IMG/VR virus record: IMGVR_UViG_3300012933_000388
Location: 1-64,000 of that record
DNA: 64,000 nucleotides
Strand: one strand, 5' to 3'
Source: a virus
Lineage: Duplodnaviria > Heunggongvirae > Uroviricota > Caudoviricetes
Shown here: positions 1 to 64,000 of the stretch, piece after piece
Position numbering within the stretch: position 1 is the first letter of the stretch
Layout: every line of letters begins with the position of its first letter
Notes under the pieces: generated by a model
What the model was told of the DNA's origin: nothing
Seen by the model: only the letters and a program-made list of their open reading frames with translations
Database searches by the model: none
Position numbers and translations under genes: made by a program

Positions 1-1
1 G

Positions 2-622
2 TGCCGTGGTAACTTCCCTTCATTGATTCCTAAGACTGATCAAGAGCGTGTGCAGAACTTGAAGAAGGAAATTGTATCAGCTCAGAATGATGTGTTCGAA
101 GTCACTGAAAAGATGGAAGGTTCTTCAATGACTGTCTACCAGATGGTCGTTGATGGTGAAATGACATTCGGTGTTTGCTCACGTAACATGGATCTGAAAG
201 AAACACAAGGTAATGCTTTCTGGGATACTGCTCGCAAAGATGACATCGAAGCTAAGATGAAAGCCGTCGATGAGTTCTGGTCATTCGCTATTCAAGGTGA
301 GTTGATTGGTCCTGGCGTTCAAGGTAACATCTATGGTTTGAAAGAACCAATGTTTGTTGTGTTCGATGTATATGACATTCAAGCGGGCGAATACATCCCA
401 CCAGATGCTCGACGTGAGTTGATTGATAATATGGGGTTGAACCATGTGCCAGTGTTGAACGAGCGTTACACTTTGACTCAAACTGTTGATGAGATCCTCG
501 CTTCTGCTGAGGGTCAATCGACCTTCGCTAAAGTGGAACGTGAAGGTATCGTGTTCAAACAAGCGATGGGCGGGTTCTCGTTCAAAGCGATTTCGAACAA
601 GTACCTCCTAGGTGAAAAGTAA
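2..622 (+). CDS. ATP-dependent RNA ligase (PF09414/DRB0094-like); 5' end outside window
   Basis: Frame is open to the window edge. Motif I lysine in EKMEGSS, GELIGPGVQGN, motif IV-like EGIVFK, and C-terminal FKAISNKYLL typical of this ligase family. Confidence 0.65.
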   Translation, partial: CRGNFPSLIPKTDQERVQNLKKEIVSAQNDVFEVTEKMEGSSMTVYQMVVDGEMTFGVCSRNMDLKETQGNAFWDTARKDDIEAKMKAVDEFWSFAIQGELIGPGVQGNIYGLKEPMFVVFDVYDIQAGEYIPPDARRELIDNMGLNHVPVLNERYTLTQTVDEILASAEGQSTFAKVEREGIVFKQAMGGFSFKAISNKYLLGEK

Positions 623-623
623 T

Positions 624-1013
624 ATGAATAGCCGAATAGAAGAACTGGCTAATGATTCGTTTGCATATGCGCAGACGCGTCATAGTCAGCATTCACCTGA
701 ACTAATTCGCACATTCACATCGAAGTTTGCTGAGCTTTTGATCCGCGACGTAATGGAAACACGGAACATGGGCGAGAGCGACCGCGAGCATCTTTGTTCG
801 TACTATGGTCTTGAGTATAAGCCAGTCATGATGAAGCATCCGGAGTATGGGGATCTATATCAGTTGGATGAATGGGACGAGGCAGTAAACGCTGGTTATT
901 TCAATTCAGATGATGGCTCAGGATATTGGGCAACGAAGACAGAATATGCATACGTCTCTTGCTGGGACGAATGCCCAGAATGGGCAACTCACATATTGTG
1001 GTTCAACAAGTAA
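624..1013 (+). CDS. hypothetical protein, FAELLxxEC paralog family member
   Basis: ATG 624 preceded by AGGTGAAAAG. RIEELA...TSKFAELLIRD motif is shared with other ORFs in the window. Confidence 0.6.
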   Translation: MNSRIEELANDSFAYAQTRHSQHSPELIRTFTSKFAELLIRDVMETRNMGESDREHLCSYYGLEYKPVMMKHPEYGDLYQLDEWDEAVNAGYFNSDDGSGYWATKTEYAYVSCWDECPEWATHILWFNK

Positions 1014-1030
1014 CTATTTTCTCCCCTTTT

Positions 1031-1058
1031 GCGCCCGCTTGTCGGGCGTTCTTTTTTT
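1031..1058 (+). terminator. rho-independent terminator
   Basis: GCCCG-cttgt-CGGGC hairpin followed by gttcttttttt. Confidence 0.6.
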
Positions 1059-1068
1059 GGTGTATAAT
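1039..1068 (+). promoter_or_regulatory. sigma70-type promoter, candidate leaderless (TATAAT-N6-ATG)
   Basis: TTGTCG-N18-TATAAT (1063-1068). The ATG of the Toprim gene starts 6 nt after the -10 and no SD is present. Confidence 0.45.
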
Positions 1069-1074
1069 ACTTGT

Positions 1075-1599
1075 ATGGAAACACTAGCACAACACATGAA
1101 GACACGTCACATGGACGTCAATCTCCACCACCCAGTATTGGATGAAGTGGAACGTGTTGCTACGTTCTATCTTTGGAACCTCAGTGGGCAGTTAGTTGGC
1201 TACCAACAATACAGGCCAGAAGGCGAGAAGAAGCCAAACAACAACCCACGAGAAGGTAAGTATTACACATACAGAAAGCAGCCTACGGTTGTTGTATGGG
1301 GTGTAGAATCGCTTCACCTTACACCGCATGTTGTATTCCTGACCGAGGGTGTGTTCGACGCTGCTAGGCTGACAGAACGTGGTGTTAGTGCACTTGCAAT
1401 CCTCAGTTGTAACACAGGCTGGGACTTACGCAACTGGTTAAGCATGCTCAATCGAAAGGTTGTTGCTGTTTGTGATGGCGATAAGGCAGGCGCGCAGCTT
1501 GCCAAGTTTGGTAATGTCAGTCTTTGTATGCTTGGGGGTAAAGACCTTGGAGATGCTGATGATGCGACTGTTGATATGCTAGTGAGGGAGTTTGTGTAA
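1075..1599 (+). CDS. Toprim domain protein (primase/topoisomerase-type fold)
   Basis: Conserved Glu in FLTEGVFDA and DxD in VCDGDKAG, then GGKDLGD. The longer ORF from 910 crosses the terminator, so ATG 1075 is preferred. Confidence 0.65.
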   Translation: METLAQHMKTRHMDVNLHHPVLDEVERVATFYLWNLSGQLVGYQQYRPEGEKKPNNNPREGKYYTYRKQPTVVVWGVESLHLTPHVVFLTEGVFDAARLTERGVSALAILSCNTGWDLRNWLSMLNRKVVAVCDGDKAGAQLAKFGNVSLCMLGGKDLGDADDATVDMLVREFV

Positions 1600-2210
1600 T
1601 GCCAGCCGTGCACCTATCAGGTCAACACAACGTAACATTCGTCCACATTCCTAAGTCTGCTGGTACTAGTGTAGGCAACTGGATAGTGGATCATGCTGAC
1701 GAGAGTGCTGTAATGTTGTGGTGGAATCATCCAACACTCGCTCAGATGAGACGTACTTGCAGTACCAACTTTTCAATTGCGGTGGTGAGGAATCCATGGG
1801 ACAGACTTGTTAGCATGTATCATTATGCTCAGTTTGGCACAAGTCCTCATCCAGCTATCGACTCTGATATGATTCACGAGATGTTTATCAGAGCAAACAA
1901 CTATAAGGTTTGGCCAACGTTCGATGAGTGGGTGTCCAACCTACCTTCATTCTACACTACACCAAACCAACAGGGCATGGATATGTCGCAGATGTATTGG
2001 ATTGGGGATGGAGTCGACTTGGTGATCAAGATGGAGACCATCGAACAGCAGTTTGAGGTGGTACAGGAAATGTTTAAGTGTGGTGATCCACTACCAAAGC
2101 AGAATACAACCAACCATGGTCATTATAGCAAATACTATGATGCTCGAACGAGAGATCTAGTTGCGAGATGGTTTAAGCGTGACATCGAAGCATGGCACTA
2201 TGAGTTTTAA
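1599..2210 (+). CDS. sulfotransferase family protein
   Basis: PAPS-binding 5'-PSB-like FVHIPKSAGTS and 3'-PB-like VRNPWDRLVSMY motifs. ATG overlaps the upstream stop. Confidence 0.65.
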   Translation: MPAVHLSGQHNVTFVHIPKSAGTSVGNWIVDHADESAVMLWWNHPTLAQMRRTCSTNFSIAVVRNPWDRLVSMYHYAQFGTSPHPAIDSDMIHEMFIRANNYKVWPTFDEWVSNLPSFYTTPNQQGMDMSQMYWIGDGVDLVIKMETIEQQFEVVQEMFKCGDPLPKQNTTNHGHYSKYYDARTRDLVARWFKRDIEAWHYEF

Positions 2211-2223
2211 TTAGGAGACAGAT

Positions 2224-2661
2224 ATGACAAGTATGATTTTAGTTCGTGGATTGCCAGGCTCTGGTAAGTCTACTGTTGCGAAGACTTTGATTGGTTTCTA
2301 CATGCACGTGGAAGCGGATATGTTCTGGATCAACGACTGTGGCGAATATGACTTCGATATCAAACGAATCGGAGAAGCACATTCGTGGTGTCAGAACCGA
2401 GTGTATGAGTTGATGGCTGCTGGGTTTAGTGTTGTTGTGTCTAATACATTCACAACATTGAAAGAGATGGCACCATACTTTGAAATGGCCCGCGACTTTG
2501 ATTGTGTTCCACAGATCATTGCCTGCCAAGGACAATATGGTAGCATCCATGGTGTGCCTGATGAGGCAATTACAAGAATGCGAGATCGATTTGTTTGGGA
2601 CGTGTCGCCATTGTATGATCTTGAATCAGCTTTTTGGCAAGATCGTACCTTGCAGCCTTAG
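2224..2661 (+). CDS. P-loop kinase (AAA_33 / polynucleotide-kinase-like)
   Basis: Walker A GLPGSGKST at the N-terminus, EAD Walker-B-like motif, size and layout of small nucleotide/polynucleotide kinases. RBS AGGAGA. Confidence 0.6.
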   Translation: MTSMILVRGLPGSGKSTVAKTLIGFYMHVEADMFWINDCGEYDFDIKRIGEAHSWCQNRVYELMAAGFSVVVSNTFTTLKEMAPYFEMARDFDCVPQIIACQGQYGSIHGVPDEAITRMRDRFVWDVSPLYDLESAFWQDRTLQP

Positions 2662-3277
2662 ACTTCGACCCGAGTACAACAATAATGTGCTCGGGAGTAG
2701 TCATAGCAACACACCAACCAGCTGCATTAGTGAACCCAGTCTTTGACACAGTAACATGGGTAAACTGAGTTAACAGATTATAGTTGGTATTTTGAAGGAG
2801 GGTTAGATGAGCCCTCTTTCCTTTTGGCATAACGGTTTGTACTGTAGGATGAGACGCAGCTCGTATCTCATCAAACTTCATCGCATATGCAATTAGCAGA
2901 GCAACATCCTCAGCAGTCGATATATTCATGCCGAGGCCAGATGGATCAATGAACCTAGTATTGGACATACCAAGCTGTCGAGCTCTAAAGTTCATAGCCT
3001 GGATGAATTTATCGCGACCATATGTTGCTGCGATCGCCTCAGCGGACTTATTATTGCTTTGCACTAGCATGGTGTCGATCAGGTAACGATCGTCGACTCC
3101 CAACTCCAAAGCAACAATTGCCGTCATCAGCTTAGTGATGCTAGCTAGTGGTCTTTGTTGGGATGAATCTTGTTCTACTACTACTTTGTTGTGTCGTATG
3201 TCATATACGAGAATCGATTCCTTGGCTTGCAAGGCTGTAGCGAAAAACAATGAGAAGATGATTAGAAGTCTTTTCAT
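2570..3277 (-). CDS. secreted D-alanyl-D-alanine carboxypeptidase/endopeptidase (peptidase S11, low-MW PBP)
   Basis: Signal peptide MKRLLIIFSLFFATALQA. SxxK (SITK), SxN (SNN) and KTG (SKTGFT) active-site triad. Confidence 0.8.
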   Translation of the reverse strand: MKRLLIIFSLFFATALQAKESILVYDIRHNKVVVEQDSSQQRPLASITKLMTAIVALELGVDDRYLIDTMLVQSNNKSAEAIAATYGRDKFIQAMNFRARQLGMSNTRFIDPSGLGMNISTAEDVALLIAYAMKFDEIRAASHPTVQTVMPKGKRAHLTLLQNTNYNLLTQFTHVTVSKTGFTNAAGWCVAMTTPEHIIVVLGSKSKAARYDLAKKLIQDHTMATRPKQIDLAFL

Positions 3278-3392
3278 AATTAGTGCCCCGTTTATGTCCT
3301 CCCACCTGGCGTAGTGGGATGTAGTAGGACGGGGCCACTCCTTTGTACACCTATCGTAAGTTTAACGGTCCTAAGGTAGGTGTGTTCTTTAG

Positions 3393-3755
3393 TTACCAGG
3401 CCTTGCAGGACCAGTAACGTGCTTTATCTTTTGGACCAGGGTTGTCACAATTGTGACGAGCTCTGAATGAAGAACGACGTGCAGGAATATTCTTCTTGAT
3501 CGTCATGTTCTTATCGCCGAAGTTTACTTTCTTAGCCTTGCCATCACCATCAGGATCGACGTAGACTTTAGACTTCTTAACATCGCCAGCCATTGGCTTG
3601 TTGAGAGGAACCTTCTTACCTTGGTAAGTCGCTTCATCGATTTCAGATTCTTCCTTAACGCAAGAATCTTCAGCGCATGGCTTTGTTCCAGCCTTACGCT
3701 TATACCCCTTCCAACAGGTACAATTCTCACTGATAAAGTATTTGAAAGACAACAT
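3393..3755 (-). CDS. conserved hypothetical Lys/Cys-rich protein
   Basis: RBS AAGGAA upstream of the ATG. C-terminal RRSSFRARHNCDNPGPKDKARYWSCKAW resembles a recurrent phage family I cannot name. Confidence 0.55.
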   Translation of the reverse strand: MLSFKYFISENCTCWKGYKRKAGTKPCAEDSCVKEESEIDEATYQGKKVPLNKPMAGDVKKSKVYVDPDGDGKAKKVNFGDKNMTIKKNIPARRSSFRARHNCDNPGPKDKARYWSCKAW

Positions 3756-3773
3756 CGATTATTCCTTTTTGAG

Positions 3774-3783
3774 TTTATTTATC
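3774..3783 (-). promoter_or_regulatory. T4-late-promoter-like motif GATAAATAAA
   Basis: Minus-strand GATAAATA lies 20 nt upstream of ATG 3755 with an intervening SD. Compare T4 late consensus TATAAATA. Confidence 0.3.
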
Positions 3784-3784
3784 G

Positions 3785-6700
3785 TCATGCGCCACGCAAC
3801 ATACAACCGTTGAACCAAGTAATAGCTGAGTTATTAACTGCCGTAACAGTTACGTTCCCGCCCGAACCTTGCTGAACGTATATTTCAAAGTAATCACCAG
3901 TGCCGTTTGCATACACCAATGAGCTTACTTGCATTGCCCAGAAGTTGGTAGCAATTTGCGCTCCTCTCTGGTTTATGCCACGCTTGTATTCTGTACCGTT
4001 TTTGTAAAGAATAATCATTATTTCGCCAGTGCCACTGGCACCATCTAGTCGAACTTCTGCATTCAATTGATAATAGCCTTCAACCGTAGGGGTGAATCTC
4101 GAGCTAGCGTAATTATTATTGGTGTCAAACTCTTCTACTTGAAATAGGACCTTGGTCTGAACATCAGTTGGAATTGTTTGGAGTGTGTTGTTTGCATATG
4201 CGGAGAATGCAGGACCATTGACTGCTTGCTTACCACCGACGGTGATCGGGCCTGGAACATTTAGCGCGCCCGTATCAGATAAAGAAAATATTGTTGCACT
4301 ATACGCACTGTTAATAATTTCTATTCCACCAACACTATTCAATCGGAACGATTTAGTGTTTGCGGTTGCACCAGCAGTTTTATTTGTGACCTTTAAGAAG
4401 TCAGCATACCCAGTACCGCCTTGCGTATTGGAAGCATTAACAATTAATGGATAACCGGTTGGAGTTGCACCAGCATATGTCAATGTTAAAGTATTGCTGT
4501 TGACGTTGACGGCAGAGATAGCACCGACGAAGCTAATGTTGTTTGAAGTGAGTGACGCAACACCATTAGCATATGCATACTGATTGGCAGCAATGCCGCT
4601 AAGGTATAGTGCGTTGTTAGCAGTGCCGGATATGTTGTCTGGTATCACGATCCCTGACACTTGCTCAACGTTAACAATAACTGCTGGTGTACCAGGTACT
4701 GTTGGTGTTGTACCGGCTGCATATGAAACCAATTTCACATGGCCGCCTTCGGATGAGTGCATCACCTGAACTCTATCACCAGCGTTGACAGTCACCATGA
4801 ACGGAGTAACAGCAATCAAGCTTCCAGGATCCTGACCAGTGTTCTTTCTATTGACTGAAAATCTACTATTAGTGTTTGTTTGATCGGTGCCGTTGATTCG
4901 AATCCACACATTGACGTCGTCGTCGGAATTACCATTATTTTCATACTGGTTGCTATATTCAATGTGGTATGTACCGCTATGTGCAAAGACTATATCGTTG
5001 TTGCTACCGACCGTTACGCCGTTTGTTCCATCATATGATGCAGTAATAGGAACGACGTATGCGTTGGTTGTATTAGATAACGCAACGTTAGCGCCGTTAT
5101 AGTAGAACGCCCCAAAGTATCCAGTAGTGAAGTTGTTAGATGTTCCGTTCTGGTTAATCCACTGGCTAAGCGCAGTGTTGTATGTCAACACTTGATTGTT
5201 CAACGGACCAGTAATAGTAACATCAGTCAGACTATCGATCGTAGTTGGAATCGTTGGCTTATTCTTAATGAAGTCAATCGCTAATGTATTCGATTGATTC
5301 CAATCAGTTTGAATCTGAGATGCAGTGGCATTAGTCCAATATACTCCTGTACCATTGGAGGCTAACACTTGGCCAGCAGATCCTTTAGCATTGTTTGCTG
5401 TAATCGATACAAGGGTTGCGTTGTTGGTATTAATGCCTGTTGAGTCGATAGTTGCTGTAGTGATTAGTGTATTGCTACCTACAGGCGTTGTTTGGAATGT
5501 TATCTTTGTGCCTGTATTGGCAGTATAGAAGTCTTCAGCAGCGTTCAAGTTGATACGAACAATACTACCTACGTACGTGTTGCTACCTGCCGCCCACCCT
5601 TGAGCTGTCAGACGCAACAAAGTATCGCCCGACAGCGTTGGTAGCGGTGAAGCTGCTGTTCCTCGAGCAGCCCTACCAGCAACAGATGCATATGCACCAG
5701 CACCATATGCATCAAAACCAATACGTGCTGGCTGCCCATCTTGCGCAACCGCTTGGATTAACGATCCAGAGAAGTTGCGAGGTTGAATGTCTCCTGTACT
5801 GGATCCGACTATTGTTAATGCCGCCTGTGATGTTAGTAGTGTTGCTGGAGTGTTGATAGTTACCAGACCCTCACGAGTTACACCGAATGTTTGGTTGCCA
5901 GTATCATAGCTGTTTACTACAATCGGGCGGTTGATGACAAGATTGCCAGTCCCTAATGTCGCTCCAATATAAAACGTTGCTTCTGTATTAGTTAACTGTA
6001 TGTAATTGTTTTGCAATAAAAAGTTACCAACACGAAGACCGCCATTAGATTGTTGTGTTGTATTTGCAATCGCAATATAGAATATACCATTAGCAAGTGT
6101 TAACTTTTGATCTGGAAACCCTGTCGTCTGATCTGCAAATGTAACAGAATTACCACCAACCCAAATGGACTCCCAGCGGTTGGTATTATTGCCGAGCGAG
6201 TATGTTAAGCTAGTATTCGGAATGATGGATGATGGAACGTGCAACCAGTCGACTGTTGTATTAGCGCTGATTACTTGATTACTAATTGTAATAGTTGTAC
6301 CGTCAATCTTTACACCACCCTTAGTGGTAGTAGAAGCAGTAGGGAGGACATAACCACCAGGGCCCCCGCCCGTTGGATCTTGTGCGGTCCACTTCTTGAT
6401 AGATTCATTATATGTAAGCACCTGGCCGTCTGTAGCACCAAGAACAGACGAACGAGCAACATCATCCAAGTCTCTTAACCATACTGCACCACCGCCTGGC
6501 CCGGTCATGGAAATCTTACCAACCCAACCTTCCAACAATTTCAACTTCTGTTGAATGTCCTTCAAGTCTCTACCAGTAACTTCTGGAGCAGGCTGGACGA
6601 ACATCGAAGGCGGTTGACCCTTCTTCTTAATTTTCTTAGCTGCCTCTTTGGCAAGTGATGGCTCTTCAATGGGCGCAAGGATCGCTTCCTCAATCACTTC

Positions 6701-7078
6701 TGGAATCTCAACAATACCTTCCAGGACATCCTCAACCTGTTGACCTTGGTCCGCATCCTCGGCGATAGTCACTTGTGGTTCGTCGGAAACTGCATTAGCC
6801 TTGATATCGTCAATCTTCGCGAGCACAGTCGCAAAACGATCTAACAGAGCCTGTTCTTCCGCGCTCTTTTGCTTTTCTTCAGCCATCAGCTTGCTAATCT
6901 GGCCAGAAAGGTCAGCGAACGTAGATTTGAAAACAGCCTTACGTTCTTCTTGTAAAGCAATCTGTTTCTTTTCTTTTTGTTCTTCAGCTATAATCTGGTC
7001 AAACACAGACTGTTCTGTCTCTACACCGAGACGTTCGTTCATTTTGACAATGAGGCGGAGTTCTTTTAGTTTATTCAT
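3785..7078 (-). CDS. long tail fibre protein
   Basis: 1097 aa. N-terminal coiled coil, Gly-rich hinge, STTTKGGVKIDG fibre repeat, long Asn/Thr/Gly-rich beta region, and two C1q/TNF-like jelly-roll-like segments at the C-terminus. Confidence 0.75.
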   Translation of the reverse strand: MNKLKELRLIVKMNERLGVETEQSVFDQIIAEEQKEKKQIALQEERKAVFKSTFADLSGQISKLMAEEKQKSAEEQALLDRFATVLAKIDDIKANAVSDEPQVTIAEDADQGQQVEDVLEGIVEIPEVIEEAILAPIEEPSLAKEAAKKIKKKGQPPSMFVQPAPEVTGRDLKDIQQKLKLLEGWVGKISMTGPGGGAVWLRDLDDVARSSVLGATDGQVLTYNESIKKWTAQDPTGGGPGGYVLPTASTTTKGGVKIDGTTITISNQVISANTTVDWLHVPSSIIPNTSLTYSLGNNTNRWESIWVGGNSVTFADQTTGFPDQKLTLANGIFYIAIANTTQQSNGGLRVGNFLLQNNYIQLTNTEATFYIGATLGTGNLVINRPIVVNSYDTGNQTFGVTREGLVTINTPATLLTSQAALTIVGSSTGDIQPRNFSGSLIQAVAQDGQPARIGFDAYGAGAYASVAGRAARGTAASPLPTLSGDTLLRLTAQGWAAGSNTYVGSIVRINLNAAEDFYTANTGTKITFQTTPVGSNTLITTATIDSTGINTNNATLVSITANNAKGSAGQVLASNGTGVYWTNATASQIQTDWNQSNTLAIDFIKNKPTIPTTIDSLTDVTITGPLNNQVLTYNTALSQWINQNGTSNNFTTGYFGAFYYNGANVALSNTTNAYVVPITASYDGTNGVTVGSNNDIVFAHSGTYHIEYSNQYENNGNSDDDVNVWIRINGTDQTNTNSRFSVNRKNTGQDPGSLIAVTPFMVTVNAGDRVQVMHSSEGGHVKLVSYAAGTTPTVPGTPAVIVNVEQVSGIVIPDNISGTANNALYLSGIAANQYAYANGVASLTSNNISFVGAISAVNVNSNTLTLTYAGATPTGYPLIVNASNTQGGTGYADFLKVTNKTAGATANTKSFRLNSVGGIEIINSAYSATIFSLSDTGALNVPGPITVGGKQAVNGPAFSAYANNTLQTIPTDVQTKVLFQVEEFDTNNNYASSRFTPTVEGYYQLNAEVRLDGASGTGEIMIILYKNGTEYKRGINQRGAQIATNFWAMQVSSLVYANGTGDYFEIYVQQGSGGNVTVTAVNNSAITWFNGCMLRGA

Positions 7079-7082
7079 GGAT

Positions 7083-7093
7083 AATATTTATCT
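7083..7093 (-). promoter_or_regulatory. late-promoter-like motif AGATAAATATT, N6 from ATG
   Basis: Minus-strand AGATAAATATT is identical to the motif at 51912-51922. GATAAATA ends 6 nt before the tail-fibre ATG and no SD is present. Confidence 0.35.
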
Positions 7094-7094
7094 G

Positions 7095-7123
7095 TTGCCA
7101 ATTCCGATTGGTCACTATACAAT
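7095..7123 (+). promoter_or_regulatory. sigma70-type promoter
   Basis: TTGCCA-N17-TACAAT, 30 nt upstream of ATG 7154 with AGAGG SD. Confidence 0.5.
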
Positions 7124-7153
7124 AGACGCCAACACACTTTCAAGAGGTATACA

Positions 7154-7519
7154 ATGTTTTTTGGTAAATCTGCACAATTGCAACACGCAGAGACGCGTAT
7201 TGATTACTTGTCAAAAACAATCGATGAGTTGAACGCTCAGATCAAACAGATGCGTGAAGATGCGGAGAAAGAAAAAGAATCCGATCTACAAACTTCCACA
7301 TTTGCGATCGACTTTAATATTATGCGTGCATTTGCAATTGAGCGTAATATACACAACGGCGTTGTTTGTACTATTGTTGGACACTTCATTTCGGAGCCAG
7401 TCGCATTTACCGATGGTAACGTTGCTGCTAAAGAAGTGACTCGTGAATGGTATATGTATTGCAGCCAAGAACAACACGAGAAGTTGGTTGCAGAATTTAA
7501 CGCATACAAAAAGAAATGA
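7154..7519 (+). CDS. hypothetical protein
   Basis: First plus-strand ORF after the divergent promoter. Coiled-coil-like N-terminus. Confidence 0.6.
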   Translation: MFFGKSAQLQHAETRIDYLSKTIDELNAQIKQMREDAEKEKESDLQTSTFAIDFNIMRAFAIERNIHNGVVCTIVGHFISEPVAFTDGNVAAKEVTREWYMYCSQEQHEKLVAEFNAYKKK

Positions 7520-7695
7520 TTGCTCGAGCATTACTGACCTTCTTGGTCTTATTTGCTGTCTTTTACTTTGGTATTAATGGTTGGCGCCACATGGCTGGCA
7601 AAGACCAATGGCAGTTGGTGAAATCCGTAACTTACAGTATAATCTGTTCAGTGCTTACAATTGTGGTGCTGACCTTCTTTGTAATTTTGTTCTAA
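7516..7695 (+). CDS. small membrane protein (59 aa, below ORF-track cutoff)
   Basis: ATGA overlap with the upstream stop. Two hydrophobic segments (LLTFLVLFAVFYFGI and IICSVLTIVVLTFFVILF). Confidence 0.45.
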   Translation: MIARALLTFLVLFAVFYFGINGWRHMAGKDQWQLVKSVTYSIICSVLTIVVLTFFVILF

Positions 7696-7703
7696 GGAAA
7701 AAT

Positions 7704-8495
7704 ATGAAACGCTTATTTGTAATGTTGATGGTAATTGGTGGCGCATTGCTCACTGGTTGTACCCGTATCGAGACTGGTACTGTTGGTTTGCGTGTCGATA
7801 TGTCACGACAGATCCAAGGTAATGAATTACAACCTGGTACATGGAACCAGACGTTGATCGGTAGTGTGCTTGAATTCCAAGTGCGATCGATTCCTACAGG
7901 TTGGGAAAACTTGACTCCACAAACCGCTGATAACTCTACACTGAAAGACTTTGACGTCAATATTGTGTATGAAGTTAATCCAGCATCTGTCTCTGAATTG
8001 TGGACTACACAATCACGAAGCTTCCACACATATGAGCATGGCGATTATATGCTGATGCGTAACTATATGTCTCAGGTATTGAGCTCTGCTGCAGCTAAAG
8101 CTGTTCGTAAGTACAAGGCATTGGAAGTTGCTGACAATCGTGAGAACATCGAAAAAGCAATCCACGACATCATGGTCAATATGTTGACTGAAGAAAAGCT
8201 CGAGAAAGCTCTTACTATTAGCCAGGTTCGTGTCACTAGTGCCACTCCTGCCGATGACATTGTAGCATCTGCTAACAACGCTGTCCGTGCTCAGAACGAT
8301 CTGAAGACCAAGCAAGTCGAAGTACAGATTGCTCAACAAGAAGCTATCCGTATCCAAACTTTGAACAGCAACTCACAAGCTATTCCATACATGAATGCAA
8401 TGGCTCAAATGGAAATTGCTAAAGCTATCCGTGAAGGTAAGGTCCACACAATTGTTGTACCTCTAGACTTCAAGGGTATTGTAAACGTCAAGTAA
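7704..8495 (+). CDS. SPFH/band-7 domain lipoprotein
   Basis: Lipobox MKRLFVMLMVIGGALLTGC. GTVGLRVD...PGTWNQ...TADNSTLKDFDVNIVYEV is the SPFH pattern. The ORF-track start 7581 was rejected because it overlaps the small ORF. Confidence 0.7.
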   Translation: MKRLFVMLMVIGGALLTGCTRIETGTVGLRVDMSRQIQGNELQPGTWNQTLIGSVLEFQVRSIPTGWENLTPQTADNSTLKDFDVNIVYEVNPASVSELWTTQSRSFHTYEHGDYMLMRNYMSQVLSSAAAKAVRKYKALEVADNRENIEKAIHDIMVNMLTEEKLEKALTISQVRVTSATPADDIVASANNAVRAQNDLKTKQVEVQIAQQEAIRIQTLNSNSQAIPYMNAMAQMEIAKAIREGKVHTIVVPLDFKGIVNVK

Positions 8496-8505
8496 GGAGT
8501 ATATT

Positions 8506-8676
8506 ATGGGAATGTTTGATTCATTGACAGATTTTGCGGCAGCAGTTGTTGCCTCTCCAGTAACCTTGGCGGCGAAAGCCGTTGAAGTAACGGTGGACGC
8601 GGTTGCAGCTGTACCAGATGTGGCTGAGAAGGCTATCGAAAATATCGAGCAAGCCGTCGATAAGATCGGAAAATAA
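8506..8676 (+). CDS. small hypothetical protein (56 aa)
   Basis: Strong RBS AAGGAG 7 nt upstream. Ala/Val-rich helical sequence. Confidence 0.4.
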   Translation: MGMFDSLTDFAAAVVASPVTLAAKAVEVTVDAVAAVPDVAEKAIENIEQAVDKIGK

Positions 8677-8677
8677 T

Positions 8678-8884
8678 ATGGGATGGAGTTCTGGTGGTGA
8701 ATTGTTAGGTGATATCGTTCTGTCCACACAGAAGGCCGTCCCTCCAAAGTACCGTAAAGAGTTATACAAGCTGTTTATCAATCATTTTGAGATGCACGAT
8801 TGTGATGTGATCTACGAATGTAAAGGACTTGACAAAGAGTTCGATAAAGCATATAATGAGTTATACCCTGATGAGGATGAATGA
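8678..8884 (+). CDS. hypothetical protein
   Basis: ATG lies 2 nt after the upstream stop. The ORF-track N-terminal extension overlaps the previous ORF. Confidence 0.5.
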   Translation: MGWSSGGELLGDIVLSTQKAVPPKYRKELYKLFINHFEMHDCDVIYECKGLDKEFDKAYNELYPDEDE

Positions 8885-9057
8885 TGGATATTAAAAAGAA
8901 AATTACTGCTGCTCAGAAACGAGTACAGAAAAAGATCGATGCGTCTTTTGCTAAGTTGGCAGAAGAAACCAAAGCTGCATTTGAAGCAGCTCGCACAGAG
9001 AAGAAATAACCCCCGCAGTGTGCGTAGGGGCAATGTCAATAAGTCCTCTCCGATAAG
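8884..9057 (+). CDS. small hypothetical protein (57 aa)
   Basis: ATGA-type overlap with the upstream stop. Lys-rich helical N-terminus. Confidence 0.3.
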
Positions 9058-9066
9058 GAATATATT

Positions 9067-9318
9067 ATGAAACAACGTGGATTTACACTAATTGAGTTGA
9101 TGGTAGTTATTACTATTGGTATGGTTGTTGTCAGTATTGGCCTTGGATTCCTTGGTGCAACTTCTGGCAATAGCAATATCAGCGTAGGTATCAACGGTGT
9201 AACCGAATCCCGTTGTATTGAGGGTTACAAGTTTGTACTTAGTGCAAGCCATGAGGCGCCTCGTCAGATCATTGACGAGTTCGGTAAGGGTGTTCGATGC
9301 AACGCAATGGTGAAATAA
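9067..9318 (+). CDS. type IV pilin-like / pseudopilin protein
   Basis: Class III signal MKQRG|FTLIELMVVITIGMVVV with Gly-1, Phe+1, Glu+5 and a hydrophobic helix. RBS AAGGAA. Confidence 0.7.
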   Translation: MKQRGFTLIELMVVITIGMVVVSIGLGFLGATSGNSNISVGINGVTESRCIEGYKFVLSASHEAPRQIIDEFGKGVRCNAMVK

Positions 9319-9319
9319 T

Positions 9320-10279
9320 ATGGAACAAAAAGTGAAACGCGGCTTCAAGCGTAAAACAATTGAGCAAACAATTCGCAACCACATCAAAGGCTGGTTGGCT
9401 TCAATCGATGACATCGAATTGCGTGATGAAGTTAAGAAGCACTATATTGTAACTGGTGGTGCTATCACTTCTATGTTGCTTGGCGACTTGCCGAACGATT
9501 ATGATGTATACTTGGATGATGTTGATGTCGCTGCTAAGCTGGCCAACTATTACATCAGCCGATTGTCTACACCTGACAATGAGAAGACTGCTGTTCCGAT
9601 CGTTGAAGTTCCACCAGAACGTAACCGTGTGACTATTAAAGTTAAGTCATCTGGTGTTGCTGGTGAAGATATCAATCAAGCAGACTACCAATACTTTGAA
9701 CAGTATGCTGATGGCGGTCAACGCTCTGCTTCATACTTGGATGCCATGGCATCGCGCGAGACAGGTGCATACAAAGCACTTGCTATTACTACTAATGCAA
9801 TCACGTTGTCTGATAAGACTCAGATCGTGTTGCGCTTTGTTGGCCCTGCCAACGTTATTCACAAGAACTATGACTTCGTCCACACAACCAACTACTTTAC
9901 AGAGTCAGAGGGTGCTGTATTTAACGAACCTGCTCTGGAATCCATCCTTGCCCGAGAACTCAAGTATGTCGGTAGTCTCTACCCGATTTGTTCGATCTTC
10001 CGGATCAAGAAATTCATCAAACGTGGGTGGACAATTACTGCAGGTGAAATGCTCAAGATTGCTTACGACATCAGCAAACTCGATCTCGACAATCCGCTAG
10101 TATTGCAAGAGCAATTGACTGGTGTTGATGCTGCATACTTTGCTCAGATCCTTCAGTTGATTCGACAAGAAGGTAAGCCAATCGATCGTACATATTTGTT
10201 CGAACTGGTTAACCGAATCTTCGATGAAGATTGGGAAGTTGAGCAAGCGATTAACGAATCTGGAATTAATTTAGCATGA
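9320..10279 (+). CDS. Pol-beta superfamily nucleotidyltransferase (CCA-adding/poly(A) polymerase head-like)
   Basis: VTGGAITSMLLGDLPNDYDVYLDD matches the GGxxRDxLLG-x4-DxD head-domain pattern. Confidence 0.5.
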   Translation: MEQKVKRGFKRKTIEQTIRNHIKGWLASIDDIELRDEVKKHYIVTGGAITSMLLGDLPNDYDVYLDDVDVAAKLANYYISRLSTPDNEKTAVPIVEVPPERNRVTIKVKSSGVAGEDINQADYQYFEQYADGGQRSASYLDAMASRETGAYKALAITTNAITLSDKTQIVLRFVGPANVIHKNYDFVHTTNYFTESEGAVFNEPALESILARELKYVGSLYPICSIFRIKKFIKRGWTITAGEMLKIAYDISKLDLDNPLVLQEQLTGVDAAYFAQILQLIRQEGKPIDRTYLFELVNRIFDEDWEVEQAINESGINLA

Positions 10280-10560
10280 ACTACTCTTTAGACTACGACA
10301 ACACATACACGACAGATCCTGTAATGTGGGATGCGCTTATCGATATGATGAAACGCTATGGCCACAAGGTGTATGTTGTTACTATGCGTACACCCGAAGA
10401 AGGCGAAGAAGTACGCAAGTACCTCGCGGATAAGGTTGAGATGGTCATCTGCACATCACGTAAGGCGAAACAAGAATACGTCACTAACATGAATGTCCGA
10501 ATTGACATTTGGATTGATGACATGCCTTGGTTCATTCTCAATGATGCGAGACAGCTATGA
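10276..10560 (+). CDS. hypothetical protein
   Basis: ATGA overlap with the upstream gene. IWIDDMP resembles a HAD motif IV, but the protein is too short to call. Confidence 0.5.
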   Translation: MNYSLDYDNTYTTDPVMWDALIDMMKRYGHKVYVVTMRTPEEGEEVRKYLADKVEMVICTSRKAKQEYVTNMNVRIDIWIDDMPWFILNDARQL

Positions 10561-10781
10561 AGAATTGGATCCTAACACAATGTGCTAAGGTACTACCATA
10601 CCATCGTTGGGCAGCTTTATTGTTTGTTCAGGTTTGGGTGTGGCCACAAATTCTCGACCCACATATGCCCGCAGGTGTTGGGTTCAGTACTATCGTCACA
10701 ATGTTCTTCTGCATAGTTTACAACATTATCAAACTGGTCATTGCATATGAAGACAGACAAAATTCAAAAGCTGTTAGATAA
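10557..10781 (+). CDS. membrane protein
   Basis: ATGA overlap. Two hydrophobic helices. Confidence 0.5.
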   Translation: MKNWILTQCAKVLPYHRWAALLFVQVWVWPQILDPHMPAGVGFSTIVTMFFCIVYNIIKLVIAYEDRQNSKAVR

Positions 10782-10938
10782 AGAAGCTCGACTGGGTAAC
10801 GAGCGTTACGATGTCGTACAGCAAATTAAGCAGCTACGCGGCACTGAGCCACCTGTGTGTTGGGGTCAAGACGATTGCTCTACAATGATGTTGGTCCGCT
10901 GTCCGTGGCGCATCGATTGTGGTAGTCCTAAGGATTGA
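10741..10938 (+). CDS. hypothetical protein
   Basis: Overlaps the previous ORF by about 40 nt, so the start is uncertain (ATG 10741 or 10747). Confidence 0.4.
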   Translation: MHMKTDKIQKLLDKEARLGNERYDVVQQIKQLRGTEPPVCWGQDDCSTMMLVRCPWRIDCGSPKD

Positions 10939-10963
10939 CAAGTTTGCCTAGTGGCAGTATAAT
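10935..10963 (+). promoter_or_regulatory. perfect-consensus sigma70 promoter, candidate leaderless
   Basis: TTGACA-N17-TATAAT. ATG 10970 begins 6 nt after the -10 and no SD is present. Confidence 0.7.
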
Positions 10964-10969
10964 TGCTAT

Positions 10970-11251
10970 ATGAAATTTCTTAAAATCGAAACCATCGAAG
11001 AGGGCATGATCCCTCCACGCGCTCGCATTGCCCTTATTAAGGTAGTCGACACATTCATTAAAGATTGCCCAATTAGCTACGCAATCGTTTTGCGTCTTCC
11101 GTTCAAACGATGGAAGACCTTTTTCAGTATGCGCAACTTCGATAACGATCAAGGGTGGTGCGTGTATACTTGTTTCCTAACATACCACAAATGGCGTCGT
11201 GAATTCAAACGAGGCGGCATGTGGGTCCCAATTGAAACGGATGACCTATGA
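10970..11251 (+). CDS. hypothetical basic protein
   Basis: ORF starts at the predicted transcription start. Coding-like composition. Confidence 0.5.
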   Translation: MKFLKIETIEEGMIPPRARIALIKVVDTFIKDCPISYAIVLRLPFKRWKTFFSMRNFDNDQGWCVYTCFLTYHKWRREFKRGGMWVPIETDDL

Positions 11252-11406
11252 GCGAACGATCGCTAATGTGGATAATGATCAAGAATATTGTACTTGTTAT
11301 ATCCACATGCCTGAGTGTGTATTATATTAGTGGCTGGATGATCTTTATGATGTTGGCCTATACCTCAATCGAAATCAGCCCCAAGAAGGATAAAGATAAT
11401 GAATGA
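11248..11406 (+). CDS. small membrane protein (52 aa)
   Basis: ATGA overlap at both ends. Hydrophobic core IVLVISTCLSVYYISGWMIFMMLAY. Confidence 0.4.
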   Translation: MSERSLMWIMIKNIVLVISTCLSVYYISGWMIFMMLAYTSIEISPKKDKDNE

Positions 11407-11833
11407 CGAAGAATTCAACGAGAATGGCACGTTCAGTGTCAACCTGGATAGGATCATTGCAAGCAAGGACATGCTTGCTGTCACTAAGCTCGTTGCAATG
11501 GAGGCAAAGAATGAAGGGTATGTTACTGTTGGCCGATTCCTCCAGCAGCTGTCCGATCACGACTTGACTGAGTTGTTAGGAATTGCTGAGTCATGCAAGG
11601 ATGAGACTAACGACCGTGTTGGTGAGTTGTTATTGATTGCTGAGATCCTTGCTGCAGGCGAAGGCCTTGAACCAGCCGAGATTGATGAGATTACTAAACG
11701 AATCAATGTGTTCATCGTATTGCTCAACGTCGAATCGTTGCACCGCAAAGGGCTGGTTAAAGCTATTCATAATAATATGTCGCTGGGCGAAGATGCAGGT
11801 AACAAAGTGATCGTAGAGAAAATCAAACCATGA
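11399..11833 (+). CDS. hypothetical acidic protein
   Basis: Packed co-directional ORF. Confidence 0.6.
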   Translation: MNDEEFNENGTFSVNLDRIIASKDMLAVTKLVAMEAKNEGYVTVGRFLQQLSDHDLTELLGIAESCKDETNDRVGELLLIAEILAAGEGLEPAEIDEITKRINVFIVLLNVESLHRKGLVKAIHNNMSLGEDAGNKVIVEKIKP

Positions 11834-12060
11834 CGATTCTGGAATTTCTCAATAACGCTACCAACTTTATTGGTACTGTATTGAAGTATGGAGTCATTGC
11901 CTTCTTAATCGTATTGCTGTATGGGTTCTTCATGCAAGAAGAGTATGATGAAGACTATGTGACGTTCACCGTATCATGTAAGTCTGTCCTAAGCGATACT
12001 GATCATTATCCAGCCAACATTGTAAATTATTGTGTAGAAAATAGGAGCGACATTAAATGA
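11830..12060 (+). CDS. membrane protein
   Basis: ATGA overlap. N-terminal TM FIGTVLKYGVIAFLIVLLYGFF. Confidence 0.55.
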   Translation: MTILEFLNNATNFIGTVLKYGVIAFLIVLLYGFFMQEEYDEDYVTFTVSCKSVLSDTDHYPANIVNYCVENRSDIK

Positions 12061-12239
12061 GTAATCTTTGGAATTATATGGTAGACCAGTTGTCAGGCGA
12101 TTTGGATCACTTGCAGGATGACGACGAACATCTAGCAACAGACAAAGCATCTGTATATGTCGAGCAGCTGTTGCTACCAGAAGATGTGGCAATCACATAT
12201 CACCTCAAGTACGCGGTCAAGGCAGATGATGCGGTATGA
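12057..12239 (+). CDS. hypothetical acidic protein
   Basis: ATGA overlap with neighbours. Confidence 0.5.
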   Translation: MSNLWNYMVDQLSGDLDHLQDDDEHLATDKASVYVEQLLLPEDVAITYHLKYAVKADDAV

Positions 12240-12406
12240 CGGAAAAGGTATTATCATACGAACAATTCCAGGAGCAGTACTACCCACGTCTGACTACTGA
12301 AGCATATCGTAAGGAAATGCTCGAGAAGTATGGCGTCGATATTGATGCCGAGCAGGAAGCAATGACCCGCAAGCAGTATGAGATGTACTTGGATGGTATA
12401 TTATAA
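12236..12406 (+). CDS. small hypothetical protein (56 aa)
   Basis: ATGA overlap upstream. Its stop overlaps the next ATG (TAATG). Confidence 0.45.
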   Translation: MTEKVLSYEQFQEQYYPRLTTEAYRKEMLEKYGVDIDAEQEAMTRKQYEMYLDGIL

Positions 12407-12702
12407 TGGCCACTAAGAAACCAGTCGCTAAACCTGTTGCTAGGCCGGCCGCTAAGAAGGCACCTACGACTCCAGCTGTCGTGACGAAGGCAGCTAAGGT
12501 GGTCAAGCCTGTTGTTCCTGATGTGGAAATTAGTCCACCATTCGTAATGACAGATAAGTGGACGTTCAAATGCAACGATGAGGTCGTGTCTAAATCTGTG
12601 TTCGAGTCTATGATGAAAGACCATGATGCATATGTGGCTGAGCAAGCAAAGGCTGCACTTGCTGCCGATACGCCAGAAAAGAAAACTAGGAAAAAGAAAT
12701 GA
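12406..12702 (+). CDS. Lys/Ala/Pro-rich (histone H1-like tail) protein
   Basis: N-terminal KKPVAKPVARPAAKKAPTTPAVVTKAAKVVKP low-complexity basic repeat. Possible nucleic-acid binder. Confidence 0.6.
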   Translation: MATKKPVAKPVARPAAKKAPTTPAVVTKAAKVVKPVVPDVEISPPFVMTDKWTFKCNDEVVSKSVFESMMKDHDAYVAEQAKAALAADTPEKKTRKKK

Positions 12703-12959
12703 GAAAGAAACTATTTCGTGTTACTGTTGAATTTGATTATGTAATCGTCGCTGATGATGATGGTGACTCGTGTTGGGATGTTGCAGAACAGAATGTGCGA
12801 GACGCATTCAACGATCTAGACCGAAGCCAGTTGTCATTTCATGTAGTCCCATTTAAAATGGCAGATATGAAGAAGACTACAGGATGGGATGAAGAATGCA
12901 TTCCATATGGTGGTGATGGTAACACTCGCACAGGCGAGTATCTCAAAGGGGAAAAGTGA
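12699..12959 (+). CDS. hypothetical acidic protein
   Basis: ATGA overlap. Confidence 0.55.
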   Translation: MRKKLFRVTVEFDYVIVADDDGDSCWDVAEQNVRDAFNDLDRSQLSFHVVPFKMADMKKTTGWDEECIPYGGDGNTRTGEYLKGEK

Positions 12960-13252
12960 TGTTGGCTTTGTTTATAGTTGGTTTAGTCTTTTTTGGTGTC
13001 GTCATTCGTGGCTGGGCACTGTCGACGCTATGGGCTTGGTTCCTGGTGCCAATCGGCTTACCAGCAATCGGTATTGCTACGGCGTTGGGCATTTCTGTGA
13101 TCATTGGATTGTTCACAGTACACCTCAACAACGACAAAATCAAGGTCGATAAGAATTCGAGCTCTGATATGATCGGCACTATCATTGCCAAAGCAATCGG
13201 TGGTCCGTTGGTGTCTGTGTTTATCGGTTGGATTATCACATTGTTCATGTAA
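12956..13252 (+). CDS. membrane protein (3 TM)
   Basis: GTGA/ATGA overlap. Hydrophobic throughout. Confidence 0.6.
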   Translation: MMLALFIVGLVFFGVVIRGWALSTLWAWFLVPIGLPAIGIATALGISVIIGLFTVHLNNDKIKVDKNSSSDMIGTIIAKAIGGPLVSVFIGWIITLFM

Positions 13253-13261
13253 GGATTAGTA

Positions 13262-13708
13262 ATGTCTAAGAAAGAAGTTGCAGTAGCAGCAAATGACCAA
13301 CTGACTCCACTCCAACAACAATTGTTGGATCGTGCAGATTCCATTATGAGTTCGATTGCAACAACAGTCGATAAGGCTAGTACATTTGCTGCGGAACAAG
13401 TACCAGATATCGCATTGCAGTATGTTGCATTTGGACGAGCGAGTATTTCAGCATATGTGGCAATCAGCGTAATTGTATTTTGTATTGCATTCTGGTTGTG
13501 TATTCGAGTTGGTATTATGAACTCACGCGGATATCCAGCTGATGGATATTCGTGGGATGATCGACGCATCGGAGCTACTCTATTCGGTGGCGGTATGGGT
13601 GTTATATCAATCATTGCGTTCTTCATTAACTTGAACAACTTTATCATGGTATGGGTTGCTCCTAAGATTTGGTTGATCAACGAAATTGCACGATTGGTCA
13701 AGCGATGA
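13262..13708 (+). CDS. membrane protein
   Basis: RBS AGGA. Two or three TM helices in the C-terminal half. Confidence 0.6.
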   Translation: MSKKEVAVAANDQLTPLQQQLLDRADSIMSSIATTVDKASTFAAEQVPDIALQYVAFGRASISAYVAISVIVFCIAFWLCIRVGIMNSRGYPADGYSWDDRRIGATLFGGGMGVISIIAFFINLNNFIMVWVAPKIWLINEIARLVKR

Positions 13709-14070
13709 ACGTAATCATTGCAGGTGGCAGAGATGTCACCGATTTTGACTTAGTTGAACGAGCAGTCAACAACTCTGGTTTCGAAATCGAGCAAGTAGTC
13801 TCGGGCGGAGCTAAGGGTGTTGATACGCTTGCTGTACTATACGCTCAGAAGTATAATAAACACTTAGCGTTGTTTATGGCCGACTGGGACCGACATGGAC
13901 GTAAGGCAGGACCAATTCGTAATGGGCAGATGGCAGAGTATGCTGATGCTTTGATTGCGGTGTGGGACGGTAAGTCAAAAGGTACTAAGAATATGATCGA
14001 CCAAGCAACAGCTAAAGGTTTGAAAGTATACATTGAGCGAACAGATCAACCAACTGCATTGGATATTTAA
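13705..14070 (+). CDS. SLOG-fold protein (DUF2493 / YpsA-DprA-LOG-like)
   Basis: MNVIIAGGRD...VVSGGAKGVD...GPIRNGQM...SKGTKNM pattern of DUF2493. ATGA overlap selects 13705 over the ORF-track start. Confidence 0.6.
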   Translation: MNVIIAGGRDVTDFDLVERAVNNSGFEIEQVVSGGAKGVDTLAVLYAQKYNKHLALFMADWDRHGRKAGPIRNGQMAEYADALIAVWDGKSKGTKNMIDQATAKGLKVYIERTDQPTALDI

Positions 14071-14436
14071 ATGAACGAAATTCTCATCTTGATGCTTGCT
14101 TTGTTTACGAAGCATTTGATTGTGGACTTCCCTCTCCAAGGCCCATGGCAGTGGATGAACAAAGGGACATACATGCATCCAGGTGGCATGTTCCACGCAT
14201 TCTTGCATGGTGTTGGTACTATGTTGTGCTTCACACATTATGCACCACAAGCAGCGTTTTGGTTAGGGTTGTTTGATTGTATAATCCATTACCACATCGA
14301 CTGGTTGAAGATGAACATCAACGCTTGGTATGGTTGGAAGTCGGATAAGCATGAACAGTTCTGGTGGGCACTTGGTGTTGATCAGTATCTTCATGCTATA
14401 ACGTATATTGGTTTAGTCGCATTGGTAACGAAATAA
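14071..14436 (+). CDS. membrane protein, DUF3307-like
   Basis: FTKHLIVDFPLQ and HYHIDW His-rich motifs in a polytopic membrane protein. Confidence 0.5.
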   Translation: MNEILILMLALFTKHLIVDFPLQGPWQWMNKGTYMHPGGMFHAFLHGVGTMLCFTHYAPQAAFWLGLFDCIIHYHIDWLKMNINAWYGWKSDKHEQFWWALGVDQYLHAITYIGLVALVTK

Positions 14437-14445
14437 GGAAATATT

Positions 14446-14841
14446 ATGAGCAAGTCAAAACGAATTGTAGCCCCCTTCATCAACGACTTCGGTCAGGTGA
14501 TCCAACCTAACGAGTCAGTGTTTGCTGTCACTACATGCACACATCGTACAAACGTATTCGAAGCCAAATACGTCGGTTATGTTGAGCGTCAGTCATACAA
14601 CTGGAAAGAGAAGAAGCATGAGACGATGAAGTTCGCTCAGATCAGCACTCCTTCAAGCAGACACGTGTACTACAAGAAGGGTACCACAGAGTTGTTCCAA
14701 TGGAGCTCATATGTTAATGGCGTTCCTGGCGACCAGCAATACGACCGTGTAGAAGAAACGTATGATCACATCAGTACATTGCAATACAATCGCATCCTGT
14801 CTAAGAACTCATCATTGCATGAGCTTGCATCTGTAGTATGA
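14446..14841 (+). CDS. hypothetical protein
   Basis: RBS AAGGAA. Packed array. Confidence 0.6.
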   Translation: MSKSKRIVAPFINDFGQVIQPNESVFAVTTCTHRTNVFEAKYVGYVERQSYNWKEKKHETMKFAQISTPSSRHVYYKKGTTELFQWSSYVNGVPGDQQYDRVEETYDHISTLQYNRILSKNSSLHELASVV

Positions 14842-15062
14842 GTCACGTAGTTAGAGACGTCCGCTGGTTCTGTGGCCGTACAATGGTTGGCATTGTGCAG
14901 GTCGAAGACCAGTACGATGGTATCAAGTACTACATCGCTTCTCCTCCTGGCGAGGCGAATGGTCACAACGAGCAGGAAGATATCGACTTTATTGCTGATT
15001 GGGGATCTACGTTTCCGAAGCAAGCGGGCAATCTTTTGTTTGGGTTATGTAATAATGATTGA
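14838..15062 (+). CDS. hypothetical protein
   Basis: ATGA overlap. Confidence 0.5.
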   Translation: MSHVVRDVRWFCGRTMVGIVQVEDQYDGIKYYIASPPGEANGHNEQEDIDFIADWGSTFPKQAGNLLFGLCNND

Positions 15063-15399
15063 TTTCCTTACAGACATCCGTGAGACTTGGAGCATATCTT
15101 ACAAGGCTGCTGTTGAGCGTCGTAAGGAACGCGAGCGTGCCGCTGAGCGCAAGCGATTGGCTGCCGTGTTCAACGACATCTACACATACCGTTATCGCTA
15201 CGATAAGTCGAGCAGCGAACGATTGCCTGGTACCGGAATGTTTGGGTTTGCGGCAGAGACTGGTTATGCTTGGATGTGTCCCAAGTGCAATAAAATACAT
15301 TTAGCTAGTGGCTGTACTGGTATGACTGGTGTACAATATCCAGCATGCTGTGACCATCGTGAAGGTCATAGACTATACGACAACATAAGGACAAGATGA
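15055..15399 (+). CDS. hypothetical protein with CPKC...CC zinc-ribbon-like motif
   Basis: Internal ATG 15055 of the 14872 ORF fits the array. The upstream part overlaps the previous gene. Confidence 0.5.
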   Translation: MIDFLTDIRETWSISYKAAVERRKERERAAERKRLAAVFNDIYTYRYRYDKSSSERLPGTGMFGFAAETGYAWMCPKCNKIHLASGCTGMTGVQYPACCDHREGHRLYDNIRTR

Positions 15400-15659
15400 A
15401 TAAAGAACTAATCGATAAGATCGCTTTCCAACACAACCTCCCATATAGCGAGGCACTTGTTGAGTACACTCGCTCTATCATCCAAGAGTGCGTTGGTCGT
15501 TGCGATGTGGTTGCTGAGGAAGCTCATGCCGCTAAGACTAGCGACTTTACTACAGACATGGGCAAGCAATTGTTCTCTGGTATGTGGGGTGGTGCTATGG
15601 GTTGCGGTAATGCCATTATGATGCACTTTGACATTGAAGTGCCAGAAGAAAGAATGTAA
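15396..15659 (+). CDS. hypothetical protein, distant FAELLxxEC-family member
   Basis: YTRSIIQECVGRC resembles the family core. ATGA overlap. Confidence 0.55.
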   Translation: MNKELIDKIAFQHNLPYSEALVEYTRSIIQECVGRCDVVAEEAHAAKTSDFTTDMGKQLFSGMWGGAMGCGNAIMMHFDIEVPEERM

Positions 15660-16060
15660 TGAAACTCGATATGGAAAAGCTCCGTCGTGAGTATGAGATT
15701 CAAAAGGCTGCAGAGAAGGTCGTCGTCGACAATTTGCTAGCTAAGGGTGAGTTCCTCGATGAGGACGGTTATCCAACATCTGATGCTCTAACGATTGTTG
15801 AGCTATGGCCATTCGAGGATGAGAAGGGTTGGTTCATATTCATTGAGAGCTTGTGGGCAATGAAGCATTTCGGTTGGGCTGAAGGCGAAGCTCCGCACGA
15901 TTGGGATAAAGATAAGGTTGTGTATCTTTATGAATTGTCTACTGCTGGCTGGTCTGGTAATGAAGCTATCATTCGATCGATGGAAGAGAATGATAGCCTA
16001 TGGCATACGACATGGGTACAATCTCGTCGTGGTGGTCATTATATTTTTGAGATAGACTAA
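15659..16060 (+). CDS. hypothetical protein
   Basis: TAATG junction. Trp-rich. Confidence 0.6.
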   Translation: MKLDMEKLRREYEIQKAAEKVVVDNLLAKGEFLDEDGYPTSDALTIVELWPFEDEKGWFIFIESLWAMKHFGWAEGEAPHDWDKDKVVYLYELSTAGWSGNEAIIRSMEENDSLWHTTWVQSRRGGHYIFEID

Positions 16061-16061
16061 G

Positions 16062-16250
16062 ATGACAATTAAATTATTGATAGCTAAGTTGTTCTTCACG
16101 TTTCTCGTGCTGATAGTTCCATATGTGATATACATTGGCAACAAAAAAGCTATTGATGTTCCTCGGTGGGCTCAGTGGCTTGGAGTATTTTTATTTGGTG
16201 GTGCTGCGGTGACACTCTTCGTGGCGATTATGATTGCAATTTGGGAATAG
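16062..16250 (+). CDS. membrane protein (2 TM)
   Basis: Hydrophobic helices. Confidence 0.5.
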   Translation: MTIKLLIAKLFFTFLVLIVPYVIYIGNKKAIDVPRWAQWLGVFLFGGAAVTLFVAIMIAIWE

Positions 16251-16251
16251 T

Positions 16252-16656
16252 ATGGAAGTAACATTAAACAAATCATGGCATCTGTGGCTCGCTAACTTTG
16301 GCGAGAAGCGAATCTACCCCAACTGCGGTACCGACATTTGTGAGTATACACGAGCAGTGATGGTTGGTTCGTTCTGGGCACTCGTTGCAGGAACCTTCAT
16401 CACGTTAGGTACGTTGTGGGTCGGATTCTCTTTCTATGATATTGCTTTGGCAATCTTTACAGGTAGCGCGCTCTTGCCATATTCGATCATCTTCCTCATG
16501 TTGGTTGGGGCGTTTGTGTTGTTGGTGACAATTGTGGCATACAAAGAGTGGCGTAAGATGCAACCAAGTGAGCCTCCAAAGCCACCATCTTTCACTGCAG
16601 TGGCCTACCGTAAGTTCAAAGACAAAACTTGTTTCCGGATTAAATTCAATGAGTAA
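16252..16656 (+). CDS. membrane protein
   Basis: ATG lies 1 nt after the upstream stop. Three TM segments. Confidence 0.55.
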   Translation: MEVTLNKSWHLWLANFGEKRIYPNCGTDICEYTRAVMVGSFWALVAGTFITLGTLWVGFSFYDIALAIFTGSALLPYSIIFLMLVGAFVLLVTIVAYKEWRKMQPSEPPKPPSFTAVAYRKFKDKTCFRIKFNE

Positions 16657-16660
16657 TGTG

Positions 16661-17023
16661 ATGATTCAAGAAGTGATCGAGCGTGCTAATGCATCATTCT
16701 GCAAGAAGTACGGTATGGAAGGAACATACCATAACGACTTCACCCCATTCTTTGCAGAGCACTTGCTCGACCAGGTATGTAAAGATATTTCAGGATGTGC
16801 CGATCCTGCTAGTGCTATAGCATATGTCCGGATGAAGTATCACGTTGGTATGTTCAAGCGTGGCGATCGAGTACGTGCAAGTGAGAATGCTGGGTTCCAT
16901 CGTGGAGCCACCGGTGTGGTTGAATTTGTAGAGCCATCATACAAACGTGTATGGGTATTGCGCGATCATTCAACTTCACCAGTATACTACGCACCAGTAG
17001 AGTTGGAGTATGAAAATGTTTGA
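16661..17023 (+). CDS. hypothetical protein
   Basis: ATG 16661 lies 4 nt after the upstream stop. ATG 16649 is an alternative start. Confidence 0.5.
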   Translation: MIQEVIERANASFCKKYGMEGTYHNDFTPFFAEHLLDQVCKDISGCADPASAIAYVRMKYHVGMFKRGDRVRASENAGFHRGATGVVEFVEPSYKRVWVLRDHSTSPVYYAPVELEYENV

Positions 17024-17414
17024 TACAATACACGTCAATAGGCACTTCAATGCTTCAACTTTGACTGCAACAGTAACCGAGAAGCGAGCACCGACCGATG
17101 CATCGGTTCGCTTACTCAAAGAGATGGAGAAAGCTGCTCGCGATAAGGTGATCGCATCGATCGAGCTTGACTCTAATATTGTCAAAGGCAGAGTATTTGT
17201 AATGAAAGAAGTCCTGTCTGGTAAGAACAACTTTGCTGTGCTGATGGATATCAATGGCAAACGAGTTGAGATCAGAGTATCGACAAATGAATATGAGTCA
17301 CCTGACGCACAACTACAAGAAGTGTATCAGGAGATTGGTCGTCGCATTGCTGCTGAGGTAATGCCTGATGTGTTTGACACTGCTAGAAAAGAATTGCTGT
17401 TTAAAAATGTCTAA
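17010..17414 (+). CDS. hypothetical protein
   Basis: Packed array. Confidence 0.55.
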   Translation: MKMFDTIHVNRHFNASTLTATVTEKRAPTDASVRLLKEMEKAARDKVIASIELDSNIVKGRVFVMKEVLSGKNNFAVLMDINGKRVEIRVSTNEYESPDAQLQEVYQEIGRRIAAEVMPDVFDTARKELLFKNV

Positions 17415-17520
17415 GTTCTGGGATATCTTCTACACTGTTGGGCAGCTTTGTGTCCTTGCTGGCATATTGTATATGTGCTTTCTATTTTTGATGCTAGGAA
17501 AGGCGTTGACTCAATTATGA
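17407..17520 (+). CDS. very small membrane protein (37 aa)
   Basis: Fills the gap between neighbours with overlaps at both ends. Hydrophobic LCVLAGILYMCFLFLML. Confidence 0.3.
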   Translation: MSKFWDIFYTVGQLCVLAGILYMCFLFLMLGKALTQL

Positions 17521-17870
17521 CAGATAAAGAAACCATTGCGTTCATGCAGGACGTACTACGCTCAACACGTGAGCTGATTGTATATGGTTGCAATCCAGAT
17601 CTAACCGAATATCAGAAGCAAGTGATGAAACGGATTGGTCTTGCTACTGCCATGGCTCAAGATGCATTGAACCAACCAGACTCGGTTGATGAGATTACAA
17701 TCTACCAGTATAATACGTTTGAGGATTGGTTCTGTGAGATTGAGAACTACGGTACACGTGGTGAACGATTCTGGGAGTCACTCAACGGCTTCAAGTCCGA
17801 TCTCGGCAAAGAAGCCAATCATATTGTGTGGTTAAAAGCTGCATTTGAATCTGGACGACTATTGGGGTGA
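17517..17870 (+). CDS. hypothetical protein
   Basis: ATGA overlap start preferred over the ORF-track 17448. Confidence 0.55.
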   Translation: MTDKETIAFMQDVLRSTRELIVYGCNPDLTEYQKQVMKRIGLATAMAQDALNQPDSVDEITIYQYNTFEDWFCEIENYGTRGERFWESLNGFKSDLGKEANHIVWLKAAFESGRLLG

Positions 17871-17873
17871 CTT

Positions 17874-18317
17874 ATGTTTTGGGGTGGACTGAACGGTGAT
17901 GGATTCGCTGATGAATCGGATTATGACTATGGAGCTTATGCCGAAGGTCCATATGTACGCAAACGTTTGTCCGTCATGCCAAGGACCAACATAACATGCA
18001 CTCGTTGTGGATATCGTGGTCTGCACTGGAAGAATACCGATAGCGGTTGGCGGCTGGCATATGACTCTGGCTCTCCTTTGTTCGGTAAAATACATGCATG
18101 CGATTTTGAAGGAGAAGATATGGTCAAGAAGAAAGTAAATCATTTCAACGTAGTGCAAGATGTCATCGACCAGGATGGAATTGAATATGCTTTCGAGTCA
18201 TATTCGAACTGGGATGAGATCAAAGATGAGCAATTCCACACATTGCGATTGAACTTCCTGTATGCGATGCAAGAGCTATCGGATTATGTCTCGGGCCATA
18301 CTGACGAGGAAGAATGA
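17874..18317 (+). CDS. hypothetical protein (CxxC...HxC motif)
   Basis: Packed array. Confidence 0.55.
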   Translation: MFWGGLNGDGFADESDYDYGAYAEGPYVRKRLSVMPRTNITCTRCGYRGLHWKNTDSGWRLAYDSGSPLFGKIHACDFEGEDMVKKKVNHFNVVQDVIDQDGIEYAFESYSNWDEIKDEQFHTLRLNFLYAMQELSDYVSGHTDEEE

Positions 18318-18535
18318 TGGCAGTCATCGGCTTCCTATGCGTATGTGCGTTCCTGTTGTATCTCACGATCGTATATGTGCTCTTGTTCCTCGACACGATG
18401 GGCAAGTACAACATCGGGGGCGTTCCTAATACATTAACGTCCAAAGTTATAACTGCACTCGCTGGAGCAGTGTTGTGGTGGTTGTGGACCGAGGCGTTGT
18501 TGTACTCACCATTTGAGGTTATAATCAAATCATAA
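18314..18535 (+). CDS. membrane protein
   Basis: ATGA overlap. Two TM helices. Confidence 0.5.
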   Translation: MMAVIGFLCVCAFLLYLTIVYVLLFLDTMGKYNIGGVPNTLTSKVITALAGAVLWWLWTEALLYSPFEVIIKS

Positions 18536-18554
18536 ACAAACAAAAGAGTATATT

Positions 18555-18965
18555 ATGACGTTGATGGAACAAATTAAACAAAAGCAATTGGCAGCTCGCA
18601 AAGAGGGTTTACCAATTGCTAGCCTGTACACCACATTGCTCGGTGAAGCCGCAATGATTGGTAAGAACGCTGGCGACCGTGAAACTACAGACGCTGAAGT
18701 TGTTGCCGTTGTTAAGAAGTTCATCAAGAACACAAACGAAACAATCGACGCATTGACTACTCGCGGTCAGAATGCTGAGATGTTTGTGATTGAGCGAATG
18801 ATCTTGGAAGAGTTCCTACCAACACAATTGGACGAGGCTCGCTTGAAGGATATTGCATCCACAATGGCGTCGATGCCAGAGTTTATGAAGCACCTGAAAG
18901 AAAACTTTGCTGGTCAGTATGATGGCAAGTTGGCTTCGACTGTGGCTAAAACTGTGTTTGCATGA
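18555..18965 (+). CDS. GatB/YqeY-domain protein
   Basis: LMEQIKQKQLAARKEG...LLGEA...ETTDAEVVAVVKKFIKN follows the YqeY family pattern. Confidence 0.6.
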   Translation: MTLMEQIKQKQLAARKEGLPIASLYTTLLGEAAMIGKNAGDRETTDAEVVAVVKKFIKNTNETIDALTTRGQNAEMFVIERMILEEFLPTQLDEARLKDIASTMASMPEFMKHLKENFAGQYDGKLASTVAKTVFA

Positions 18966-19156
18966 CGGAGACTGAGCAAACATGGAGAGGGACTGAGATT
19001 GAGTTGGAATACATTCAATCTCAGTTTGTCCATCTGCACAACGTTGGCGATAAGAACTGGACACCCGAACAAAAGTTAGAAGCATATAAGCTGCGCAGAC
19101 GCTGCATTGAGCTTGGTGAATATCGCTACTACCTACTAAGGAACAACAATGGCTAA
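18962..19156 (+). CDS. hypothetical protein
   Basis: ATGA overlap. Confidence 0.5.
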   Translation: MTETEQTWRGTEIELEYIQSQFVHLHNVGDKNWTPEQKLEAYKLRRRCIELGEYRYYLLRNNNG

Positions 19157-19373
19157 GAAGAAACAAGCAAAACAGTTTATGTATGCTGTCGGTCACTACT
19201 GGGAAGGTGAGTCTGGATCAGTTGGAACGTATGCATATGGCAATGAACTCTTCTACGGTACTATGGCACAGGCACAGAGCTTCTTGGGGTATGTGCAAGA
19301 AGAGAACAAGAAGAAGAAAGTGGCCGATCGACGTGACTGGCGTATCTTCCAATTGATTGAAGTGCCAGCATGA
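19149..19373 (+). CDS. hypothetical protein
   Basis: Packed array. Confidence 0.5.
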   Translation: MAKKKQAKQFMYAVGHYWEGESGSVGTYAYGNELFYGTMAQAQSFLGYVQEENKKKKVADRRDWRIFQLIEVPA

Positions 19374-19633
19374 GCGATCCATGCTACGAGGGTTGGTCTG
19401 AGGAGGGCGGCAATACGTCGGGAACGTGCTGTTGCAATTGTCGGTATCAGCAACCCATTGTAGGCCATCCTTGGAACAAGGCTCACTTTACTAAAACATC
19501 GATAATGAGTATAATCGGCTATGGATGTTCGATGCCAGAGTCTGATCGTATTGTGTTCTTCGATCAGAAGCATGGTATGTGTGAGATGCATGCACATAAG
19601 GACAACGTTGTCCAGTTAAAGGTTGTGAAATGA
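19370..19633 (+). CDS. Cys-rich hypothetical protein
   Basis: ATGA overlap. CCCNC...C...C motifs. Confidence 0.5.
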   Translation: MSDPCYEGWSEEGGNTSGTCCCNCRYQQPIVGHPWNKAHFTKTSIMSIIGYGCSMPESDRIVFFDQKHGMCEMHAHKDNVVQLKVVK

Positions 19634-19875
19634 AAAAGATTTTAATTGTATTGGGTGTTGTTATGTTGGCTGCTTGCTCGCCGAGCGCCAAGCAGAAGTA
19701 CTACCCTGTCCTTCCAGACGAATTGAAAGACTGTAAGTTCTATCGATTAGAAGATGGTGCTGGTGTTGCTATTACTGTTGCACGTTGTGGTAACGCTACG
19801 GCTGTTCGCCAAAGTGATAAGGCAGGAAACACTACGATCTTGATTGATGGTGTTGAATATGAGCGAAAGAACTAA
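19630..19875 (+). CDS. lipoprotein
   Basis: Lipobox MKKILIVLGVVMLAAC. ATGA overlap. Confidence 0.6.
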   Translation: MKKILIVLGVVMLAACSPSAKQKYYPVLPDELKDCKFYRLEDGAGVAITVARCGNATAVRQSDKAGNTTILIDGVEYERKN

Positions 19876-19877
19876 AC

Positions 19878-20060
19878 ATGATTAATGATGAACCAAGTGT
19901 GAAAGACATGGCACGGCTGTGGGCATTGTGTGCAAAGTTTATTGAAGAGCAAGACATTCACTGTGCTGAAACGATATACCAAACAGATCGTATTGCAGAG
20001 AATGCATTACAGTTGATTGAAGATATCTGCGAGGAAGTTGGGTATAATAATGACGACTGA
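19878..20060 (+). CDS. hypothetical acidic protein
   Basis: Packed array. Confidence 0.45.
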   Translation: MINDEPSVKDMARLWALCAKFIEEQDIHCAETIYQTDRIAENALQLIEDICEEVGYNNDD

Positions 20061-20604
20061 TCGAGTTTCAAAACTGAGTAAGCAAGCGATGGAGTATGCT
20101 GCAGAGCAGTATGGTCCTCAACGTGCTGGCGAGATGGTGTGGGATCCTCTAACATACGATCGTAAGTTCGCTGAGCTGATCGCAGCGGATTGTATTGCGA
20201 TGATTCAATTGCACATGCCACGCAATGGTGTTAGCTCGCCAGAGAATGTAATATCCAAACGCCATATCAACAACATCGCTGACCTATATGGTGTCGCATT
20301 ACCGCTACCTGCATCAGCGTATGAGGATCAGATTGCTAACATCATGGCTGGAGCTGATGCGATGGCAGGCGATGGTGGTTATAGTGAAGCTAGTCTGAAG
20401 ACTCCCCAATTTCTAGAGACTCAAGCGAGATATGAGGCTTTGTACAGCAAGACGCAAATAACAGCCGAAGCTGTACAACATCTGCGTGAAATGACAGATT
20501 GCCCGATGATGGAATGTAAGAAAGCATTAACAGCATGTAATGGCAACATGGATGAAGCGATGGAGTATTTACGCAAAGGCCGTCAATTCCGGACATACAT
20601 CTAA
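20050..20604 (+). CDS. FAELLxxEC-family protein fused to an EF-Ts N-terminal (TS-N/UBA-like) domain
   Basis: C-terminal ITAEAVQHLREMTDCPMMECKKALTACNGNMDEAMEYLRKG aligns with E. coli EF-Ts [42 protein letters not shown]. N-terminal part carries RKFAELIAADC. Confidence 0.7.
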   Translation: MTTDRVSKLSKQAMEYAAEQYGPQRAGEMVWDPLTYDRKFAELIAADCIAMIQLHMPRNGVSSPENVISKRHINNIADLYGVALPLPASAYEDQIANIMAGADAMAGDGGYSEASLKTPQFLETQARYEALYSKTQITAEAVQHLREMTDCPMMECKKALTACNGNMDEAMEYLRKGRQFRTYI

Positions 20605-20619
20605 CCAAAAGGAAAACAA

Positions 20620-21042
20620 ATGAGTGATCAATCTACAAGATATGATGCATTCGAGAAGCGGATGCATGAAGAGTATCCAAAGATGTTCTCACAACCATAT
20701 GGTGGTTTTGCTATTGGTGAAGGTTGGTGGCCAATTGTCGAGATTCTATGCTCACATATTCAACAGCACATCGATTGGATCAACTTCAACATCGACAAGT
20801 ATCCTGAACGAGGCGTAGAGCCAGTTGAGCAAGTAGTTGTTGCACAGATCAAAGAGAAGTTCGGCAGCCTTCGATTCTATTATGATGGCGGGGACGCTTA
20901 TGTTCGTGGATTAGTTGAAATGGCTGAGTCATGGGCTGGTCGTAGTTGTGAGATATGCGGTGAGCGTGGAACACGTGGTGATAATAATGGATGGGTTAGT
21001 ACTTTATGCCCAACACACAGAGCAGAACGGAATGAAGCATGA
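20620..21042 (+). CDS. hypothetical protein with C-terminal CxxC...C zinc-ribbon-like motif
   Basis: RBS AAGGAAAA. GSLRFYYDGG...CEICGERG. Confidence 0.6.
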   Translation: MSDQSTRYDAFEKRMHEEYPKMFSQPYGGFAIGEGWWPIVEILCSHIQQHIDWINFNIDKYPERGVEPVEQVVVAQIKEKFGSLRFYYDGGDAYVRGLVEMAESWAGRSCEICGERGTRGDNNGWVSTLCPTHRAERNEA

Positions 21043-21302
21043 GTGAATTAAGTGATTTGAAAGCATTATTGTTAGAAGCTCCGAGTGATCAATTAGATCA
21101 TTCGATGTTTCCATTGATTGAGGCGTGGGATGCAGAGCCAAAGGCTATCCAGATCCTGGAAGTACTTGATAAGTGTATCTACTATGCGTTGGCTAGTGGG
21201 TTCGCTATCAAGGCGTTGCAGGTTATGTTGGATTATGCACTGACGAATGAAGGCACGACACTCGACCAGGTAGTACAACTAGCGACGTGGCGGACAACGT
21301 AA
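21039..21302 (+). CDS. hypothetical protein
   Basis: ATGA overlap. Confidence 0.5.
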   Translation: MSELSDLKALLLEAPSDQLDHSMFPLIEAWDAEPKAIQILEVLDKCIYYALASGFAIKALQVMLDYALTNEGTTLDQVVQLATWRTT

Positions 21303-21445
21303 TGTACTTCGGTAGTAGTGATATTAGTTGGATTTTTTCCAAATCAACGTGGACAGTTATTGCAATTGCATGTATACTAGCGTTATGGAAGATCGTAGAT
21401 GTTTTCATCTGGATCTTCTCACACATTAGTATATCGTGGAGTTAA
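21302..21445 (+). CDS. small membrane protein (47 aa)
   Basis: TAATG junction. TM WTVIAIACILALWKIVDVFIWIF. Confidence 0.35.
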   Translation: MYFGSSDISWIFSKSTWTVIAIACILALWKIVDVFIWIFSHISISWS

Positions 21446-21448
21446 ACA

Positions 21449-21658
21449 ATGGAACAAGCCAAGCCATGTCCCTTCTGTGGGAGTAGTAAGCTGACATATC
21501 GTTATGAAGGTCAGCCTGCATTGCGCTATGCAATCATGTGTGGTGAATGTGGTGGAACGACTCGTTCTGTCTATGTGGGCGGAACACCGTCCGGTTCTAC
21601 TGTGTTGTTTAATAATCCAGAAGCAACTGAACTATGGAATAAGAGAGCACAGCAATGA
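21449..21658 (+). CDS. Lar-family restriction-alleviation-like protein
   Basis: CPFCG...CGECG zinc ribbon followed by ATELWNKRA, the Lar_restr_allev pattern. Confidence 0.55.
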   Translation: MEQAKPCPFCGSSKLTYRYEGQPALRYAIMCGECGGTTRSVYVGGTPSGSTVLFNNPEATELWNKRAQQ

Positions 21659-21942
21659 ATATCTACAAGGCACGCTATCGCAATGCTCTGAAGAAGGCTG
21701 CGAAGATCAATCGCTATATGAAGAAGGGTTATCATGTATTCTTTGATAGTAACCCCAATCACCTCGGGTTTGTTATAAAGGACAACCAGCTATTGCTACG
21801 TGCCGATCAAAACTGTTCTTATATCTTCTATGAAAATGATAAGGACTGGGATCATGGGTATTGGACTCCAATCAAGCAATGGAATGCTGAGTTCAACGAA
21901 CGATTCGAAGTATACAAACCAGAAGCAAAGGTTGTATTATGA
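21655..21942 (+). CDS. hypothetical protein
   Basis: ATGA overlap. Confidence 0.55.
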   Translation: MNIYKARYRNALKKAAKINRYMKKGYHVFFDSNPNHLGFVIKDNQLLLRADQNCSYIFYENDKDWDHGYWTPIKQWNAEFNERFEVYKPEAKVVL

Positions 21943-22169
21943 ACGAACGAATCCAAGAACTTGATAAGCAGGCTAAACTCTGGGCGATGGATAATACTAA
22001 TTTTCCAATATCGTCACATATTCCTGCAGGTTATACAGAAAAGTTCGCCGAGTTGCTCATAGAGGAATGCATTGGGCAGTGTTGGACGGTGTCTGAATTG
22101 GAATCGAACGGGTATGTTGTCAGCGAGTGTTCGAAGAAGATTAGAAAACATTTCGGAATTGAGCAATGA
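21939..22169 (+). CDS. FAELLxxEC paralog family protein
   Basis: MNERIQELDKQAK...EKFAELLIEECIGQC...IRKHFGIEQ. Confidence 0.6.
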   Translation: MNERIQELDKQAKLWAMDNTNFPISSHIPAGYTEKFAELLIEECIGQCWTVSELESNGYVVSECSKKIRKHFGIEQ

Positions 22170-22411
22170 TAACGAATGAAGATATCCACATTTTAGCTGA
22201 ACAGGCTAAAGTATATGCTAACCAGTTCGAGGAGCATTGGAATGATGGCCCCGATACTGATAAGATATTCAACCAAAAGTTCGCTGAGTTGATAGTTTGG
22301 GAAACATTTGCTGCGCTGTGGACAGATGAATGCATGCAGAGCGATTTGGCATTGGAACAGTTTAACCGTAACGTGAACAACATTAAAAAACATTTCGGGA
22401 TGAAGGAATGA
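22166..22411 (+). CDS. FAELLxxEC paralog family protein
   Basis: LAEQAKVYA...QKFAELIVWE...IKKHFGMKE. Confidence 0.6.
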   Translation: MITNEDIHILAEQAKVYANQFEEHWNDGPDTDKIFNQKFAELIVWETFAALWTDECMQSDLALEQFNRNVNNIKKHFGMKE

Positions 22412-22611
22412 GCAAAACATATTTCCTCACAAACAATGACGGCGACATCATGTGTTGCTGGGACGGTGATCCGGCACGTACGAACATTATTGAGTTTAAA
22501 AGTGAGCGGCCATATACGCCAGAAGAGGTTGCACGACTGATGAACAAAGCATTCAAAATTGGTATGGATGCTAAGGCTCAGGACATAAAGAATGTGTTGG
22601 GGATTCGATGA
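22408..22611 (+). CDS. hypothetical protein
   Basis: ATGA overlap. Confidence 0.5.
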   Translation: MSKTYFLTNNDGDIMCCWDGDPARTNIIEFKSERPYTPEEVARLMNKAFKIGMDAKAQDIKNVLGIR

Positions 22612-22811
22612 GCGACGACACAACCAAGCCAGCTGTCCGTGTATATGGATGGGTGTGGAAGGATAAGCTAGCAGATGATGGATCTTGCTATGTTCCATCA
22701 TACACACCAGCACAACACGTTCCAAGAGGCGAGTTGTTTGCTCTAGTAGATCCTGCTGATTTACATGAGCCACTTAAAAACACGAAATGGCATTACAGGG
22801 AAAGTGAATAA
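22608..22811 (+). CDS. hypothetical protein
   Basis: ATGA overlap. Confidence 0.5.
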   Translation: MSDDTTKPAVRVYGWVWKDKLADDGSCYVPSYTPAQHVPRGELFALVDPADLHEPLKNTKWHYRESE

Positions 22812-22993
22812 TGGATTATAATGAAGCATATGTCCGCCTAGAGATGGGCGCAATCGATGATGTCGATGCTGCTGTATTCAGTGGCGATATCTTCCATGAT
22901 GAAGAGAATCGTAAGCGATTCCGCAAGATGCTCGAACGTTGGACAAAAGAGATGGATGCACTTGATGCGTCTGGATTTGGATTGAACCCATGA
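22811..22993 (+). CDS. hypothetical protein
   Basis: TAATG junction. Confidence 0.45.
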   Translation: MDYNEAYVRLEMGAIDDVDAAVFSGDIFHDEENRKRFRKMLERWTKEMDALDASGFGLNP

Positions 22994-23217
22994 CACAAAC
23001 AATTTACGGATTAACATGCGACTATGGTGATGGCAGTGCCGGCATGCGTTGGTATCGCAACAAAGCAATCGTCGATGCTAAACTAGATGAAGATGGTCCA
23101 GACTGGGATGAGATGATGTATGGTAATGAAGGTGTGCCTAGCATGGTGCTGACGTTCCCAGCCGACTTAGATCTCGAGAAGTGTGGATTCTACTTCGACG
23201 ATGAGGACGATCTATGA
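22990..23217 (+). CDS. hypothetical acidic protein
   Basis: ATGA overlap. Confidence 0.5.
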   Translation: MTQTIYGLTCDYGDGSAGMRWYRNKAIVDAKLDEDGPDWDEMMYGNEGVPSMVLTFPADLDLEKCGFYFDDEDDL

Positions 23218-23417
23218 GTAAAGGTCTAGAAATCCCATATGAGGTTGCCGATGGCATTACATTAGCATCGATGATTGATCAGCATGGGTACTTGAAAGAA
23301 GAGACAAGAGCGCATTTGGAAGATGGTGCATACCTTCATCCGGACGATTTGGGCAATAACATCAGGTTGATTGCTGCATTGGAGTTGTTGATTGCATATT
23401 ATGGTGGTGAAGTATGA
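23214..23417 (+). CDS. hypothetical protein
   Basis: ATGA overlap. Confidence 0.5.
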   Translation: MSKGLEIPYEVADGITLASMIDQHGYLKEETRAHLEDGAYLHPDDLGNNIRLIAALELLIAYYGGEV

Positions 23418-23767
23418 GTTTAGATGTTGATTTGCTGGTAACTAAGCCATCGTCTGTCTTCAGTTACAACATTACGCATAATCTAGGCGCAATGGCTAAG
23501 GCCGTTGTCCTCGATCCTCATACGGATATTCCGTTGACATTGTATCATGTGTTGTGGCGACCAGAAGAATATGATCTTACTTTAGCACATGAGATTGCCG
23601 ATTACTTGAACGTTGGTTTGGGTATCCTAATGGCAGACCCAGAGAAGTATAAGGCACTCAATCCGCCAAATGGGTGGGGTGATTATAACGGGCTGTGTCA
23701 ATTTGTCCGCGAGTATCGCGATGCATGTTGGGACAATCCATTTGCTGAGCTGAGTGTGTCGCGATGA
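23414..23767 (+). CDS. hypothetical protein
   Basis: ATGA overlap. Confidence 0.55.
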   Translation: MSLDVDLLVTKPSSVFSYNITHNLGAMAKAVVLDPHTDIPLTLYHVLWRPEEYDLTLAHEIADYLNVGLGILMADPEKYKALNPPNGWGDYNGLCQFVREYRDACWDNPFAELSVSR

Positions 23768-24096
23768 GACTAATGCTTGGGCGCGCGGGTAGACCAGATC
23801 TTCTTGTTGATGTTAAGCAAGAGATCGCTCCCGACCACTTCGATTTCCGCGTTGTCAATGGACAATGGGATGGCACATACTACAAGGGGTATGTGACTAC
23901 CCATGATGCTCCGAGTGGTGATTATTCTAGTTTGGATAAGGTAGAGATACTGACAGACAACCAAGACCGGTTGCGTAGTGTCCCTTGGTATGAATATCAG
24001 GAAGTGTTTAATAACTTCGACAATCCAGCATATGTCGCACCCAAACCAGCGCCAGTTGTCTATCCGGCCAGCTGGGATGATGATATCCCATTCTAA
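23764..24096 (+). CDS. hypothetical protein
   Basis: ATGA overlap. Confidence 0.55.
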   Translation: MRLMLGRAGRPDLLVDVKQEIAPDHFDFRVVNGQWDGTYYKGYVTTHDAPSGDYSSLDKVEILTDNQDRLRSVPWYEYQEVFNNFDNPAYVAPKPAPVVYPASWDDDIPF

Positions 24097-24105
24097 GGAT
24101 TCAGA

Positions 24106-24372
24106 ATGAACGGAAAAATCTTTGTCATAGCTGGTACCTATGATCAATTCAATATATTTCGCAGAACACTTGCAGGTACGATGATTGAGGAAAATATCGA
24201 TGTTCGTCTAAACGACATTGTGTACGTTCACAGCGACAACTTGTATGGGTATGAAGACATCTGGGGATACAAAGTCGGGACTTGGCAACAACGAAAAGAC
24301 ATTGATGTTATTTGCATGATGTTGCTCGCCTGCCGAAGCTCAATTGATAATTTTATTGAGGTTGAATTATGA
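24106..24372 (+). CDS. hypothetical protein
   Basis: RBS AAGGA. Confidence 0.5.
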   Translation: MNGKIFVIAGTYDQFNIFRRTLAGTMIEENIDVRLNDIVYVHSDNLYGYEDIWGYKVGTWQQRKDIDVICMMLLACRSSIDNFIEVEL

Positions 24373-25097
24373 AACAACTATACTCACACGAAGTACCAAG
24401 ATGGATGAGAATGCTTGGCGTGACTCGAGTACATAAAGAGTCAATCGATTTCAAATGGGGATACTTTGCTCCTCGTCCATCATTTCAGCTACTATTACAT
24501 CGTGGTGGATACTTTGATTCGCGATATGCTATCAGTATTGCACTAGGCTATGGTGTGTTCCACTTCTACCTTCCGTTCAAAACCAAGCTGAAAGAAGGTT
24601 GTGATTTACCACAGTATGGTATTCATATTCATGGTGATACGTTTTGGATAATGATCGGTGGCGATTATGATGAATCAATTGGTCAGGTTCAGGGTAAGAC
24701 GTGGATTACATGGGACCTACCATTCTTCAGCTATGAGTTCGATGGCCATTGGGTCAAAGACAAACAGCAGCGTTGGGCGCTGATGAAGAACTTTGAATCA
24801 TACGAATTCAAAAAGGATCAAGCATACAAAGAGCAACATCCGTTTACCTATGTTCTCAAAAACGGTACAATACAGGAAAGAACTGCGACTTGTACTATTG
24901 AGAAGCGTAAGTGGCATCGTAAGTGGTTTCCATGGCTGACCCGGGTCAGTGAAGTGATTGATGTTGAGTTCTCTGATGAGGTCGGCGAACGGTCGGGAAG
25001 CTGGAAGGGTGGAACGATTGGGTGTAGCTATGAGCTCGAGCCAGGTGATACGATTGAGAGTTGCCTAAGACGAATGGAAAAGGAAAGAAACTTTTAA
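24369..25097 (+). CDS. hypothetical protein (242 aa)
   Basis: ATGA overlap. Trp/Lys-rich with no motif I recognise. Confidence 0.6.
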   Translation: MKQLYSHEVPRWMRMLGVTRVHKESIDFKWGYFAPRPSFQLLLHRGGYFDSRYAISIALGYGVFHFYLPFKTKLKEGCDLPQYGIHIHGDTFWIMIGGDYDESIGQVQGKTWITWDLPFFSYEFDGHWVKDKQQRWALMKNFESYEFKKDQAYKEQHPFTYVLKNGTIQERTATCTIEKRKWHRKWFPWLTRVSEVIDVEFSDEVGERSGSWKGGTIGCSYELEPGDTIESCLRRMEKERNF

Positions 25098-25098
25098 T

Positions 25099-25299
25099 AT
25101 GGATGAAAAACTAATTGAGCGATTGAAGAAACTTGCTAGTAGTGAATGCTTCTATGATGATGAGGACGAAGATAAGATCATTGACGATTATGCTGGTGGC
25201 AACGTTGACGATGCTTTCCAGGTAGGTGAGCATGCAGGTCAAGTATTGCTTGCTCGTGATATCCTGACGGCGTTAAAAGTTCAATGGTGGACGGAATGA
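25099..25299 (+). CDS. hypothetical acidic protein
   Basis: TAATATG junction. Confidence 0.5.
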   Translation: MDEKLIERLKKLASSECFYDDEDEDKIIDDYAGGNVDDAFQVGEHAGQVLLARDILTALKVQWWTE

Positions 25300-25547
25300 A
25301 TGATCGAATCGAAAAACTTGCTAAAGAGCATAGGTTAATTCATATTCACATGAGCACAGGCGAATATAACGATACATTGAAGAAGTTCGAAAAGCTCGCC
25401 GAGCTGATTATCCTAGAGTGTGCTAAGGTATGTGCGGATAATGGAATGCGTGCAGGTGGTGGGAATACCATAGTTGGTGAAACTTTCTTGGATGCATCGA
25501 AGCTGATCAGAGGCAATTTCGGATTAGACACATTTGGGATGTACTGA
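25296..25547 (+). CDS. FAELLxxEC paralog family protein
   Basis: MNDRIEKLAKE...FEKLAELIILECAKVC...NFGL. ATGA overlap chosen over ORF-track 25284. Confidence 0.6.
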   Translation: MNDRIEKLAKEHRLIHIHMSTGEYNDTLKKFEKLAELIILECAKVCADNGMRAGGGNTIVGETFLDASKLIRGNFGLDTFGMY

Positions 25548-25786
25548 TGAACGATCGCACCAAGCAACTTGCTGAGCAGGCTGATCTATATGCTCGGTCT
25601 GATAATTCCAGCATGCTATTCGAAAACTGGAAAAAACAATACACCGAAAGGTTGACTGAGTTGATTGTTCGGGAATGTGCTGATAAAATCGAGCATGATT
25701 ACAAATATGAACGCGGCGAAGATACAAAGTGGATCACAGCATTTGCTATTGCTAGTGATTTGAAGGCACATTTCGGGGTTCAATGA
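25547..25786 (+). CDS. FAELLxxEC paralog family protein
   Basis: MNDRTKQLAEQADLYA...RLTELIVRECADKI...KAHFGVQ. Confidence 0.6.
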   Translation: MNDRTKQLAEQADLYARSDNSSMLFENWKKQYTERLTELIVRECADKIEHDYKYERGEDTKWITAFAIASDLKAHFGVQ

Positions 25787-26010
25787 TGTGGAACGATGAA
25801 GAATTAACCCAAGAAGAACAAAATGCACAATATCTGCAAGACAATCCGCATGTTGAATCTGGGTTGTGGGCAGAGTGGGTAGGGGTTGTATGTGGGTGGG
25901 ATAAGATTCCAACACCTACATCAGAAGAATGGACTAAGTTAAAAGCAAACTTCTATCATGGCAAGGCGCCGATAGAATCGGTTGCTGAATTAAAAAAGAT
26001 GCGGGGTTGA
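25783..26010 (+). CDS. hypothetical protein
   Basis: ATGA overlap. Confidence 0.5.
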   Translation: MMWNDEELTQEEQNAQYLQDNPHVESGLWAEWVGVVCGWDKIPTPTSEEWTKLKANFYHGKAPIESVAELKKMRG

Positions 26011-26013
26011 ATA

Positions 26014-26211
26014 ATGAAGTATAATGTAAAGAAGTTCCATGCTATCCTAGCAAAGGCACATTTGGAGATTGGTCCAAATGCAGATACAACGGCTTTGGCG
26101 GATAAGTTTGCTGAGTTGCTTGTGAGAGAATGTATCGATGTGTTATCGGAAGACGATGGGGCTACTCATCACGAGCAGTTGTTGCTCAATCATTTTGGAG
26201 TGAAACAATGA
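26014..26211 (+). CDS. FAELLxxEC paralog family protein
   Basis: LADKFAELLVRECIDVL...LLNHFGVKQ. Confidence 0.6.
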   Translation: MKYNVKKFHAILAKAHLEIGPNADTTALADKFAELLVRECIDVLSEDDGATHHEQLLLNHFGVKQ

Positions 26212-26336
26212 CATCAGCTCAATTCATGTGTATTATCGGGACAATCTACTTGGTTCCTGATATGAGTAAGGAATACCGGGCATTTGCCGGTATTGTATGT
26301 TTTGTTGTTGCTATTGTGACGGAATTCTTATCGTGA
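26208..26336 (+). CDS. small membrane protein (42 aa)
   Basis: ATGA overlap. Two short hydrophobic segments. Confidence 0.35.
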   Translation: MTSAQFMCIIGTIYLVPDMSKEYRAFAGIVCFVVAIVTEFLS

Positions 26337-26503
26337 CAGAGCAACAAATCATTGATACATACAACAAGATGGTAGCGCACTATGGTGATATGCTACCGAA
26401 TCCAGAACATTGCCCTAAGGAATTTCAATATTATGTCAAACTCTTCGCATACACTGAGAACGCTAATTCTGGAGAGAATCAAGCATATTCGGCCAACAGT
26501 TAA
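26333..26503 (+). CDS. hypothetical protein (GTG start)
   Basis: GTGA overlap with the upstream stop. Overlaps the next candidate in another frame. Confidence 0.35.
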   Translation: MTEQQIIDTYNKMVAHYGDMLPNPEHCPKEFQYYVKLFAYTENANSGENQAYSANS

Positions 26504-26606
26504 TCTATCAGACTTTGATGATCATGGAGACCGTGATCTGTTGGATGATTTTGAAGAGATCCTGACTGAGTATATTGAGCAACAGAGGATAGCTGACGCT
26601 GAATAA
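26433..26606 (+). CDS. hypothetical acidic protein
   Basis: ATG 26433. Overlaps 26333-26503 by 71 nt in another frame, and only one of the two may be real. Confidence 0.35.
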   Translation: MSNSSHTLRTLILERIKHIRPTVNLSDFDDHGDRDLLDDFEEILTEYIEQQRIADAE

Positions 26607-26613
26607 ACAGCAC

Positions 26614-27141
26614 TCAATATCTTCTTAGATAGTCCTTAACCTCAGGACTTCTACCCCATACCCAGCCTTCGGGTAATTCGCGCTTTCGCCCCTCTGATCC
26701 AGTAATAGGATGATGACACCACTTCAATCCAGTCGTAGTCGGCTTACCCATACGAGCCATGGCAACAAGAGCCTTACCCATAGCAGACTTACGACTTCCC
26801 CTAGCATTACTAGGCTTACCACGCTTAGCAATAGCCATCTTCGCCTTAGTCTCATCAGACATAGTCTTACCGGTATTAGCTAACTTAACAGCAGCAACCA
26901 TCTTCATCTTCTCATCTTCAGTGAAGTATTTCCATCCCCACTTCTTCTTTACAATAGCATCCTCATAGACATCAGAGACATTATATTGCTTCTTGAGACG
27001 ATCAATAACACTAGCATAATTGCCAGAATCTTTGATCATTGCTACCTTTTCCCATGCCCGACCATGATCGTTGTAAAATTGTTTATCGCCCTTATCGGAC
27101 GTTCTGAGCGTTCTATCCCGGAGGTAAACAGTGATAAGCAT
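26614..27141 (-). CDS. homing-endonuclease-like DNA-binding protein (NUMOD3-type repeats), no recognisable nuclease domain
   Basis: Opposite strand to the surrounding array. GKTMSDETKAKMAIAKRGKP and GSRKSAMGKALVAMARMGKP NUMOD3-like repeats, plus a C-terminal LPEGWVWGR tail as in T4 Seg/Mob proteins. No GIY-YIG or HNH motif is visible. Confidence 0.5.
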   Translation of the reverse strand: MLITVYLRDRTLRTSDKGDKQFYNDHGRAWEKVAMIKDSGNYASVIDRLKKQYNVSDVYEDAIVKKKWGWKYFTEDEKMKMVAAVKLANTGKTMSDETKAKMAIAKRGKPSNARGSRKSAMGKALVAMARMGKPTTTGLKWCHHPITGSEGRKRELPEGWVWGRSPEVKDYLRRY

Positions 27142-27232
27142 ACGTATATTCCATAATTGATTAATCCTAATATATAGGAAACAATGTATTTTTATGAGAA
27201 ATACTCGTATTACTTCTTGCAGATATTAATAC

Positions 27233-27253
27233 CGCATCTTAAACTAGTATGTA
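27233..27253. repeat. 21-nt direct repeat copy 1 (CGCATCTTAAACTAGTATGTA)
   Basis: Repeated at 27306-27326 with one mismatch and 73-nt spacing. Lies in ORF-free DNA upstream of the minus-strand HEG-like gene. Confidence 0.8.
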
Positions 27254-27305
27254 CGGGAATATAGAATGATGTGCGGGAAAATAGTTCAGTCGTACAGTAT
27301 ATGCG

Positions 27306-27326
27306 CGCGTCTTAAACTAGTATGTA
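27306..27326. repeat. 21-nt direct repeat copy 2 (CGCGTCTTAAACTAGTATGTA)
   Basis: See copy 1. Confidence 0.8.
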
Positions 27327-27370
27327 GCCCCTGCAGTCGACTCTAGGGATAGACCAAAGTGGTCCAGCAA

Positions 27371-27628
27371 TCAGCAGTAGTTCGCTTCACATAGCAGGAA
27401 AGACTCCTCCATAACTGCATCCAAGTCAACGCTAGGCTGTGTCATCATTAGCTGGCAGAGTACGCGCGGAAAGATGTAGCATGTTTGTGTCCCGTGTAGC
27501 TCAGTGCATGACACTAAGTCAGCAGGCAGCTTCTTTACAGTGAAAACGCTACCAGCCTTTAGTGTTAACGTGTTGCTGATTTTGTGTTCAGTTTTCAGCG
27601 TTGAGTACCAAATTTTAGCCATATTCAT
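27371..27628 (-). CDS. hypothetical protein
   Basis: Minus-strand ORF with AAGGATGA SD region, downstream of minus-strand promoter 27748-27776. Confidence 0.45.
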   Translation of the reverse strand: MNMAKIWYSTLKTEHKISNTLTLKAGSVFTVKKLPADLVSCTELHGTQTCYIFPRVLCQLMMTQPSVDLDAVMEESFLLCEANYC

Positions 27629-27660
27629 CCTTGTTCAGTCAAAAGTGCCAGTTTCATTCT

Positions 27661-27686
27661 GGAAACAAAATAGCCACTCTGCCCCC
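27661..27686. repeat. GGAAACAAAA-nn-GCCA-n-GCCCCC motif copy 1
   Basis: GGAAACAAAATAGCCACTCTGCCCCC. Related copies are at 27695-27717 and 29752-29777. Confidence 0.7.
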
Positions 27687-27694
27687 ACAAACCT

Positions 27695-27717
27695 GGAAAC
27701 AAAAGCGCCACTGATCC
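27695..27717. repeat. GGAAACAAAA motif copy 2
   Basis: GGAAACAAAAGCGCCACTGATCC. Confidence 0.6.
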
Positions 27718-27747
27718 TCGCACTAGTCATGCGATTGAATGAATCCC

Positions 27748-27776
27748 ATTATACCACAGTTTTAGTGTATTGACAA
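27748..27776 (-). promoter_or_regulatory. sigma70-type promoter with extended -10 (minus strand)
   Basis: Minus strand reads TTGTCA-N17-TATAAT preceded by TGG (TGnTATAAT). About 120-nt leader to ATG 27628. Confidence 0.5.
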
Positions 27777-27803
27777 CTAGCTAGGAATAGCCAATTGCCC
27801 CGT

Positions 27804-28022
27804 TCACTTTGTAGTACTATATGTGTATACGCCAGAAGGCTTACCAAAGATATTATTTCCATACACTTCCACTCTAACGGTCTTGCCATTTCCGAATGGA
27901 TTAATGCCATATTTGAATGCATTTCGGAATGTTTTATAGCCACTGATAATACAGCGGTTATTCATTCCTACCTCATCATAGCTACCATCTGCATTCTGCT
28001 TAGTCACCAAATAGCTAGTCAT
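27804..28022 (-). CDS. hypothetical protein (72 aa)
   Basis: AAGGAG SD 9 nt upstream of ATG 28022. The ORF-track N-terminal extension was rejected. Confidence 0.55.
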   Translation of the reverse strand: MTSYLVTKQNADGSYDEVGMNNRCIISGYKTFRNAFKYGINPFGNGKTVRVEVYGNNIFGKPSGVYTYSTTK

Positions 28023-28026
28023 TGAT

Positions 28027-28146
28027 TCATTCTCCTTCAAATGCATTGTCGCCATATGTGTCAAACTCAGTACCCTGGTTAGCCCAATAGTCGTACTCTT
28101 CACACAGTGCCACTAATTCTTCCAACTCTTGATCGATATTGCTCAT
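28027..28146 (-). CDS. small acidic protein (39 aa)
   Basis: Starts 1 nt after the stop of 28147-28317. MSNIDQELEELVALCEEYDYWANQGTEFDTYGDNAFEGE. Confidence 0.35.
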   Translation of the reverse strand: MSNIDQELEELVALCEEYDYWANQGTEFDTYGDNAFEGE

Positions 28147-28317
28147 TTACTTCCCCTGGTTATAAATGTCGTTTTCTAAATCACAAAACAGCGATTCAGT
28201 GCCATTGACTAGATCTAGTTCACTTTCATCGAAAATGCCTAATCTTTTGCCATGCCAAATCATTCCGAGAACTAACGAGACTTGCTGCTCGTTTAGTGTT
28301 ACTGTGATCTCTTTCAT
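28147..28317 (-). CDS. small hypothetical protein (56 aa)
   Basis: AGGAGA SD 5 nt upstream. First gene after minus-strand promoter 28340-28368. Confidence 0.45.
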   Translation of the reverse strand: MKEITVTLNEQQVSLVLGMIWHGKRLGIFDESELDLVNGTESLFCDLENDIYNQGK

Positions 28318-28339
28318 CGTTATCTCCTATTGAACCACG

Positions 28340-28368
28340 ATTATCTGACAAAAACGAAAGTTGGTCAA
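28340..28368 (-). promoter_or_regulatory. early promoter cassette, minus strand
   Basis: Minus strand reads TTGACC-N17-GATAAT (ttgaccaactttcgtttttgtcagataat), the same family as the plus-strand cassettes. Confidence 0.55.
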
Positions 28369-28528
28369 CATAGGCGATTAGTATCAGACTGAGCTGTACG
28401 CTTATTCTAAAAGTCATTTGTCCGCAGCCGCCGTCCACCCCAGTTGCTTTCGAATGACCCTATTATACATGGTTTTGGGAAGTCGGCAACTAGGCTGTAA
28501 GTATCAGACTAGAGTTGAAGGGTACTGG

Positions 28529-28557
28529 TTGTACAAATTCCAAAACTATTGTACAAT
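28529..28557 (+). promoter_or_regulatory. early promoter cassette (island variant)
   Basis: TTGTAC-N17-TACAAT, spacer aaattccaaaactattg. Confidence 0.5.
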
Positions 28558-28578
28558 AGTGTTTTAGGAGATAAAAAA

Positions 28579-28917
28579 ATGAATAAAGTTGTTTTTGGTT
28601 TTGGTGTGAGTGTTGATTTTATTAAAAAGAATGTTGATTTTGATTTTGAATTTGAGGGTAGTGGTGTATATGAGTTTGTTGGTGGTAGTGGTGAAATATA
28701 TGGTTATGAGAAGATTAGTAATAATAATGAAGTTGAATTGATGAATGTGGATGATATTCTAAATTCTATTGTTGATGAAGATTTTAGTGAAAAAGATATT
28801 AACAAATTGAAAGAGTTTGTTTTTAGTGATTTTGATGATGATTTGGGTTGTGAGAAAATGAGGTATGTTTGTTGTTATGGTGAGGATGATTTTAGAGAAT
28901 ATTATTATGTGAAATAA
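28579..28917 (+). CDS. acidic hypothetical protein encoded by a nearly C-free ORF
   Basis: TAGGAG SD then ATG 28579. Only 3 cytosines in the ORF, and the product lacks A, P, T, H and Q. N-terminal MNKVVFGFGV resembles 29337 and 30209 ORF products. Confidence 0.55.
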   Translation: MNKVVFGFGVSVDFIKKNVDFDFEFEGSGVYEFVGGSGEIYGYEKISNNNEVELMNVDDILNSIVDEDFSEKDINKLKEFVFSDFDDDLGCEKMRYVCCYGEDDFREYYYVK

Positions 28918-28923
28918 TAACAT

Positions 28924-28980
28924 ACTAAAATGTAAGCTTATTTTAAAAAAGTTGTACAAAATTGAAATTTGTATTATAAT
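28924..28980 (+). repeat. 57-nt direct repeat copy 1 containing promoter TTGTAC-N17-TATAAT (28952-28980)
   Basis: actaaaatgtaagcttattttaaaaaagttgtacaaaattgaaatttgtattataat is almost identical to 29246-29303. Confidence 0.8.
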
Positions 28981-29025
28981 ATATTTGTAATTTGATAAAA
29001 TGTAAACTTTTTAAAAGGGGATAGT

Positions 29026-29208
29026 ATGAAAGTAGCAAAAGTTGTGTTGAACATTGAAGTGTCAATTAATGAAAATGATTATAATGATTTGATGGCAAAT
29101 TTGAAAGATGTTTGTGGGTTGACTAATAAGTGTGACTTAGAAAATTATATTAGTGATGGTTTAGTGTATGATATTGAGAAAAATAATAGTAAGTTTTTGT
29201 TTGATTAA
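29026..29208 (+). CDS. acidic hypothetical protein (C-poor ORF)
   Basis: AAGGGGA SD. 6 cytosines in 183 nt. Confidence 0.5.
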   Translation: MKVAKVVLNIEVSINENDYNDLMANLKDVCGLTNKCDLENYISDGLVYDIEKNNSKFLFD

Positions 29209-29214
29209 AAGTGG

Positions 29215-29238
29215 GAGGGACACGAAAGTGTCCTTTCT
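29215..29238 (+). terminator. rho-independent terminator
   Basis: GGGACAC-gaaa-GTGTCC followed by tttct. Confidence 0.55.
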
Positions 29239-29245
29239 ATACTTT

Positions 29246-29303
29246 ACTAAAATGTAAGCTTATTTGAAAAAAAGTTGTACAAAATTGAAATTTGTATTAT
29301 AAT
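29246..29303 (+). repeat. 58-nt direct repeat copy 2 containing promoter TTGTAC-N17-TATAAT (29275-29303)
   Basis: Differs from copy 1 by one substitution and one extra A. Confidence 0.8.
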
Positions 29304-29336
29304 TGGTTTTCTGTTTAAATGAAAAAGGAATTTGAA

Positions 29337-29714
29337 ATGAATACAAAAGTGTTTAGTTTTGGTGTGGATGAAGATTCGTTAACTTTTGAAACAGAATTTG
29401 ATTCTTTAGAGTCTTATTTTAAAGTGGAAGGAATTCGCTATTGTGGCTATTTCTTAGACAAATATAATACTGAGGTAGTCAATAGTGTTACTGTTCAAGA
29501 TAAAGAGGAACTTTTTGATTATGATGAAGGTGAGTTAGAATTAGCTAAGTTTGATGAAATGGTAGCTAAGTATGATTCATTTTTGAAAAATAATAGTGAT
29601 TATGTGTTAGTCAATTATTGTATTGAATATGATATTTCTTGGATATTAATGAGTAAAGCTGATTATGCTAAGTTTTTAGAATTGTGTGAACTAGAAGTAG
29701 CAAACGAAGAATAA
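29337..29714 (+). CDS. acidic hypothetical protein, paralog of 28579-28917
   Basis: AAAAGGAA SD then ATG 29337. MNTKVFSFGVDEDS parallels MNKVVFGFGVSVDF. Confidence 0.55.
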   Translation: MNTKVFSFGVDEDSLTFETEFDSLESYFKVEGIRYCGYFLDKYNTEVVNSVTVQDKEELFDYDEGELELAKFDEMVAKYDSFLKNNSDYVLVNYCIEYDISWILMSKADYAKFLELCELEVANEE

Positions 29715-29718
29715 AATT

Positions 29719-29742
29719 GGGAACCGAAAGGTTCCCTTTTTT
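29719..29742 (+). terminator. rho-independent terminator
   Basis: GGGAACC-gaaa-GGTTCCC followed by tttttt. Confidence 0.75.
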
Positions 29743-29751
29743 ATCTCTATC

Positions 29752-29777
29752 GGAAACAAAAGTGCCAATCGCCCCCG
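29752..29777. repeat. GGAAACAAAA motif copy 3
   Basis: GGAAACAAAAGTGCCAATCGCCCCC, in the same orientation as copies at 27661 and 27695. Confidence 0.7.
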
Positions 29778-29810
29778 GCCGAGTAAGCTTACACTTTGAT
29801 TGGTTATTGG

Positions 29811-29839
29811 TTGACCAAATTCCAAAACTGTGTGATAAT
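29811..29839 (+). promoter_or_regulatory. early promoter cassette
   Basis: TTGACC-N17-GATAAT, preceded by ttggttattgg. Confidence 0.6.
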
Positions 29840-29868
29840 TCAGTCATCGATTAAATGAAAGGTCTGTT

Positions 29869-30132
29869 ATGACAAAGTTTTTGGTTGAGGTTGTTTCGAT
29901 TGAAGATGGTGAGTATTATTCTGATAACAATGTTTCTGGATCTACTGTGAATGTGACATTACAACGTGGTAGTGACTTTGCTAGTTGTGATCAGATTTTG
30001 TTTTGGGAAGCAACTGATCAAGAAGAGTTAAACGATCTGTTCGATGAGTGGGTCGATTTGGCTATCGGTGGTGAGGAAGGCTATAGTGCTATGATCACTG
30101 AAAATGGTGTTACAAAAATGTATTCTCAATAA
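29869..30132 (+). CDS. hypothetical acidic early protein
   Basis: Single ORF between two cassettes. SD AAAGG. Confidence 0.6.
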   Translation: MTKFLVEVVSIEDGEYYSDNNVSGSTVNVTLQRGSDFASCDQILFWEATDQEELNDLFDEWVDLAIGGEEGYSAMITENGVTKMYSQ

Positions 30133-30156
30133 GCTTCGGCTTTGTATGGTTATTGG

Positions 30157-30185
30157 TTGACCAAATCGAAATTTGGTCTTATAAT
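30157..30185 (+). promoter_or_regulatory. early promoter cassette
   Basis: TTGACC-N17-TATAAT-AGAGTCA. Spacer dyad GACCAAAT/ATTTGGTC. Confidence 0.7.
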
Positions 30186-30208
30186 AGAGTCATCTAAAGG
30201 AGATCAGT

Positions 30209-30517
30209 ATGTCATTCAAGTTCGGTGTTTCTTACAACTGTGAAGTTGGTAGCAATTGTGTTGGTGGAGCAGATGATGGTTATTACAGCACTGATATGCT
30301 TGGAAACGATTTGGGCAAGATTTGTTTACACATTCAAGCAAAAGAAGCAGATCCTGATATGACATTGGTACTTAACGATGACAACTTCATCGGCGAACAA
30401 TGTTCACAAGGTGGCAAGGTTGTGGCTTATTTTGGCTACGATTATAACGGCGATGGTGAATTCTATCCAACTATCGTGATTTACGAAGATCCTGTCGACA
30501 TTGAGATTATCGAATAA
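30209..30517 (+). CDS. hypothetical acidic early protein
   Basis: AAAGGAG SD. N-terminal MSFKFGVS resembles the island ORFs. Confidence 0.6.
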   Translation: MSFKFGVSYNCEVGSNCVGGADDGYYSTDMLGNDLGKICLHIQAKEADPDMTLVLNDDNFIGEQCSQGGKVVAYFGYDYNGDGEFYPTIVIYEDPVDIEIIE

Positions 30518-30541
30518 CCTTACACTCTAGTAAGGTATTGG

Positions 30542-30570
30542 TTGACCAAATTTCGATTTGGTCTGATAAT
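30542..30570 (+). promoter_or_regulatory. early promoter cassette
   Basis: TTGACC-N17-GATAAT-AGAGTCA. Spacer dyad GACCAAAT/ATTTGGTC. Confidence 0.7.
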
Positions 30571-30596
30571 AGAGTCATTGATACAGGAGAAGTAGA

Positions 30597-30860
30597 ATGA
30601 GTACAAAGACACGTTTGGTAGCACGCACAGTTTGTGACCTCACTGGCAAAGGCCATGTGATCTATAATGACAAGATGGCTGATGGTCGCCGCAGTCTGAA
30701 GGTTTGGGGTTGGGGTGAAGACGAATATTACAGAGCTAAGTCATTGCTCGAAGTAATGGGCTGTAATGTCAAGCTGGTTGTGAATGAGCGCTTCGATGCT
30801 CGTTGGGGCGGCAATATCGTTGTGCGTCGATTGCACGTGACTGAGAATGTGACATACTGA
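30597..30860 (+). CDS. hypothetical early protein
   Basis: CAGGAG SD. Confidence 0.6.
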   Translation: MSTKTRLVARTVCDLTGKGHVIYNDKMADGRRSLKVWGWGEDEYYRAKSLLEVMGCNVKLVVNERFDARWGGNIVVRRLHVTENVTY

Positions 30861-30870
30861 GGAGAATGAG

Positions 30871-31242
30871 ATGAGTACACGCAGCTTTATTGGGTATCAG
30901 CATAACGTTGGTGAGTTTCGTGGCATGTACTGTCACTATGACGGCTACCCTAGTCACGTGGGTGCAATTCTAGCAAAGCACCACAGCAGCTTCGAATCTC
31001 TATGTGAGATCGTCTATGGTGGACAGATCCGCAACTTCGATAATGATGGCACAATCGTCCGTTTCGGTGATGAAGGCGACGACAATCCAGAAAGCTTTGT
31101 CAATCTCGCTGAGGTATTGAATGATGTGTATGATTATGCATATCTGTTTGATCAGGGTGAAAATCGTTGGAGATGCTTCGAACGCAATCGTGACCTTCTT
31201 ATTGAAGAAGTCAACATCCCCGTGAATGAGCTTACAGTTTGA
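30871..31242 (+). CDS. hypothetical early protein (YCHYDGYPS motif family)
   Basis: GAGGAG SD. FIGYQ...GMYCHYDGYPSHVG is a recurrent phage/bacterial motif of unknown function. Confidence 0.6.
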   Translation: MSTRSFIGYQHNVGEFRGMYCHYDGYPSHVGAILAKHHSSFESLCEIVYGGQIRNFDNDGTIVRFGDEGDDNPESFVNLAEVLNDVYDYAYLFDQGENRWRCFERNRDLLIEEVNIPVNELTV

Positions 31243-31262
31243 TCTGGTACTTTTAGCCCGAG

Positions 31263-31291
31263 TTGTCCAAATTCCAAATTGGACTGATAAT
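31263..31291 (+). promoter_or_regulatory. early promoter cassette
   Basis: TTGTCC-N17-GATAAT-AGAGTCA. Dyad GTCCAA/TTGGAC. Confidence 0.65.
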
Positions 31292-31317
31292 AGAGTCATC
31301 TTTTAAGGAGTACCCGA

Positions 31318-31662
31318 ATGATTGCATTGCCACATAACCCAGAGTTGTTTGTTCCACACCACACATTGCAAAAGCTGATGTACGATAAGGCGTTGATCAA
31401 GCAATTGGCCATTCAAATCGTTGCAGGGCAAGTGGAGGCTCACATCGAGATGGGTTGCGATATGCCGAGTGAGTACAACAATCACGCAGATACTGCGGCT
31501 ATGATTGGCGATGCTAAAGTAACTGCAGAGGAATACTTCGCAGATTTAGTGACTGAATTCCGCGATGCAGTATATGAGGCAATCCGTACTGTTGAAGTCA
31601 ACGTGAAATCGACTACGTTTTCACCAGAGGGCTTGGAAGATGCAGTTGTGGAGGTGCAATAA
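31318..31662 (+). CDS. hypothetical early protein
   Basis: TAAGGAG SD. Confidence 0.6.
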   Translation: MIALPHNPELFVPHHTLQKLMYDKALIKQLAIQIVAGQVEAHIEMGCDMPSEYNNHADTAAMIGDAKVTAEEYFADLVTEFRDAVYEAIRTVEVNVKSTTFSPEGLEDAVVEVQ

Positions 31663-31841
31663 TGTATACGATCGATGAATTTGAAATGCTAATGAATGAG
31701 TCATACCCTGCGATATTGATTGGCGGCCGCGAGTATGGCCGCGGCACTACATTGCGTGCAGTCGATCCAAAGCAATTCGAAATCGAATTCCATGACTGGA
31801 TGCATTATTTGGATGAGTGTGAAGAAGACCGCGTGAATTGA
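31662..31841 (+). CDS. small hypothetical protein (59 aa, below ORF-track cutoff)
   Basis: TAATG junction with the upstream stop. MYTIDEFEMLMNESYP... Confidence 0.4.
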   Translation: MYTIDEFEMLMNESYPAILIGGREYGRGTTLRAVDPKQFEIEFHDWMHYLDECEEDRVN

Positions 31842-31869
31842 ATACCCTTACAAAGTAGAAGCTTATCCG

Positions 31870-31898
31870 TTGACGGAATGTCGATTTGGACTTATAAT
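31870..31898 (+). promoter_or_regulatory. early promoter cassette
   Basis: TTGACG-N17-TATAAT-AGAGTCA. Confidence 0.65.
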
Positions 31899-31922
31899 AG
31901 AGTCATTGCAAACAAAGGATGA

Positions 31923-32534
31923 ATGATGTATAAGATCGCTGAGTATGATTTGGTCAACATTGGCCGCAACGGTATGGGTTCGATTCGCTGCAAGGTGACT
32001 GGCTTTTGGAGTGGCGATTCAATCACTCTGTATATTGATCGTCGCTTTAGCACGGTAAAAGAACCAGGTTGGAGAATCACATTATCTAACTCTTCTGGAG
32101 GCCGCGATACTGATGAGGTTGCAGACGACCTAGATGCATATAAGAATTATGCAGCCGCACTCGAAGCGATGTGTGACGTCGGTAAGATGGTTCGTATGGA
32201 GCTCCCTAAGATGGAAGCCGCATATCAAGTGCAACGCGAAGCGGACCGTCAAGAGCGTGAAGCTCAGAAGGCTGCAGAACAAGCGAAGGTTGAAGCTGAT
32301 GAGCGATTGACCGAAGTAGGCGCAACTTTGCTGGTGGAAGAGATGGCTCTGACAGGCGCATATGCACACGCTTACTATCGTGGTAGCGATGAAGTGCGAT
32401 TGGTGGAGTGCGTTCGTCGCGAAAAGACAAAGTACTACTTTGCTGGTAGCATCATGGCTAAGAAGGCTCTGATTGCTAAGTTGGCTGAGATGTCGGCACG
32501 TTCACGTATTCCTGCGGAATTGAAGGCAGCTTAA
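31923..32534 (+). CDS. hypothetical early protein with coiled-coil segment
   Basis: AAAGGATGA SD. QREADRQEREAQKAAEQAKVEADE. Confidence 0.6.
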   Translation: MMYKIAEYDLVNIGRNGMGSIRCKVTGFWSGDSITLYIDRRFSTVKEPGWRITLSNSSGGRDTDEVADDLDAYKNYAAALEAMCDVGKMVRMELPKMEAAYQVQREADRQEREAQKAAEQAKVEADERLTEVGATLLVEEMALTGAYAHAYYRGSDEVRLVECVRREKTKYYFAGSIMAKKALIAKLAEMSARSRIPAELKAA

Positions 32535-32561
32535 TAAGCTTCTGAGTTGTAAGGTTACTAG

Positions 32562-32590
32562 TTGACCATTTTGGAATTTGGACTTATAAT
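32562..32590 (+). promoter_or_regulatory. early promoter cassette
   Basis: TTGACC-N17-TATAAT, then agagtcatactaaggagagaacgATG, identical to the leader at 33607-33632. Confidence 0.7.
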
Positions 32591-32613
32591 AGAGTCATAC
32601 TAAGGAGAGAACG

Positions 32614-32760
32614 ATGAATGATTCGATTTTGATGTTTGTGGCACAACGCACGATGCCTAACCAAGTAGCAGCAATCATGGCAAAGACTGAATTGTCATTG
32701 CGTGAGCAGACTACACAATCAGTTAAGCACGAAGCCAAACTCCCAGAGGTGACAGAATAA
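32614..32760 (+). CDS. small hypothetical protein (48 aa)
   Basis: TAAGGAGAG SD. Stop overlaps the next ATG (TAATG). Confidence 0.4.
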   Translation: MNDSILMFVAQRTMPNQVAAIMAKTELSLREQTTQSVKHEAKLPEVTE

Positions 32761-33020
32761 TGTTCAAAACTCAAAGCTCAAGCAAGCCACGTCTGGCAAA
32801 CGACACACTCGGTAACGATGCTCTGACCGCATTGTACGATGCATTCAAGACGATGGACCGTGATTCGTTCCACATCTTCGCTGAGGGGGTAGTCATGGCT
32901 GGAGGTGGAAAACAACCTGTGAAACTGGCAATCTGCGAATCGATGGTAGGCGCTACCAAGGAAAAGATTCTTACGAAAGCACAGAACTTCATCCTCGCTG
33001 GGATGGGATTAGGAGTCTAA
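32760..33020 (+). CDS. hypothetical early protein
   Basis: Coupled to the upstream small ORF. Confidence 0.55.
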   Translation: MFKTQSSSKPRLANDTLGNDALTALYDAFKTMDRDSFHIFAEGVVMAGGGKQPVKLAICESMVGATKEKILTKAQNFILAGMGLGV

Positions 33021-33038
33021 ATCAGAACAAATAAACTG

Positions 33039-33066
33039 TTGACCTTATTCCAAATCTGTGTATAAT
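33039..33066 (+). promoter_or_regulatory. early promoter cassette
   Basis: TTGACC-N16-TATAAT. Confidence 0.55.
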
Positions 33067-33091
33067 TGGTTGTACTGAACAAGGAAACGAA

Positions 33092-33496
33092 ATGGCAAAC
33101 AACGAACACTCAGAATATTTGGACCGTAAACTGGCTCACTACAATGTGTGGCTACTTGACCCTAAACGTGAATTCGGCGTCCCATACAAGGGATTCCCAG
33201 AAGATTTAATTAAGACCAAAGGAAAGAAAATGCAATCAAACGTAATCGCTGATATGACTCAAGTGTTGTCTGGTACTAAGGCTCCTGTGGCCGCATCTAA
33301 GGCTAAAGCCGTCAAAGCTAAGACTGCTAAGAAGTCTGACGGTCCTCGTGCAGGTTCCAAAGGCGATATGGCCTTGGCAATCTACAAGCGTCTGAATGGC
33401 GACAAGACATCTGTGATCTCTGCAATCCAAACTGAGATCGGTATGTCTGCTGCTGGTGCGACGACTTACTTCTACAATGCTAAGAAGTTGGCCTAA
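33092..33496 (+). CDS. hypothetical basic early protein
   Basis: AAGGAAA SD. Lys/Ala-rich centre. Confidence 0.6.
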   Translation: MANNEHSEYLDRKLAHYNVWLLDPKREFGVPYKGFPEDLIKTKGKKMQSNVIADMTQVLSGTKAPVAASKAKAVKAKTAKKSDGPRAGSKGDMALAIYKRLNGDKTSVISAIQTEIGMSAAGATTYFYNAKKLA

Positions 33497-33524
33497 TTAG
33501 CCACTTTAAAAGGTTTCTCCTTTT

Positions 33525-33548
33525 AGCCCGCCTTGCGCGGGCTTTTTT
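33525..33548 (+). terminator. rho-independent terminator
   Basis: GCCCGC-cttgc-GCGGGC followed by tttttt. Confidence 0.75.
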
Positions 33549-33577
33549 ATTGTCCTTCAACTTTGTATGGTTATTGG

Positions 33578-33606
33578 TTGACCAAATTCCAAATTGGACT
33601 TATAAT
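33578..33606 (+). promoter_or_regulatory. early promoter cassette
   Basis: cttcaactttgtatggttattgg-TTGACC-N17-TATAAT-AGAGTCA. Confidence 0.7.
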
Positions 33607-33629
33607 AGAGTCATACTAAGGAGAGAACG

Positions 33630-33836
33630 ATGAACAAGTTTGAGTTTGAGGCTACTGCGACAGACGTAGTGACAAAGAATTTCGAGATCGATGCTGACTT
33701 CTACGCTGGTTCGATGTTTGTGACATGCTCATCAGCTGTTGCAGCAAGAATCGAGACTCTGTTGATCGAAGCTTTGAAGTGTGGTGTGATCGTCAGCAAA
33801 GTTGGTCCTGAATACGCTTTCGACTTCACAGTATGA
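33630..33836 (+). CDS. hypothetical early protein
   Basis: TAAGGAGAG SD. Confidence 0.6.
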   Translation: MNKFEFEATATDVVTKNFEIDADFYAGSMFVTCSSAVAARIETLLIEALKCGVIVSKVGPEYAFDFTV

Positions 33837-33958
33837 AATACATCTTAATCACGAACACAGGTAAGGTGTTCACGTTTTATCTCAAAGCTGTTGCAGAGAC
33901 TTACCAACAAGCATACGGCGGCACAATCATCAACGAACAACAAAAGGAACTAGCATGA
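33833..33958 (+). CDS. very small hypothetical protein (41 aa)
   Basis: ATGA overlaps at both ends. Confidence 0.35.
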   Translation: MKYILITNTGKVFTFYLKAVAETYQQAYGGTIINEQQKELA

Positions 33959-34140
33959 GTACGAATTCAAATTACATCGATGCGCAATTGTTTACGGTAG
34001 CTCCGCTGCCATTGGAAGAAGCAAACTATCCATATGGCTTCGATGTGCAAATCAGTCAGCAAGGCCGGAAGACGAATCACTTGCGAATCACGGCTGAGCA
34101 AATGCGTAAGATTGAGAATGTTTTAAGGGGTATCGAATGA
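33955..34140 (+). CDS. hypothetical early protein
   Basis: ATGA overlap. Confidence 0.5.
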   Translation: MSTNSNYIDAQLFTVAPLPLEEANYPYGFDVQISQQGRKTNHLRITAEQMRKIENVLRGIE

Positions 34141-34334
34141 TAGTAACAGATGTGACGTTTACCGTAATGCCTGACCAAGACTACTGCTACGAAGTGTGTG
34201 CAGGTGAATTGCTGTCCCTCACATACAAAGAGAATGCAGGCCAAGAGATTTACATCGGATTTGGTTCAGTTGGAGAGATGCAAGCAGTCGCTAAGGCAAT
34301 GTTGAAAGCGTGTGAAGTGAAGGAATCGGTATGA
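34137..34334 (+). CDS. hypothetical early protein
   Basis: ATGA overlap. Confidence 0.5.
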   Translation: MIVTDVTFTVMPDQDYCYEVCAGELLSLTYKENAGQEIYIGFGSVGEMQAVAKAMLKACEVKESV

Positions 34335-34558
34335 AAATGAATGACGTATTGCAGTGGGTTGGTTGTCTGTTCTTGATTGGTGGTCACTCACTCAATGCGC
34401 GCGGCCCGGAGGTACATCCATGGAATATCGTCGCTTTCACGCTTGGCACTTTGATGTTCCTTATCTGGACGATTCGTGTCCGTAATGCTCCTCAGATGAC
34501 CGTCAATGCAGTATCAATAACCTTATGCGTTGTAGGCTTATTAAAGGCTGTTGGTTGA
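34331..34558 (+). CDS. membrane protein
   Basis: ATGA overlap. Three hydrophobic helices. Its stop TGA lies inside the next -35 hexamer. Confidence 0.55.
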   Translation: MKMNDVLQWVGCLFLIGGHSLNARGPEVHPWNIVAFTLGTLMFLIWTIRVRNAPQMTVNAVSITLCVVGLLKAVG

Positions 34559-34583
34559 CCAACTTTCCTTTTGGACTTATAAT
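34555..34583 (+). promoter_or_regulatory. early promoter cassette
   Basis: TTGACC-N17-TATAAT-AGAGTCAACAAACAAAGGAA. Confidence 0.7.
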
Positions 34584-34607
34584 AGAGTCAACAAACAAAG
34601 GAATGAT

Positions 34608-34709
34608 ATGAACACCGATCTCAAAGTAATCCTAACAGCATGTGCAGCAGTTGTGTTGGTCTTCTCACCAGCGATTGCTACTGCTGTTTGGTTCATTGCT
34701 ACTCACTAA
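34608..34709 (+). CDS. very small membrane protein (33 aa)
   Basis: AAAGGAA SD. VILTACAAVVLVFSPAIATAVWFIA. Confidence 0.35.
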   Translation: MNTDLKVILTACAAVVLVFSPAIATAVWFIATH

Positions 34710-34719
34710 GGAGCAGAGC

Positions 34720-34908
34720 ATGTATATTGAGATGACAACATACGCGATCCCAACATTCCTAATCAAGCTGATCACTGTGATTGCAGCAGCACTTGTAGTT
34801 TGGTTTGTGTTGGTTATTCTGGGCACGGCTTTGTACAGCTACATGACAGCACGTGCGATTGAGAAACAAATGAAAATCGATGCAGAGATCGATCGTCTCC
34901 ACAAGTAA
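34720..34908 (+). CDS. small membrane protein (62 aa)
   Basis: AAGGAG SD then ATG 34720. The ORF-track start 34642 was rejected. Confidence 0.5.
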   Translation: MYIEMTTYAIPTFLIKLITVIAAALVVWFVLVILGTALYSYMTARAIEKQMKIDAEIDRLHK

Positions 34909-34917
34909 GGAAGCAAC

Positions 34918-35190
34918 ATGATTGTCACTACAGGTCTCCCACTAGGTATGGAATTCGATTGGGAAGGCAACCCACGCTACCAAAAGAGCTGGTACCAGGT
35001 GTTCGAATGTACAGACGCTGATGATAAGTGGAGCTACGGACACACCAAAGTCCTGTTTGAAAGCGCTAACCTAGCATTGGCACACACCTATGCATACAAC
35101 GCGTGGCTTGAAGATGAGACTAGGATCTACACTATCATTCAGGCGTGCGATGAATCGTGTCGTGGTGGCTACGGATTCGCAGAAGAATAA
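34918..35190 (+). CDS. hypothetical early protein
   Basis: AAGGAAG SD. Confidence 0.55.
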   Translation: MIVTTGLPLGMEFDWEGNPRYQKSWYQVFECTDADDKWSYGHTKVLFESANLALAHTYAYNAWLEDETRIYTIIQACDESCRGGYGFAEE

Positions 35191-35214
35191 CCTTCAAGTT
35201 TGTATGGATATCAG

Positions 35215-35243
35215 TTGTCCAAAGTCCAAATTGGACAGATAAT
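35215..35243 (+). promoter_or_regulatory. early promoter cassette
   Basis: TTGTCC-N17-GATAAT-TGAGTCAACAAACAAAGGAA. Dyad GTCCAA/TTGGAC. Confidence 0.65.
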
Positions 35244-35269
35244 TGAGTCAACAAACAAAGGAAAGCAAC

Positions 35270-35545
35270 ATGCGTAATCCACTAGACTTCATTCCACACT
35301 TGATCCTGGGTTGTATCATTGCAGGACCATTGCTGTTGTTGGTCTGTGCGATCGATCATGCAATTGGTACAGACAAGGTGTTGAATACGTGGACGGGCAC
35401 TAAGAGCGTATGTTCACGTCAGCAATACAACTACAGCCTGAAGGTCACTCAATGCAAGGAATATAAGTCTGTTCCTGCTGCTTGCAAGAAGGTTGAGCAC
35501 ACTGGTCCGATCTTTGGTACATTCATTAACGATCGTTGCGAATAA
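35270..35545 (+). CDS. membrane-anchored/secreted Cys-containing protein
   Basis: AAAGGAAAG SD then ATG 35270. N-terminal TM LILGCIIAGPLLLLVCAI. Confidence 0.5.
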   Translation: MRNPLDFIPHLILGCIIAGPLLLLVCAIDHAIGTDKVLNTWTGTKSVCSRQQYNYSLKVTQCKEYKSVPAACKKVEHTGPIFGTFINDRCE

Positions 35546-35555
35546 GGAGAGAATC

Positions 35556-35825
35556 ATGGACAAGTCACAAGGTTACCCAGACATCCCCGGTGCAGCAGAA
35601 TACTACTGCGAAGTGATCAAGCCAAGCGAGATGGTCACTAAGGCATTTGAAGTGATCGAGATGCAATTCTTCACTGCATATGGTGGCTGCACTCGTGGAT
35701 ACTCCTCAGAGCGTAAGGTTGCTGAGGCCTCTACCAAAGAGGTCGCTGAACAGATCGCTAAGAAGTGGTCTGCCGATCGTGGCATTGCCGCACCGTTCTA
35801 TTACTACACAAAGGAAGCGAAATGA
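35556..35825 (+). CDS. hypothetical early protein
   Basis: AAGGAGAG SD then ATG 35556. Confidence 0.55.
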   Translation: MDKSQGYPDIPGAAEYYCEVIKPSEMVTKAFEVIEMQFFTAYGGCTRGYSSERKVAEASTKEVAEQIAKKWSADRGIAAPFYYYTKEAK

Positions 35826-36052
35826 AGCTGACTAGTAAAAAGGATTTCACGGCCAATCACACTGACTACTACACTGTGTTTGATGATGGTGTTGAGATTG
35901 GGTTCTATTCACGTCGACGTAGCGCAGATCCGGTAGAGTTTGCGTTCTTCTTTGACTGTGACAGTATTGTATACGATAGTCCTACTTTTGCTAGCAAGAA
36001 GGAATTGTTTGATCATCTGAATACCCTTCAACTTTGTATGGTTGCTCGTTGA
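35822..36052 (+). CDS. hypothetical early protein
   Basis: ATGA overlap. Its stop TGA lies inside the next -35 hexamer. Confidence 0.5.
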   Translation: MKLTSKKDFTANHTDYYTVFDDGVEIGFYSRRRSADPVEFAFFFDCDSIVYDSPTFASKKELFDHLNTLQLCMVAR

Positions 36053-36077
36053 CCAACTTGGAATTTGGTCTTATAAT
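36049..36077 (+). promoter_or_regulatory. early promoter cassette
   Basis: cttcaactttgtatgg...TTGACC-N17-TATAAT-TGAGTCAACAAACAAAGGAACACTCAAATG. The leader is identical to that at 36773-36802. Confidence 0.7.
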
Positions 36078-36104
36078 TGAGTCAACAAACAAAGGAACAC
36101 TCAA

Positions 36105-36494
36105 ATGTACAGCTTCTATCCAACAGCTCCAATTCCAGTCGATCACACAGGTCTGTTCATCGTAGGCATGGTATGTGCTACATGGCTGGTCGTCTGCTTG
36201 ATGAATTGTGCAGAAGAGTTCTTTGTCAACTTCTTCTTCGTGGCAATCGTCATGGCTATCGGCTATGGTGTTAGCTTCCACTGGACAAGCCAAGAAGTGA
36301 AGACATTCAAGAATGAGAAGGTCACTGCTGAATTCGTTAGCTTTCAACCAGAAGGTTATCGCGAGAAAAGCGGTAAGTCAATGGTCGACAAACACTACAT
36401 GTACGTTGTATACTCAGTGAACGGCGATCCAGTAATCTTGCAAGGTCAGCCTGGCCAGACATATCCACAAACAGTAATCCTCTACAAGAACTAA
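36105..36494 (+). CDS. membrane protein
   Basis: Two N-terminal TM helices. Confidence 0.6.
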   Translation: MYSFYPTAPIPVDHTGLFIVGMVCATWLVVCLMNCAEEFFVNFFFVAIVMAIGYGVSFHWTSQEVKTFKNEKVTAEFVSFQPEGYREKSGKSMVDKHYMYVVYSVNGDPVILQGQPGQTYPQTVILYKN

Positions 36495-36503
36495 GGAGTT
36501 AAT

Positions 36504-36740
36504 ATGAGTCACGAAGGTTATGATACAGCTCACGAAGCAATCAAGGCCGCTATTGAAGCGGGTGGTGTAGACGAGTTTGAGGGGATGAATTGCAACGATT
36601 ACACATTTGATGATGAGACGTCAGAATGCGCTGGTTGGGACGGAGTAGATCGACGTTGTGACTGTGGCAATCGACGTGTTAGTTGGGAAACAGGTCAGTA
36701 TGATAACGGTAAATTCTATGCGTACGCTGTAGCATATTAA
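36504..36740 (+). CDS. hypothetical protein (CxGWDG...RCDCGNRRVSW motif)
   Basis: TAAGGAG SD. Confidence 0.55.
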   Translation: MSHEGYDTAHEAIKAAIEAGGVDEFEGMNCNDYTFDDETSECAGWDGVDRRCDCGNRRVSWETGQYDNGKFYAYAVAY

Positions 36741-36743
36741 CCG

Positions 36744-36772
36744 TTGTCCAAATTCCAAATTGGTCTTATAAT
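36744..36772 (+). promoter_or_regulatory. early promoter cassette
   Basis: TTGTCC-N17-TATAAT-TGAGTCAACAAACAAAGGAACACTCAAATG. Confidence 0.7.
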
Positions 36773-36799
36773 TGAGTCAACAAACAAAGGAACACTCAA

Positions 36800-37180
36800 A
36801 TGGAATTCGTAATCAAAGCCTCTGCTAAGCAACTCAAGTGTATCGCTACTGACCTCGTCGACAACCTCCTTGGGGAGTGGGATGAGGAGATCAGTCGCTT
36901 TGCTGGTGTCTATCATGCTGAGCTGGTTGAGGGAATCCTGGAAAGCTATGAATTCTCCAAGTATGTTGAAAAGAAGATAATGGCACATGGTCCAGACTTC
37001 CTCGACTATCCATTCGACTACGACAACTACATGACTGAGCTGAATGCAATTAATAAGCATATTGATGTGTTCTGTGATATTTGGTGTGAGGCTGAGCATT
37101 CAGACCGTAATGCGGTCAATCAAGAGACTCTCAATGCTGCACTGCACATTGTGCGGAAGGCTGGTTATCAGGTAATCTAA
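36800..37180 (+). CDS. hypothetical acidic early protein
   Basis: Single ORF between cassettes. Confidence 0.6.
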   Translation: MEFVIKASAKQLKCIATDLVDNLLGEWDEEISRFAGVYHAELVEGILESYEFSKYVEKKIMAHGPDFLDYPFDYDNYMTELNAINKHIDVFCDIWCEAEHSDRNAVNQETLNAALHIVRKAGYQVI

Positions 37181-37189
37181 AGTGCTACG

Positions 37190-37217
37190 TTGACCAAAGT
37201 CCAAAACGGTGTATAAT
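37190..37217 (+). promoter_or_regulatory. early promoter cassette
   Basis: TTGACC-N16-TATAAT. Confidence 0.55.
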
Positions 37218-37241
37218 TGGACACATCAACCGGAGAATACA

Positions 37242-37445
37242 ATGAAAATCGAATCCATGTTTTACATCGCTTTAGGTACAGTAGTCGATGAGATTGAGAA
37301 GGCAGATTCCTACAAAGGGTTTGTCGAGTTGGCGGAAACAACAGATGAAGCCAACCGCTATGCTCGACGTGCTCTGAAGTACAAGGCTAAGGCAATCGTT
37401 GGTTTTGATCGTGAAATGGACCGTCTGGTAAAGGAATACAAATGA
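37242..37445 (+). CDS. hypothetical protein
   Basis: CCGGAGAA SD then ATG 37242. Confidence 0.5.
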   Translation: MKIESMFYIALGTVVDEIEKADSYKGFVELAETTDEANRYARRALKYKAKAIVGFDREMDRLVKEYK

Positions 37446-37909
37446 AACGCGGCGAAATGTTAGACAAGATGCTATTGATTGTGACGAACGCTCACCATGG
37501 TCAATTCGACAAAGGCGGAAGCCCATATATCCTCCACCCACTAAAGGTCATGCATTATCTGAAGACGGATGATGAAGAGCTGATGTGCATGGCACTAGGG
37601 CACGACGTAATTGAGGACACTAAGACGACTTATGCTGAATTGCGGGAAGCAGGGATCTCTGAGCGTGTAATCAGTGCAATCAAATGCCTGACAAAGCAGC
37701 CAGGCCAGACTCTGGAAGAATATAAGGACGTGATCTTCAGCAACACAGATGCAATGCGTGTTAAGATGGCCGACTTACGTCACAACTCAGACATCCGTCG
37801 TCTGAAGGGCGTCACAGAGAAGGACCTCGCACGTATGGCAAAGTACCATATGTTCTATCTGGAAATCAAGGCCAGATTAGAGTTGCCTATTGAACATAGG
37901 TCAGTATAA
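37442..37909 (+). CDS. HD-domain (p)ppGpp hydrolase-like protein (small alarmone hydrolase / SpoT-Mesh1 type)
   Basis: AHHGQFDKGGSPYILHPLKV and LGHDVIEDT motifs of the RelA/SpoT HD hydrolase domain. Confidence 0.7.
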   Translation: MKRGEMLDKMLLIVTNAHHGQFDKGGSPYILHPLKVMHYLKTDDEELMCMALGHDVIEDTKTTYAELREAGISERVISAIKCLTKQPGQTLEEYKDVIFSNTDAMRVKMADLRHNSDIRRLKGVTEKDLARMAKYHMFYLEIKARLELPIEHRSV

Positions 37910-37933
37910 TAAGCTTTTTACAAAGGACAGATA

Positions 37934-38155
37934 ATGGCACAGTCAAATAACCCCATCCCCTATACGGGCGTCTTCCACACACCAGCGAATAGCACTGAGC
38001 TGATGGAGTGGATCACACAACACACAGGCCCTGAGCGTAGCATTGCTATGACTGCAGCGTGCATGGCATTCAACCTGGCATATACGCTCGTGGAAGAGAC
38101 CTATGACACGTCTGTGTCCAAACCAGCAAACTACGCTGACGGCACAATGGCATAA
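37934..38155 (+). CDS. hypothetical protein
   Basis: AAAGGACAG SD. Confidence 0.5.
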   Translation: MAQSNNPIPYTGVFHTPANSTELMEWITQHTGPERSIAMTAACMAFNLAYTLVEETYDTSVSKPANYADGTMA

Positions 38156-38335
38156 GCGCTCAGAAAAAGCGCATGGGGGGGTATTTCAGTCTGAGATATC
38201 CCCCAGTGGGTGGCGTATAATAAGGTCCGGAAGAATTCCTGTTGTATACCTTTTTCCAAACCGGATTTGTATAAAACCGAATCGTAAAATTTTTTTGCGG
38301 AAAAACTGACCTAAAAAAGGTCGATAGGAGTTATT

Positions 38336-38548
38336 ATGGTAGAGCAATGTAGAGTGATGTGGTTTGCGAACGAGCCTCAGGATCGTCCTATTCGCAATGG
38401 TGGTACTATTGTTAATGGGCGGATATACACAACTGGTCGTGTTGATTTGACTGATTGTTTATTCCTGGGGGTTGTTGATGTTGAGATCTCGGATGGAATC
38501 AGTGCGATGGATGTATATGTTGGACCTACTGTGGAGCGTGTAAGATGA
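38336..38548 (+). CDS. hypothetical protein
   Basis: TAGGAG SD. Confidence 0.5.
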   Translation: MVEQCRVMWFANEPQDRPIRNGGTIVNGRIYTTGRVDLTDCLFLGVVDVEISDGISAMDVYVGPTVERVR

Positions 38549-38733
38549 AAATCGAAGTTCAAGCTGGTTTAATCACTGCTGGCATTATTGTAGCCGCTGG
38601 CTCACTCGCTACACTAATTGTGTTTATCCCTGAGGTAATCGCTAGTATTGCTGTTGGTGTAATTGCGTCCGTTATCGTCTATCATCTGTACAAGTCTGTA
38701 TTGCATGATTTGCGTGCACGCGATTGGGAATAA
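38545..38733 (+). CDS. membrane protein
   Basis: ATGA overlap. Two TM helices. Confidence 0.5.
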   Translation: MKIEVQAGLITAGIIVAAGSLATLIVFIPEVIASIAVGVIASVIVYHLYKSVLHDLRARDWE

Positions 38734-38793
38734 CACCTATAGCGGTGTATCCACTGCACAATTACACCAGATCTTCCCCACATATCGGTGCTA

Positions 38794-39480
38794 TTATAAT
38801 TCTCCGAATAGTGCGGCCGCCATTTCGTGTGTCTCTATGATTTCTAGCGTTGGGTGATATTCATGGATCGCCATAATCGTGTCAGCATCCCACATATTCC
38901 TAACAGCAATATATGGAACATTCATGCATGCTGCTATATGAGTCCATCCACCCTCTATTCCCACAACATATCTGGATCTAGACATAATATCGACTGACTG
39001 TTGTACTGTTAGTGGTAGACCGAGGATTGGATATAGCTGTGGATTGGACTGTGCTATTTGGTTTATCCTCCTGAGGGCGTGAGAATTAAAAAACTTCCTT
39101 ATTGAATCTGACCCATGCCCCCTATACATCTTGTGTGTAAGGTATAATGCTATTGGCCCGTCTGTATTCGGAATCCATTGTGTCTTGAATGGGTGATATT
39201 TGTGCGGGAGTGTTAGTGATGTTTCCAGCCTGATCAGATCATCTGTATTTTCTCTAATATCAATTAGCTGCTGGCGGTCATGTAGCCTAACCTCATATGT
39301 GTATTGATACTGAGGTTGTTGGAATAGCGGGATCAGCTGATCTATCGTATGATCTATAGGCCTTGCTCGGCTATAGTGGAATATTAGATGCGTCGGTTCT
39401 GTTAATGTGGATAACGCATATGATATCGTTCTGACCAAATCACCAAATCCCGTCATTCCGGATATGTGTTGTATTTTCAT
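38794..39480 (-). CDS. glycosyltransferase family 9 (heptosyltransferase)-like protein
   Basis: C-terminal YVVGIEGGWTHIAACMNVPYIAV resembles the GT9 xGxDSGxxHLAAAxGxPxV motif. Isolated minus-strand gene. Confidence 0.4.
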   Translation of the reverse strand: MKIQHISGMTGFGDLVRTISYALSTLTEPTHLIFHYSRARPIDHTIDQLIPLFQQPQYQYTYEVRLHDRQQLIDIRENTDDLIRLETSLTLPHKYHPFKTQWIPNTDGPIALYLTHKMYRGHGSDSIRKFFNSHALRRINQIAQSNPQLYPILGLPLTVQQSVDIMSRSRYVVGIEGGWTHIAACMNVPYIAVRNMWDADTIMAIHEYHPTLEIIETHEMAAALFGEL

Positions 39481-39502
39481 TAGTTTATTTAGAGTAGGAG
39501 CG

Positions 39503-39531
39503 TTGACCCAAACACTAACTCCGTGTATAGT
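39503..39531 (+). promoter_or_regulatory. sigma70-type promoter
   Basis: TTGACC-N17-TATAGT in the divergent intergenic region. Confidence 0.5.
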
Positions 39532-39569
39532 CAGCCTTGTTGCTGTCAGATACTATTAGAAAGACTAAA

Positions 39570-40004
39570 ATGAAGACATGGGATAATATGTTCGAAGGCC
39601 CTCATACGTTTGATCCTGAGACTCAATTCTATACAAGAGACCGTAGTTTGAATCGTCAGGACTATGCTATGGAAGCAAGGGTTCCTCCTGCATCTATTCG
39701 GTTTAATGTAGAAGAGAATCTACAAGGTGAGATGCGAGCTCGGATTGTTCATCACGTATACCAAGAACAAGTTGGTGTATATTACTACTCTGTACAATGG
39801 CCTGATACATGGGTAGATCACTTTAAACAAGATGTTGTCACTAAATGGGGTAGGTTAGGTGAATGGTTGTTGGACCGCTACCCTATCCAGTATAATAGCA
39901 AGACAGTACAGCTGGACGTACAGGCAATGTATCCAGACTTTGTACCTATCAATGGCTATGGCCAGGTCAATTATATTGTTCGAGAAATGACAAGGAAGAA
40001 GTGA
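39570..40004 (+). CDS. hypothetical protein
   Basis: First ATG downstream of the promoter. Start is uncertain. Confidence 0.5.
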   Translation: MKTWDNMFEGPHTFDPETQFYTRDRSLNRQDYAMEARVPPASIRFNVEENLQGEMRARIVHHVYQEQVGVYYYSVQWPDTWVDHFKQDVVTKWGRLGEWLLDRYPIQYNSKTVQLDVQAMYPDFVPINGYGQVNYIVREMTRKK

Positions 40005-40204
40005 TGAGTTCAGATAAGATCCGCGAAGCTTACATCAAAGCATGCCAGGCGTTCCGTAATCGCCCGGCAATGTATGCACAGGTAAAAATGGACCTTAACG
40101 CTGCTAAGGCACGTGGCGAGATCTCTGAGACCGACTATAAGATCGTCGAACAAATCCATAAGTCATTCGGCATTATCGATACCAAGAGCTCAATCAAGGT
40201 ATAA
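40001..40204 (+). CDS. hypothetical protein
   Basis: GTGATG overlap. Confidence 0.5.
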   Translation: MMSSDKIREAYIKACQAFRNRPAMYAQVKMDLNAAKARGEISETDYKIVEQIHKSFGIIDTKSSIKV

Positions 40205-40206
40205 CA

Positions 40207-40341
40207 ATGGCTCAGAAGCTTTCTGAAATGTCATTCGCAGACTTCATCGATAACCCATGGACATACTGTATCGGCTTGGCCGTTTTCTGTGGAATCTGCT
40301 TCGTAACCGCGCTACTAATCTCAATGGTAATCTGGAAATGA
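40207..40341 (+). CDS. small membrane protein (44 aa)
   Basis: ATG lies 2 nt after the upstream stop. TM YCIGLAVFCGICFVTALLISMVIW. Confidence 0.4.
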   Translation: MAQKLSEMSFADFIDNPWTYCIGLAVFCGICFVTALLISMVIWK

Positions 40342-40583
40342 AAAACATCATCATTCTGTCAGACTTTGAATTTGACCAAATCGCTCCGGATCTCAGCCTA
40401 GAAGCACGTGCCTCTGCATGGGAGCTATGGCGAGACGACCTCACTACTGCGTTGTCCAGAGATCAGCTAATCATCGGTGCCAATAGCATCCTATACTACT
40501 TCGGTTCTAAAGTGCTGATCACTGATGTTGATTGGAGCGCGCCAGACAACTGTTTCCTGTGGGAAGTGGAACAAGACCAATAA
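40338..40583 (+). CDS. hypothetical protein
   Basis: ATGA overlap start preferred over the ORF-track 40257. Confidence 0.5.
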   Translation: MKNIIILSDFEFDQIAPDLSLEARASAWELWRDDLTTALSRDQLIIGANSILYYFGSKVLITDVDWSAPDNCFLWEVEQDQ

Positions 40584-40587
40584 TCTG

Positions 40588-40616
40588 TTGTTGGTCTAAC
40601 GTTTTCGTCATATAAT
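40588..40616 (+). promoter_or_regulatory. early promoter cassette (divergent copy)
   Basis: TTGTTG-N17-TATAAT-AGAGTCA. Confidence 0.5.
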
Positions 40617-40650
40617 AGAGTCATCACTTAACAACACAGAGGTTATTATT

Positions 40651-41601
40651 ATGGCACATATGGTCGAGACGATGGCATACGCTGGTGAAACGCCATGGCA
40701 CGGTTTGGGCGTGCAGGTACCAGCAGACTTATCTCCAGCTCAGATGCTGGAAAAAGCTGGCTTGGACTGGACGGTAGAAAAAGTTCCTGCTTTCGCAGAA
40801 ATCGGCGGGAAAAAAACCTCGGTCGGCTGGAGCGCTCTTGTCCGTAGTAATGATGAGAAAGTATTGTCTGTAGTTTCTAATGATTGGAACCCGGTCCAGA
40901 ACCATGAAGCTTTTGAATTCTTCCATGAATATTGCGCTGTTGGTGATATGGAAATGAATACCGCCGGTTCTTTGCGTGATGGCCAGATCGTTTGGGGCCT
41001 TGCTAAAGTAAAACAGTCTTTTGAGCTCTTTAAGGGCGATACAGTCGAGTCATATTTGCTGTTTACTAACCCTCATAAGTTCGGTCAATCGATTGACGTC
41101 CGCTTTACACCTATTCGCGTCGTCTGTAATAACACATTGACGCTGTCACTCGAGCAAAAAGCCGACCGAGTCGTCAAGAAAAGCCACCGTACACAGTTTG
41201 ATCCTAACATGGTCAAAGAGCAACTTGGCATTGCAACGGATAAACTGGCAAAATACAAGGAAATGGCTCAATTCTTGGGTAGCAAGCGCTACAACAACGA
41301 GTCTCTGACCGACTATTTTAACAAAATCTTCCCTGTTATCGCATACAACAAGGAAAAAGGCCCCCAGCGTAAGATTTTATCTAAGTCTGCCGAGCGTGCA
41401 TTGGAAGTTATCCACACACAACCTGGTGCTAACTACGCTGAAGGTTCATGGTGGCAAGCGTTTAACGCAGTGACATACCTGACTGACCACGAAATTGGTC
41501 GCTCTACCGACACTCGTTTACAATCGGCATGGTTCGGACCCAATAAGAACCTGAAATTAAAGGCGCTGGAGACAGCAGTTGAAATGGCGGAGATGGCATA
41601 A
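40651..41601 (+). CDS. DUF932 / phage-plasmid-like protein (TIGR03299-type)
   Basis: N-terminal MAYAGETPWHGLG...AGLDWTVEK is the hallmark of the DUF932 family. Confidence 0.6.
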   Translation: MAHMVETMAYAGETPWHGLGVQVPADLSPAQMLEKAGLDWTVEKVPAFAEIGGKKTSVGWSALVRSNDEKVLSVVSNDWNPVQNHEAFEFFHEYCAVGDMEMNTAGSLRDGQIVWGLAKVKQSFELFKGDTVESYLLFTNPHKFGQSIDVRFTPIRVVCNNTLTLSLEQKADRVVKKSHRTQFDPNMVKEQLGIATDKLAKYKEMAQFLGSKRYNNESLTDYFNKIFPVIAYNKEKGPQRKILSKSAERALEVIHTQPGANYAEGSWWQAFNAVTYLTDHEIGRSTDTRLQSAWFGPNKNLKLKALETAVEMAEMA

Positions 41602-41931
41602 ATGGAATTCCACTTTACAAAAGTTAAACGTGTGCGTAAAGCACCTGCAGTAACCAAAGCTGAAAAGCTTTTGAAGATGATGCAAAACGGCGAACGAGGC
41701 TCAATGGAGTACTTTGCTCGCAAATTGAAGACTTCTAAGGATGGCGTACGCAGCTTTGTCTGCCACTTGCGCAAGCAAGGCCATAATATCTTCAATCGAG
41801 CTGTTGATGGTTCATTGCGCAAGACAGAATACTTCCTTGCAAAGAAGGGAATGCAGGAACAAGTCGTTCTCAATAAGGTACGCCACACAATGAATGTACC
41901 AAAAGGATCACATATCCTTAAAATTCGTTGA
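41602..41931 (+). CDS. hypothetical basic protein, possible winged-helix DNA binder
   Basis: TAAATG junction. Basic helical pattern. Confidence 0.45.
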   Translation: MEFHFTKVKRVRKAPAVTKAEKLLKMMQNGERGSMEYFARKLKTSKDGVRSFVCHLRKQGHNIFNRAVDGSLRKTEYFLAKKGMQEQVVLNKVRHTMNVPKGSHILKIR

Positions 41932-41957
41932 TTTTGATTGTGAATTGACTATATACT

Positions 41958-41990
41958 GGGGTCAGGGTGCAATGCCTCGACCCCTTTTCT
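41958..41990 (+). terminator. rho-independent terminator
   Basis: GGGGTC...GACCCC hairpin followed by ttttct. Confidence 0.6.
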
Positions 41991-42042
41991 GTCTTTAATA
42001 TTAGGATGCTAGACAGACGTCCGTAACAATTAGGAGTATGTA

Positions 42043-42882
42043 ATGATGTACAATAACAAAATGGTCGCCGTTATCAAGACTGGTGGCAGAGTTCTTCGCG
42101 AAGCGGACAGCACAGTCTACCTTCCATTCGGATGCGAGTATTCGATCCTTCTCAAAAACCTCAACACCGTTCGCGCTGAAGTCAAAATCACAATCGATGA
42201 TGTGGATGTCCTTGGTGGCAATACGATTGTCGTCAATGCTAATGACAGAGTAGAGCTTGAGCGTTTCCTCAAAGACCTTTCTAAAGGTAACCGATTCAAA
42301 TTCATCGAGCGTTCTGCTAGCGTAGAAGAGCATCGTGGCGTCGGTGCTACCGATGGCCTGATCCGCATTGAATGGCAATTCGAAAAGCCACGTCCAATTT
42401 ATACCGCTCGCCCAGATCCATTCCCACAATGGGGCGGCCAAACACCATCGCAATGGCTTACCGCTTCTGGGTATAATGTCAACGGTGTGATGCGTAGCGT
42501 CGATTTCAGCAATGGTGAGGCTACTAAGGCATATGCATCCGCTGCTGCAGATGTTACATTAGCACAGATGGGGTATGCGACAAACAGCGAAGTGCATGAT
42601 GGCATGGCAACAATGGATTGTGCATTTGCCGCACCTGCTAATGATGTTGGTATTACTGTTCCAGGATCAATGTCCGGTCAGAAGTTCACTACAGTCGCTT
42701 CGTTCCCATTGGAAGAACAAAAATACGCAATGGTGTTGCAACTGAAGGGCGAAACAGCGGATAATAAGGTAACGGCTCCTGTGACCGTAAAGGCTAAACC
42801 AAAGTGTGTAACTTGTGGTAAGGTAAATAAGGCCACAGCAAAGTTTTGTTCTAATTGTGGAACAGCATTAGAGATCGTATAA
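42043..42882 (+). CDS. hypothetical protein with C-terminal zinc-ribbon
   Basis: TAGGAG SD. C-terminal CVTCGKVNKATAKFCSNCG. Confidence 0.6.
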   Translation: MMYNNKMVAVIKTGGRVLREADSTVYLPFGCEYSILLKNLNTVRAEVKITIDDVDVLGGNTIVVNANDRVELERFLKDLSKGNRFKFIERSASVEEHRGVGATDGLIRIEWQFEKPRPIYTARPDPFPQWGGQTPSQWLTASGYNVNGVMRSVDFSNGEATKAYASAAADVTLAQMGYATNSEVHDGMATMDCAFAAPANDVGITVPGSMSGQKFTTVASFPLEEQKYAMVLQLKGETADNKVTAPVTVKAKPKCVTCGKVNKATAKFCSNCGTALEIV

Positions 42883-43025
42883 TGAAAAGCATGAAGCAAG
42901 CAGCTAATTTTAAGATGCGTGGTAGAATTACCATGCGTTGCCATTGCCGCTGCTGCGAGGTTTTTAATCCGAAGTGGGCATATCGTATGAAAATGGCTGC
43001 CAAGGATATAAAAGAATTGTTGTAA
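42882..43025 (+). CDS. small basic Cys-rich protein (47 aa)
   Basis: TAATG junction. CHCRCC motif. Ends immediately before the tmRNA acceptor piece. Confidence 0.35.
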   Translation: MKSMKQAANFKMRGRITMRCHCRCCEVFNPKWAYRMKMAAKDIKELL

Positions 43026-43080
43026 TCCCTTCAAAGAGAAGGACTTCTGGACGCGGGTTCGACTCCCGCCATCTCCACCA
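43026..43080 (+). ncRNA. ssrA: tmRNA acceptor piece (3' half of a permuted ssrA gene); 5' boundary uncertain
   Basis: GCGGG-TTCGACT-CCCGC T-arm, 3' acceptor strand CATCTCC and encoded ACCA (43077-43080). Complementary to GGGGATG at 43219. Confidence 0.8.
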
Positions 43081-43218
43081 AAAGTAATCACCGAAGTGAC
43101 TAGGAATAAAAGCGGTCATCGAGTTAGGGCATCAGGTCAAGACTGTGTTAGTAGTGTGGACAGCCTCCCTAACCGACCACTAAGGCGAGTGGTTGAGAAT
43201 GCAACGATTACTTTTGAT
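43081..43218 (+). other. structured intervening segment of the permuted tmRNA precursor
   Basis: AAAGTAATC (43081-89) pairs with GATTACTTT (43206-14). Internal helices GTTAGGG/CCCTAAC and ACCACT/AGTGGT. Confidence 0.6.
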
Positions 43219-43455
43219 GGGGATGCCATGGTTTCGACAGGGGTAGATATTAGAGACGGCAACACGGTAGGCGATGACCGCAAATCAAGCAAATAAAAGT
43301 AACTGCAAACGAAAGCTCTTACGCATTGGCAGCCTAAACGCTGACTAGGGTTTCGGATGGTTTCCTCGTAACAGAATAACCATCCACTAATATATCAGAC
43401 ACGTTGCCCATTAGAGGCCCTGTATGGTCTAGCAGTACCATCAAAGAAACTGCTA
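43219..43455 (+). ncRNA. ssrA: tmRNA coding piece (5' half of the permuted ssrA gene); 3' boundary uncertain
   Basis: GGGGATGCCATGGTTTCGACAGGGG 5' end. Tag ORF GCAAACGAAAGCTCTTACGCATTGGCAGCCTAA (43305-43337, ANESSYALAA*). Helix 43355-62/43378-85 and H-type pseudoknot 43424-43455. Confidence 0.8.
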
Positions 43456-43503
43456 ATATTGCTTATCATAAGTAATAGACCAAATCAAATAGATGGAGAT
43501 TCA

Positions 43504-43644
43504 ATGTCGCTCATCCCACAAGATAAACTAGCAACAGATTTCTGGCAACACAACTGTGAAGCAAAAGAAGGTGCTGTAGTTTATAACGAAAAGGGCAAAC
43601 CTTGCCCCTACTGCTCGGCAACCGAGCCCAAGCCAACCAAATAA
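43504..43644 (+). CDS. small hypothetical protein (46 aa)
   Basis: GATGGAGA SD then ATG 43504. CPYC motif. Confidence 0.4.
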   Translation: MSLIPQDKLATDFWQHNCEAKEGAVVYNEKGKPCPYCSATEPKPTK

Positions 43645-43701
43645 GGCTTGTTAACCCCAATGATTCGCTAGTGCCACTTTTGTGGTGAGTACACATGCCA
43701 G

Positions 43702-43730
43702 TCGACTTTTCGGCTTGGGCATAGTATAAT
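43702..43730 (+). promoter_or_regulatory. sigma70-type promoter
   Basis: TCGACT-N17-TATAAT upstream of the lysis genes. Confidence 0.4.
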
Positions 43731-43755
43731 AGCTGATCTGACTAGGAGGTGCATT

Positions 43756-44328
43756 ATGCATTCAACAGCTGTAAACGCTGTCGATAAGACGGTGGTACAA
43801 CTTATCAGGGCCGTGTGCTTTGTTATTGGTGTAACTGTCGTTATATCTGCTTTAAGACTCGCTATTGACTATCGTACTGAAAATACAGTTGCGCCAGTAG
43901 TCAATACATCCGCAAGAGAAATCGAAACCCAGCTTACGTGCCTAGCACGGAACATTTACTGGGAAGCTGCATCCGAACCTTTTGAAGGCAAGGTCGCTGT
44001 AGCACAAGTCACAATGAACCGCATGAATAGCGGTAAGTTCCCAGACACAGTCTGTGGAGTTGTCCACCAGAAGACGACTGTGTATAATAAGATCGTCTGC
44101 CAATTCTCGTGGCTATGTGAAAATAACTATCGTACACGTCCCATACACCGTAAGATGTATGAGGAAAGTGAAGAAGTTGCTAAGATGGTGATGTTAGAGG
44201 GCTTCCGTTTGAAGACATTGAACGATGCTTTGTATTATCACGCTGATTATGTCAACCCACGATGGAAGTTAGACAAAGTTACGCAGATTGGTCGTCATAT
44301 TTTCTATAAGGAAAAGAGCAATGGATAA
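43756..44328 (+). CDS. SleB-type cell wall hydrolase (Hydrolase_2) endolysin with N-terminal membrane anchor
   Basis: TAGGAGG SD. N-terminal TM IRAVCFVIGVTVVISALRLAI. NIYWEAASEPFEGKVAVAQVTMNR...CGVVHQ...QFSW family pattern. Confidence 0.7.
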   Translation: MHSTAVNAVDKTVVQLIRAVCFVIGVTVVISALRLAIDYRTENTVAPVVNTSAREIETQLTCLARNIYWEAASEPFEGKVAVAQVTMNRMNSGKFPDTVCGVVHQKTTVYNKIVCQFSWLCENNYRTRPIHRKMYEESEEVAKMVMLEGFRLKTLNDALYYHADYVNPRWKLDKVTQIGRHIFYKEKSNG

Positions 44329-44608
44329 GTTGGAATCTATTAAAGAGTATCTCCGTCATATCTCGACGGAGACTATCGGATGGCTAGCTGTGATTATGAT
44401 TCACTGTAGTACGATTCCTCCTATCCTCGCTCTTCTGCTCGGCGTATCAGACCACCTACCTTCTATTGATGTGGTAGCGTTTATGTGGTTCGGTTTAATC
44501 TTGCTTTTCATCAAAGCTCTGATTACCAAAGATATGTTGAATGTTATTACTATTGGCGTGGGGTTCATCATCCAAGCCATGTTACTCGGATTATTGGTAT
44601 TCAAATAA
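44321..44608 (+). CDS. holin candidate (3 TM membrane protein)
   Basis: Overlaps the endolysin stop. Three hydrophobic helices. Position is the main argument. Confidence 0.5.
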   Translation: MDKLESIKEYLRHISTETIGWLAVIMIHCSTIPPILALLLGVSDHLPSIDVVAFMWFGLILLFIKALITKDMLNVITIGVGFIIQAMLLGLLVFK

Positions 44609-44847
44609 TGGAAGAACAAATCAATCAACTCATTAACGTCCAGGACTTCTTATTAAAGATCGAATCGATCTCACGCGAGAAGCGTTTAGACGCTATGGAC
44701 GCAGTACTGTGGTATTGTGCCAACTCAGGCCTCGAAATTGAGACCGCTGCTGAGCTTATTCGTAAGAATGCAAAGATGAAAGCTCGCATCAAAAACGATG
44801 CAGAGAACAATGGATATTTTCCTAAGACCGCAAAGCTACCAATTTAA
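44608..44847 (+). CDS. gp33: late transcription coactivator (T4 gp33-like)
   Basis: TAATG junction. LDAMDAVLWYCANSGLEIETAAELIRKNAKMKARIKNDAE parallels the T4 gp33 core (MSYLEATTAFLEENSIPETQFAKFI...). Confidence 0.5.
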   Translation: MEEQINQLINVQDFLLKIESISREKRLDAMDAVLWYCANSGLEIETAAELIRKNAKMKARIKNDAENNGYFPKTAKLPI

Positions 44848-44891
44848 CCTGAATTGATAATAATTTAAAATTATCACGAATTGATTATATT

Positions 44892-45476
44892 ATGAATGGA
44901 TACGAAGCGTACAAGTTATATGTTGCGATGAAGAACCACTTCAATTCGCAATCATATGACTACTTCAAGTACGGTGGCAAGACTCGGGCAAGTTTAGCCG
45001 CGTTTGAGAAACGGAACGATAAGCATTTCTTCAATGTCATTGGACGACATAAGGACTGCCAGAACTATATCCTCGCTAACATTGTTGAAGGTGGTCCCGA
45101 TCTTTGGGTCGGAGACATTGCCAACGAGCAACAAGCAGAGAGTGTGTATCTAAAGTGGAAAGCAAAGAACGAATCATTGACGTATAACTTTACGAATGAC
45201 TTGGATAAGATGCTTCCATCGTATGATGATAATTTGCTGGTGGAGCAGGGCCAGCATCCCCACTTATTGAAATTAGCAATGAGCAAAACAATTAACATTG
45301 AGACGCTCGTTATACTAAACGATATGTGTGGGTTCTTTAAGTATTGGTCTCGAAACATTACGGATCCTGTTGTTTGGCCTCGGTATAAGATGCTCGTCAA
45401 GAAGTACCGACCATTCGTTACATTTGATCAACAAAAAATGAAAAAAATTGTTGTAGATCACTTCAAAACCCAGTAA
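44892..45476 (+). CDS. gp59: helicase loader (T4 gp59-like)
   Basis: YEAYKLYVAMKNHFN..YDYFKY...AAFEKRNDKHFF...LANIVEG..DLWVGDI aligns with the T4 gp59 N-terminal domain. Immediately upstream of gp32 as in T4. Confidence 0.7.
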   Translation: MNGYEAYKLYVAMKNHFNSQSYDYFKYGGKTRASLAAFEKRNDKHFFNVIGRHKDCQNYILANIVEGGPDLWVGDIANEQQAESVYLKWKAKNESLTYNFTNDLDKMLPSYDDNLLVEQGQHPHLLKLAMSKTINIETLVILNDMCGFFKYWSRNITDPVVWPRYKMLVKKYRPFVTFDQQKMKKIVVDHFKTQ

Positions 45477-45559
45477 AGTAAGCTAAATAAACATGCAGGT
45501 TGCAAGACTTGCAATACAACGTTTATATTTTTAATACTCCGCATATATAAGGAAATACA

Positions 45560-46486
45560 ATGGCAGATTTTAGCTCCCTCAAGAAAAACAGCAAGTCACA
45601 ATTCGACAAGCTCGTATCAGAAGTTCAGAAACTGAACGCACCAGCCCAAGGCGGCAACTCCCAAGACGAAGACAAGTACTGGAAACCAGAAGTAGATAAA
45701 GCTGGTAACGGCTACGCTATTCTCCGTTTCTTACCAGCACCAGGTGGTGAGGACCTTCCATACGTCCGTATCTTCGACCATGGCTTCCAAGGCCCAGGTG
45801 GATGGTACATCGAGAAGTCTTTGACTACGCTTGGTGAAAAGGATCCAGTATCCGAATACAACAGCCAGTTGTGGAACTCAGGCATCGAAGCAAACAAAGA
45901 ACTCGTGCGTAAGCAAAAGCGTCGTTTGTCTTTCGTCTCTAACGTGTTGGTCGTTAAAGATCCAGCACACCCAGAGAACGAAGGTAAGGTCATGTTGTTC
46001 AAGTATGGCAAGAAGATCTGGGACAAGATCGAACTCGCTATGAACCCAGAGTTCGAAGATGAACAAAAGATCAACCCATTTGATATGTGGGAAGGTGCAA
46101 ACTTCAAACTCAAGATCCGTAAGGTTGAAGGCTATCGTAACTACGATAAGTCAGAGTTCGAAGCAGCAGCTCCTATCAGTCAAGATGATGATGAGTTGGA
46201 AGCAATTTGGAAACAAGAGCACTCACTTGCTGAGTTGGTCGATCCAAAGAACTTCAAGTCTTATGATGAATTGAAGGCCCGTCTCCACAAAGCCTTGGCT
46301 TTGGATGGTCGCACTCAACCACGTACGACGGCAGAGTCTTCAACTGCTCCATGGGACGACGAACCAGCAGCTCCAGCAGCTTCTGCTCCAGCGTTCAAGA
46401 CAGCAGCAGCTCGCCCAGCTCCAGCAGCAACAGTAGATGACGATGATGATTCATTGGACTTCTTCAAGAAGCTCGCAGAAGAGTAA
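45560..46486 (+). CDS. gp32: single-stranded DNA-binding protein (T4 gp32-like)
   Basis: DKAGNGYAILRFLPAP...HGFQGPGGWYIE...LVVKDPAHPENEGKVMLFKYGKKIWDKI aligns with T4 gp32. Acidic C-terminal tail DDDDDSLDFF. Confidence 0.85.
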   Translation: MADFSSLKKNSKSQFDKLVSEVQKLNAPAQGGNSQDEDKYWKPEVDKAGNGYAILRFLPAPGGEDLPYVRIFDHGFQGPGGWYIEKSLTTLGEKDPVSEYNSQLWNSGIEANKELVRKQKRRLSFVSNVLVVKDPAHPENEGKVMLFKYGKKIWDKIELAMNPEFEDEQKINPFDMWEGANFKLKIRKVEGYRNYDKSEFEAAAPISQDDDELEAIWKQEHSLAELVDPKNFKSYDELKARLHKALALDGRTQPRTTAESSTAPWDDEPAAPAASAPAFKTAAARPAPAATVDDDDDSLDFFKKLAEE

Positions 46487-46491
46487 AAAGT

Positions 46492-46516
46492 AAGGCCCCT
46501 TTCGGGGCCTTTTTTA
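46492..46516. terminator. bidirectional rho-independent terminator between convergent genes
   Basis: AAGGCCCC-tttc-GGGGCCTT flanked by A-run and T-run. Confidence 0.8.
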
Positions 46517-46519
46517 TTG

Positions 46520-49015
46520 TCATATGGTTCCACCAGATGTATACCACGTCTGTCTTTGACCGAAGGAGTGCTTCTCCTTATACTGGCTAACTGGCGGCAC
46601 TGATGGTGGCGTACGGTTGCTGTTGCCGCCTGATGGTGCAGCTCCACGATTGCCTCCTCCATCGGATGGTACTGTCATTCCAGCGAAGTTACCTTGTAGT
46701 ATACCTTGCATCATGTTGCCTAGGTCTTGATACTCGCGAATCGAATCTTGTAGCCCAGTAATATTCTTTATTTGTTGATCGTCCAATCCCAGTGCTTTGA
46801 GGTTACCAGTATCAAACCCTGTTGCGCTAGATACAGTCGTAGACATATTTCCACGACCCTGTGCATTACTTGCTCTGTTTTCGAGATCGGCTAAGGTAAT
46901 GCTGCCTTTATTGTCTGAATCGAGTCCCTTATTTGCCTCATACTCCCTCGATCCTTTGCTATACATCACAAAGTCTTTGTTCTTTAGAGCAGCTGGCTTG
47001 AAGATAGACGCGTATATTTGTCCTTTGGTTGCACCATGTGGTAGGCCAACTTTGTCGAAGTATTTGTCTACCCACTTCATCTGGCCAGCACGGGACATCC
47101 CAGCCAATTCAGTAGTCGATGTACCTAACCACTTTGCGGTCTTGTCCATAAACTGTATGAGGCCAGTTGCACTACTATTTGGGTTCTTACGCGACGGATC
47201 GAATGTGCTGTTCTCTGCCTTCATCACACTGAGTAGGTCCGATACGCTGATTCCGTGCTTATCAGCCACTCGCTGAACTTCGGCCATAAATGCCTTATCA
47301 GCAAGCACATCTTTAGGTACAAATGATAGGTCGCCTTGTTGTGTTGTATTAGACGAACCAGCTGGCATGCTATTAGGAGTGATGTTATTATCTCTTCCTG
47401 CTGATGTGTCGTTGCTATTATTGATGTTAGTTGCGGCAACGTTTGGCGTCTTTGTTCTAAATTGGTCAGCAAGCAAGCTTGAGCCTACTCCTATACCCAT
47501 ACTAACACCGAATCCCAAACCACCTGTCAGGCCTGTTGCAGCTAGAGATGCTGCGACACCAGTCGCTGTGATTGCAGCAGCTGCATAATCGCCGTTTTGT
47601 ATGTCTTCATATATGCCAGGCAACGACATTGCTACGTTCAAAGCTCCGAAGATTTTACCTGAGTTCTTAGCAATCATGCCGCCAGCTTCTTTGCCTAGAT
47701 CGCTAGCTTTGCTGATTGCGCCGCCGATTGTGGCTTGAGTCTTGCTCAGCGTGCTTGCTTGTTGCTCAGCTGCTCTCTCCATTGCTAAACGACGAGCTTG
47801 TGCTTGAGCACCTACAGTGCCGTAATCGGACAACTTGACGGCGCTTCCTATTTCTGGAGTAGCGACAGGAGGAGCCTTTTTAAATAAATTAGCAAGCCAT
47901 GGGCTACCAGTAGCAGATCCCGTTGCTTGAGGAATAGCATCAGCCGCGCCGGCGGAAGGCTTTACTTTACCCTTAGAAAGGAAATACATCGCAGCAGCTG
48001 GCAATGCAATTGAACCTGCAGCCGCCAACCCAGGCGACTCTTGTGATGCTGCATAACCACCCAATGCGCCTAGCGATCCAGCTGCAGTCTTACCCATGAA
48101 TCCTGTAAGGCCGAGCATTTTGAGTACCGGGTATTTCTTGGCGAGTAGTGCAAGTCCCCCTACGCCGAGTGCTCCTCCAACTAACGGAGCTGCATCATTT
48201 GCAAAGTCCCGAGGATCAGACTTCCCTGTATATGACCACTCTTTAGTCTTCTTATCCTGCTCGAATCCCAACAACTTACCGATATCGTTTTCAGCGCCAG
48301 TCGCAATCTTTCTACCAATAGCAATGCCGAGAGCTTTCGTGCCCGACCAAACCTGGCTCGCAATGAAGTCGGCAATGTCGCCACCCTTCGCTGCTAGCTT
48401 TTCCTGTAGGTCTTTGCTCAATTCTTCCTTAGCTGGGAGCTTAGCTCCTCTTAGGAAATCATCAACAAATCCTTCGATCTTATCTTTGTTTTGATATGCG
48501 TATCCAGCACCAGCAACAATACCAGCACCCATCAACGCCTTCTTTATAGCACTAGCAATCGCATCGGCATTGGTTGAAGCAGCTGAGGCCTGTTTGTCTT
48601 GGATATCGTTTGTGACAATTACTGATGATCTATTGAACGACGTGTCCTTGATGTTCGCTCCGACCTTCATTGCTTGAAGCTGAGCGATGTTGATCTTTCG
48701 AATGTCGCCGAGGATATTATTCATCGCACGCAATTGAACATTCATTTTATTGAGGCTGTTCTTGCTAGTAGCGGTCATCGTCTTGATGTCTACTACATCC
48801 TTTGCGGTTTTCTTAGCTTCCTTCTCGGTACTCTTGCCTTGTTGTTTCTTATACTCAGCTACGGTCTGTCTAATTAGAGGCCCAACACCAAGCCCGAGCC
48901 CATATATCGATTTACGTGGGTCGAACTGGCTCATTACGCTTTCTTTTGCGTCTTTGGCAGTTGTTGCTACTCGGTTCTTTGCGCCTGTAGCTAATGCATC
49001 TAATAGACTGGCCAT
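46520..49015 (-). CDS. tail tape measure / baseplate hub protein (gp29-position) with lytic transglycosylase (SLT) domain
   Basis: 831 aa. Gly/Ala-rich hydrophobic repeats. SLT motif LSVMKAENSTFDP...SSATGLIQFMDKTAKWLG in the C-terminal third. Confidence 0.6.
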   Translation of the reverse strand: MASLLDALATGAKNRVATTAKDAKESVMSQFDPRKSIYGLGLGVGPLIRQTVAEYKKQQGKSTEKEAKKTAKDVVDIKTMTATSKNSLNKMNVQLRAMNNILGDIRKINIAQLQAMKVGANIKDTSFNRSSVIVTNDIQDKQASAASTNADAIASAIKKALMGAGIVAGAGYAYQNKDKIEGFVDDFLRGAKLPAKEELSKDLQEKLAAKGGDIADFIASQVWSGTKALGIAIGRKIATGAENDIGKLLGFEQDKKTKEWSYTGKSDPRDFANDAAPLVGGALGVGGLALLAKKYPVLKMLGLTGFMGKTAAGSLGALGGYAASQESPGLAAAGSIALPAAAMYFLSKGKVKPSAGAADAIPQATGSATGSPWLANLFKKAPPVATPEIGSAVKLSDYGTVGAQAQARRLAMERAAEQQASTLSKTQATIGGAISKASDLGKEAGGMIAKNSGKIFGALNVAMSLPGIYEDIQNGDYAAAAITATGVAASLAATGLTGGLGFGVSMGIGVGSSLLADQFRTKTPNVAATNINNSNDTSAGRDNNITPNSMPAGSSNTTQQGDLSFVPKDVLADKAFMAEVQRVADKHGISVSDLLSVMKAENSTFDPSRKNPNSSATGLIQFMDKTAKWLGTSTTELAGMSRAGQMKWVDKYFDKVGLPHGATKGQIYASIFKPAALKNKDFVMYSKGSREYEANKGLDSDNKGSITLADLENRASNAQGRGNMSTTVSSATGFDTGNLKALGLDDQQIKNITGLQDSIREYQDLGNMMQGILQGNFAGMTVPSDGGGNRGAAPSGGNSNRTPPSVPPVSQYKEKHSFGQRQTWYTSGGTI

Positions 49016-49154
49016 TTTTATTTTTGTCTCGCTTGTTGAAGTCTGTCAGCCTCTGTCTCTAGGTAGTCTTTTAATAAGTCAACGTAGATGTCTCTTTCAT
49101 ATGGCATCATGTTCTCTATTTCCGAAATTGAGTAATGATGGTGCTGAGCCAAGT

Positions 49155-49178
49155 TAAAAAGCAACTGGTAGTAGTTGC
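49155..49178 (-). terminator. rho-independent terminator (minus strand)
   Basis: Minus strand reads GCAACT-actacc-AGTTGC then ttttt. Confidence 0.45.
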
Positions 49179-49193
49179 TTATCGTGTTGTGGC

Positions 49194-49901
49194 TCAGCCC
49201 AATATAAAAAAATCATTGAGGTTTTGAAGGACCACTTTCTTTTCTACGCCTTCGCTATTTGTATACGATGTCTCGTAGTGTAGCTTTGGCATTGTTTCTA
49301 GGAACTTTTGAACTTCTTTGAATGTCGTTACATCAAGTGCAGTTACAAACTCAGTCAATTCTTCGTCTGTGTAATCTTTTGCTTCGTATACTTCGTTTTC
49401 GTCATATACCTTATCGATGCAATACTTAATTACTTCAAAATACAAATCAACTTCTGTAGTTGCAGCCTCGACTGCCTTGAGCATGTCGGTCTTTGGATAA
49501 CGTAAAACAAGTCCAACCTGATCGTTGATCTTGACATTAGGATTGTGGTCAGGATCGTTGACAATTTCCACCTTATCTAAGTCGATCTGAAGCTTGTAAT
49601 CCAGTTCATCATCAGGGTCACGGTATGTGACATCGATAACGTTGTTAATCGATCTTCCACGCAATTTAATAAACAGATACTCGAGGTCAAATGTGGCTAA
49701 TTTTTCTACATCCACATTGTCGAGCAAACAATTGTTCACGACCTGCTTGATGGCTAACACCACATCGCGTGAGTTGCCTGTAGTTTGTGCAGTCAATAGT
49801 ACCTTTTCCTCTTTAACGAGGAACGGGCGCATTTTGACCTTCGCCTTAGACGAAGGAATTGTCACTTCAAAGATAGGATAATTGATTTTAGGAAGACTCA
49901 T
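49194..49901 (-). CDS. virion/tail assembly protein of unknown role
   Basis: GAGGTG SD. Located in the structural operon just upstream of the tape measure. Confidence 0.5.
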   Translation of the reverse strand: MSLPKINYPIFEVTIPSSKAKVKMRPFLVKEEKVLLTAQTTGNSRDVVLAIKQVVNNCLLDNVDVEKLATFDLEYLFIKLRGRSINNVIDVTYRDPDDELDYKLQIDLDKVEIVNDPDHNPNVKINDQVGLVLRYPKTDMLKAVEAATTEVDLYFEVIKYCIDKVYDENEVYEAKDYTDEELTEFVTALDVTTFKEVQKFLETMPKLHYETSYTNSEGVEKKVVLQNLNDFFILG

Positions 49902-49914
49902 GTTTTCACCTCAG

Positions 49915-50856
49915 TTAATAGTCAAGTCGGGTTGGTAATAATGTTTTCAGCAGTGTCGATCCGGTATTGACGACATTCAATACGTCGTTTACGTTGCGTG
50001 GGCTCTTCACCGCACTGATCGTTTGCAACACAGATGCACCACGCATAATATTGTCGAATAGCGACACATTCTGCGAAGCGAGTGTTTGTTGGTTTGGCTC
50101 ACGTAGTTGCATTTCGAGGCTACCATCGTATGCCCAGTGCGAGTATGTGAATGTAATAGGAATCCGTACAAGGTCGTTAATGTTAGACCAGTCGCGTTGT
50201 ATTTCGCCCAAAGATATTGGGTAGGCGTTGTATAGTTTAATGACGCCTATTTTCTTTTGTATCTCATCGTATGTTACGATGTCGATTGTTGTTTTGTATG
50301 AGTCGCGGTAGCTGAGTTCGAACGGCTTACCATAGAAGGAGTCAACGCCAGCGCCGGCATGTGGCATATTGCCGAACCCGATGATTGAATTCATCCACAC
50401 ATAGAAGAACTGATGGATTACTCCACGAGCATCGCCAATGAACGATATAGACACATCATTGAACCCTGCAGAGAAAGGCTTCTTTTCGAGAGGTCCCACA
50501 CCATGACGTCTAACACTAGAAGTCATTAGCTGCACACCTGGCTGGTTGACACGCTCGGCGCGCAAGGTTACGAGCTTATCTAATATTGCTCCAGCATCTG
50601 GTACGACGGCTTGTCTAGTGTTGATATTATCTGTGAAAATCTTAGGAGCGGAGATGCCGATATATGTCAATGACGGCTTTTCAATGCCCCACTTACGGAT
50701 ACCTGCCCGGACCCCCTCGGACGCTTTTGCAAACGGCTCGGCTTGTCTCTTTTCGCCAGTCGTTTGTCTAAACCCACCGAGTAGACGGTTGGCAGCGCCC
50801 CCTGCCAGGCTGATTGCGCCTAGTATTTGTTGGTTACGTTCGTTTAGGGATGCCAT
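49915..50856 (-). CDS. tail-tube-fold protein (gp3/gp54/gp48 class; exact orthology unresolved)
   Basis: VNQPGVQLMTSSVRRHGVGPLEKKPFSAGFNDVSISFIGD...FFYVWMNSI resembles the T4 gp19-fold pattern. Follows gp4 and the gp2-like gene. Confidence 0.45.
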   Translation of the reverse strand: MASLNERNQQILGAISLAGGAANRLLGGFRQTTGEKRQAEPFAKASEGVRAGIRKWGIEKPSLTYIGISAPKIFTDNINTRQAVVPDAGAILDKLVTLRAERVNQPGVQLMTSSVRRHGVGPLEKKPFSAGFNDVSISFIGDARGVIHQFFYVWMNSIIGFGNMPHAGAGVDSFYGKPFELSYRDSYKTTIDIVTYDEIQKKIGVIKLYNAYPISLGEIQRDWSNINDLVRIPITFTYSHWAYDGSLEMQLREPNQQTLASQNVSLFDNIMRGASVLQTISAVKSPRNVNDVLNVVNTGSTLLKTLLPTRLDY

Positions 50857-51464
50857 TATCTCTTTCTAGTTTTTCGTATGCTGTCTTCATATACTCGTGC
50901 TGAAGATGCCTTCTGGAATCTTTCGAGTGGTAAGAATAACGCTACACTCCACTCGGTTGCTGGAATAGTGACCAAGTTGGAGGCTAACCCCTTATTTAGG
51001 TAGTGCTTCACGCATGGCTCGAAATAACGATTCTTGGAAATGTTCTGAAGTACGCTATACGACAATTGGAGCTTGGTTCTGGCGTTTGTCAATTCGCCGG
51101 ATGCTGCAGTTAACAAAGCATCCATTAGAACGGCTCTCATTTGGTATGGCAAATAATGCATGTTGATTCCCCACATCCCTGTACTATCGGTGTGGAATGG
51201 GAATACTAAAGGAAATTTATCCCAATATGGTAGATCCTTTGCTGTAGTTGCCTCATATTGAAACAACACCATTTGACCTATGATTGAACTTACTGGCCCA
51301 CCTTTTTGTAAGGTGGATGGGGCAGACTTAATCACAGTCTTTGGATTCTTCATTGCATTAGTGGCTGCTTGTTGGACCCACGTTTGCGCTTCAGCTGTTC
51401 TGAGAGGGATAGATCTCGACTGCACGTTTTTCTGAAGAAGGTTTGCGAATATGCCAGTAGCCAT
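50856..51464 (-). CDS. DNA end protector-like protein (T4 gp2-like)
   Basis: GQMVLFQYEATTAKDLPYWDKFPLVFPF...GMWGINMHYLP pattern and position next to gp4. Confidence 0.4.
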   Translation of the reverse strand: MATGIFANLLQKNVQSRSIPLRTAEAQTWVQQAATNAMKNPKTVIKSAPSTLQKGGPVSSIIGQMVLFQYEATTAKDLPYWDKFPLVFPFHTDSTGMWGINMHYLPYQMRAVLMDALLTAASGELTNARTKLQLSYSVLQNISKNRYFEPCVKHYLNKGLASNLVTIPATEWSVALFLPLERFQKASSARVYEDSIRKTRKR

Positions 51465-51907
51465 TATTTAATTCCTAGGTGTTGCTCGGTCAGTATGCGA
51501 AATTGCCACGACTTCTTGTGACAAAACTCGGTAGCCGCCTGCCATTTAGCTGAGTTTACGCCCCATGTCATTACCTCGTTAATATACCTTTTCGTACGTC
51601 GTGTCTGTACAGGAGGAGGTTCTGTCTGCTTCTTTGGCTTGATCTCGACCACGATTATCTCTTCGACGCCGTGTACGTTGCGTTGTCTGATCCAGAAGTC
51701 TGGGAAATATCTATGCACGCGGCCATCGATCGGAGATCTATAAGGAATGCAGAATTCCTCACTCGACCATTCCAATACGTCTGGGTGCGCGTCTAAATAT
51801 GTCATAAACTTTAGTTCCCACGACGACCTGAAAACGATGCCAGACGGATCGCCTTTGTATTTTGTTGGATTTTTGGGACGGTAACTTCCCTTGTAACTTT
51901 TACTCAT
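51464..51907 (-). CDS. gp4: head completion nuclease (T4 gp4-like)
   Basis: YKGSYRPKNPTKYKGD...VFRSSWELKFMTYLD...WSSEEFCIPYRSPIDGRVHRYFPDF, a PD-(D/E)xK-type pattern of gp4 homologues. Confidence 0.6.
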   Translation of the reverse strand: MSKSYKGSYRPKNPTKYKGDPSGIVFRSSWELKFMTYLDAHPDVLEWSSEEFCIPYRSPIDGRVHRYFPDFWIRQRNVHGVEEIIVVEIKPKKQTEPPPVQTRRTKRYINEVMTWGVNSAKWQAATEFCHKKSWQFRILTEQHLGIK

Positions 51908-51911
51908 ATAG

Positions 51912-51922
51912 AATATTTATCT
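51912..51922 (-). promoter_or_regulatory. late-promoter-like motif AGATAAATATT, N6 from ATG
   Basis: Identical 11-mer to 7083-7093. GATAAATA ends 6 nt before the gp4 ATG and no SD is present. Confidence 0.35.
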
Positions 51923-51926
51923 AAGC

Positions 51927-53369
51927 ATGGCAAACAAATATACACAATATGGCGCCGCAGTAGCTGGTGCTGTTGCGATTCCTGCTGCTGTTAGTGGTAT
52001 TAAGGCCGCGTCTACTGCCTGGAATGCGTTTGGCGGCGCACAAAGTCAGATTGCTCAATCAGTTGATGCAGGCGGCACAGCAGCCGATGCGCTCGGAGCT
52101 ATGTCAAGCTCAGCCGTTGATGCTGGAACCTCGGCTATGGGGTCGGCGTTAAGTTCCACACTTAACAATCCTGCGTTCCTTACGTCCATCGGTGTGGGCC
52201 TCGTCGGTCTTGCTCTAGGGTCTGGATCGAAGACTCCTTCTCTCAATCTACCAAATTTGGCAGCTACTGCGGCTGTTGCGCTAAGCGTTAGTTCAATGCT
52301 TAAGCAAGGCAAAGCGGCCGCAGCAGCCAATGAGCGTGCCGCGGCAGCACGCGGTGGCGCTTTAACTTCTCCATCTAACTTCAAGACGGTCGCAGCAAGC
52401 GATCCGAACGTTGCAGTTATGAATGAAAGACAGAAAGGAGTTACACTCCAGATGTCGTTCCCGAAGACGCTCAATTCAGATTATTGGATGCGCTTCTCGG
52501 TCCGTAAATATAGTCGCTCCACGTCTCAGGACAATGCAGCTAGCACGTTATCTGATTTCCACACAATGATAAAGCTACCGTTACCTACCAATTTGGTAGA
52601 CGCGTTGAAGCTTTCATATCAGGAAGTCGGGCTAGGGATGTTTGGGGGGCCTGGTATGCAAGCTGGCGATGCGGCATATGAAGCATTCAAGAATAGCGGG
52701 GGATCTACGGGCGATGCACTGGGTGCCGCAGCACGTGCCGGAGCCGGTAAAATGTCCACTCTGCTAGGTCAGGATGGGGTCAAGGCAGCGTTAGCTCGTA
52801 AAATGCTAACAAATAGTATGCCAGCAGTTGCAACTGCAATGGACATGATCACTGGTAATGCTCCTAACCCACACATGGCTGTGACTTTCAATGGCGTAAA
52901 TTTAAAGAAGCACCAATTCTCATGGCGCCTATCGCCAGATAACTATGCAGAGAGTAGAGAGCTTGAAAATATCATAAGACAGCTACAAGCTGCAGCACTG
53001 CCATGGACTGAGGGGGAGTTTGCATTAATGCTTCAATTCCCTGACGTTGTTATTGTTGAAATGAATCCAAGCAACTTAATACCATTCAAGCCATGTGCAA
53101 TTGACTCGGTTGGTATTAATTATGCCCCTAACGGTGTTCCTTCATTCTTCAGAGCAGATAACCCATCCAATGATGATGGTAAGAGATATCCAACTGAAGT
53201 AGAGCTGACGATTGTGCTACGTGAATTGGATATCCATACTGGTAACATGCCATTCTATGAGGAGGCACGTAAAGGTCAGATGGAGTTCTATGAGGGAGCT
53301 ACGCCAACATCCGCAACTCAAACATCCGAGGCTACACAGGCTCGTGATGATAGCATACAAAGCGCATAA
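51927..53369 (+). CDS. baseplate-tail tube junction protein candidate (gp48/gp54-like)
   Basis: Ala/Gly/Ser-rich N-terminus. C-terminal MAVTFNGVNLKKHQFSWRLSPDN..ESRELENIIRQL resembles tube-fold proteins. First gene of the baseplate operon. Confidence 0.4.
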   Translation: MANKYTQYGAAVAGAVAIPAAVSGIKAASTAWNAFGGAQSQIAQSVDAGGTAADALGAMSSSAVDAGTSAMGSALSSTLNNPAFLTSIGVGLVGLALGSGSKTPSLNLPNLAATAAVALSVSSMLKQGKAAAAANERAAAARGGALTSPSNFKTVAASDPNVAVMNERQKGVTLQMSFPKTLNSDYWMRFSVRKYSRSTSQDNAASTLSDFHTMIKLPLPTNLVDALKLSYQEVGLGMFGGPGMQAGDAAYEAFKNSGGSTGDALGAAARAGAGKMSTLLGQDGVKAALARKMLTNSMPAVATAMDMITGNAPNPHMAVTFNGVNLKKHQFSWRLSPDNYAESRELENIIRQLQAAALPWTEGEFALMLQFPDVVIVEMNPSNLIPFKPCAIDSVGINYAPNGVPSFFRADNPSNDDGKRYPTEVELTIVLRELDIHTGNMPFYEEARKGQMEFYEGATPTSATQTSEATQARDDSIQSA

Positions 53370-53371
53370 CC

Positions 53372-54235
53372 ATGTCACGTTATTTTGAAAACTTTAATAC
53401 TGCCCAATATAATGGGGAGATTTGTAGAGTGCTTACACATCGCGCAGGTATTACTCGCGATGTTATGAGCCGTGCATCTGTATTTTATCCATACCAAACC
53501 CGTGAGGGCGAGCGTCCTGATACGTTGTCGCATCTATACTACGACGATTCGGCTATGGAATGGTTGGTGTTCTTTGCCAATGGCATTATCGATCCATATT
53601 ATGGGTGGTATCTGACTACAGAACAGTTCAATCAATATATTATCAGTAAATATGGTTCGCTCGTTGAGGCTCAGCTAAAGATTCATCACTACCAAGTCGA
53701 TTGGACAAATGATAGCCGCAGACTTACTATTGCAGCATACAATGCATTAGACAGTGTAGCTCCTATCAACCTCAAGCGCTACTGGGCACCCGTACTGAAC
53801 GATTATGGTAGCGTCGTATTTTACCAGCGCGCTGCAGTGGAACTAATATCTACAACCAACAAAGTTTTGAAGCTTAGCGTTACTAGTACAGCAGGATTCG
53901 AAGTTGGTGAATTGGTTAGCCAGCTTAATGGAGATACAGTATCTGGATATGGCGAGATTGTAGCCATGGATGATATTAGTATCACTATTCAAAATATCAC
54001 CGGGGTGTTCATTGGTGGTACGGCCATTACTGGATTCACTACAGCAACTCAGACCATTCCCACAACGGTGACTCTACTAACAGAGAGCATTCCATCAGTT
54101 GAGCAATCCTACTGGCGTGCAATTTCAATATACGATTATGAGGAACTGCTAAATGAGCAGCGTAAGACTCTACGTATGATTGACAAGCGATATGCAGAGC
54201 AAGCGCAACTCAACCTACAGGCTGTAATGAAGTAA
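53372..54235 (+). CDS. gp53: baseplate wedge protein (T4 gp53-like)
   Basis: GERPDTLSHLYYDDSAMEWLVFFANGIIDPYYGWYLTTEQFNQYIISKYG parallels T4 gp53 ...YWVLLMCNDNYDPYYGWITSQEAAYQASIQKY. Confidence 0.65.
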   Translation: MSRYFENFNTAQYNGEICRVLTHRAGITRDVMSRASVFYPYQTREGERPDTLSHLYYDDSAMEWLVFFANGIIDPYYGWYLTTEQFNQYIISKYGSLVEAQLKIHHYQVDWTNDSRRLTIAAYNALDSVAPINLKRYWAPVLNDYGSVVFYQRAAVELISTTNKVLKLSVTSTAGFEVGELVSQLNGDTVSGYGEIVAMDDISITIQNITGVFIGGTAITGFTTATQTIPTTVTLLTESIPSVEQSYWRAISIYDYEELLNEQRKTLRMIDKRYAEQAQLNLQAVMK

Positions 54236-54236
54236 T

Positions 54237-55559
54237 ATGGCAGAATCTACACAGAACGTACTCGGCCGAGCAATTATCAAAGAGGCATACATCTATAACA
54301 AGGATGGGGTAACTCTATCAATCACAGACAATCTAGTGTCTGTTGAAATTTATGAAGACATTTACAATCCATTCGTGAGTTGTGAAATGATGCTCGTCGA
54401 TTATGACAGTCTTGCTAAGCAATTCCCATTAGTTGGAGAGGAATTCTTTAGATTCTCCTACAAGAGCATTGAGGGGAAGATTGTTACGTATGAATTTTTC
54501 TTAGGTACTAAAGACACAGCTGCTATGACGGAAACAAACGCCGCCAAAGCATATGTTCTTCGTGGTGTAACTAAGGAGCGTGCATTCGATACTGCTAAAA
54601 CTGTCAGTCGCGCGTTCGTAGGAACATATGCATCTATTGCTGGCCAGATATTTGACGACTTCATTAAGGTCGATAGTGACGGATATGGGTTTGATTTTGA
54701 ACCAAGCCGCGGCGTCACTAGATTTACTGTTCCTCAACTGAGTCCACTGCAAGCAATTGAGTATTGCAAGTCGCGTGCTATAGCTACTGGTGAGGCACGC
54801 ACACCATTCACATTCTTCCGTAGTTCTGAGGGATACTCGTTCACTTCCATTAGTGGTCTGTTTAACAGAAAAGGCTCTGAAGCATCGGCTGGCGTCACTC
54901 ACACATATGCAGCTCGTCAATTGCCGGCTGAATATGATGAGAAGTTATCTAATGGAACGAAGGTTGATATCGTCAAGTTTGATATCGCCTCATTCTATGA
55001 CACTACGGAGAAGATCGATCGTGGATCGTATAATGGCGACTGCTATTCTTTCGATCTCACTACCAAAGCATTCACGCTGAAGCAGAGATACAACCTTGTC
55101 GACCAAGGTAATAAATTCCAATTGGGTGGGCAAGGTTATATCAACCGAGCCGATTTTGCTGGATCGTTTGCAAATACTAGATGTGTTGCTTATTATGTTC
55201 CGACCGATTGTGCTTGGGAGATTAATGGCGATCAAAGTACACAGAAGGATCTATACCCTGACTATGTTGGTGAGATGTCTGCATACTCGAACCTAATATC
55301 GGAGTACAACATTCATTACACAATATATGGCGACTCGAATGTTACTGCTGGCCAGGTAATGAAAATCAACGTGCCACAATCACGTGAGCAAGCAGGCAAG
55401 GGAACAAATCGCGGAACTCAGGATAAGATGTATTCGGGATCTTTCCTATGTGCTCGAACAGTGCATACTTTTAATTTTAATGAAAACGTGGACTACTACG
55501 TACATATTAGCGCAATCAATGGCGCACGTAACCACAGTATTGAGGATCTAAGAACATGA
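54237..55559 (+). CDS. gp27: baseplate hub protein (T4 gp27-like)
   Basis: Size and position upstream of the gp5-like gene. The C-terminal region GDSNVTAGQVMKINVP...FLCARTVHTFN resembles the gp27 C-terminus. Confidence 0.5.
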   Translation: MAESTQNVLGRAIIKEAYIYNKDGVTLSITDNLVSVEIYEDIYNPFVSCEMMLVDYDSLAKQFPLVGEEFFRFSYKSIEGKIVTYEFFLGTKDTAAMTETNAAKAYVLRGVTKERAFDTAKTVSRAFVGTYASIAGQIFDDFIKVDSDGYGFDFEPSRGVTRFTVPQLSPLQAIEYCKSRAIATGEARTPFTFFRSSEGYSFTSISGLFNRKGSEASAGVTHTYAARQLPAEYDEKLSNGTKVDIVKFDIASFYDTTEKIDRGSYNGDCYSFDLTTKAFTLKQRYNLVDQGNKFQLGGQGYINRADFAGSFANTRCVAYYVPTDCAWEINGDQSTQKDLYPDYVGEMSAYSNLISEYNIHYTIYGDSNVTAGQVMKINVPQSREQAGKGTNRGTQDKMYSGSFLCARTVHTFNFNENVDYYVHISAINGARNHSIEDLRT

Positions 55560-56458
55560 TAGAAATGGGTAAAATGGGGTTTGTGTGGTGGTTTGGTATA
55601 GTGGAGGACGTAATGGACCCACTTCAGATCGGCCGTGTAAAGGTTCGAGTGTACCACTTCTACTCGCTAAACGATTCGGTGCTACCTACTGATGAACTGC
55701 CATGGGCTCACGTCGTGATGCCAACAACCAGTGCAAGCTACCAAGGCAAAGGATGGAGTCCTACGTTCATCCGCCCAGATAGTACCGTGTTCGGGTTCTT
55801 CGTTGATGGCCCAGAAGGACAGATGCCGATTGTGTTAGGAACGTATCCTGGCATTCCACAACCCAATCCAGACTTCACAGATACTGATAACCTCAGCGTA
55901 GACACACATGATGTTAGTCAACTCGCTCGTGGTGTTAATAAGCTAGCTACAGCAAAAGAAGAGATCCGCTCGAAGGAGCGCTCGAAGGAGTCTGAGCCGA
56001 TGGAGCCGCCTCCATCAAATACGTTCAGAGCACAATACCCATATAACAAAGTGTTTGAGTCAGAACGTGGTCATGCCGTTGAAATGGATGACACACCAGG
56101 CGCCGAACGAATCCATGTATACCACAATAGTGGCTCATTTATTGAGATGAATACTGGATTGACGATCGATAAAACTAACGGTATTCGAGTCAACACTGCG
56201 ACTGTTGGGCATTGGACTAAGAGTAACGGAGATATGTTCCTCGTTGCGGACGGAGCATTGCAGATATTCGCCAAAGGCGCAATAACGATATCTTCGGAAA
56301 AACAAATATCGATGAATGCCCCACTGATAAATATAAGCGGCACGATTGCTACATCGATTACTGGGGGAGCAACTCTTTCTATGTCGTCTACAGGTATGAC
56401 GACTGTTAGTGGATTAGTTGCGTTGTATCTGAACCCAGGCGCAGTAAGTGCAGCATAA
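55556..56458 (+). CDS. gp5: baseplate central spike (gp5/VgrG-like OB-fold + beta-helix), no lysozyme domain
   Basis: FGIVEDVMDPLQIGRVKVRVYHF...LPWAHV OB-fold N-terminus. Repetitive beta-helical C-terminus. Only 300 aa. Confidence 0.7.
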   Translation: MIEMGKMGFVWWFGIVEDVMDPLQIGRVKVRVYHFYSLNDSVLPTDELPWAHVVMPTTSASYQGKGWSPTFIRPDSTVFGFFVDGPEGQMPIVLGTYPGIPQPNPDFTDTDNLSVDTHDVSQLARGVNKLATAKEEIRSKERSKESEPMEPPPSNTFRAQYPYNKVFESERGHAVEMDDTPGAERIHVYHNSGSFIEMNTGLTIDKTNGIRVNTATVGHWTKSNGDMFLVADGALQIFAKGAITISSEKQISMNAPLINISGTIATSITGGATLSMSSTGMTTVSGLVALYLNPGAVSAA

Positions 56459-56475
56459 GAATAAACGGAGATTGT

Positions 56476-56748
56476 ATGGTAAGACCAGTAGGACGAGTTG
56501 GAGTAGATTTAGCGGGGGGCGTACTTGCTACCCCACTGTATCCTAACGTCACCGTCAACGGTGCCCCAATCGCCGTCGTTAAAACAAAAATTACACCACA
56601 TGGGCCTTCGCCTCACAACGTATCGATGATGGCTACTGGTAGTCCTAATGTATTTGTTGGGGCAGCAAGAACTCCAGTGTGCTCTGCGGGCGATATTGCA
56701 ACTTGCGGACACCCTCTAATATCAAAATCAAACGTGTTTGTAAACTAA
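56476..56748 (+). CDS. PAAR-repeat spike tip protein (gp5.4-like)
   Basis: 90 aa. HGPSPHN...GSPNVFVGAARTPVCSAGDIATCGH pattern. Confidence 0.7.
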   Translation: MVRPVGRVGVDLAGGVLATPLYPNVTVNGAPIAVVKTKITPHGPSPHNVSMMATGSPNVFVGAARTPVCSAGDIATCGHPLISKSNVFVN

Positions 56749-56749
56749 C

Positions 56750-57178
56750 ATGACAATAACAACAGTAGCAGATAGATACACATCGACTGACATTAAGACC
56801 GAGCTATTCAGCGATCTAGGCGTCAACTTTCAATTGCATCCCGGTAAGCGGGATCTCGTTCGTTTAACGGATGAGAGCTCTGTCAAGCGATCGATTGTTA
56901 ATTTGTTATTGACTGACTATCACGAGCGATTCCATCAGCCATATCTTGGCGCTAACATTAAGCATTTGTTGTTTGAACCGGCCACTGAAGACACATTGTC
57001 CCTACTAAGACATAGAATTTTGACTTGTATTAGTAAATTCGAGCCACGCGCAAATGTAATCTCGTTGAGAGTGACTACAACCCCTGATGAGCACCACGTT
57101 CAAGTGAATATGGTGTTTAGTGTAGTGAACACCTCAACCCCTGTATCACTTAACCTCCTTCTTAATAGAGTACGATAA
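56750..57178 (+). CDS. gp25: baseplate wedge protein (GPW/gp25 family)
   Basis: VKRSIVNLLLTDYHERFHQPYLGANIKHLLFEP is the gp25 signature. Confidence 0.8.
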   Translation: MTITTVADRYTSTDIKTELFSDLGVNFQLHPGKRDLVRLTDESSVKRSIVNLLLTDYHERFHQPYLGANIKHLLFEPATEDTLSLLRHRILTCISKFEPRANVISLRVTTTPDEHHVQVNMVFSVVNTSTPVSLNLLLNRVR

Positions 57179-58986
57179 TGGCCAATAGTAACGGTTCAGT
57201 CAACCTTGTCAATCTAGACTTTGATACCCTAAAGTCATCATTTAAATCATATCTGAGCTCACAGACGGCGTTTCGGGACTACAACCTCGAAGGATCGAAC
57301 CTGAGTGTGTTGCTCGATGTGATGGCATACAACACATATATCAACTCATTCTACTTAAACATGGTAGCGAGCGAGATGTATTTGGATACAGCACAGCTGA
57401 GAGCTAGTGTAATATCGCACGCTAAAGAATTAAACTATACTCCTCGTTCGTTTAGATCGGCCAAGGCTATTGTTAATCTAGCCATTGCGCCAACCAATCC
57501 GACCGGAATTACTACAGTTACTGTTCCGCGTGGAACATCCTTCACTAGTAAGGTTGGCTCAAACACATATACGTTCACAGTTCCAGATAACTTGCTGATC
57601 ACTGGTTCGATCGATGGCGTCTTTTATGCAAGCAACGTTGCGTTGTATGAAGGATCGTTGATTACTGACACGTTTGTATATAACTCATCTAACGAGGGAC
57701 AGCGTTTCATCTTGTCAAACCCGACCGTAGATACCACAAGCCTGCGTGTATATGTTACTGAGAACAATGGTAGTTCGGTATTGCAATATCAACAAGCAAC
57801 ATCATACTTGGGCATGACAGCATCGACCCAAGGATTCTTCGTGCAAGCTGCTGAGAATGATTTGTATGAGATATTATTCGGTAATGGCGAGCAAGGACGT
57901 ATGCCTAGCCATGGAGCAATTATTTCCGTCGTATATCAAGTAGGTAATGGTGAGTTGCCAAACGGATGTAGTATATTCTCCAGCGATGATGCTATTGACG
58001 GCCACACCAATGTACGCGTGACTACAGTTCAAGACGCAATGGGAGGAGCCGTCCACGAAACGACACAGATGATTAGACGCAATGCGCCTAGATTCTATCA
58101 AACTCAAGAACGTGCCGTTACAGCCACCGACTACCAAACACTGCTCCAGCTTGCATATCCTGAAATTTCTGCAATTTATGTGTATGGGGGCGAAGAAGCT
58201 CAACCACCCCGATATGGTAAGGTGTTGGTATCTGTCGACATCGATAACGCCGATGGTGTATCTGACTCGAAGAAGGAAGAGTACAGAAAGTTTCTCAAAA
58301 CTAGATGTCCATTGACGATTGATCCTATCTTTATCGATCCTGAATTCCTGAACGTGGAAGTGTATAGCAATGTGTCTTATAACATCAACACGACTCCTGT
58401 ATCTGAGTCTGAGCTCATTTCAGCAATCAAGACTAAGGTTAGAGTATTCAACGAGCAAACGCTGAATGACTTCAACGCGGTATGTCGCTATTCAAAGCTC
58501 GTCAATGAAATCGATGCTACATCAGAGCACGTCATTAGTAATAGCACAGATCTGATGGTGTATAAGGAGTTGAATCCTACACTAAACTCTACAGAACCGT
58601 TTACGGTCAGCTTTTATAATAAACTCAAGTCGACACAGTCGTCTAGCACGCTTCACTCGTATACAGACAGTCACACAGTATCATCTACGTATTTTACATA
58701 CCAAGGCAACACCTGTAAGATAGAAGATGATGGGTATGGTGTGATACGTATCGTGGCACTCACCTATGGTACCACTGGTCATACTACTATAGTTAATATT
58801 GGTACTGTTGATTATGATACTGGTACTATTGTATTTGAGGGCGGTCTGCCGATCTCTGCATATGAAGGACCGTATATCCGCCTGCGTGTTGTCACTGATA
58901 GTAAGGACATCGACGCATCGCAGAATAACATTATCAGAATCAAGGATGATGACATTTACATCAACGTAACTGGTGAGCGTGCATAA
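57178..58986 (+). CDS. gp6: baseplate wedge protein (Baseplate_J / T4 gp6-like)
   Basis: TAATG junction after gp25. 602 aa. FDTLKSSFKSYL...SNLSVLLDVMAYN N-terminus typical of J-like proteins. Confidence 0.7.
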   Translation: MANSNGSVNLVNLDFDTLKSSFKSYLSSQTAFRDYNLEGSNLSVLLDVMAYNTYINSFYLNMVASEMYLDTAQLRASVISHAKELNYTPRSFRSAKAIVNLAIAPTNPTGITTVTVPRGTSFTSKVGSNTYTFTVPDNLLITGSIDGVFYASNVALYEGSLITDTFVYNSSNEGQRFILSNPTVDTTSLRVYVTENNGSSVLQYQQATSYLGMTASTQGFFVQAAENDLYEILFGNGEQGRMPSHGAIISVVYQVGNGELPNGCSIFSSDDAIDGHTNVRVTTVQDAMGGAVHETTQMIRRNAPRFYQTQERAVTATDYQTLLQLAYPEISAIYVYGGEEAQPPRYGKVLVSVDIDNADGVSDSKKEEYRKFLKTRCPLTIDPIFIDPEFLNVEVYSNVSYNINTTPVSESELISAIKTKVRVFNEQTLNDFNAVCRYSKLVNEIDATSEHVISNSTDLMVYKELNPTLNSTEPFTVSFYNKLKSTQSSSTLHSYTDSHTVSSTYFTYQGNTCKIEDDGYGVIRIVALTYGTTGHTTIVNIGTVDYDTGTIVFEGGLPISAYEGPYIRLRVVTDSKDIDASQNNIIRIKDDDIYINVTGERA

Positions 58987-61900
58987 TGAGTATACTTCTA
59001 CACGATAAGATCTCGCCTTTAATTGAATCGCAGTTTCCTGCCTTTTATAGGGAGGAAGGTCCTCAATTCGTTGCATTCGTAAAGGCATATTATGAATGGC
59101 TCGAGCAGACGAATAACCCACTGTATCATTCGCGCCATCTGCTGGACTATAAAGACATCGACCTCACGCTGGATGAGTTCGTACCTCACTTTGCATACAA
59201 ATACTTACACGGAACACAAACTTCAAAGATCGCATCTCAGCGTGATCTGATTAAACACTCACATGATCTTTACCAAACTAAAGGGACGATACAGTCGCTT
59301 GAGTTGGTATTTCGGATGTTGTTCGATCAGGATATTGAAGTGTATTATCCTGGAGATGATATTCTCCGAGCATCCGATGGTGTGTGGATTATCCCAAAAT
59401 ATATCGAGTTGTCTGTTAGCGACAAGGCTAGAGAGTTCGTCGGTAAGGATATTATAGGTAACTTGTCTGGATCAAGAGCGTTCGTTGAACGTGTCGATCG
59501 TAAAGTATTTGATGGTCGCGTTATCGATGTTGCATATTTGTCTAACGTACAACCAAACGTTGATACTGGTGCCACGTTCGTTTATGGTGAATATATCTCG
59601 ACTGATGGTATCATCAAGGATGCACCACGTGTAGTCGGATCATTAACTCGTGTTAACATCACGTCCTCAGGAAGTGGTTTTGCTGAGGGTGAAGTTGTAG
59701 ATATCGTATCTGACCGTCGTGGCCATAAAGGTACAGCGCGTGTAACTTCCGTTGGTAATAGAACTGGTGAAGTTAACTATAGATTGCTAGATGGGGGATA
59801 TGGGTATACGTTGAACGCCAACGTGTCTGGTATTTCCCAGAAGGTGTATGTGTCAGCCAACGTGCTATCGCTCACGTCGTTCACAAGCAGTAACACCTTC
59901 ACTAAAGGATTTCCAGAGTTTAGTACAATCGTCCAGCCTTTGACTGAGTTGTCATTCAGCACAGCCAACACCACATTCGCTGCGGGCGATATGATATATG
60001 GTACTACCAATACAACATCGAATGTCATAACTACTGGTTTTGTGTTGTCGGTTTCGCAAGCATTGGGATCTGGTACTCTATTGATATCCCCTCACACTAC
60101 AGCATTTGTTGATATCGATACTGTACAATTTGCTAATACGATCACGGGATCGTTTGCACTTGGCGAATCCATATATCAAACGAACAACAGCGGCAACTCA
60201 GCTGTTGGTGTTATCGTCGAAGCTAACTCTACGGTGATTGTTATTGATCAAAAGTATGGTCCTTTTGCAAATGGCGAACTGCTTGTTGGTAGCACGTCAG
60301 GAGCAACGGCCAACGCAACTGCTGTTAACACACGCGTATCTGACAACACCAATTTTACAGATAGTAATGTTACTCGAATCGTGATTGGTGAGACTGATCA
60401 GGGAGCGTATGTAACGGGAGCAACCGACGAGACGGCTTCAGCTAACGTCGTTGGATCCAATACTGGAGCTGTTGGGGTATTCAACATAACTAACAATTTC
60501 CGTGGCGGATCGTTTGCGCGCGTATACTCTCCTACCACTGGAGCGACGGCTGATATTACCGTAACAAGTAGTGGATATCCGGGACAATTTAAGATCGGTG
60601 CTATTGCAAACACGGAAGTTGTGTACCTTGGTGCGGATATGTTGAATGCTAATAATTCATCCAACGTGAGCTTCCTATCAGTCAATCTCGACGATCCTAC
60701 GTATGGGTTTTCAGCTAATGCTTCGGCAAACCTATCATCCGTACTTGCGTCTGCGTTCACTAAAAACCCATATACAATTGGTACGATTTTGTCGTTGACT
60801 GAACGTAACCCTGGTTTCGACAACACAGCTAAGCCGTTTGTTGTGGAGATTGAGCAGGTTGTGGCATCGTATGGTAAACGTAGCCGACTGACAGCAGGCG
60901 TAATTAATAGAGTGGGATCATACGGTATCGGCGAGACTGTAACTCAAACAATTAGCCTACCGCTTGCCAACGTTGGTATTACTAATGCAAGCAATACGTT
61001 CAATTTTAGCAGTAGAGAAACTATCAAACAAGTGCGTGCAGATGGGCACACTACATTTGGTGACCTATACACAACATCTGTTGTGGGTGCGAATGGATCA
61101 ATACGAATATTTGTTGCGAACACAGCGAACACATTTGACGCCTCAAACACGATCGTAGGTTTGGTATCCGGAAGTACTGCTAATGTGGTGTCGGTCGGTA
61201 TCACTAATACGAATATCGTTGCAGCGGGCATTGTTCGAGGTACTTTTGAAAATCAAATCGACATTCAACGAACCACGTTCACAGACTTCGTCAGAGATCT
61301 GCAGCTTTATGGATCTGAAACAGGTACAACATCTACTGTGATCACGCTCCAGGAAGATTCTTCCTCTGGGGTACTCGGCAATAATGCTTTCGTCGATCCA
61401 GAAGCAGGCATCTCCGACGGTCGAATTAATACACTCGAAGTGTTAGACTCAGGGTTCCTATATGAGGAAGGTGAACCGGTAATTGTGTCGGCACCAGGCA
61501 ATCAGATTACCGCTGCCGGTATTGCTCGTGTTGAGACTTATGGTACCTCACAAGGATATTGGAGAGGGGATCGTGGCACACTCGATAGTACTAAACGAAT
61601 TCAAGACAATGAATATTATCAAGAATACTCATATGAGATCCAGACTGGTCTTGATAAAGACAAATATGAGTCAGCAGTCAAGAGTCTAGCGCACGTCGTC
61701 GGCACAAAGATGTTTAGCAAATATGTCAACGTTTCTACGTCTAGTAAGCCTGTAGCAGCCGCTAATGCCACATACAATCGTATCACAACACTAACACTAA
61801 CGGGTGTATCGGGCACGTTTGCAAACAACGAAGTAGTTTCGCAGGCCGCCAATACTGCAAACGGTCGTGTTATATCGTTTAATGCGTCGCTAAATACATT

Positions 61901-62006
61901 GCAGCTAGTTGACACTACAGGATCGTTTATTGCAGCGGGAGTAGTAACAGGAGCAAACTCAACAGCTACCGGTACGATCTCCAGTACAAACCTTTTGTTT
62001 ATATAA
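58986..62006 (+). CDS. large baseplate wedge protein (gp7 position)
   Basis: 1006 aa between the gp6 and gp8 homologues. No motif-level match that I can verify. Confidence 0.45.
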   Translation: MSILLHDKISPLIESQFPAFYREEGPQFVAFVKAYYEWLEQTNNPLYHSRHLLDYKDIDLTLDEFVPHFAYKYLHGTQTSKIASQRDLIKHSHDLYQTKGTIQSLELVFRMLFDQDIEVYYPGDDILRASDGVWIIPKYIELSVSDKAREFVGKDIIGNLSGSRAFVERVDRKVFDGRVIDVAYLSNVQPNVDTGATFVYGEYISTDGIIKDAPRVVGSLTRVNITSSGSGFAEGEVVDIVSDRRGHKGTARVTSVGNRTGEVNYRLLDGGYGYTLNANVSGISQKVYVSANVLSLTSFTSSNTFTKGFPEFSTIVQPLTELSFSTANTTFAAGDMIYGTTNTTSNVITTGFVLSVSQALGSGTLLISPHTTAFVDIDTVQFANTITGSFALGESIYQTNNSGNSAVGVIVEANSTVIVIDQKYGPFANGELLVGSTSGATANATAVNTRVSDNTNFTDSNVTRIVIGETDQGAYVTGATDETASANVVGSNTGAVGVFNITNNFRGGSFARVYSPTTGATADITVTSSGYPGQFKIGAIANTEVVYLGADMLNANNSSNVSFLSVNLDDPTYGFSANASANLSSVLASAFTKNPYTIGTILSLTERNPGFDNTAKPFVVEIEQVVASYGKRSRLTAGVINRVGSYGIGETVTQTISLPLANVGITNASNTFNFSSRETIKQVRADGHTTFGDLYTTSVVGANGSIRIFVANTANTFDASNTIVGLVSGSTANVVSVGITNTNIVAAGIVRGTFENQIDIQRTTFTDFVRDLQLYGSETGTTSTVITLQEDSSSGVLGNNAFVDPEAGISDGRINTLEVLDSGFLYEEGEPVIVSAPGNQITAAGIARVETYGTSQGYWRGDRGTLDSTKRIQDNEYYQEYSYEIQTGLDKDKYESAVKSLAHVVGTKMFSKYVNVSTSSKPVAAANATYNRITTLTLTGVSGTFANNEVVSQAANTANGRVISFNASLNTLQLVDTTGSFIAAGVVTGANSTATGTISSTNLLFI

Positions 62007-62008
62007 GC

Positions 62009-63769
62009 ATGTCAAAAATATTCACTACAAAATTTAGAACAGCGGTTGTTGGTAGAATTATAACTACCAATCCAATATTCTACATGTTCCTTGGGAAGTC
62101 GCAAGAATTCCCAGACGACCTCAATCCTCCTGTGCCTACCGATCGTATATCGGAGACATATACAGGAGCATATGATTCGATGATCGTTGCTAAGTCCATC
62201 AAGACTACTGATATGTCTCCTATGATTCCACGCATTGACTGGCAAGCTGGGGTAGGGTATAAGGCATATCGTCAAGATTCTGGCTCGCTGTATGGAAACA
62301 ACTTTTATGTGTCCGTCAACTCCGGTAGTGGGTATGATGTGTTTAAGTGTTTAAGTAACAACGGCGTATTGTCTACCGTTCCACCGGACGCTACTGCAAC
62401 ATCCCCTTCCGATGATGTATATGAGACGTCGGATGGGTACCAGTGGAAATTCATGTACACTGTACCTAACGCAGTATTTACAAAATTTGCATCTAAAGAT
62501 TATATCCCAGTTTTTGCAAACGCCGCAGTCGTGGCCGCCGCCCAGCCTGGATCGATCGATTATGTTCAAGTAACGTATGGTGGATCAAATTACGACGCAA
62601 ACGCAAACGGCACCATTCAGGCAACGTCTGTTGGTGGTAATGCTCTAGTGCACATCATCGAATCTTCAGCATCCTCAAATGCTAACTTCTATACTGGGTC
62701 AGCGTTCAAGCTCACTACAGGGACAGGCGCCGGTCAGCAACGTACGGTTGCAGGATATCTGGTGTCAGGATCCACCAGAACTATTGTATTAGACCAGCCG
62801 TTTGATACGTCCCCAGATACCTCATCCACATACGAAATCACACCAAACGTGATAGCAGTTGGTAGTGGTAGCGATTTCCAAGCGCGCGCATTAATTAATA
62901 CAGCTGCTTCAAACTCTGTGTATAAGGTAGAGATTACCAATAGAGGCGTTGGGTATACTCACGGATCCCTATACGTTGCAGGTAACACAGGCGGTGTTAC
63001 AAACTCTGCCGCTGTAGAAGCTATCATTGGTCCTAAGGGTGGCCATGGATCAGATCCCATTAACGAGCTTGGTGGTAGGTATTTGTGTATCACTACCACA
63101 TTTAGTACAGCTGACGTAGAGGCAAACAACAAGGTACTCGACACAAGCAAGTTCCGTTCGATTGGTATTATATCCAATCCACTAATGGCCAACATCGAGT
63201 TGTCCTATACTAGTGCTACCGGTACCTTTATCGTTGGTGAGACCATCACTCAGCCAACCACAAATGCTGTCGGTAAGGTTGTAACCTACTCTGCTAATAC
63301 CATCACTCTGACTAACGTATCACGACACTTCCGCACTGGTAACTCCTCGGTGAATTATATCGTCGGTGGTAATTCTAGTGTGACTGCAGAAGTACTTGCT
63401 GTGAGAAACAACGGTAGTGCTAATCTGGTAGCAAACGTATCATATGCATGTCAACTCACTAAAGTTAATATATCGAGTCTTACAGGTGCGTTCGTACCTA
63501 ATGAGACTGTTACAATGACGGGTAACGTTGCAACATCCAATGCTGTTGTATATTTTGCTAACACATCCCAAGTGTGGTTAACTGAAGTTAGAGGAACTGT
63601 GGGTACCACAGTAGCTAGCTTGACTTCGGGGGCTTCTGCTCCTGTCGATTCCGTAATACCTCCTGATATTATATACGGAACTGGTGATATTTTCTATATG
63701 GAGAATTTTTCGCCGATAAATAAGTCATCAGGTCAAACAGAATCAATCAAAGCTATTATAGAATTCTAA
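62009..63769 (+). CDS. gp8: baseplate wedge protein (T4 gp8-like, enlarged)
   Basis: TTKFRT, NPPVPTD, MIPRIDW, YDVFKCL, DGYQWKFMYTVP, FRSIGIISNPL and GDIFYMENFSPI...TESIKAIIEF match the conserved blocks of T4 gp8 in order. Confidence 0.75.
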   Translation: MSKIFTTKFRTAVVGRIITTNPIFYMFLGKSQEFPDDLNPPVPTDRISETYTGAYDSMIVAKSIKTTDMSPMIPRIDWQAGVGYKAYRQDSGSLYGNNFYVSVNSGSGYDVFKCLSNNGVLSTVPPDATATSPSDDVYETSDGYQWKFMYTVPNAVFTKFASKDYIPVFANAAVVAAAQPGSIDYVQVTYGGSNYDANANGTIQATSVGGNALVHIIESSASSNANFYTGSAFKLTTGTGAGQQRTVAGYLVSGSTRTIVLDQPFDTSPDTSSTYEITPNVIAVGSGSDFQARALINTAASNSVYKVEITNRGVGYTHGSLYVAGNTGGVTNSAAVEAIIGPKGGHGSDPINELGGRYLCITTTFSTADVEANNKVLDTSKFRSIGIISNPLMANIELSYTSATGTFIVGETITQPTTNAVGKVVTYSANTITLTNVSRHFRTGNSSVNYIVGGNSSVTAEVLAVRNNGSANLVANVSYACQLTKVNISSLTGAFVPNETVTMTGNVATSNAVVYFANTSQVWLTEVRGTVGTTVASLTSGASAPVDSVIPPDIIYGTGDIFYMENFSPINKSSGQTESIKAIIEF

Positions 63770-63780
63770 GGAAGAGCTAC

Positions 63781-64000
63781 ATGCCATTAGACAAACAGGC
63801 AACGACCCTAAGACAGTCGCCATATTTCGACGATTACGACGAAACGAAAAATTTCCACAGAGTGTTGTTCAAGCCCTCGGTGGCTGTACAGGCTCGTGAG
63901 TTGACTCAACTGCAAACCATCTTGCAGTCGCAGATTGAGCGATTCGGTGATAACATTTACCAGACAGGAACAATCATCAAGGGTTGTTCCTTGATTACAG
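63781..64000 (+). CDS. baseplate/fibre-associated structural protein, 3' end outside window
   Basis: AAGGAAG SD. SPYFDDYDETKNFHRVLFKPSVAVQARELTQLQTILQ is a recurrent N-terminus of myovirus baseplate proteins (DUF4815-like). Confidence 0.45.
   Translation, partial: MPLDKQATTLRQSPYFDDYDETKNFHRVLFKPSVAVQARELTQLQTILQSQIERFGDNIYQTGTIIKGCSLIT

Follow-up and report, generated by a model that had tools for sequence, protein, structure and literature searches.

Why does one intergenic module recur about 16 times, in an array of ~9 kb, between unrelated tiny genes of an uncultivated phage? The array lies in a 64 kb stretch of DNA (hereafter the window) from a T4-like myovirus, and the window encodes the T4-type markers gp32, gp59 and gp6- and gp8-type baseplate proteins. 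The host is probably a betaproteobacterium, because the window encodes a permuted beta-type tmRNA. The phage represents a new lineage: searches of GenBank phages with the window nucleotides gave no match, and its gp32 is at most 63% identical to that of any isolate.

A search for TTGNCC-N17-KATAAT-WGAGTCA, tolerating up to two mismatches, returned 12 matches in the 64 kb; the expectation from shuffled sequences was 0.03, and none of 100 shuffles reached 12. Likewise, a weight matrix derived from the core copies scored 11 plus-strand sites at 44.7–59.6 bits, the best score in 20 shuffled windows being 11.4. The repeated module that a first-pass annotation had reported between 28.5 and 37.2 kb is therefore real, and every position listed there was recovered, including the outliers at 40588 (plus strand, 21.3 bits) and 28340 (minus strand, 28368–28340, 14 bits). 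The roughly 17 copies of that annotation comprise 11 near-identical copies, five diverged copies and two outliers. Three diverged copies (28529, 28952 and 29275) read TTGTAC..., within an island of 30–34% GC, and the other two (33039 and 37190) have a spacer of 16 nt and lack AGAGTCA. No other repeated module was found elsewhere in the window. The modules separate 29 small genes (g1–g29, 28579–37909), in units lying head to tail at intervals of about 350–1600 bp, and each cassette precedes one to five genes, as previously described. Core modules are listed with the position of their −35 box.

28340..37241, plus strand: whole cassette array (hyperplastic region), with 16 plus-strand modules and one divergent minus-strand module
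28340..28368, minus strand: predicted divergent promoter TTGACC-N17-GATAAT, reading leftwards into the ORF 28317-28147; contains the end of a homology block shared with relative L022
28529..28578, plus strand: variant module (TTGTAC-N17-TACAAT), then g1 (28579-28917)
28923..29025, plus strand: variant module, then g2 (29026-29208); repeat families D5 and D7
29211..29240, plus strand: predicted intrinsic terminator hairpin after g2, −19.4 kcal/mol, z = −4.95, T-rich tail
29245..29336, plus strand: variant module, then g3 (29337-29714); orthologous to module P808 in L022
29719..29736, plus strand: predicted intrinsic terminator after g3, −16.1 kcal/mol, z = −4.05
29781..29868, plus strand: core module (29811), 44.7 bits, then g4 (29869-30132)
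30127..30208, plus strand: core module (30157), then g5 (30209-30517)
30512..30596, plus strand: core module (30542), then g6 and g7 (30597-31242)
31233..31317, plus strand: core module (31263), then g8 and g9 (31318-31841)
31840..31922, plus strand: core module (31870), then g10 (31923-32534)
32532..32613, plus strand: core module (32562), same leader as the 33578 copy, then g11 and g12 (32614-33020)
33021..33091, plus strand: class II variant (33039; TTGACC-N16-TATAAT-TGG), then g13 (33092-33496); repeat family D4
33525..33543, plus strand: predicted intrinsic terminator after g13, −13.3 kcal/mol, z = −3.2, directly upstream of the 33578 module
33548..33629, plus strand: core module (33578), then g14-g18 (33630-34558), five genes joined by ATGA stop/start overlaps
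34525..34607, plus strand: core module (34555), then g19-g21 (34608-35190)
35185..35269, plus strand: core module (35215), then g22-g24 (35270-36052)
36019..36104, plus strand: core module (36049), a chimera relative to relative B364, then g25 and g26 (36105-36740)
36714..36799, plus strand: core module (36744), left edge of the g27 indel, then g27 (36800-37180)
37181..37241, plus strand: class II variant (−35 box 37190), right edge of the g27 indel, then g28 and g29 (37242-37909)
40588..40650, plus strand: outlier with a weak −35 box (TTGTTG), then TATAAT-AGAGTCAT, before a DUF932 gene (40651-41601)

Each module occupies the entire intergenic gap, from the upstream stop codon to the next ATG, and comprises, in this order, the stop codon, a conserved box (AATA(A/C)CCTTAC...GGTTATTGG), a near-consensus sigma-70 promoter (G-TTGACC-N17-(T/G)ATAAT), the motif AGAGTCA(T/A) and a leader of 17–23 nt containing the ribosome-binding site. 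The repeat unit is 79 nt long, and units are 61–81% identical to one another. As initially noticed, the stop codons of g18 (34558) and g24 (36052) are the TGA within TTGACC of the 34555 and 36049 modules, respectively, and two leaders occur twice each, with exact identity over 41 nt (32591/33607) and 43 nt (36078/36773). The region upstream of the promoters is mildly AT-rich (64% vs 56% for the window), and no A-tracts were found in it.

Part of the copies also contain stem-loops, which the first-pass annotation had missed. Inverted repeats with arms of at least 6 bp span the −35 box and spacer in five of the 11 core copies, compared to 1.8% of shuffled spacers; they are 6–8 bp long and A/T-rich, with RNA folding energies of −6.8 to −9.3 kcal/mol. 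Examples are the modules at 30157 (GACCAAAT-cgaa-ATTTGGTC; −8.7 kcal/mol, z = −2.3), 31263 (6 bp, GTCCAA...TTGGAC) and 35215 (7 bp, TGTCCAA...TTGGACA), as well as that at 30542, which combines an 8-bp inverted repeat within the spacer with an upstream hairpin, CCTTAC-N6-GTAAGG. No stem-loop was found in the 31870 module, and about half of the copies have a weak stem-loop or none. Among the 11 upstream boxes in the window, only one folds better than its shuffled versions (z below −2), and we found no covariation in this box beyond the complementarity of the consensus. Canonical terminators in the array are limited to the three after g2, g3 and g13, in agreement with the earlier remark that most units lack one.

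The inverted repeats could instead indicate a set of co-regulated operons, with GACCAA(AT)...(AT)TTGGTC over the −35 box acting as the operator for a dimeric repressor, of phage or host origin, that would silence the entire array once the early period is over; the similarity of the modules would then reflect selection for a binding site and not recombination. The enrichment of the repeat would fit this explanation, as would the 69% identity of spacers that are usually free to vary, and a spacer consensus particular to each genome could track a co-evolving protein. However, the modules of five related genomes do not have the spacer inverted repeat, and the variable position of its arms (TTG[A/T]CC vs GG[A/T]C) is symmetric in only five of 10 copies, which is the chance level. 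Additionally, B364 holds several spacer families and not one operator, no DNA-binding protein was identified among the array gene products, and the chimeric modules and the movement of spacer types between genomes, described below, are direct signs of recombination. We therefore consider a shared operator very unlikely.

The module recurs in at least eight other uncultivated phage contigs, in which AGAGTCA, the box and the types of leader are conserved, and all the exact-pattern matches in a relative of 222.8 kb fall within the homologous array. Comparison with relatives had been set beforehand as a test, and the region proved to be neither collinear nor invariant: metagenome relatives share the module, while gene order differs in B364, A814, C028, E486, F299 and I117/J397, and g1, g2 and g5 are absent from B364. 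Of these, g2 is flanked by a 58-nt direct repeat of the module (28923-28980 and 29245-29303), with 96–100% identity between copies. Relative L026, 90–97% identical to the window, differs from it by five indels and lacks the 35215 module plus g20 and g21.

The exchanges left recognizable chimeras. Exactly at the site of the missing g27, L026 carries a hybrid module (P3896) that matches the 36744 copy on its left side (40/43) and the 37190 copy on its right side (27/28). Similarly, the 36049 module of the window is identical to B364 module P9205 at 44 of 46 positions on the left and to P9945 at 52 of 52 on the right, and the 33578 module matches the module that precedes g14 in B364 over the stretch starting at the −10 box (49/52), with much lower identity in the spacer (4/17) and upstream (9/40). 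The crossover points of the hybrid modules are inside the −35 box or the spacer, bearing out the initial proposal that the cassettes serve as recombination substrates. Spacers also evolve in concert: each genome has its own consensus, and spacer identity is 0.69 among window copies vs 0.49 at orthologous positions of the window and B364, where the flanking genes are 79–93% identical.

Ends of homology blocks fall in module spans in 10 of 28 cases, whereas these spans account for 15% of the DNA (p = 0.006); this enrichment may derive in part from selection against breakpoints within genes. The expectation that indels would be bounded exactly by cassettes held for g27 and failed for g17, whose indel lies exactly at ATGA stop/start overlaps with a cassette in neither genome. 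Of 27 block ends, about 10 likewise coincide with gene junctions where both genomes lack a cassette, and the share of ends at junctions without a promoter is about a third to a half. The cassettes are therefore not the sole exchange points. Such junctions would also be expected if a near-consensus sigma-70 promoter and ribosome-binding site had evolved independently for each gene, and shuffling took place by illegitimate or microhomology events anywhere between genes, without involvement of the cassettes; breakpoints should survive only between genes anyway. Nevertheless, the likeness among modules exceeds the hexamers, extending over the 79-nt units and the exact matches of 41–43 nt, crossovers occur within the modules themselves and spacers are homogenised within each genome, so that we give convergence about as little credence as a common operator. 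Least probable is that one ancestral promoter-plus-gene unit was duplicated in tandem and its genes then diverged, which would agree with the head-to-tail spacing and with a short N-terminal similarity of g1 and g3 (10/22 residues, E = 0.003 in a single comparison) but not with the varying number of genes per unit, the wide differences in length, charge and membrane character among the proteins, or the lack of any pair at E ≤ 0.01 in an all-against-all BLASTP of the 29 proteins. In keeping with their previous description as almost all unknowns, 27 of the 29 genes had no match to Pfam or PHROG families; the host-takeover or anti-defence functions suggested for them in the first-pass annotation are putative.

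T4 early promoters are strong, dependent on host sigma-70 and located before short early genes of unknown function; they have a G before a −35 hexamer of the GTTTAC type, and conservation beyond both hexamers. The window modules, predicted to be strong sigma-70 promoters before short genes of this kind, resemble them in that G and in the conservation past the hexamers, but have TTGACC as −35 box and no A-tract UP element.

A closer parallel, already drawn in the first-pass annotation, is provided by the PeSL (promoter-early stem-loop) cassettes of the T4-like phages phi1/RB49, T4/PST and KVP40/nt-1 (Arbiol et al. 2010, PMC2839356; Comeau et al. 2014, PMC4122927). Both systems occur in T4-like phages and show a repeated intergenic unit running from a stop codon through a near-consensus sigma-70 promoter with a 17-bp spacer and a ribosome-binding site to the ATG. 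Their stem-loops either sit between the promoter boxes or overlap them, the commonest position in phi1/RB49 PeSLs (PMC2839356, PMC4122927), or are found just upstream. In both, the cassettes are gathered, amid ORFans, in a single hyperplastic region; relatives differ by indels, replacements and reorderings whose crossovers lie inside cassettes and leave hybrids, and the flavour of the motif is specific to each phage pair. They differ in that the stem-loops of the window are short and A/T-rich, without G-runs and C-runs, and missing in about half of the copies; in the strongly conserved AGAGTCA(T/A) after the −10 box; and in the only mildly AT-rich upstream region devoid of A-tracts. Also, experiments on phi1/RB49 have demonstrated promoter activity, terminator activity and mini-circles, whereas the window is known from its sequence. 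Arbiol et al. (PMC2839356) already compared PeSLs to integrons, whose gene-cassette arrays likewise place a repeated recombination element between small ORFs with no relation to one another, and gain, lose and reorder their cassettes. Integrons, however, rely on one shared promoter, while each window cassette brings its own; neither an integrase nor an attC-type site was seen, and exchange apparently proceeds via general homologous recombination and microhomology.

Together, these comparisons make it likely that the array is a series of PeSL-type regulatory cassettes, located in a hyperplastic part of this T4-like phage genome. Each cassette is a self-contained intergenic unit that begins with the upstream gene's stop codon or beside it; the conserved box forms a hairpin in only a minority of the copies, and AGAGTCA(T/A) is predicted to set the transcription start at the A seven bases past the −10 box. 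Because each cassette has a near-consensus host sigma-70 promoter, host RNA polymerase would be expected to transcribe the one to five genes behind each cassette immediately after infection, and the hairpins located within the promoter or slightly upstream of it, with the three canonical terminators, may damp read-through from upstream units. The tens of identical bases shared by the cassettes allow crossovers between them, presumably by the homologous recombination of the phage, within one genome or between co-infecting relatives; as the comparison with relatives shows, this deletes, inserts, reorders or swaps the intervening genes, leaves hybrid cassettes and homogenises the cassettes within each genome. 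By a second route, likewise shown by the comparison, genes move without a cassette, at ATGA overlaps and other tight junctions. The array would thus be a new example, in a new phage lineage, of the already known PeSL system.

Our analyses support, as the best explanation of the array (28340–37241; 16 plus-strand modules and one minus-strand module among 29 small genes, g1–g29), a set of cassettes of the PeSL type, the promoter-early stem-loop cassettes already described for T4-like phages (Arbiol et al., 2010, PMC2839356; Comeau et al., 2014, PMC4122927). It would therefore be a new member of a known system, as the first-pass annotation had proposed on the basis of resemblance; a T4-like genome, a promoter motif, a module filling the intergenic gap, a cluster of ORFans and hybrid motifs were all found.

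Allowing up to two mismatches, the pattern TTGNCC-N17-KATAAT-WGAGTCA matched the 64-kb window 12 times, always in the plus strand, whereas 0.03 matches were expected from dinucleotide-preserving shuffles. A weight matrix derived from the 11 near-identical core copies scored these sites at 44.7–59.6 bits, compared to a best score of 11.4 among 20 shuffled windows, and a promoter scan of the array region retrieved eight plus-strand sites matching 11 of the 12 consensus positions, all of which are modules. The module positions reported previously are therefore real, those outside the core being diverged copies:

29811, 30157, 30542, 31263, 31870, 32562, 33578, 34555, 35215, 36049 and 36744, plus strand: −35 boxes of the core copies, from the weight matrix
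28529, 28952 and 29275, plus strand: diverged copies with TTGTAC...TA(T/C)AAT, within an island of 30–34% GC
33039 and 37190, plus strand: diverged copies (class II variants) with a 16-nt spacer and TATAAT-TGG replacing AGAGTCA
40588, plus strand: outlier retaining only the −10 box and AGAGTCAT
28368 to 28340, minus strand: diverged minus-strand copy

All copies except one are located within 28.3–37.2 kb, and no other repeated intergenic module was found elsewhere in the window. The low-GC island (28529–29714; window mean, 44%), whose modules have TTGTAC instead of TTGACC, contains genes g1 to g3; of these, g1 and g3 have a short motif in common at the N-terminus (MN.KVF.FGV), and g1 and g2 are missing from B364, a related metagenome contig.

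In the aligned copies, the module occupies the entire intergenic gap: it starts at the preceding gene's stop codon, mostly within AATA(A/C)CC, and continues with a conserved upstream box (CTTAC/CTTCA...GGTTATTGG), a predicted sigma-70-like promoter (G-TTGACC, a 17-nt spacer, (T/G)ATAAT and then AGAGTCA(T/A)) and a leader of 17–23 nt, which comes in a few stereotyped forms (ACTAAGGAGAGAACG or ACAAACAAAGGAA...), with AAGGA/GGAG preceding the ATG. The intergenic length is 49–81 nt where no terminator is inserted, and the stop codon lies −4 to 28 nt from the −35 box in 11 of 15 modules. Positions −30 to −1 have a mean A+T content of 64%, vs. 56% for the window, and form a conserved box of mixed composition without A-tracts; upstream values of 80–83% A+T are confined to the three variants of the AT-rich island. 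The two pairs of repeated leaders noticed in the first-pass annotation are exactly identical over 41 and 43 nt, and the TGA within TTGACC does serve as stop codon for the ORFs ending at 34558 and 36052. These correspond to g18 (34331–34558) and g24 (35822–36052), whose frames cross the upstream box, which encodes their 10–14 C-terminal residues, and end inside the −35 hexamer, so that coding sequence overprints part of the cassette. It was also right that one to five genes follow each cassette and that terminators are scarce, with three canonical ones in the array, after g2, g3 and g13, each preceding a module.

The first-pass annotation reported no stem-loops; they are weak or absent in about half of the copies and present in others. 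Five of the 11 core copies contain a perfect inverted repeat of 6–8 bp overlapping the −35 box and in the spacer (e.g., GACCAAAT-cgaa-ATTTGGTC, 30159–30178), as compared to 1.8% of shuffled spacers; as read-through RNA, these repeats would fold with −6.8 to −9.3 kcal/mol. The upstream box of the copy at 30542 is a clear hairpin (CCTTAC-N6-GTAAGG), and hairpins in this box, with stems of up to 11 bp, also occur in several copies from other genomes. About half of the copies show no hairpin beating shuffles. A conserved RNA hairpin in the upstream box was dropped as a candidate: the box was better than shuffles (z < −2) in 14 of 60 copies across genomes and in one of 11 in the window, and we found no covariation in it, its pairing frequencies being those expected from column composition. 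A small hairpin around the −10 box (GGACU...GAGUC) was read as due to chance, since other genomes do not conserve it. Hairpins are present but variable, and we infer a terminator function for them. Published PeSL sets also include degraded copies, and the place of their stem-loops varies from upstream of the −35 box to downstream of the −10 box, including sites between the two boxes or overlapping one of them (PMC2839356, PMC4122927); the placement described there for phi1/RB49 agrees with that of the repeats in the five core copies of the window. Alternatively, the modules could be alike through a common binding site, as operators of a single regulon. The spacer palindrome, however, is specific to this phage and missing from five related genomes, so we rejected it as a family-wide operator and consider this explanation weaker than a PeSL-type array.

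Relatives were found in IMG/VR using a degenerate full-module pattern; an exact 20-mer scan of the same database, an exact look-up of g10 in an assembly index and a megablast search of GenBank phages with the array sequence did not retrieve any match, the latter indicating no relative at the nucleotide level among them. The repeated module occurs in IMG/VR contigs with up to 13 copies in a single 43-kb contig. In B364 (3300012347_000364, 222.8 kb), every exact pattern match falls in one region homologous to the array (locus L022), with gene blocks showing 79–93% nucleotide identity to the window and around 19 modules. The left part of this locus is collinear with indels (g3, g4, g5 missing, g7, g8, g9, g10, g11, g13) and the right part is scrambled (g16, g29, g17, g17′, g22, g23, g28, g21, g24, g20, g25, g14, g15), while five other contigs have still different gene orders; the region is thus not collinear and invariant among relatives, the outcome named beforehand as contrary to a shuffling array. 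B364 also contains a tandem g17-like pair (L022 7246–7634 and 8318–8494; 78 and 42% identical to g17), and its class II promoter is separated from g28 by approximately 100 additional bases.

Modules cover 15% of the region, and ten of the 28 ends of homology blocks fall in them (binomial p = 0.006); counting a module in either genome, the figure rises to around 17 of 27 ends (manual count), with the others at tight gene-gene junctions. Metagenome contig L026, 90–97% identical over positions 31632–38189 of the window, shows five indels in ca. 6.5 kb. Gene g27 is missing from it exactly at a hybrid module, identical in its left part to the module at 36744 in 40 of 43 positions and in its right part to that at 37190 in 27 of 28; judged by its sequence, this hybrid is the product expected of cassette-to-cassette recombination. 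The indel of g23 plus g24 has its right end at the −10 box of the module at 36049, that of g28 has its left end in the leader of the module at 37190, and g20, g21 and the module at 35215 are missing from L026 as one block. Conversely, the absence of g17 has its ends exactly at two ATGA stop/start overlaps and involves no cassette; about 10 block ends are likewise at junctions that lack one. Consequently, the prediction that indels are bounded by cassettes is sustained by g27 but not by g17 or these junctions, and the comparison provides evidence of a second exchange route at ATGA overlaps.

The modules themselves are mosaics, in which the upstream box goes with the upstream gene and the leader with the downstream gene. 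As an example, the module at 36049 matches the B364 module P9205 in its left part (44/46) and P9945 in its right part (52/52), with a 12-nt spacer core in between that is like neither. In addition, g2 is flanked by a 58-nt direct repeat (96–100%) of its own module. Identity among the 17-nt spacers is 69% within the window, 49% when orthologous positions in B364 and the window are compared, and 42% for non-orthologous pairs; the six genomes compared each have a different spacer consensus, and one module from L026 has a spacer of the type of A814, another related contig. Spacer types therefore behave as lineage barcodes, which become uniform inside a genome and now and then move from one genome to another. 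Convergence of independent promoters would also produce similar modules, but similarity reaches well past the hexamers and the modules are chimeric, which makes it a weaker explanation than PeSL-type cassettes.

The array genes encode products of 33–203 aa, 27 of 29 without a Pfam or PHROG match; pI is below 5 in 15 of the 29 proteins and around five have a hydrophobic segment. Tandem gene duplication, the weakest explanation for the repeats, was rejected because we detected no paralogues among the 29 proteins; the repeated unit is therefore the regulatory module and not the gene. Product g7 falls in a PHROG without known function, and g29 (37442–37909, plus strand) contains a SpoT/RelA-type HD hydrolase domain (PHROG 990, 1.8e-56; TIGR00691, 7.6e-15), making it a possible small alarmone ((p)ppGpp) hydrolase; its position varies, following g28 in the window and lying between g16 and g17 in B364. 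Gene g13 (33092–33496, plus strand) is present in most of the related contigs examined, with 38–63% identity; its product is basic (pI 9.8), with a Lys/Ala-rich linker and no match in Pfam, PHROG, NCBIfam or PDB sequences, and may bind nucleic acid. Its basic character and wide presence among these contigs made us consider it a candidate DNA-binding regulator. No recombinase family matched the array proteins or the large flanking ORFs scanned within the window. Just left of the array, on the minus strand, an ORF with a NUMOD3 motif (26614–27141) suggests a homing-endonuclease-like gene, and the region around 3 kb to the left strongly matches the CBASS inhibitor Acb3 (24369–25097, plus strand; PF25187, 1e-55), a known anti-defence gene. 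The neighbouring small-ORF region (20154–26130) has no per-gene promoter cassette; a 37-nt motif (AAGTTCGCTGAGTTGAT...) appears five times there, with 65–78% identity, inside small plus-strand ORFs, and may mark a paralogous protein family.

The window encodes gp32 (PF08804, 3.4e-45), the N- and C-terminal domains of gp59 and gp6-like and gp8 baseplate domains, as well as a baseplate wedge protein 39–43% identical to those of Sinorhizobium phage phiM12, Caulobacter phage Cr30 and Stenotrophomonas phage DLP6; the phage is therefore a T4-like myovirus. It also contains a two-piece (permuted) tmRNA (42974–43397, plus strand; Rfam tmRNA_permuted, 147.5 bits; beta_tmRNA, 140 bits), with VTANESSYALAA as the tag peptide deduced by ARAGORN and 91–97% identity to the copy from the 222-kb relative (L022 17277–17720). 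Its betaproteobacterial type suggests a betaproteobacterium as host. The window lacks the T4 late-promoter consensus TATAAATA altogether (2.8 occurrences expected), despite the presence of baseplate genes; the late promoters of this lineage presumably differ, and the motif was unusable as a contrast class.

As with PeSLs, the motif fills the gap between the preceding stop codon and the next ATG, ribosome-binding site included, the copies are preferentially in a hyperplastic region beside ORFans, and indel end points are in or next to motifs, leaving hybrids, although here not exclusively. In contrast, the upstream box is conserved and of mixed composition instead of an AT-rich tract, stem-loops are short, A/T-rich and missing from about half of the copies, AGAGTCA(T/A) is conserved after the −10 box, and the host lineage is new. 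The array also differs from integrons, which have a tyrosine-recombinase integrase with attI/attC sites and a single shared promoter, because each unit has its own promoter and no recombinase family matched the array proteins or the scanned large flanking ORFs. For the PeSLs of phi1/RB49, promoter and terminator activity and mini-circles produced by cassette-to-cassette recombination were demonstrated (PMC2839356, PMC4122927). As a PeSL-type array, the present cassettes would act as autonomous early expression units and double as homology patches for recombination. It is also conceivable, if improbable, that the genome-specific spacer signatures and, in this phage, the palindrome overlapping the −35 box did not arise as by-products of gene conversion but are bound by a DNA-binding factor encoded by the phage, which would distinguish the phage's early cassettes from those of relatives in a co-infection, for shut-off or targeted recombination, with exchange at ATGA overlaps as the second, cassette-independent route; were this true, the array would capture genes without an integrase, through promoter-embedded sites and with a specificity determinant of its own.

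PeSLs were described only in a few cultured T4-like lineages, the T-even, pseudo-T-even and schizo-T-even phages (PMC2839356, PMC4122927), and the locus extends their architecture to uncultivated T4-like phages that are distantly related to these and probably infect Betaproteobacteria. The array contributes some 29 candidate early genes, nearly all ORFans, near a known anti-CBASS gene, and therefore a compact list for host-takeover or anti-defence screens, while the spacer types are natural barcodes to trace exchange between phage genomes in metagenomes. Its natural variants, a single-gene indel bounded by a hybrid, left/right chimeras and homogenised spacers, offer clean, base-level evidence for the proposed mechanism. 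Together, these results support a role of promoter cassettes as a general driver of accessory-gene turnover among T4-like phages, and not the sole one, because exact gene indels at ATGA overlaps indicate a second, cassette-free route.

Follow-up and report, generated by a model that had tools for sequence, protein, structure and literature searches.

Why should the coding strand of a small group of phage genes be nearly devoid of a single nucleotide, cytosine, when the DNA on either side of it is of normal composition? In the window – the whole 64-kb stretch of viral DNA analysed here – segments of 300 nt contain on average 20.3% C (sd 3.7%), yet positions 28561-28920 comprise 117 A, 3 C, 93 G and 147 T in 360 nt, and ORF2 (29026-29208) has 6 C in 183 nt; on recounting, both C figures are exactly those of the original prediction. 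The probability of three or fewer C in 360 nt at 20.3% C is 4e-31 and, when conditioned on the 96 G+C actually present at 28561-28920, 1e-21, so that the depletion reflects a strand asymmetry and not plain AT-richness, as had been predicted. All 25 of the lowest-C 300-nt segments of the 64 kb lie within 28401-29851. The longest C-free run (28555-28758, plus strand, 204 nt) takes in the 5' UTR, the ribosome-binding site and codons 1-60 of ORF1; C-free runs outside the island reach 56 nt at most, and no run without G exceeds 39 nt.

Neither an artefact nor a familiar type of skew accounts for this pattern. An assembly error is ruled out by identical sequence in independent datasets, with normal flanks on the same contigs: over the 933 nt of window positions 28042-28974, a Logan contig (L001, run ERR3489826) shows 0 mismatches, and a 105-kb JGI contig carries the ORF1 protein as well. 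Ordinary GC skew linked to replication or transcription is moderate – typically below about 0.2-0.3 – and extends across many kilobases or across genes of the same orientation; it is ruled out by the sharp transitions seen here and by a (G-C)/(G+C) skew of 0.94 at 28561-28920, compared with 1-kb values that mostly lie between 0 and 0.2 in the window.

The depleted genes, all on the plus strand, differ in degree. ORF1 (28579-28917, 112 aa) has 3 C in 339 nt, and the first C beyond its stop codon is at 28921, 4 nt downstream; ORF2 encodes 60 aa; ORF3 (29337-29714, 125 aa, or 131 aa with the ATG at 29319 as start) contains 26 C among its 378 nt (6.9%); and ORF4 (29869-30132, 87 aa), the last depleted gene, has 11% C overall, its homologues in relatives having 8-9%. 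The C content at codon position 3 rises from 0.9% in ORF1 through 3.3% in ORF2 and 5.6% in ORF3 to 9.1% in ORF4 and then jumps to 26, 24 and 31% in ORF5, ORF6 and ORF7 (21.8% in the large genes). The milder bias originally noted further on is thus to be corrected: there is a depleted block at about 28555-30132 and not a smooth gradient.

This block is divided into promoter-led units. A divergent intergenic region of ordinary C content (28318-28529), in which the motif TAGGCnnTnAGTATCAGACT is present twice (repeat D8), separates it from leftward early genes; a promoter scan found in it a promoter-like site on the minus strand (TTGACC-17-GATAAT, 28368-28340). The ORF1 promoter (TTGTAC-17-TACAAT, 28529-28557) contains 5 C, the final one at 28554, within the -10 hexamer; the C-free run of ORF1 thus begins inside the -10 box, and a like boundary is seen in the related contigs L020 and L023. 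ORF2 is served by the first copy of a promoter module (TACTAAAATGTAAGCTTATTT..AAAAAAGTTGTACAAAATTGAAATTTGTATTATAAT, 28923-28980; repeats D2 and D5), with no terminator between ORF1 and this copy in the window, and ORF3 by the second copy (29245-29303; repeat D5); the two share a 36-nt core at 100% identity (28945-28980 and 29268-29303) and a 28-nt upstream element. Behind ORF2, the C of the block reappear – every one in the stem – at a stem-loop (GGGACAC-GAAA-GTGTCC, 29217-29233) that was not called by the terminator scan because of its weak T-run; L024 has an equivalent hairpin, with a T-run, after its ORF1-family gene. ORF3 ends in a called intrinsic terminator (GGGAACC-GAAA-GGTTCCC followed by a T-run, 29719-29736), and ORF4 is served by an early promoter of a second class (TTGACC-17-GATAAT; 29811-30132 including ORF4), present in three copies, before ORF4-6 (repeat D1).

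The first two units are an addition. Comparison by blastn with the closest relative (L005), together with gene maps and upstream sequences of other relatives, delimits a 734-bp insertion (28511-29244) consisting of an ORF1 cassette and an ORF2 cassette, which is missing from L005, whose flanks are 92-97% identical, and from L002-4 and L008-11. The end of the insertion falls in the repeated promoter module, of which relatives without the insertion carry copy 2 alone.

The ORF1, ORF2 and ORF3 families each have members in freshwater, marine and other metagenomes, and in distant relatives they are co-located as promoter-to-hairpin blocks of up to 2.4 kb and up to seven genes with 0-1 C. At least four more, unrelated small-protein families occur in such units of related T4-type phages. 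One phage, covered by two contigs with a 30-nt overlap (L020 and L013), has four near-C-free ORFs (0-3 C each) ahead of an ORF3 homologue; zero-C stretches extend over 875 nt in L016, 1,472 nt in L018 (from Tara) and 1,751 nt in L022; and L023 has 1 C in 2,447 nt spanning 7 ORFs, between flanks of 21-25% C. L017 has C at its two ends, in what look like random-amplification (SISPA) primer sequences. Pooled, the blocks contain 21 C in 9,353 nt, and no other 2- to 4-mer is strongly avoided in them.

The limits of the C-free state in these blocks follow those of the putative transcript. C is kept out of 5' UTRs, coding sequence, the spacers between genes and the internal promoters, and persists in the first promoter, itself untranscribed, and in the hairpin that closes the block. 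In three lineages the C-free stretch begins at the -10 box or at the transcription start of that first promoter, whose -35 box or spacer has C; the internal promoters, which are transcribed through, have none (TTGATT-17-TAGAAT); and C returns in the closing hairpin or within 4-14 nt of the last stop codon. Marine-type arrays have no internal hairpins. A 'C-less cassette', transcribed independently of CTP, would have no C between its transcription start and the end of its last coding region. With starts placed by promoter consensus only, L018, L022 and L016 (0 C) and L023 (1 C) match this description or come close, as does ORF1 of the window (3 C), whereas ORF2 (6 C) and ORF3 (26 C) do not.

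Outside these related contigs the families are hard to find. Searches of 50,697 phage records (megablast with the island; tblastn with ORF1, ORF3 and a marine-type ORF3 homologue) gave no match, a PHROG scan of the island ORFs assigned no family, the C-free families were not found in GTDB genomes, and IMG/VR yielded a single 222-kb relative, with ORF1, the ORF3 family, the marine-type promoter pattern and another C-free family.

The proteins themselves appear to be genuine and constrained. Given the composition of ORF1, its reading frame would be open by accident with P = 2e-6. Its product is acidic (27 D/E compared with 11 K/R) and limited, exactly as predicted, to 14 amino acids, with no A, P, T, H or Q (nor W); AlphaFold predicts a confident alpha/beta fold (pLDDT 90), for which no match was found in the PDB. 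Members of its family are 44-71% identical and all written in the C-free alphabet, the closest (71%) likewise having 3 C and the one in L024 having 0 C in 345 nt; dN/dS is 0.5-0.7. ORF2, with a dN/dS of 0.26 at a dS of 1.26, has a homologue (L018:699-869) on a wholly C-free Tara Oceans contig. ORF3, also predicted to fold confidently (pLDDT 92), belongs to a family of 25 clusters, at least 15 of which have zero A/P/T/H/Q, and in the family tree zero-C lineages lie on both sides of the window clade. The C-free state therefore looks ancestral in this family, which would make the window's ORF3 a relaxed member and no parent of ORF1.

Codon choice in 25 genes (2,393 codons) indicates a constraint on the nucleotides, with the proteins still under selection. 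Only 6 codons for F, Y, N, D, C, I, V and G in total end in C, compared with 35-50% in neighbouring genes; Ser is encoded by AGT in 152 of 155 cases, Leu by TTR in 152 of 153 and Arg by AGR in all 42. With dS values of 0.23-1.26, synonymous sites have turned over without taking up C, and dN/dS values of 0.25-0.75 indicate purifying selection on the ORFs, which are intact. The 24 sense codons that lack C specify 15 amino acids, leaving out Ala, Pro, Thr, His and Gln. Conserved Ser residues are preserved through a switch from TCN to AGT, Ala is replaced by N, S, E, K or R and Gln by D, N or E; overall, lost residues give way mainly to E, D, N and S, and composition gains E, V, F, N and D with no rise in Y, C, W, I or L. 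This pattern points to replacements that are functional rather than mutational. Avoidance of particular tRNAs does not explain it, as NNC codons are missing although synonymous NNC/NNU pairs use common tRNAs.

The reading that we favour, with a probability of roughly 0.55, is that the island is the window's copy of conserved, mobile immediate-early cassettes whose transcripts are held cytidine-free by long-term purifying selection. Selection for a C-free mRNA was one of the possibilities raised at the outset, and it is the one that the evidence supports best. We infer the 'immediate early' timing solely from sigma-70-like promoters and from position. Each C in a cassette RNA would be costly to fitness, as a point of attack at the time when the genes must act. 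The most likely agents would be of two kinds: RNA synthesis might be blocked specifically at C, by a CTP analogue that terminates chains (viperin/ddhCTP type) or by scarcity of CTP; or mRNA might be cut by endoribonucleases that require C, such as the MazF (ACA), ChpBK (ACY) and MqsR (GCU) types. The cassette products could plausibly be counter-defence or take-over proteins, needed under C-directed attack. ORF1 and ORF2 of the window came in as cassettes between repeated promoter modules, in a way that resembles PeSL-mediated shuffling.

Several observations narrow this scheme or strain it. We know of no defence that depletes CTP. A total lack of CTP would stall the polymerase 4 nt past the ORF1 stop codon, making it hard for translation to be completed, so that only a model of risk per C fits. 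Known mRNA interferases read motifs and not any C, and do not obviously explain absolute exclusion: ACA, ACY and GCU are necessarily absent from C-free blocks, and C is also absent in all other contexts. Furthermore, the tolerance of 7-11% C by ORF3 and ORF4 of the window counts against a uniform constraint.

An alternative that we consider unlikely acts at the DNA level: the non-template strand, exposed as single-stranded DNA in a transcription bubble or R-loop, would have its cytosines deaminated chemically or by a host single-stranded-DNA cytidine deaminase. The C-free state would then be either a mutational end-point or a secondary adaptation that removes the target, like APOBEC footprints in animal viruses. 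C is indeed lost in a strand-specific manner from promoter to terminator, T is the chief gainer in ORF1 (41.6% compared with 27.8%), and neutral decay would account for the C-free non-coding spacers without selection. However, ORF3 has 26 largely conserved C behind a promoter core identical over 36 nt to that of ORF2, and ORF5-7 have normal C behind promoters closer to consensus, which indicates an effect that is gene-specific and not promoter-specific; and the ORF1 promoter still has a C in its -10 box (TACAAT), which is melted and would come closer to consensus through a C-to-T change. The richness in V, F, I, Y and C first read as products of C-to-T change does not fit the replacements observed: they do not bear the signature expected of such change (A>V, T>I, H>Y, R>C/W, Q>stop), as Y, C, W, I and L are not enriched and the gains are in E, D, N, V and F, and the ORFs are intact. 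To lose A/P/T/H/Q completely from 2,393 constrained codons would, we infer, take a per-site mutation rate rivalling selection on the proteins, which is hard to square with families that are stable at 31-98% identity. A Pfam scan of 54 of the window's ORFs of at least 100 aa found no deaminase. In its recent or generic transcription-coupled form, as first proposed, strand-specific hypermutation is further contradicted by the C-free alphabet of ORF1 homologues at 44-71% identity and by the zero-A/P/T/H/Q clusters that bracket the window clade of ORF3.

Other benefits at the RNA level – evasion of Rho, or an unstructured and highly translatable mRNA – are a rather improbable cause. Rho, which silences transcripts that are foreign or poorly translated, binds at rut sites rich in C and poor in G; RNA that has G and lacks C is the reverse of such a site, and the C-free blocks, with 0-1% C and 26-36% G, have no tract of this kind. 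Predicted structure is also low: the calculated folding energy is -0.13 kcal/mol/nt for the ORF1 and ORF2 mRNAs and -0.10 for L018, about half the window average of -0.27 (sd 0.03), and among 150 control segments the weakest value is -0.16. Nevertheless, both benefits would saturate before zero C, leaving the purge of every synonymous NNC over 2.4 kb unexplained. Removal of G would be the more effective way to unfold RNA, because it also abolishes G-U pairs, and yet G is kept; conversely, turning half of the G into C at equal GC content shifts the folding energy merely from -0.13 to -0.17.

That the island was acquired horizontally from a genome whose composition is very different, or is a duplicate of ORF3 that recently underwent C-to-T hypermutation, is exceedingly improbable, and we reject recent hypermutation and foreign-genome import as its origin: ORF1 and ORF2 are inserted relative to the closest relative, as import would have it, but families and composition alike belong to cassettes seen only in related phage contigs, and we know of no genome with a C-free strand that could be the donor. 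As for duplication, the 5' ends of ORF1 and ORF3 do have 32 of 42 nt in common (repeat D4), but other ORF1-family members start with MKKVVFEKSVSV, so that the common end reflects local conversion or chance. The paralogy first proposed does not hold, as the likeness of the two proteins covers 10 of 22 residues at the N-terminus only (pairwise E = 0.003), the family profiles are unrelated (hhalign probability 0.8%), and the closest homologue of ORF1 is as C-free as ORF1 itself, which speaks against a hypermutated copy of an unmutated parent. Comparison of ORF1 with the ORF at 30209, proposed as a further relative, gave nothing.

Three further processes can be set aside. RNA C-to-U editing is disfavoured as the agent because the non-coding spacers are C-free too; avoidance of restriction sites or PAMs fails since a protected patch of 1-2 kb is unable to shield a whole genome; and an R-loop replication origin does not fit blocks in which one constrained protein gene follows another and every gene has a ribosome-binding site.

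More tentatively, and somewhat short of an even chance, selection against cytidine may be a property of the lineage: these T4-type phages might write immediate-early counter-defence or take-over genes in an alphabet of A, G and U, with a widespread C-directed process making each cytidine a liability. It may belong to the immunity of the host or to the shut-off of the host by the phage itself, directed at CTP or at cytidines in RNA. If so, the cassettes would be markers of a C-directed process that their products probably inhibit. Were selection on cytidine indeed the cause, long C-free sense runs would serve as a simple sequence signature for finding the genes involved, and it would represent an undescribed layer of phage–host conflict that targets one ribonucleotide, as well as a case in which selection at the nucleotide level is able to override amino-acid usage completely over long periods. 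Natural protein families that are predicted to fold, and that evolve, on 15 amino acids also bear on reduced-alphabet design and on the early evolution of the code.

How do these cassettes compare with known systems? In the literature that we searched on cytosine-free or C-less phage genes, CTP depletion and C-directed mechanisms against phages, the phenomenon is not reported, and conserved C-free cassettes have no precedent there. The early region of phage T4 (NC_000866, bases 1-50000) resembles the window in genome organisation and in the use of host RNA polymerase, and its sense strands are moderately C-poor (14.6%). However, its minimum is 9.3% sense C per 300-nt segment, at dmd – the antitoxin against the RnlA/LsoA RNases – and its longest C-free sense run is 67 nt, nothing near 0-1% C.

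Deamination of the APOBEC/AID type and transcription-associated mutagenesis share with the cassettes that, beyond a promoter, the non-template strand alone loses C. The footprints of these processes are incomplete, favour certain motifs and show stop codons and the amino-acid changes typical of C-to-T, whereas depletion in the phage cassettes is absolute, gene-specific and ancient, without C-to-T products.

In engineered single-protein production, mRNAs without ACA are said to resist MazF. There, as here, a targeted sequence is absent and a functional protein is kept by synonymous or conservative recoding; but that work removes one tri- to pentanucleotide motif, whereas here a whole nucleotide is gone from operons of up to seven genes, with the loss of five amino acids, and the C-free state is natural and conserved.

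T4-type phages transcribe with the host polymerase, and the window phage, which encodes gp33, is of this type; its tmRNA suggests that the host is a betaproteobacterium. Prokaryotic viperins, by contrast, reportedly target transcription of the T7 type (review PMC13276650), which counts against a viperin-type agent here. Host defences that work through cytidine include chain terminators (ddhCTP) made by viperins and dCTP deaminase (PMC13276650). A terminator specific for C would not affect a transcript that has none; dCTP deaminase acts on the precursors of DNA and would be inescapable even for a C-free strand, because its complement requires dCTP.

In structure, the units described here resemble the promoter-early stem-loop (PeSL) cassettes of T4-type phages, reportedly treated by Comeau et al. 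in 2014. These cassettes have been linked to gene shuffling (Arbiol et al. 2010, PMC2839356), and both systems consist of small ORFan genes in a hyperplastic early region, with a repeated strong sigma-70-like promoter ahead. As to the stem-loop joined to the promoter in PeSL cassettes, the window has a hairpin after ORF2 and a clear terminator after ORF3, none stands between ORF1 and the next promoter (a strong stem requires C), and marine-type arrays lack internal ones. The two differ in that the abstract of that paper mentions no compositional constraint, whereas here cargo, spacers and internal promoters all exclude one nucleotide. As with PeSL cassettes, presence and absence of the units in close relatives take the form of indels bounded by promoter repeats.

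A direct count of positions 28561–28920 gives A 117, C 3, G 93 and T 147, in a window whose mean C content is 20.3%; there are six C in the 183 nt of ORF2 (29026–29208) and 26 in the 378 nt of ORF3 (29337–29714), and all C counts of the original prediction were reproduced exactly. The probability of at most three C in 360 nt is 4e-31, and still 1e-21 when conditioned on the observed 96 G+C, so the effect is one of strand asymmetry rather than AT-richness. The 25 segments of 300 nt poorest in C across the 64 kb all fall within 28401–29851, and the longest C-free run (204 nt, 28555–28758) opens directly after the C within the −10 hexamer TACAAT of the promoter of ORF1 (28579–28917, 112 aa). Codon-position-3 C rises from 0.9 through 3.3 and 5.6 to 9.1% along ORF1 to ORF4 (29869–30132) and stands at 26, 24 and 31% in the next three genes, ORF5–7: the depleted block covers about 28555–30132 and ends abruptly. 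ORF1 uses only 14 amino acids – Ala, Pro, Thr, His, Gln and Trp are all absent – and, given its composition, would be open by accident with P = 2e-6. An artefact is excluded, since a Logan contig of independent origin (L001, run ERR3489826) matches the window without a difference over 933 nt and the ORF1 protein is also present on a 105-kb JGI contig.

The source is a divergent T4-type myovirus encoding gp32, gp59, the gp33 late co-activator, gp5, gp25, gp53 and the baseplate proteins gp6 and gp8, with Caulobacter phage Cr30 as its closest cultured relative by gp6 (40% identity). The island starts a rightward block of small ORFs adjoining a divergent intergenic region, each with its own predicted sigma-70-like promoter and good ribosome-binding site; one class of promoter module has a 36-nt core identical before ORF2 and ORF3, while a second precedes ORF4–6. 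In relatives L002–L011 the divergent region is followed directly by an ORF3 homologue, and compared with the closest of them, L005, the window carries a 734-bp insertion (28511–29244) whose end-point is the repeated promoter module. Insertion at a repeated promoter is the pattern described for the promoter-early stem-loop (PeSL) cassettes of T4-type phages (PMC2839356). Import from a very different genome, as once proposed, holds only in the form of this cassette insertion.

Several neighbouring features deserve mention. The motif TAGGCnnTnAGTATCAGACT occurs twice in the divergent region upstream of the island (28371–28390 and 28491–28510, 120 nt apart), and is found in L005 too. One window ORF matches the Pfam CBASS inhibitor Acb3 (E = 1e-55), so the early region around the island carries known anti-defence cargo; by synteny with a 244-aa Acb3-annotated gene (L009:1493–2227), it is probably 24369–25097 (+). 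A 175-aa ORF (26614–27141, −) bordering the hyperplastic region on its left shows weak PHROG matches of the homing-endonuclease/HNH type (E = 1e-4); a gene resembling it lies beside the C-free array of contig L023 (614–1087, − strand). At 42974–43397 (+) lies a permuted, two-piece tmRNA of betaproteobacterial type (Rfam RF01850, 140 bits; RF04321, 147.5 bits; ARAGORN tag peptide VTANESSYALAA), which hints at a betaproteobacterial host. Phage tmRNA rescues ribosomes stuck on truncated mRNAs and may, speculatively, be tied to a theme of transcript truncation.

C-free cassettes recur in other phages. ORF1, an orphan in a word-indexed search, has five homologues (44–71% identity) in an exhaustive phmmer search, with an almost wholly C-free alphabet, and family genes with available DNA are equally C-poor (3 C in 327 nt in L020, none in 345 nt in L024). 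L020 and L013 share a 30-nt overlap and are therefore one phage, which carries four near-C-free ORFs of other cargo (~1 kb) upstream of its ORF3 homologue. More distant ORF3 homologues (37–51% identity) sit in stretches without any C: L016 has 875 nt without C between normal flanks, and L015, L017, L018 (Tara Oceans, 1,472 nt) and L022 (1,751 nt) are essentially C-free contigs. In L023, seven ORFs form a 2,447-nt unit with one C, between flanks of 21–25% C. L018 encodes a clear homologue of ORF2; in both L016 and L017, ORF1-like genes lie downstream of ORF3-like ones, and in L022 one lies upstream. The three window genes are therefore members of a co-travelling set. A profile search returned 25 ORF3-family clusters, at least 15 with zero A/P/T/H/Q, and in a neighbour-joining tree zero-C lineages bracket the window-type clade (3–11 such residues per member), so the C-free state looks ancestral and the window's ORF3 a relaxed member. 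Both ends of L017 (1–17 and 1196–1210) carry GTTTCCCAGTCACGATA, which we take to be a random-amplification (SISPA) primer sequence, so the end C of this otherwise C-free contig is not biological. A second, separate low-C gene in the marine-type contig L016 (4202–4420, 72 aa; local C ~4–5% versus 13–23% around it) indicates that C-depleted early genes may extend beyond the main array.

The paralogies originally proposed find no support, the ORF1 and ORF3 protein families being unrelated. Their 5′ ends (28577–28618 and 29335–29376) do have 32 of 42 nt in common, and other ORF1-family members begin differently (MKKVVFEKSVSV), which points to gene conversion over a local patch, or to chance in a three-letter alphabet. 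Two of the three ORF1 C, at 28766 (TCT, Ser) and 28803 (AAC, Asn), are kept in the 71%-identical L020 homologue (807, 844), though AAC to AAT would be synonymous; the AAC is part of a brief inverted repeat (AACAAA..TTTGTT) with a T-run after it and could have a function.

In the 2,393 codons of 25 C-free genes, just six of those for F, Y, N, D, C, I, V and G end in C, versus 35–50% in neighbouring genes; Ser is AGT in 152/155 (versus 17/98), Leu is TTR in 152/153 (54/124), Arg is AGR in 42/42 (19/109), and A+P+T+H+Q make up 0.2% (21.5%). With substantial dS (0.23–1.26) and dN/dS of 0.25–0.75, synonymous sites thus change between A, G and T without ever becoming C, and the proteins are under purifying selection. 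AlphaFold gave confident folds from shallow alignments (pLDDT 92 for ORF3, 90 for ORF1); no solved structure resembling either model was found, nor any other avoided short motif in the pooled blocks (9,353 nt).

The boundaries of depletion track the predicted transcript: in L020, L023 and the window, C occurs in the −35 box or the spacer of the first, untranscribed promoter, promoters that are read through inside the units are free of C (TTGATT-17-TAGAAT), and C returns in the closing hairpin or 4–14 nt past the last stop codon. These boundaries and the synonymous sites favour selection for C-free mRNA, and we conclude by inference that selection acts against every cytidine of these RNAs. A per-C risk would fit best, with a C-specific chain terminator (for which ddhCTP from viperins is a comparison case; PMC13276650), a rate-limiting CTP pool or C-dependent cleavage as candidate agents.

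The evidence speaks against a standing C-to-T pressure coupled to transcription. Behind a promoter identical to that of ORF2, ORF3 retains its 26 C, many conserved across the clade, and ORF5–7, with promoters nearer consensus than ORF1's, have normal C. Replacements also differ from C-to-T products: conserved Ser is retained via TCN-to-AGT switches, Ala gives way to N/S/E/K/R and Gln to D/N/E, and no enrichment of Y, C, W, I or L is seen; moreover, the melted −10 box still has a C whose change to T would make a better promoter. By inference, erasing five amino acids from constrained proteins would require either that C itself be costly or that mutation at each site be frequent enough to rival functional selection, and a per-site rate of that kind would fit stable families poorly. 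With C returning just 4 nt past the ORF1 stop codon, a complete lack of CTP is a poor fit, and so is RNA C-to-U editing, since the spacers too are free of C. Low secondary structure (predicted folding energy −0.13 versus −0.27 kcal/mol/nt) and Rho evasion cannot explain absolute exclusion, as the benefit of either saturates and G is retained at 26–36%. Recurrence in relatives, the C-free homologues and the ancestral look of the C-free state exclude a recent burst of hypermutation; the strand-specific hypermutation originally put forward is accordingly rejected as stated, with relatives equally C-free and replacements that are not C-to-T products.

Searches for cytosine-free phage genes or C-directed anti-phage mechanisms found no relevant report in a literature covered incompletely. 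The island's cassette architecture matches PeSL shuffling, whereas for its compositional rule no counterpart was found. In the first 50 kb of phage T4 (L021, NC_000866), sense-strand C is lowest in dmd (20371–20553; 17 of 183 nt, 9.3%), which also has the longest sense run free of C, at 67 nt. This gene, whose immediate-early product is the antitoxin that counters the mRNA endonucleases RnlA/LsoA, offers a mild echo of the C-poor pattern in an anti-RNase gene.

Follow-up and report, generated by a model that had tools for sequence, protein, structure and literature searches.

A predicted circularly permuted tmRNA gene of the betaproteobacterial type in an uncultured T4-like myovirus

Can a phage carry its own two-piece tmRNA, and what might such a gene be doing there? 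The question is raised by a 64,000-nucleotide stretch of viral DNA (hereafter the window), in which a sequence-only reading placed a tmRNA gene whose 3' half is encoded ahead of its 5' half. The best explanation of this locus is very probably a functional, circularly permuted beta-type ssrA gene belonging to an uncultured T4-like myovirus, as judged from covariance models, covariation and genomic context. Feature coordinates are collected in Table 1.

Table 1. Predicted features of the tmRNA gene and its surroundings (window positions)
Feature	Position	Strand	Basis
47-aa Cys-rich ORF	42882..43025	+	translation
Acceptor piece (3' half of tRNA-like domain, encoded first)	43018..43080 (5' end putative)	+	Rfam tmRNA_permuted start at 43018, covariation, cofold
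P2a	43018-22 with 43260-64	+	96.6% paired, 3 pairs changed on both sides; cofold
P2d	43043-49 with 43238-44	+	95.9% paired, 5 pairs changed on both sides; cofold
T-arm GCGGG/TTCGACT/CCCGC, loop TTCGACT	43053-57/43065-69 (43053-43069)	+	sequence, covariation analysis
3' acceptor strand CATCTCC	43070-76	+	sequence
Discriminator and encoded CCA (ACCA)	43077-80	+	sequence
Intervening segment, 138 nt, predicted to be excised on maturation	43081..43218	+	fold, relatives
Closing stem of intervening segment, 9 bp	43081-89 with 43206-14	+	fold, covariation
5' acceptor strand GGGGATG	43219-25 (G3 = 43221)	+	sequence
Coding piece	43219..43390 (3' end approximate)	+	RF01850 full-length match to 43397, covariation
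Small hairpin before tag	43265-68/43277-80	+	coding-piece structure
Tag frame, GCA resume codon to TAA	43305..43337	+	ANESSYALAA*; Rfam consensus tag region
Stop-codon hairpin	43330-33/43340-43	+	covaries
3' hairpin	43355-62/43378-85	+	present, covaries (35 sequences)
H-type pseudoknot of the sequence-only reading, not counted as part of the tmRNA	43424..43455	+	drawable, unconserved
gp33-like late-transcription coactivator	44608-44847	+	Pfam
gp59 helicase loader	44892-45476	+	Pfam
gp32 ssDNA-binding protein	45560-46486	+	PHROG 224, tblastn
Baseplate hub with lysozyme domain	46520-49015	-	PHROG/Pfam
Baseplate wedge proteins	57178-63769		PHROG/Pfam

Gene calls and predicted RNA structure

Two kinds of search that the sequence-only reading had proposed as checks both recover the gene. 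ARAGORN, run over the 64-kb window, calls exactly one RNA gene, a permuted tmRNA at 42988-43428. Likewise, the Rfam model tmRNA_permuted (RF04321) matches 43018-43337 at 147.5 bits (E = 3.7e-29; curated threshold 47 bits) over model positions 1-213 of 213, and beta_tmRNA (RF01850) matches 42974-43397 at 140.1 bits (E = 9.4e-43; threshold 84 bits) over positions 1-331 of 331; both matches are full-length rather than fragmentary, and their E values lie far beyond chance. RF01850 is the best-scoring permuted subtype and the match retained among the overlapping matches of its Rfam clan. On these calls the gene is a circularly permuted, two-piece-type tmRNA (ssrA), with a predicted structure of the betaproteobacterial type. 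Two traits associated with RF01850 differ here: the gene is carried by a T4-like phage and not by a betaproteobacterial genome, and at the upstream promoter included in the model the window aligns poorly and has coding sequence instead. The latter is a trait of the bacterial genes and not of the RNA, and membership in RF01850 stands.

The permuted order itself is plain in the letters, with the T-arm and 3' acceptor strand encoded before the 5' strand and the tag, a CCA end at 43080 and the 5' G at 43219. The stretch 43051-43080 reads ACGCGGGTTCGACTCCCGCCATCTCCACCA and holds the T-arm, 3' acceptor strand and ACCA that had been described there. As had also been described, the 5' strand begins 139 nt after the CCA and pairs with the 3' strand at 7 of 7 positions, the G3:U wobble included. 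The exact motif GGTTCGANTCC occurs once in the whole 64-kb window, so no conventional T-arm downstream of the tag was missed when the gene was first read.

Covariation was assessed by counting pairs in an alignment of 35 distinct sequences, using the structure of the Rfam alignment with the 3' hairpin of the sequence-only reading added. Paired cells make up 88.9% of the total, whereas shuffles give 75.2% and sliding the partners gives 42-56%; both sides have changed at 35 pairs, and 0 of 500 shuffles reach any observed measure. Support extends to the acceptor stem (P1), the T-arm, P2a, P2d, the 3' hairpin and the stem that closes the intervening segment, and such compensatory changes argue for selection on tmRNA structure. 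P1 is 99.6% paired, with all seven pairs kept in relatives, and the T-arm is paired throughout (100%). G3:U is invariant in 35 of 35 sequences, while GC, CG and UA pairs replace one another at three other acceptor-stem positions.

The helices joining the two pieces, which had not been convincingly traced by eye, can now be drawn as P2a and P2d. Folding the two predicted mature pieces together, also proposed at the outset, recovers P1, P2a, P2d, the T-arm and the 3' hairpin when no prior constraints are imposed. The central part of P2 is ambiguous: an intermolecular P2b (78.6% of cells paired, no both-side change) and a local hairpin (43028-32/43038-42; an equally good fit, no covariation) are equally possible on the alignment.

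Beyond its 5' acceptor strand, the coding piece also holds a D-loop analogue. Translation confirms the tag ANESSYALAA. ARAGORN calls a different tag, VTANESSYALAA, which starts two codons earlier than the GCA at 43305; this candidate was dropped, since both the Rfam alignment and the ANDxxFALAA-type tags of relatives back that GCA as the resume codon. The 3' helix that had been noticed downstream is present and covaries. The H-type pseudoknot proposed beyond it fares differently: it is drawable but conserved in no relative examined, and the region 43386-43504 folds no better than its shuffles (z = -1.23); it was rejected as part of the RNA. Directly past the 3' hairpin, relatives have either a ribosome-binding site and an ORF or an intrinsic terminator.

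Between the two pieces, the 138-nt segment is predicted to form a closed domain (-39.1 kcal/mol, z = -2.06) with three internal hairpins inside its closing stem, and its last four bases (TGAT, 43215-18) are unpaired, beside the predicted RNase P site. Most relatives have a closing stem of 9-15 bp in the same register right after the CCA, built from differing sequences with compensatory changes. Among phage genes the segment measures 26-200 nt, against a median of ~26 nt in the 10 bacterial genes parsed; the long spacer is thus typical of phage copies and no peculiarity of the window gene. Long, structured and highly variable as they are, the phage segments lend themselves to comparative work on the processing of permuted precursors by RNase P and the 3' nucleases.

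The phage locus, its relatives and the question of the host

That the gene is phage-borne, as had been supposed, is borne out by its surroundings. The window belongs to a T4-like myovirus, with homologues of gp32, gp59, gp33 and the baseplate proteins gp5/6/7/8 found by PHROG, Pfam and tblastn. The Pfam families matched at the gp33-gp59 locus are PF16805, PF08993 and PF08994, and the gp33-gp59-gp32 block spans 44608..46486 on the + strand, separated from the tmRNA by a cell-wall hydrolase and small ORFs. Window proteins are 35-63% identical (tblastn) to those of Caulobacter phage Cr30, Sinorhizobium phages of the phiM12 type, Stenotrophomonas phage DLP_6, cyanomyoviruses and a pelagimyophage. 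With 20 kb of the window as query, megablast over 50,697 phage records found no close isolate relative. G+C around the tmRNA (0.458) equals the phage background, and there is no break in composition.

Relatives are found in quantity among uncultured phages. A search with the neighbouring 279-aa ORF yielded 47 IMG/VR loci, and exact matches to a 25-mer of the 5' acceptor region added 24 more; ARAGORN calls a permuted tmRNA in ~45 of those loci. These IMG/VR phage tmRNA genes are 83-94% identical to the window gene, and 12 of the 12 relatives tested pass the thresholds of both RF04321 and RF01850. Their tags, at the same place as that of the window, are of the ANDxxFALAA type and include ANDSKFALAA, ANDNVFALAA and ANDSVYALAA; in ~45 relatives the frame is uninterrupted and ends in (A/L/M/I)AA. 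Given the covariation together with this intact frame across ~45 relatives, the window tmRNA gene is real and probably functional. With its ~45 relatives it adds a whole uncultured T4-like clade to the phages with two-piece tmRNAs.

Many relatives carry a near-consensus sigma-70-type promoter (TTGACA-17-TATAAT) ~7 nt before P2a, as do bacterial beta-type genes. In the window the 47-aa ORF occupies that position; its first codon shares bases with the stop codon of the 279-aa zinc-ribbon ORF before it (TAATG), and its own stop (TAA, 43023-25) abuts the 5' strand of P2a. Three of the relatives (L002, L004 and L006) are arranged in the same way. No promoter-like or terminator-like site was found on the + strand from 42766 to 43018. 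With the relatives' promoter replaced by an ORF, we infer that processing of a longer transcript releases the window tmRNA.

The permuted architecture had also been offered as a hint to the host clade, and the evidence does not support this. Permuted tmRNA is known from three bacterial clades (PMC11915505), and the beta type is carried by cultured phages that infect Xanthomonas, Pseudomonas and Stenotrophomonas, hosts outside those clades. In a motif scan of bacterial genomes the shared core turns up chiefly in Rhodocyclales (Thauera, Azonexus, Dechloromonas, Accumulibacter and Propionivibrio), and beta-type permuted tmRNA also occurs in genomes of Cupriavidus and Pseudomonas indica. The best two matches in the bacterial "genome" collection (L169 and L130) lie on low-GC contigs in implausible MAG bins and are probably phage. 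Because beta-type genes occur in phages of gammaproteobacterial hosts, the architecture is a weak guide to the host; what it indicates is that the gene has an old betaproteobacterial origin, and not where the phage now lives. The beta type is widespread in phages, including those whose hosts use one-piece tmRNA, and architecture alone should not be used to predict a host.

Proposed function and competing explanations

Apart from the folding, the steps envisioned here lean on established knowledge of tRNA processing, of two-piece tmRNA (Keiler, Shapiro and Williams 2000, cited in PMC9004378) and of trans-translation. Transcription would run along the + strand, probably by read-through from the upstream ORFs, given that the 47-aa ORF replaces the relatives' promoter. 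In the transcript, 43070-76 pairs with 43219-25 while P2a and P2d clamp the halves together and the 138-nt segment forms a stem-loop domain of its own, as sequence, covariation and cofolding show. RNase P would then cut 5' of G43219 and tRNA 3'-end nucleases would trim to the CCA at 43080, freeing the segment and leaving an acceptor piece of ~63 nt base-paired to a coding piece of ~170 nt. Host alanyl-tRNA synthetase (AlaRS) would add alanine at the CCA end by way of the invariant G3:U, and host SmpB and EF-Tu would deliver the charged RNA to ribosomes stalled on broken mRNAs. Translation would resume at GCA 43305, add ANESSYALAA and stop at UAA 43335, and the YALAA (LAA) end may mark the product for ClpXP-type proteolysis. 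The phage might benefit by keeping ribosomes available during host mRNA destruction and the shut-off of host ssrA transcription.

The expected partner in this scheme is the SmpB of the host. No smpB was found by tblastn in the 64 kb of the window, which is part of a genome probably larger than 200 kb, with an E. coli SmpB query. The function of the tmRNA would thus depend on compatibility with host SmpB.

The missing smpB could also be read in the opposite sense, with the RNA acting as an inhibitor or decoy whose tRNA-like domain titrates host SmpB or AlaRS and so shuts down host trans-translation. That domain is the most conserved part of the 35-sequence alignment, and a precedent has been proposed in the molecule of mycobacteriophage DS6A, which consists of a tRNA-like domain only (PMC4131195, PMC11915505). 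A decoy, however, needs no tag frame, and the resume codon, frame, stop and ALAA-type end are all kept in ~45 diverged relatives, while the stop-codon and 3' hairpins covary; we regard this explanation as highly unlikely. Another alternative is a non-functional passenger, whether a decaying copy of a host ssrA or an att-site fragment left by integration into one. ssrA is indeed a frequent integration target of phages and islands, which often bear pieces of the gene (PMC9004378, PMC4131195), and the nearest bacterial relatives found, in Rhodocyclales, are ~69% identical. Against decay, neither half is missing and the tag is complete, the compensatory changes reveal selection on structure, and disrupted tags or broken acceptor stems are not seen among relatives. 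Synteny is moreover kept in many T4-like contigs, the G+C of the gene is that of the phage and not the ~0.6 of Rhodocyclales, and PHROG and Pfam scans of 25 ORFs around the gene and of the window's largest ORFs found no integrase, so that the passenger reading is more improbable still than the decoy.

Least credible, to the point of being nearly negligible, is a misjoin of a bacterial ssrA region to a phage contig. Metagenomic assemblies can be chimeric, as the low-GC contigs in implausible MAG bins illustrate, but dozens of independent assemblies place the same gene between the same phage genes, and composition does not break around the window tmRNA. An independent Logan contig (SRR26556813) has an identical gp32 and the same neighbours; it begins ~300 bp downstream of the tmRNA and so leaves the gene itself uncovered.

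A functional ssrA gene of the phage is the reading we keep, and a larger role can be envisioned for it. Many relatives have a tRNA with anticodon CUA ~0.03-4 kb from the tmRNA; in Xanthomonas phage XacN1 two tRNA-Sup genes precede the tmRNA by 1 kb; and in Alcaligenes phage QDWS595 a tRNA with anticodon UUA overlaps the tmRNA 3' end. It is conceivable, if unlikely, that the beta-type tmRNA is a long-standing, phage-adapted gene of a large uncultured T4-like clade that forms a translation-manipulation module with the often adjacent suppressor tRNA; the link to the window would be indirect. Were this so, suppressor read-through would carry ribosomes on to the 3' ends of mRNAs, from which the phage tmRNA would clear them, with the window tmRNA additionally cut from a protein-coding transcript in which an ORF stop codon abuts P2a. 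No suppressor tRNA was found in the window's 64 kb, nor any remnant of one, the only matches being to the tmRNA's own T-arm. Avoidance of TAG was considered as a sign of amber suppression and set aside: 0 of 32 long ORFs end in TAG, yet TAG makes up 4% of stops when more ORFs are counted and 6-8% in relatives, whether or not these have the tRNA-CUA, so stop usage gives no amber-suppression signal.

Relation to known phage and bacterial tmRNAs

The sequence-only reading knew of no described phage-borne permuted tmRNA, which the literature contradicts. Of 133 unique phage tmRNAs, Buchholz et al. 2022 (PMC9004378) report 53 to be two-piece, among them the ssrA of the T4-like Methylophilales phage Melnitz, and their Table S1 marks XacN1 and several Stenotrophomonas phages as "Permuted"; the 2025 tmRNA database paper (PMC11915505), in which RF04321 was introduced, has 79 phage tmRNAs. 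The window gene is a further example of a kind already on record, and it overturns no current understanding.

Melnitz (MZ577097), together with related pelagimyophages, provides the closest parallel in position. There too a permuted tmRNA lies in a T4-like myovirus, on the same strand and directly upstream of gp33-gp59-gp32, with an ALAA-ending tag and a score that passes RF04321. The Melnitz RNA is of the alpha type, however (RF01849, 106.7 bits), with a glutamine riboswitch after it, whereas the window gene is of the beta type (RF01850) and an Rfam scan found no riboswitch anywhere in the window. The hydrolase and small ORFs that part the tmRNA from gp33 in the window are a further difference. 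The shared slot suggests a preferred cargo site in T4-like genomes.

For the beta type, the comparison is with cultured phages: Xanthomonas XacN1, Pseudomonas PA_L9, Stenotrophomonas DLP_6 and Alcaligenes QDWS595, to which Pseudomonas phages PaMx31 and SM1 can be added by similarity. These genes share the RF01850 subtype (94-108 bits) and the permuted order with the window, and have intervening segments of 31-114 nt and AND...AA tags; they differ in being 64-68% identical to the window RNA and in lying mostly in other phage groups, DLP_6 being T4-like. In the GenBank records of XacN1, PA_L9, DLP_6 and QDWS595 the permuted tmRNA gene is unannotated. A single beta-type phage lineage uniting the window with these four was considered and rejected, their 64-68% identity being no closer than that of Rhodocyclales.

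The bacterial RF01850 genes of Rhodocyclales share with the window P2a, P2d, the tRNA-like domain, the pre-tag hairpin, a tag of the ANDxxFALAA type and the 3' hairpin. Apart from sequence identity (~69%), they differ in the intervening segment (138 nt in the window against their median of ~26 nt, from the 10 genes parsed), in G+C (~0.6 against 0.46) and in the promoter included in the Rfam model, which the window lacks. Mycobacteriophages of the Bxz1 group and Bacillus phage G likewise carry an ssrA presumed to support translation during infection (PMC4131195); theirs, unlike that of the window, is a one-piece tmRNA in the standard, non-permuted order.

Surroundings of the permuted gene

The Cys-rich ORF of 47 aa at the 5' edge of the permuted tmRNA gene is coupled through a TAATG overlap to the upstream 279-aa zinc-ribbon ORF, and its stop codon abuts the 5' strand of P2a, one of the helices holding the two tmRNA pieces together. 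An analogous ORF, ending in ...EELL*, occupies the same site in three relatives (L002, L004, and L006); in other relatives, a promoter is found there.

Two further features can be recorded. A low-GC island (window 28001-30000; G+C 0.32 vs ~0.44 elsewhere, GC skew 0.30) contains small ORFs that lack a Pfam match, and no tandem repeats were found in it. A related phage contig carries a GOLLD RNA (L055 120-579; RF02032, 182 bits) that adjoins a tRNA cluster and lies ~5.7 kb upstream of its permuted tmRNA.

Tag variants and beta-type genes outside Rhodocyclales

Two relatives (L037, 3917-4295; L040, 2573-2951) share a 48-nt insertion in the tmRNA tag region, and for them ARAGORN predicts a tag of 26 residues, AKTSTFKFMQVNVDVASNDSAFALAA; at the 3' end, L040 also shows CCCCCA instead of CCACCA. 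Beta-type permuted genes also occur in genomes outside Rhodocyclales (see table), with the tags ANDERFALAA and ANDERFAVAA. These may be second copies carried on mobile elements, or they may reflect binning errors.

Suppressor-like tRNAs and stop-codon use

A tRNA with anticodon CUA was detected by ARAGORN near the tmRNA locus in ~30 of 47 IMG/VR relatives. These tRNAs, labeled "tRNA-Pyl" by the program, are amber-suppressor-like, and annotated or predicted tRNAs of related kind accompany the permuted gene in two cultured phages (see table). The arrangement may mean that suppressor tRNA and tmRNA are functionally linked, or it may be mere proximity within a tRNA cluster. Neither a tRNA nor any tRNA remnant was found in the 64-kb window.

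TAG is absent as a stop codon from the 32 window ORFs that reach 150 aa or more (TAA 22, TGA 10); a wider set of window ORFs yields 4 in 100. Because TAG makes up 6-8% of stops in relatives with or without tRNA-CUA, its absence from the long ORFs is probably ordinary rarity.

Features of the window and of compared loci
Feature	Locus	Coordinates	Strand	Remarks
47-aa Cys-rich ORF, MKSMKQAANFKMRGRITMRCHCRCCEVFNPKWAYRMKMAAKDIKELL	window	42882-43025	+	
Beta-type permuted tmRNA	L140	84-413		Pseudomonas indica
Beta-type permuted tmRNA	L136, L139			Cupriavidus
Beta-type permuted tmRNA	L087, L125 (Bacteroidota MAG)			
tRNA-CUA	L011	5835-5908		relative
tRNA-CUA	L026	5722-5796		28 nt 3' of tmRNA
tRNA-CUA	L130	2944-3018		adjoins tmRNA
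tRNA-Sup x2 (annotated)	L072	329-487		Xanthomonas phage XacN1; 1 kb upstream of permuted tmRNA
tRNA, anticodon UUA	L074	1785-1861		Alcaligenes phage QDWS595; overlaps tmRNA 3' end

Phage-clade tmRNAs in bacterial bins

Two contigs of the genome collection, in MAGs labeled Alteromonadales (L169, G+C 0.38) and Bifidobacterium (L130, G+C 0.39), carry phage-clade tmRNAs; both most likely derive from phages and were misassigned to these bacterial bins. The L169 gene, 92% identical to that of the window, is the top match in the collection; the L130 gene is far more distant in the same comparison (66% overall), with identity reaching 93-94% only across its acceptor piece and the initial ~90 nt of its coding piece. 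L130 nonetheless resembles the phage relatives in having tRNA-CUA beside its tmRNA.
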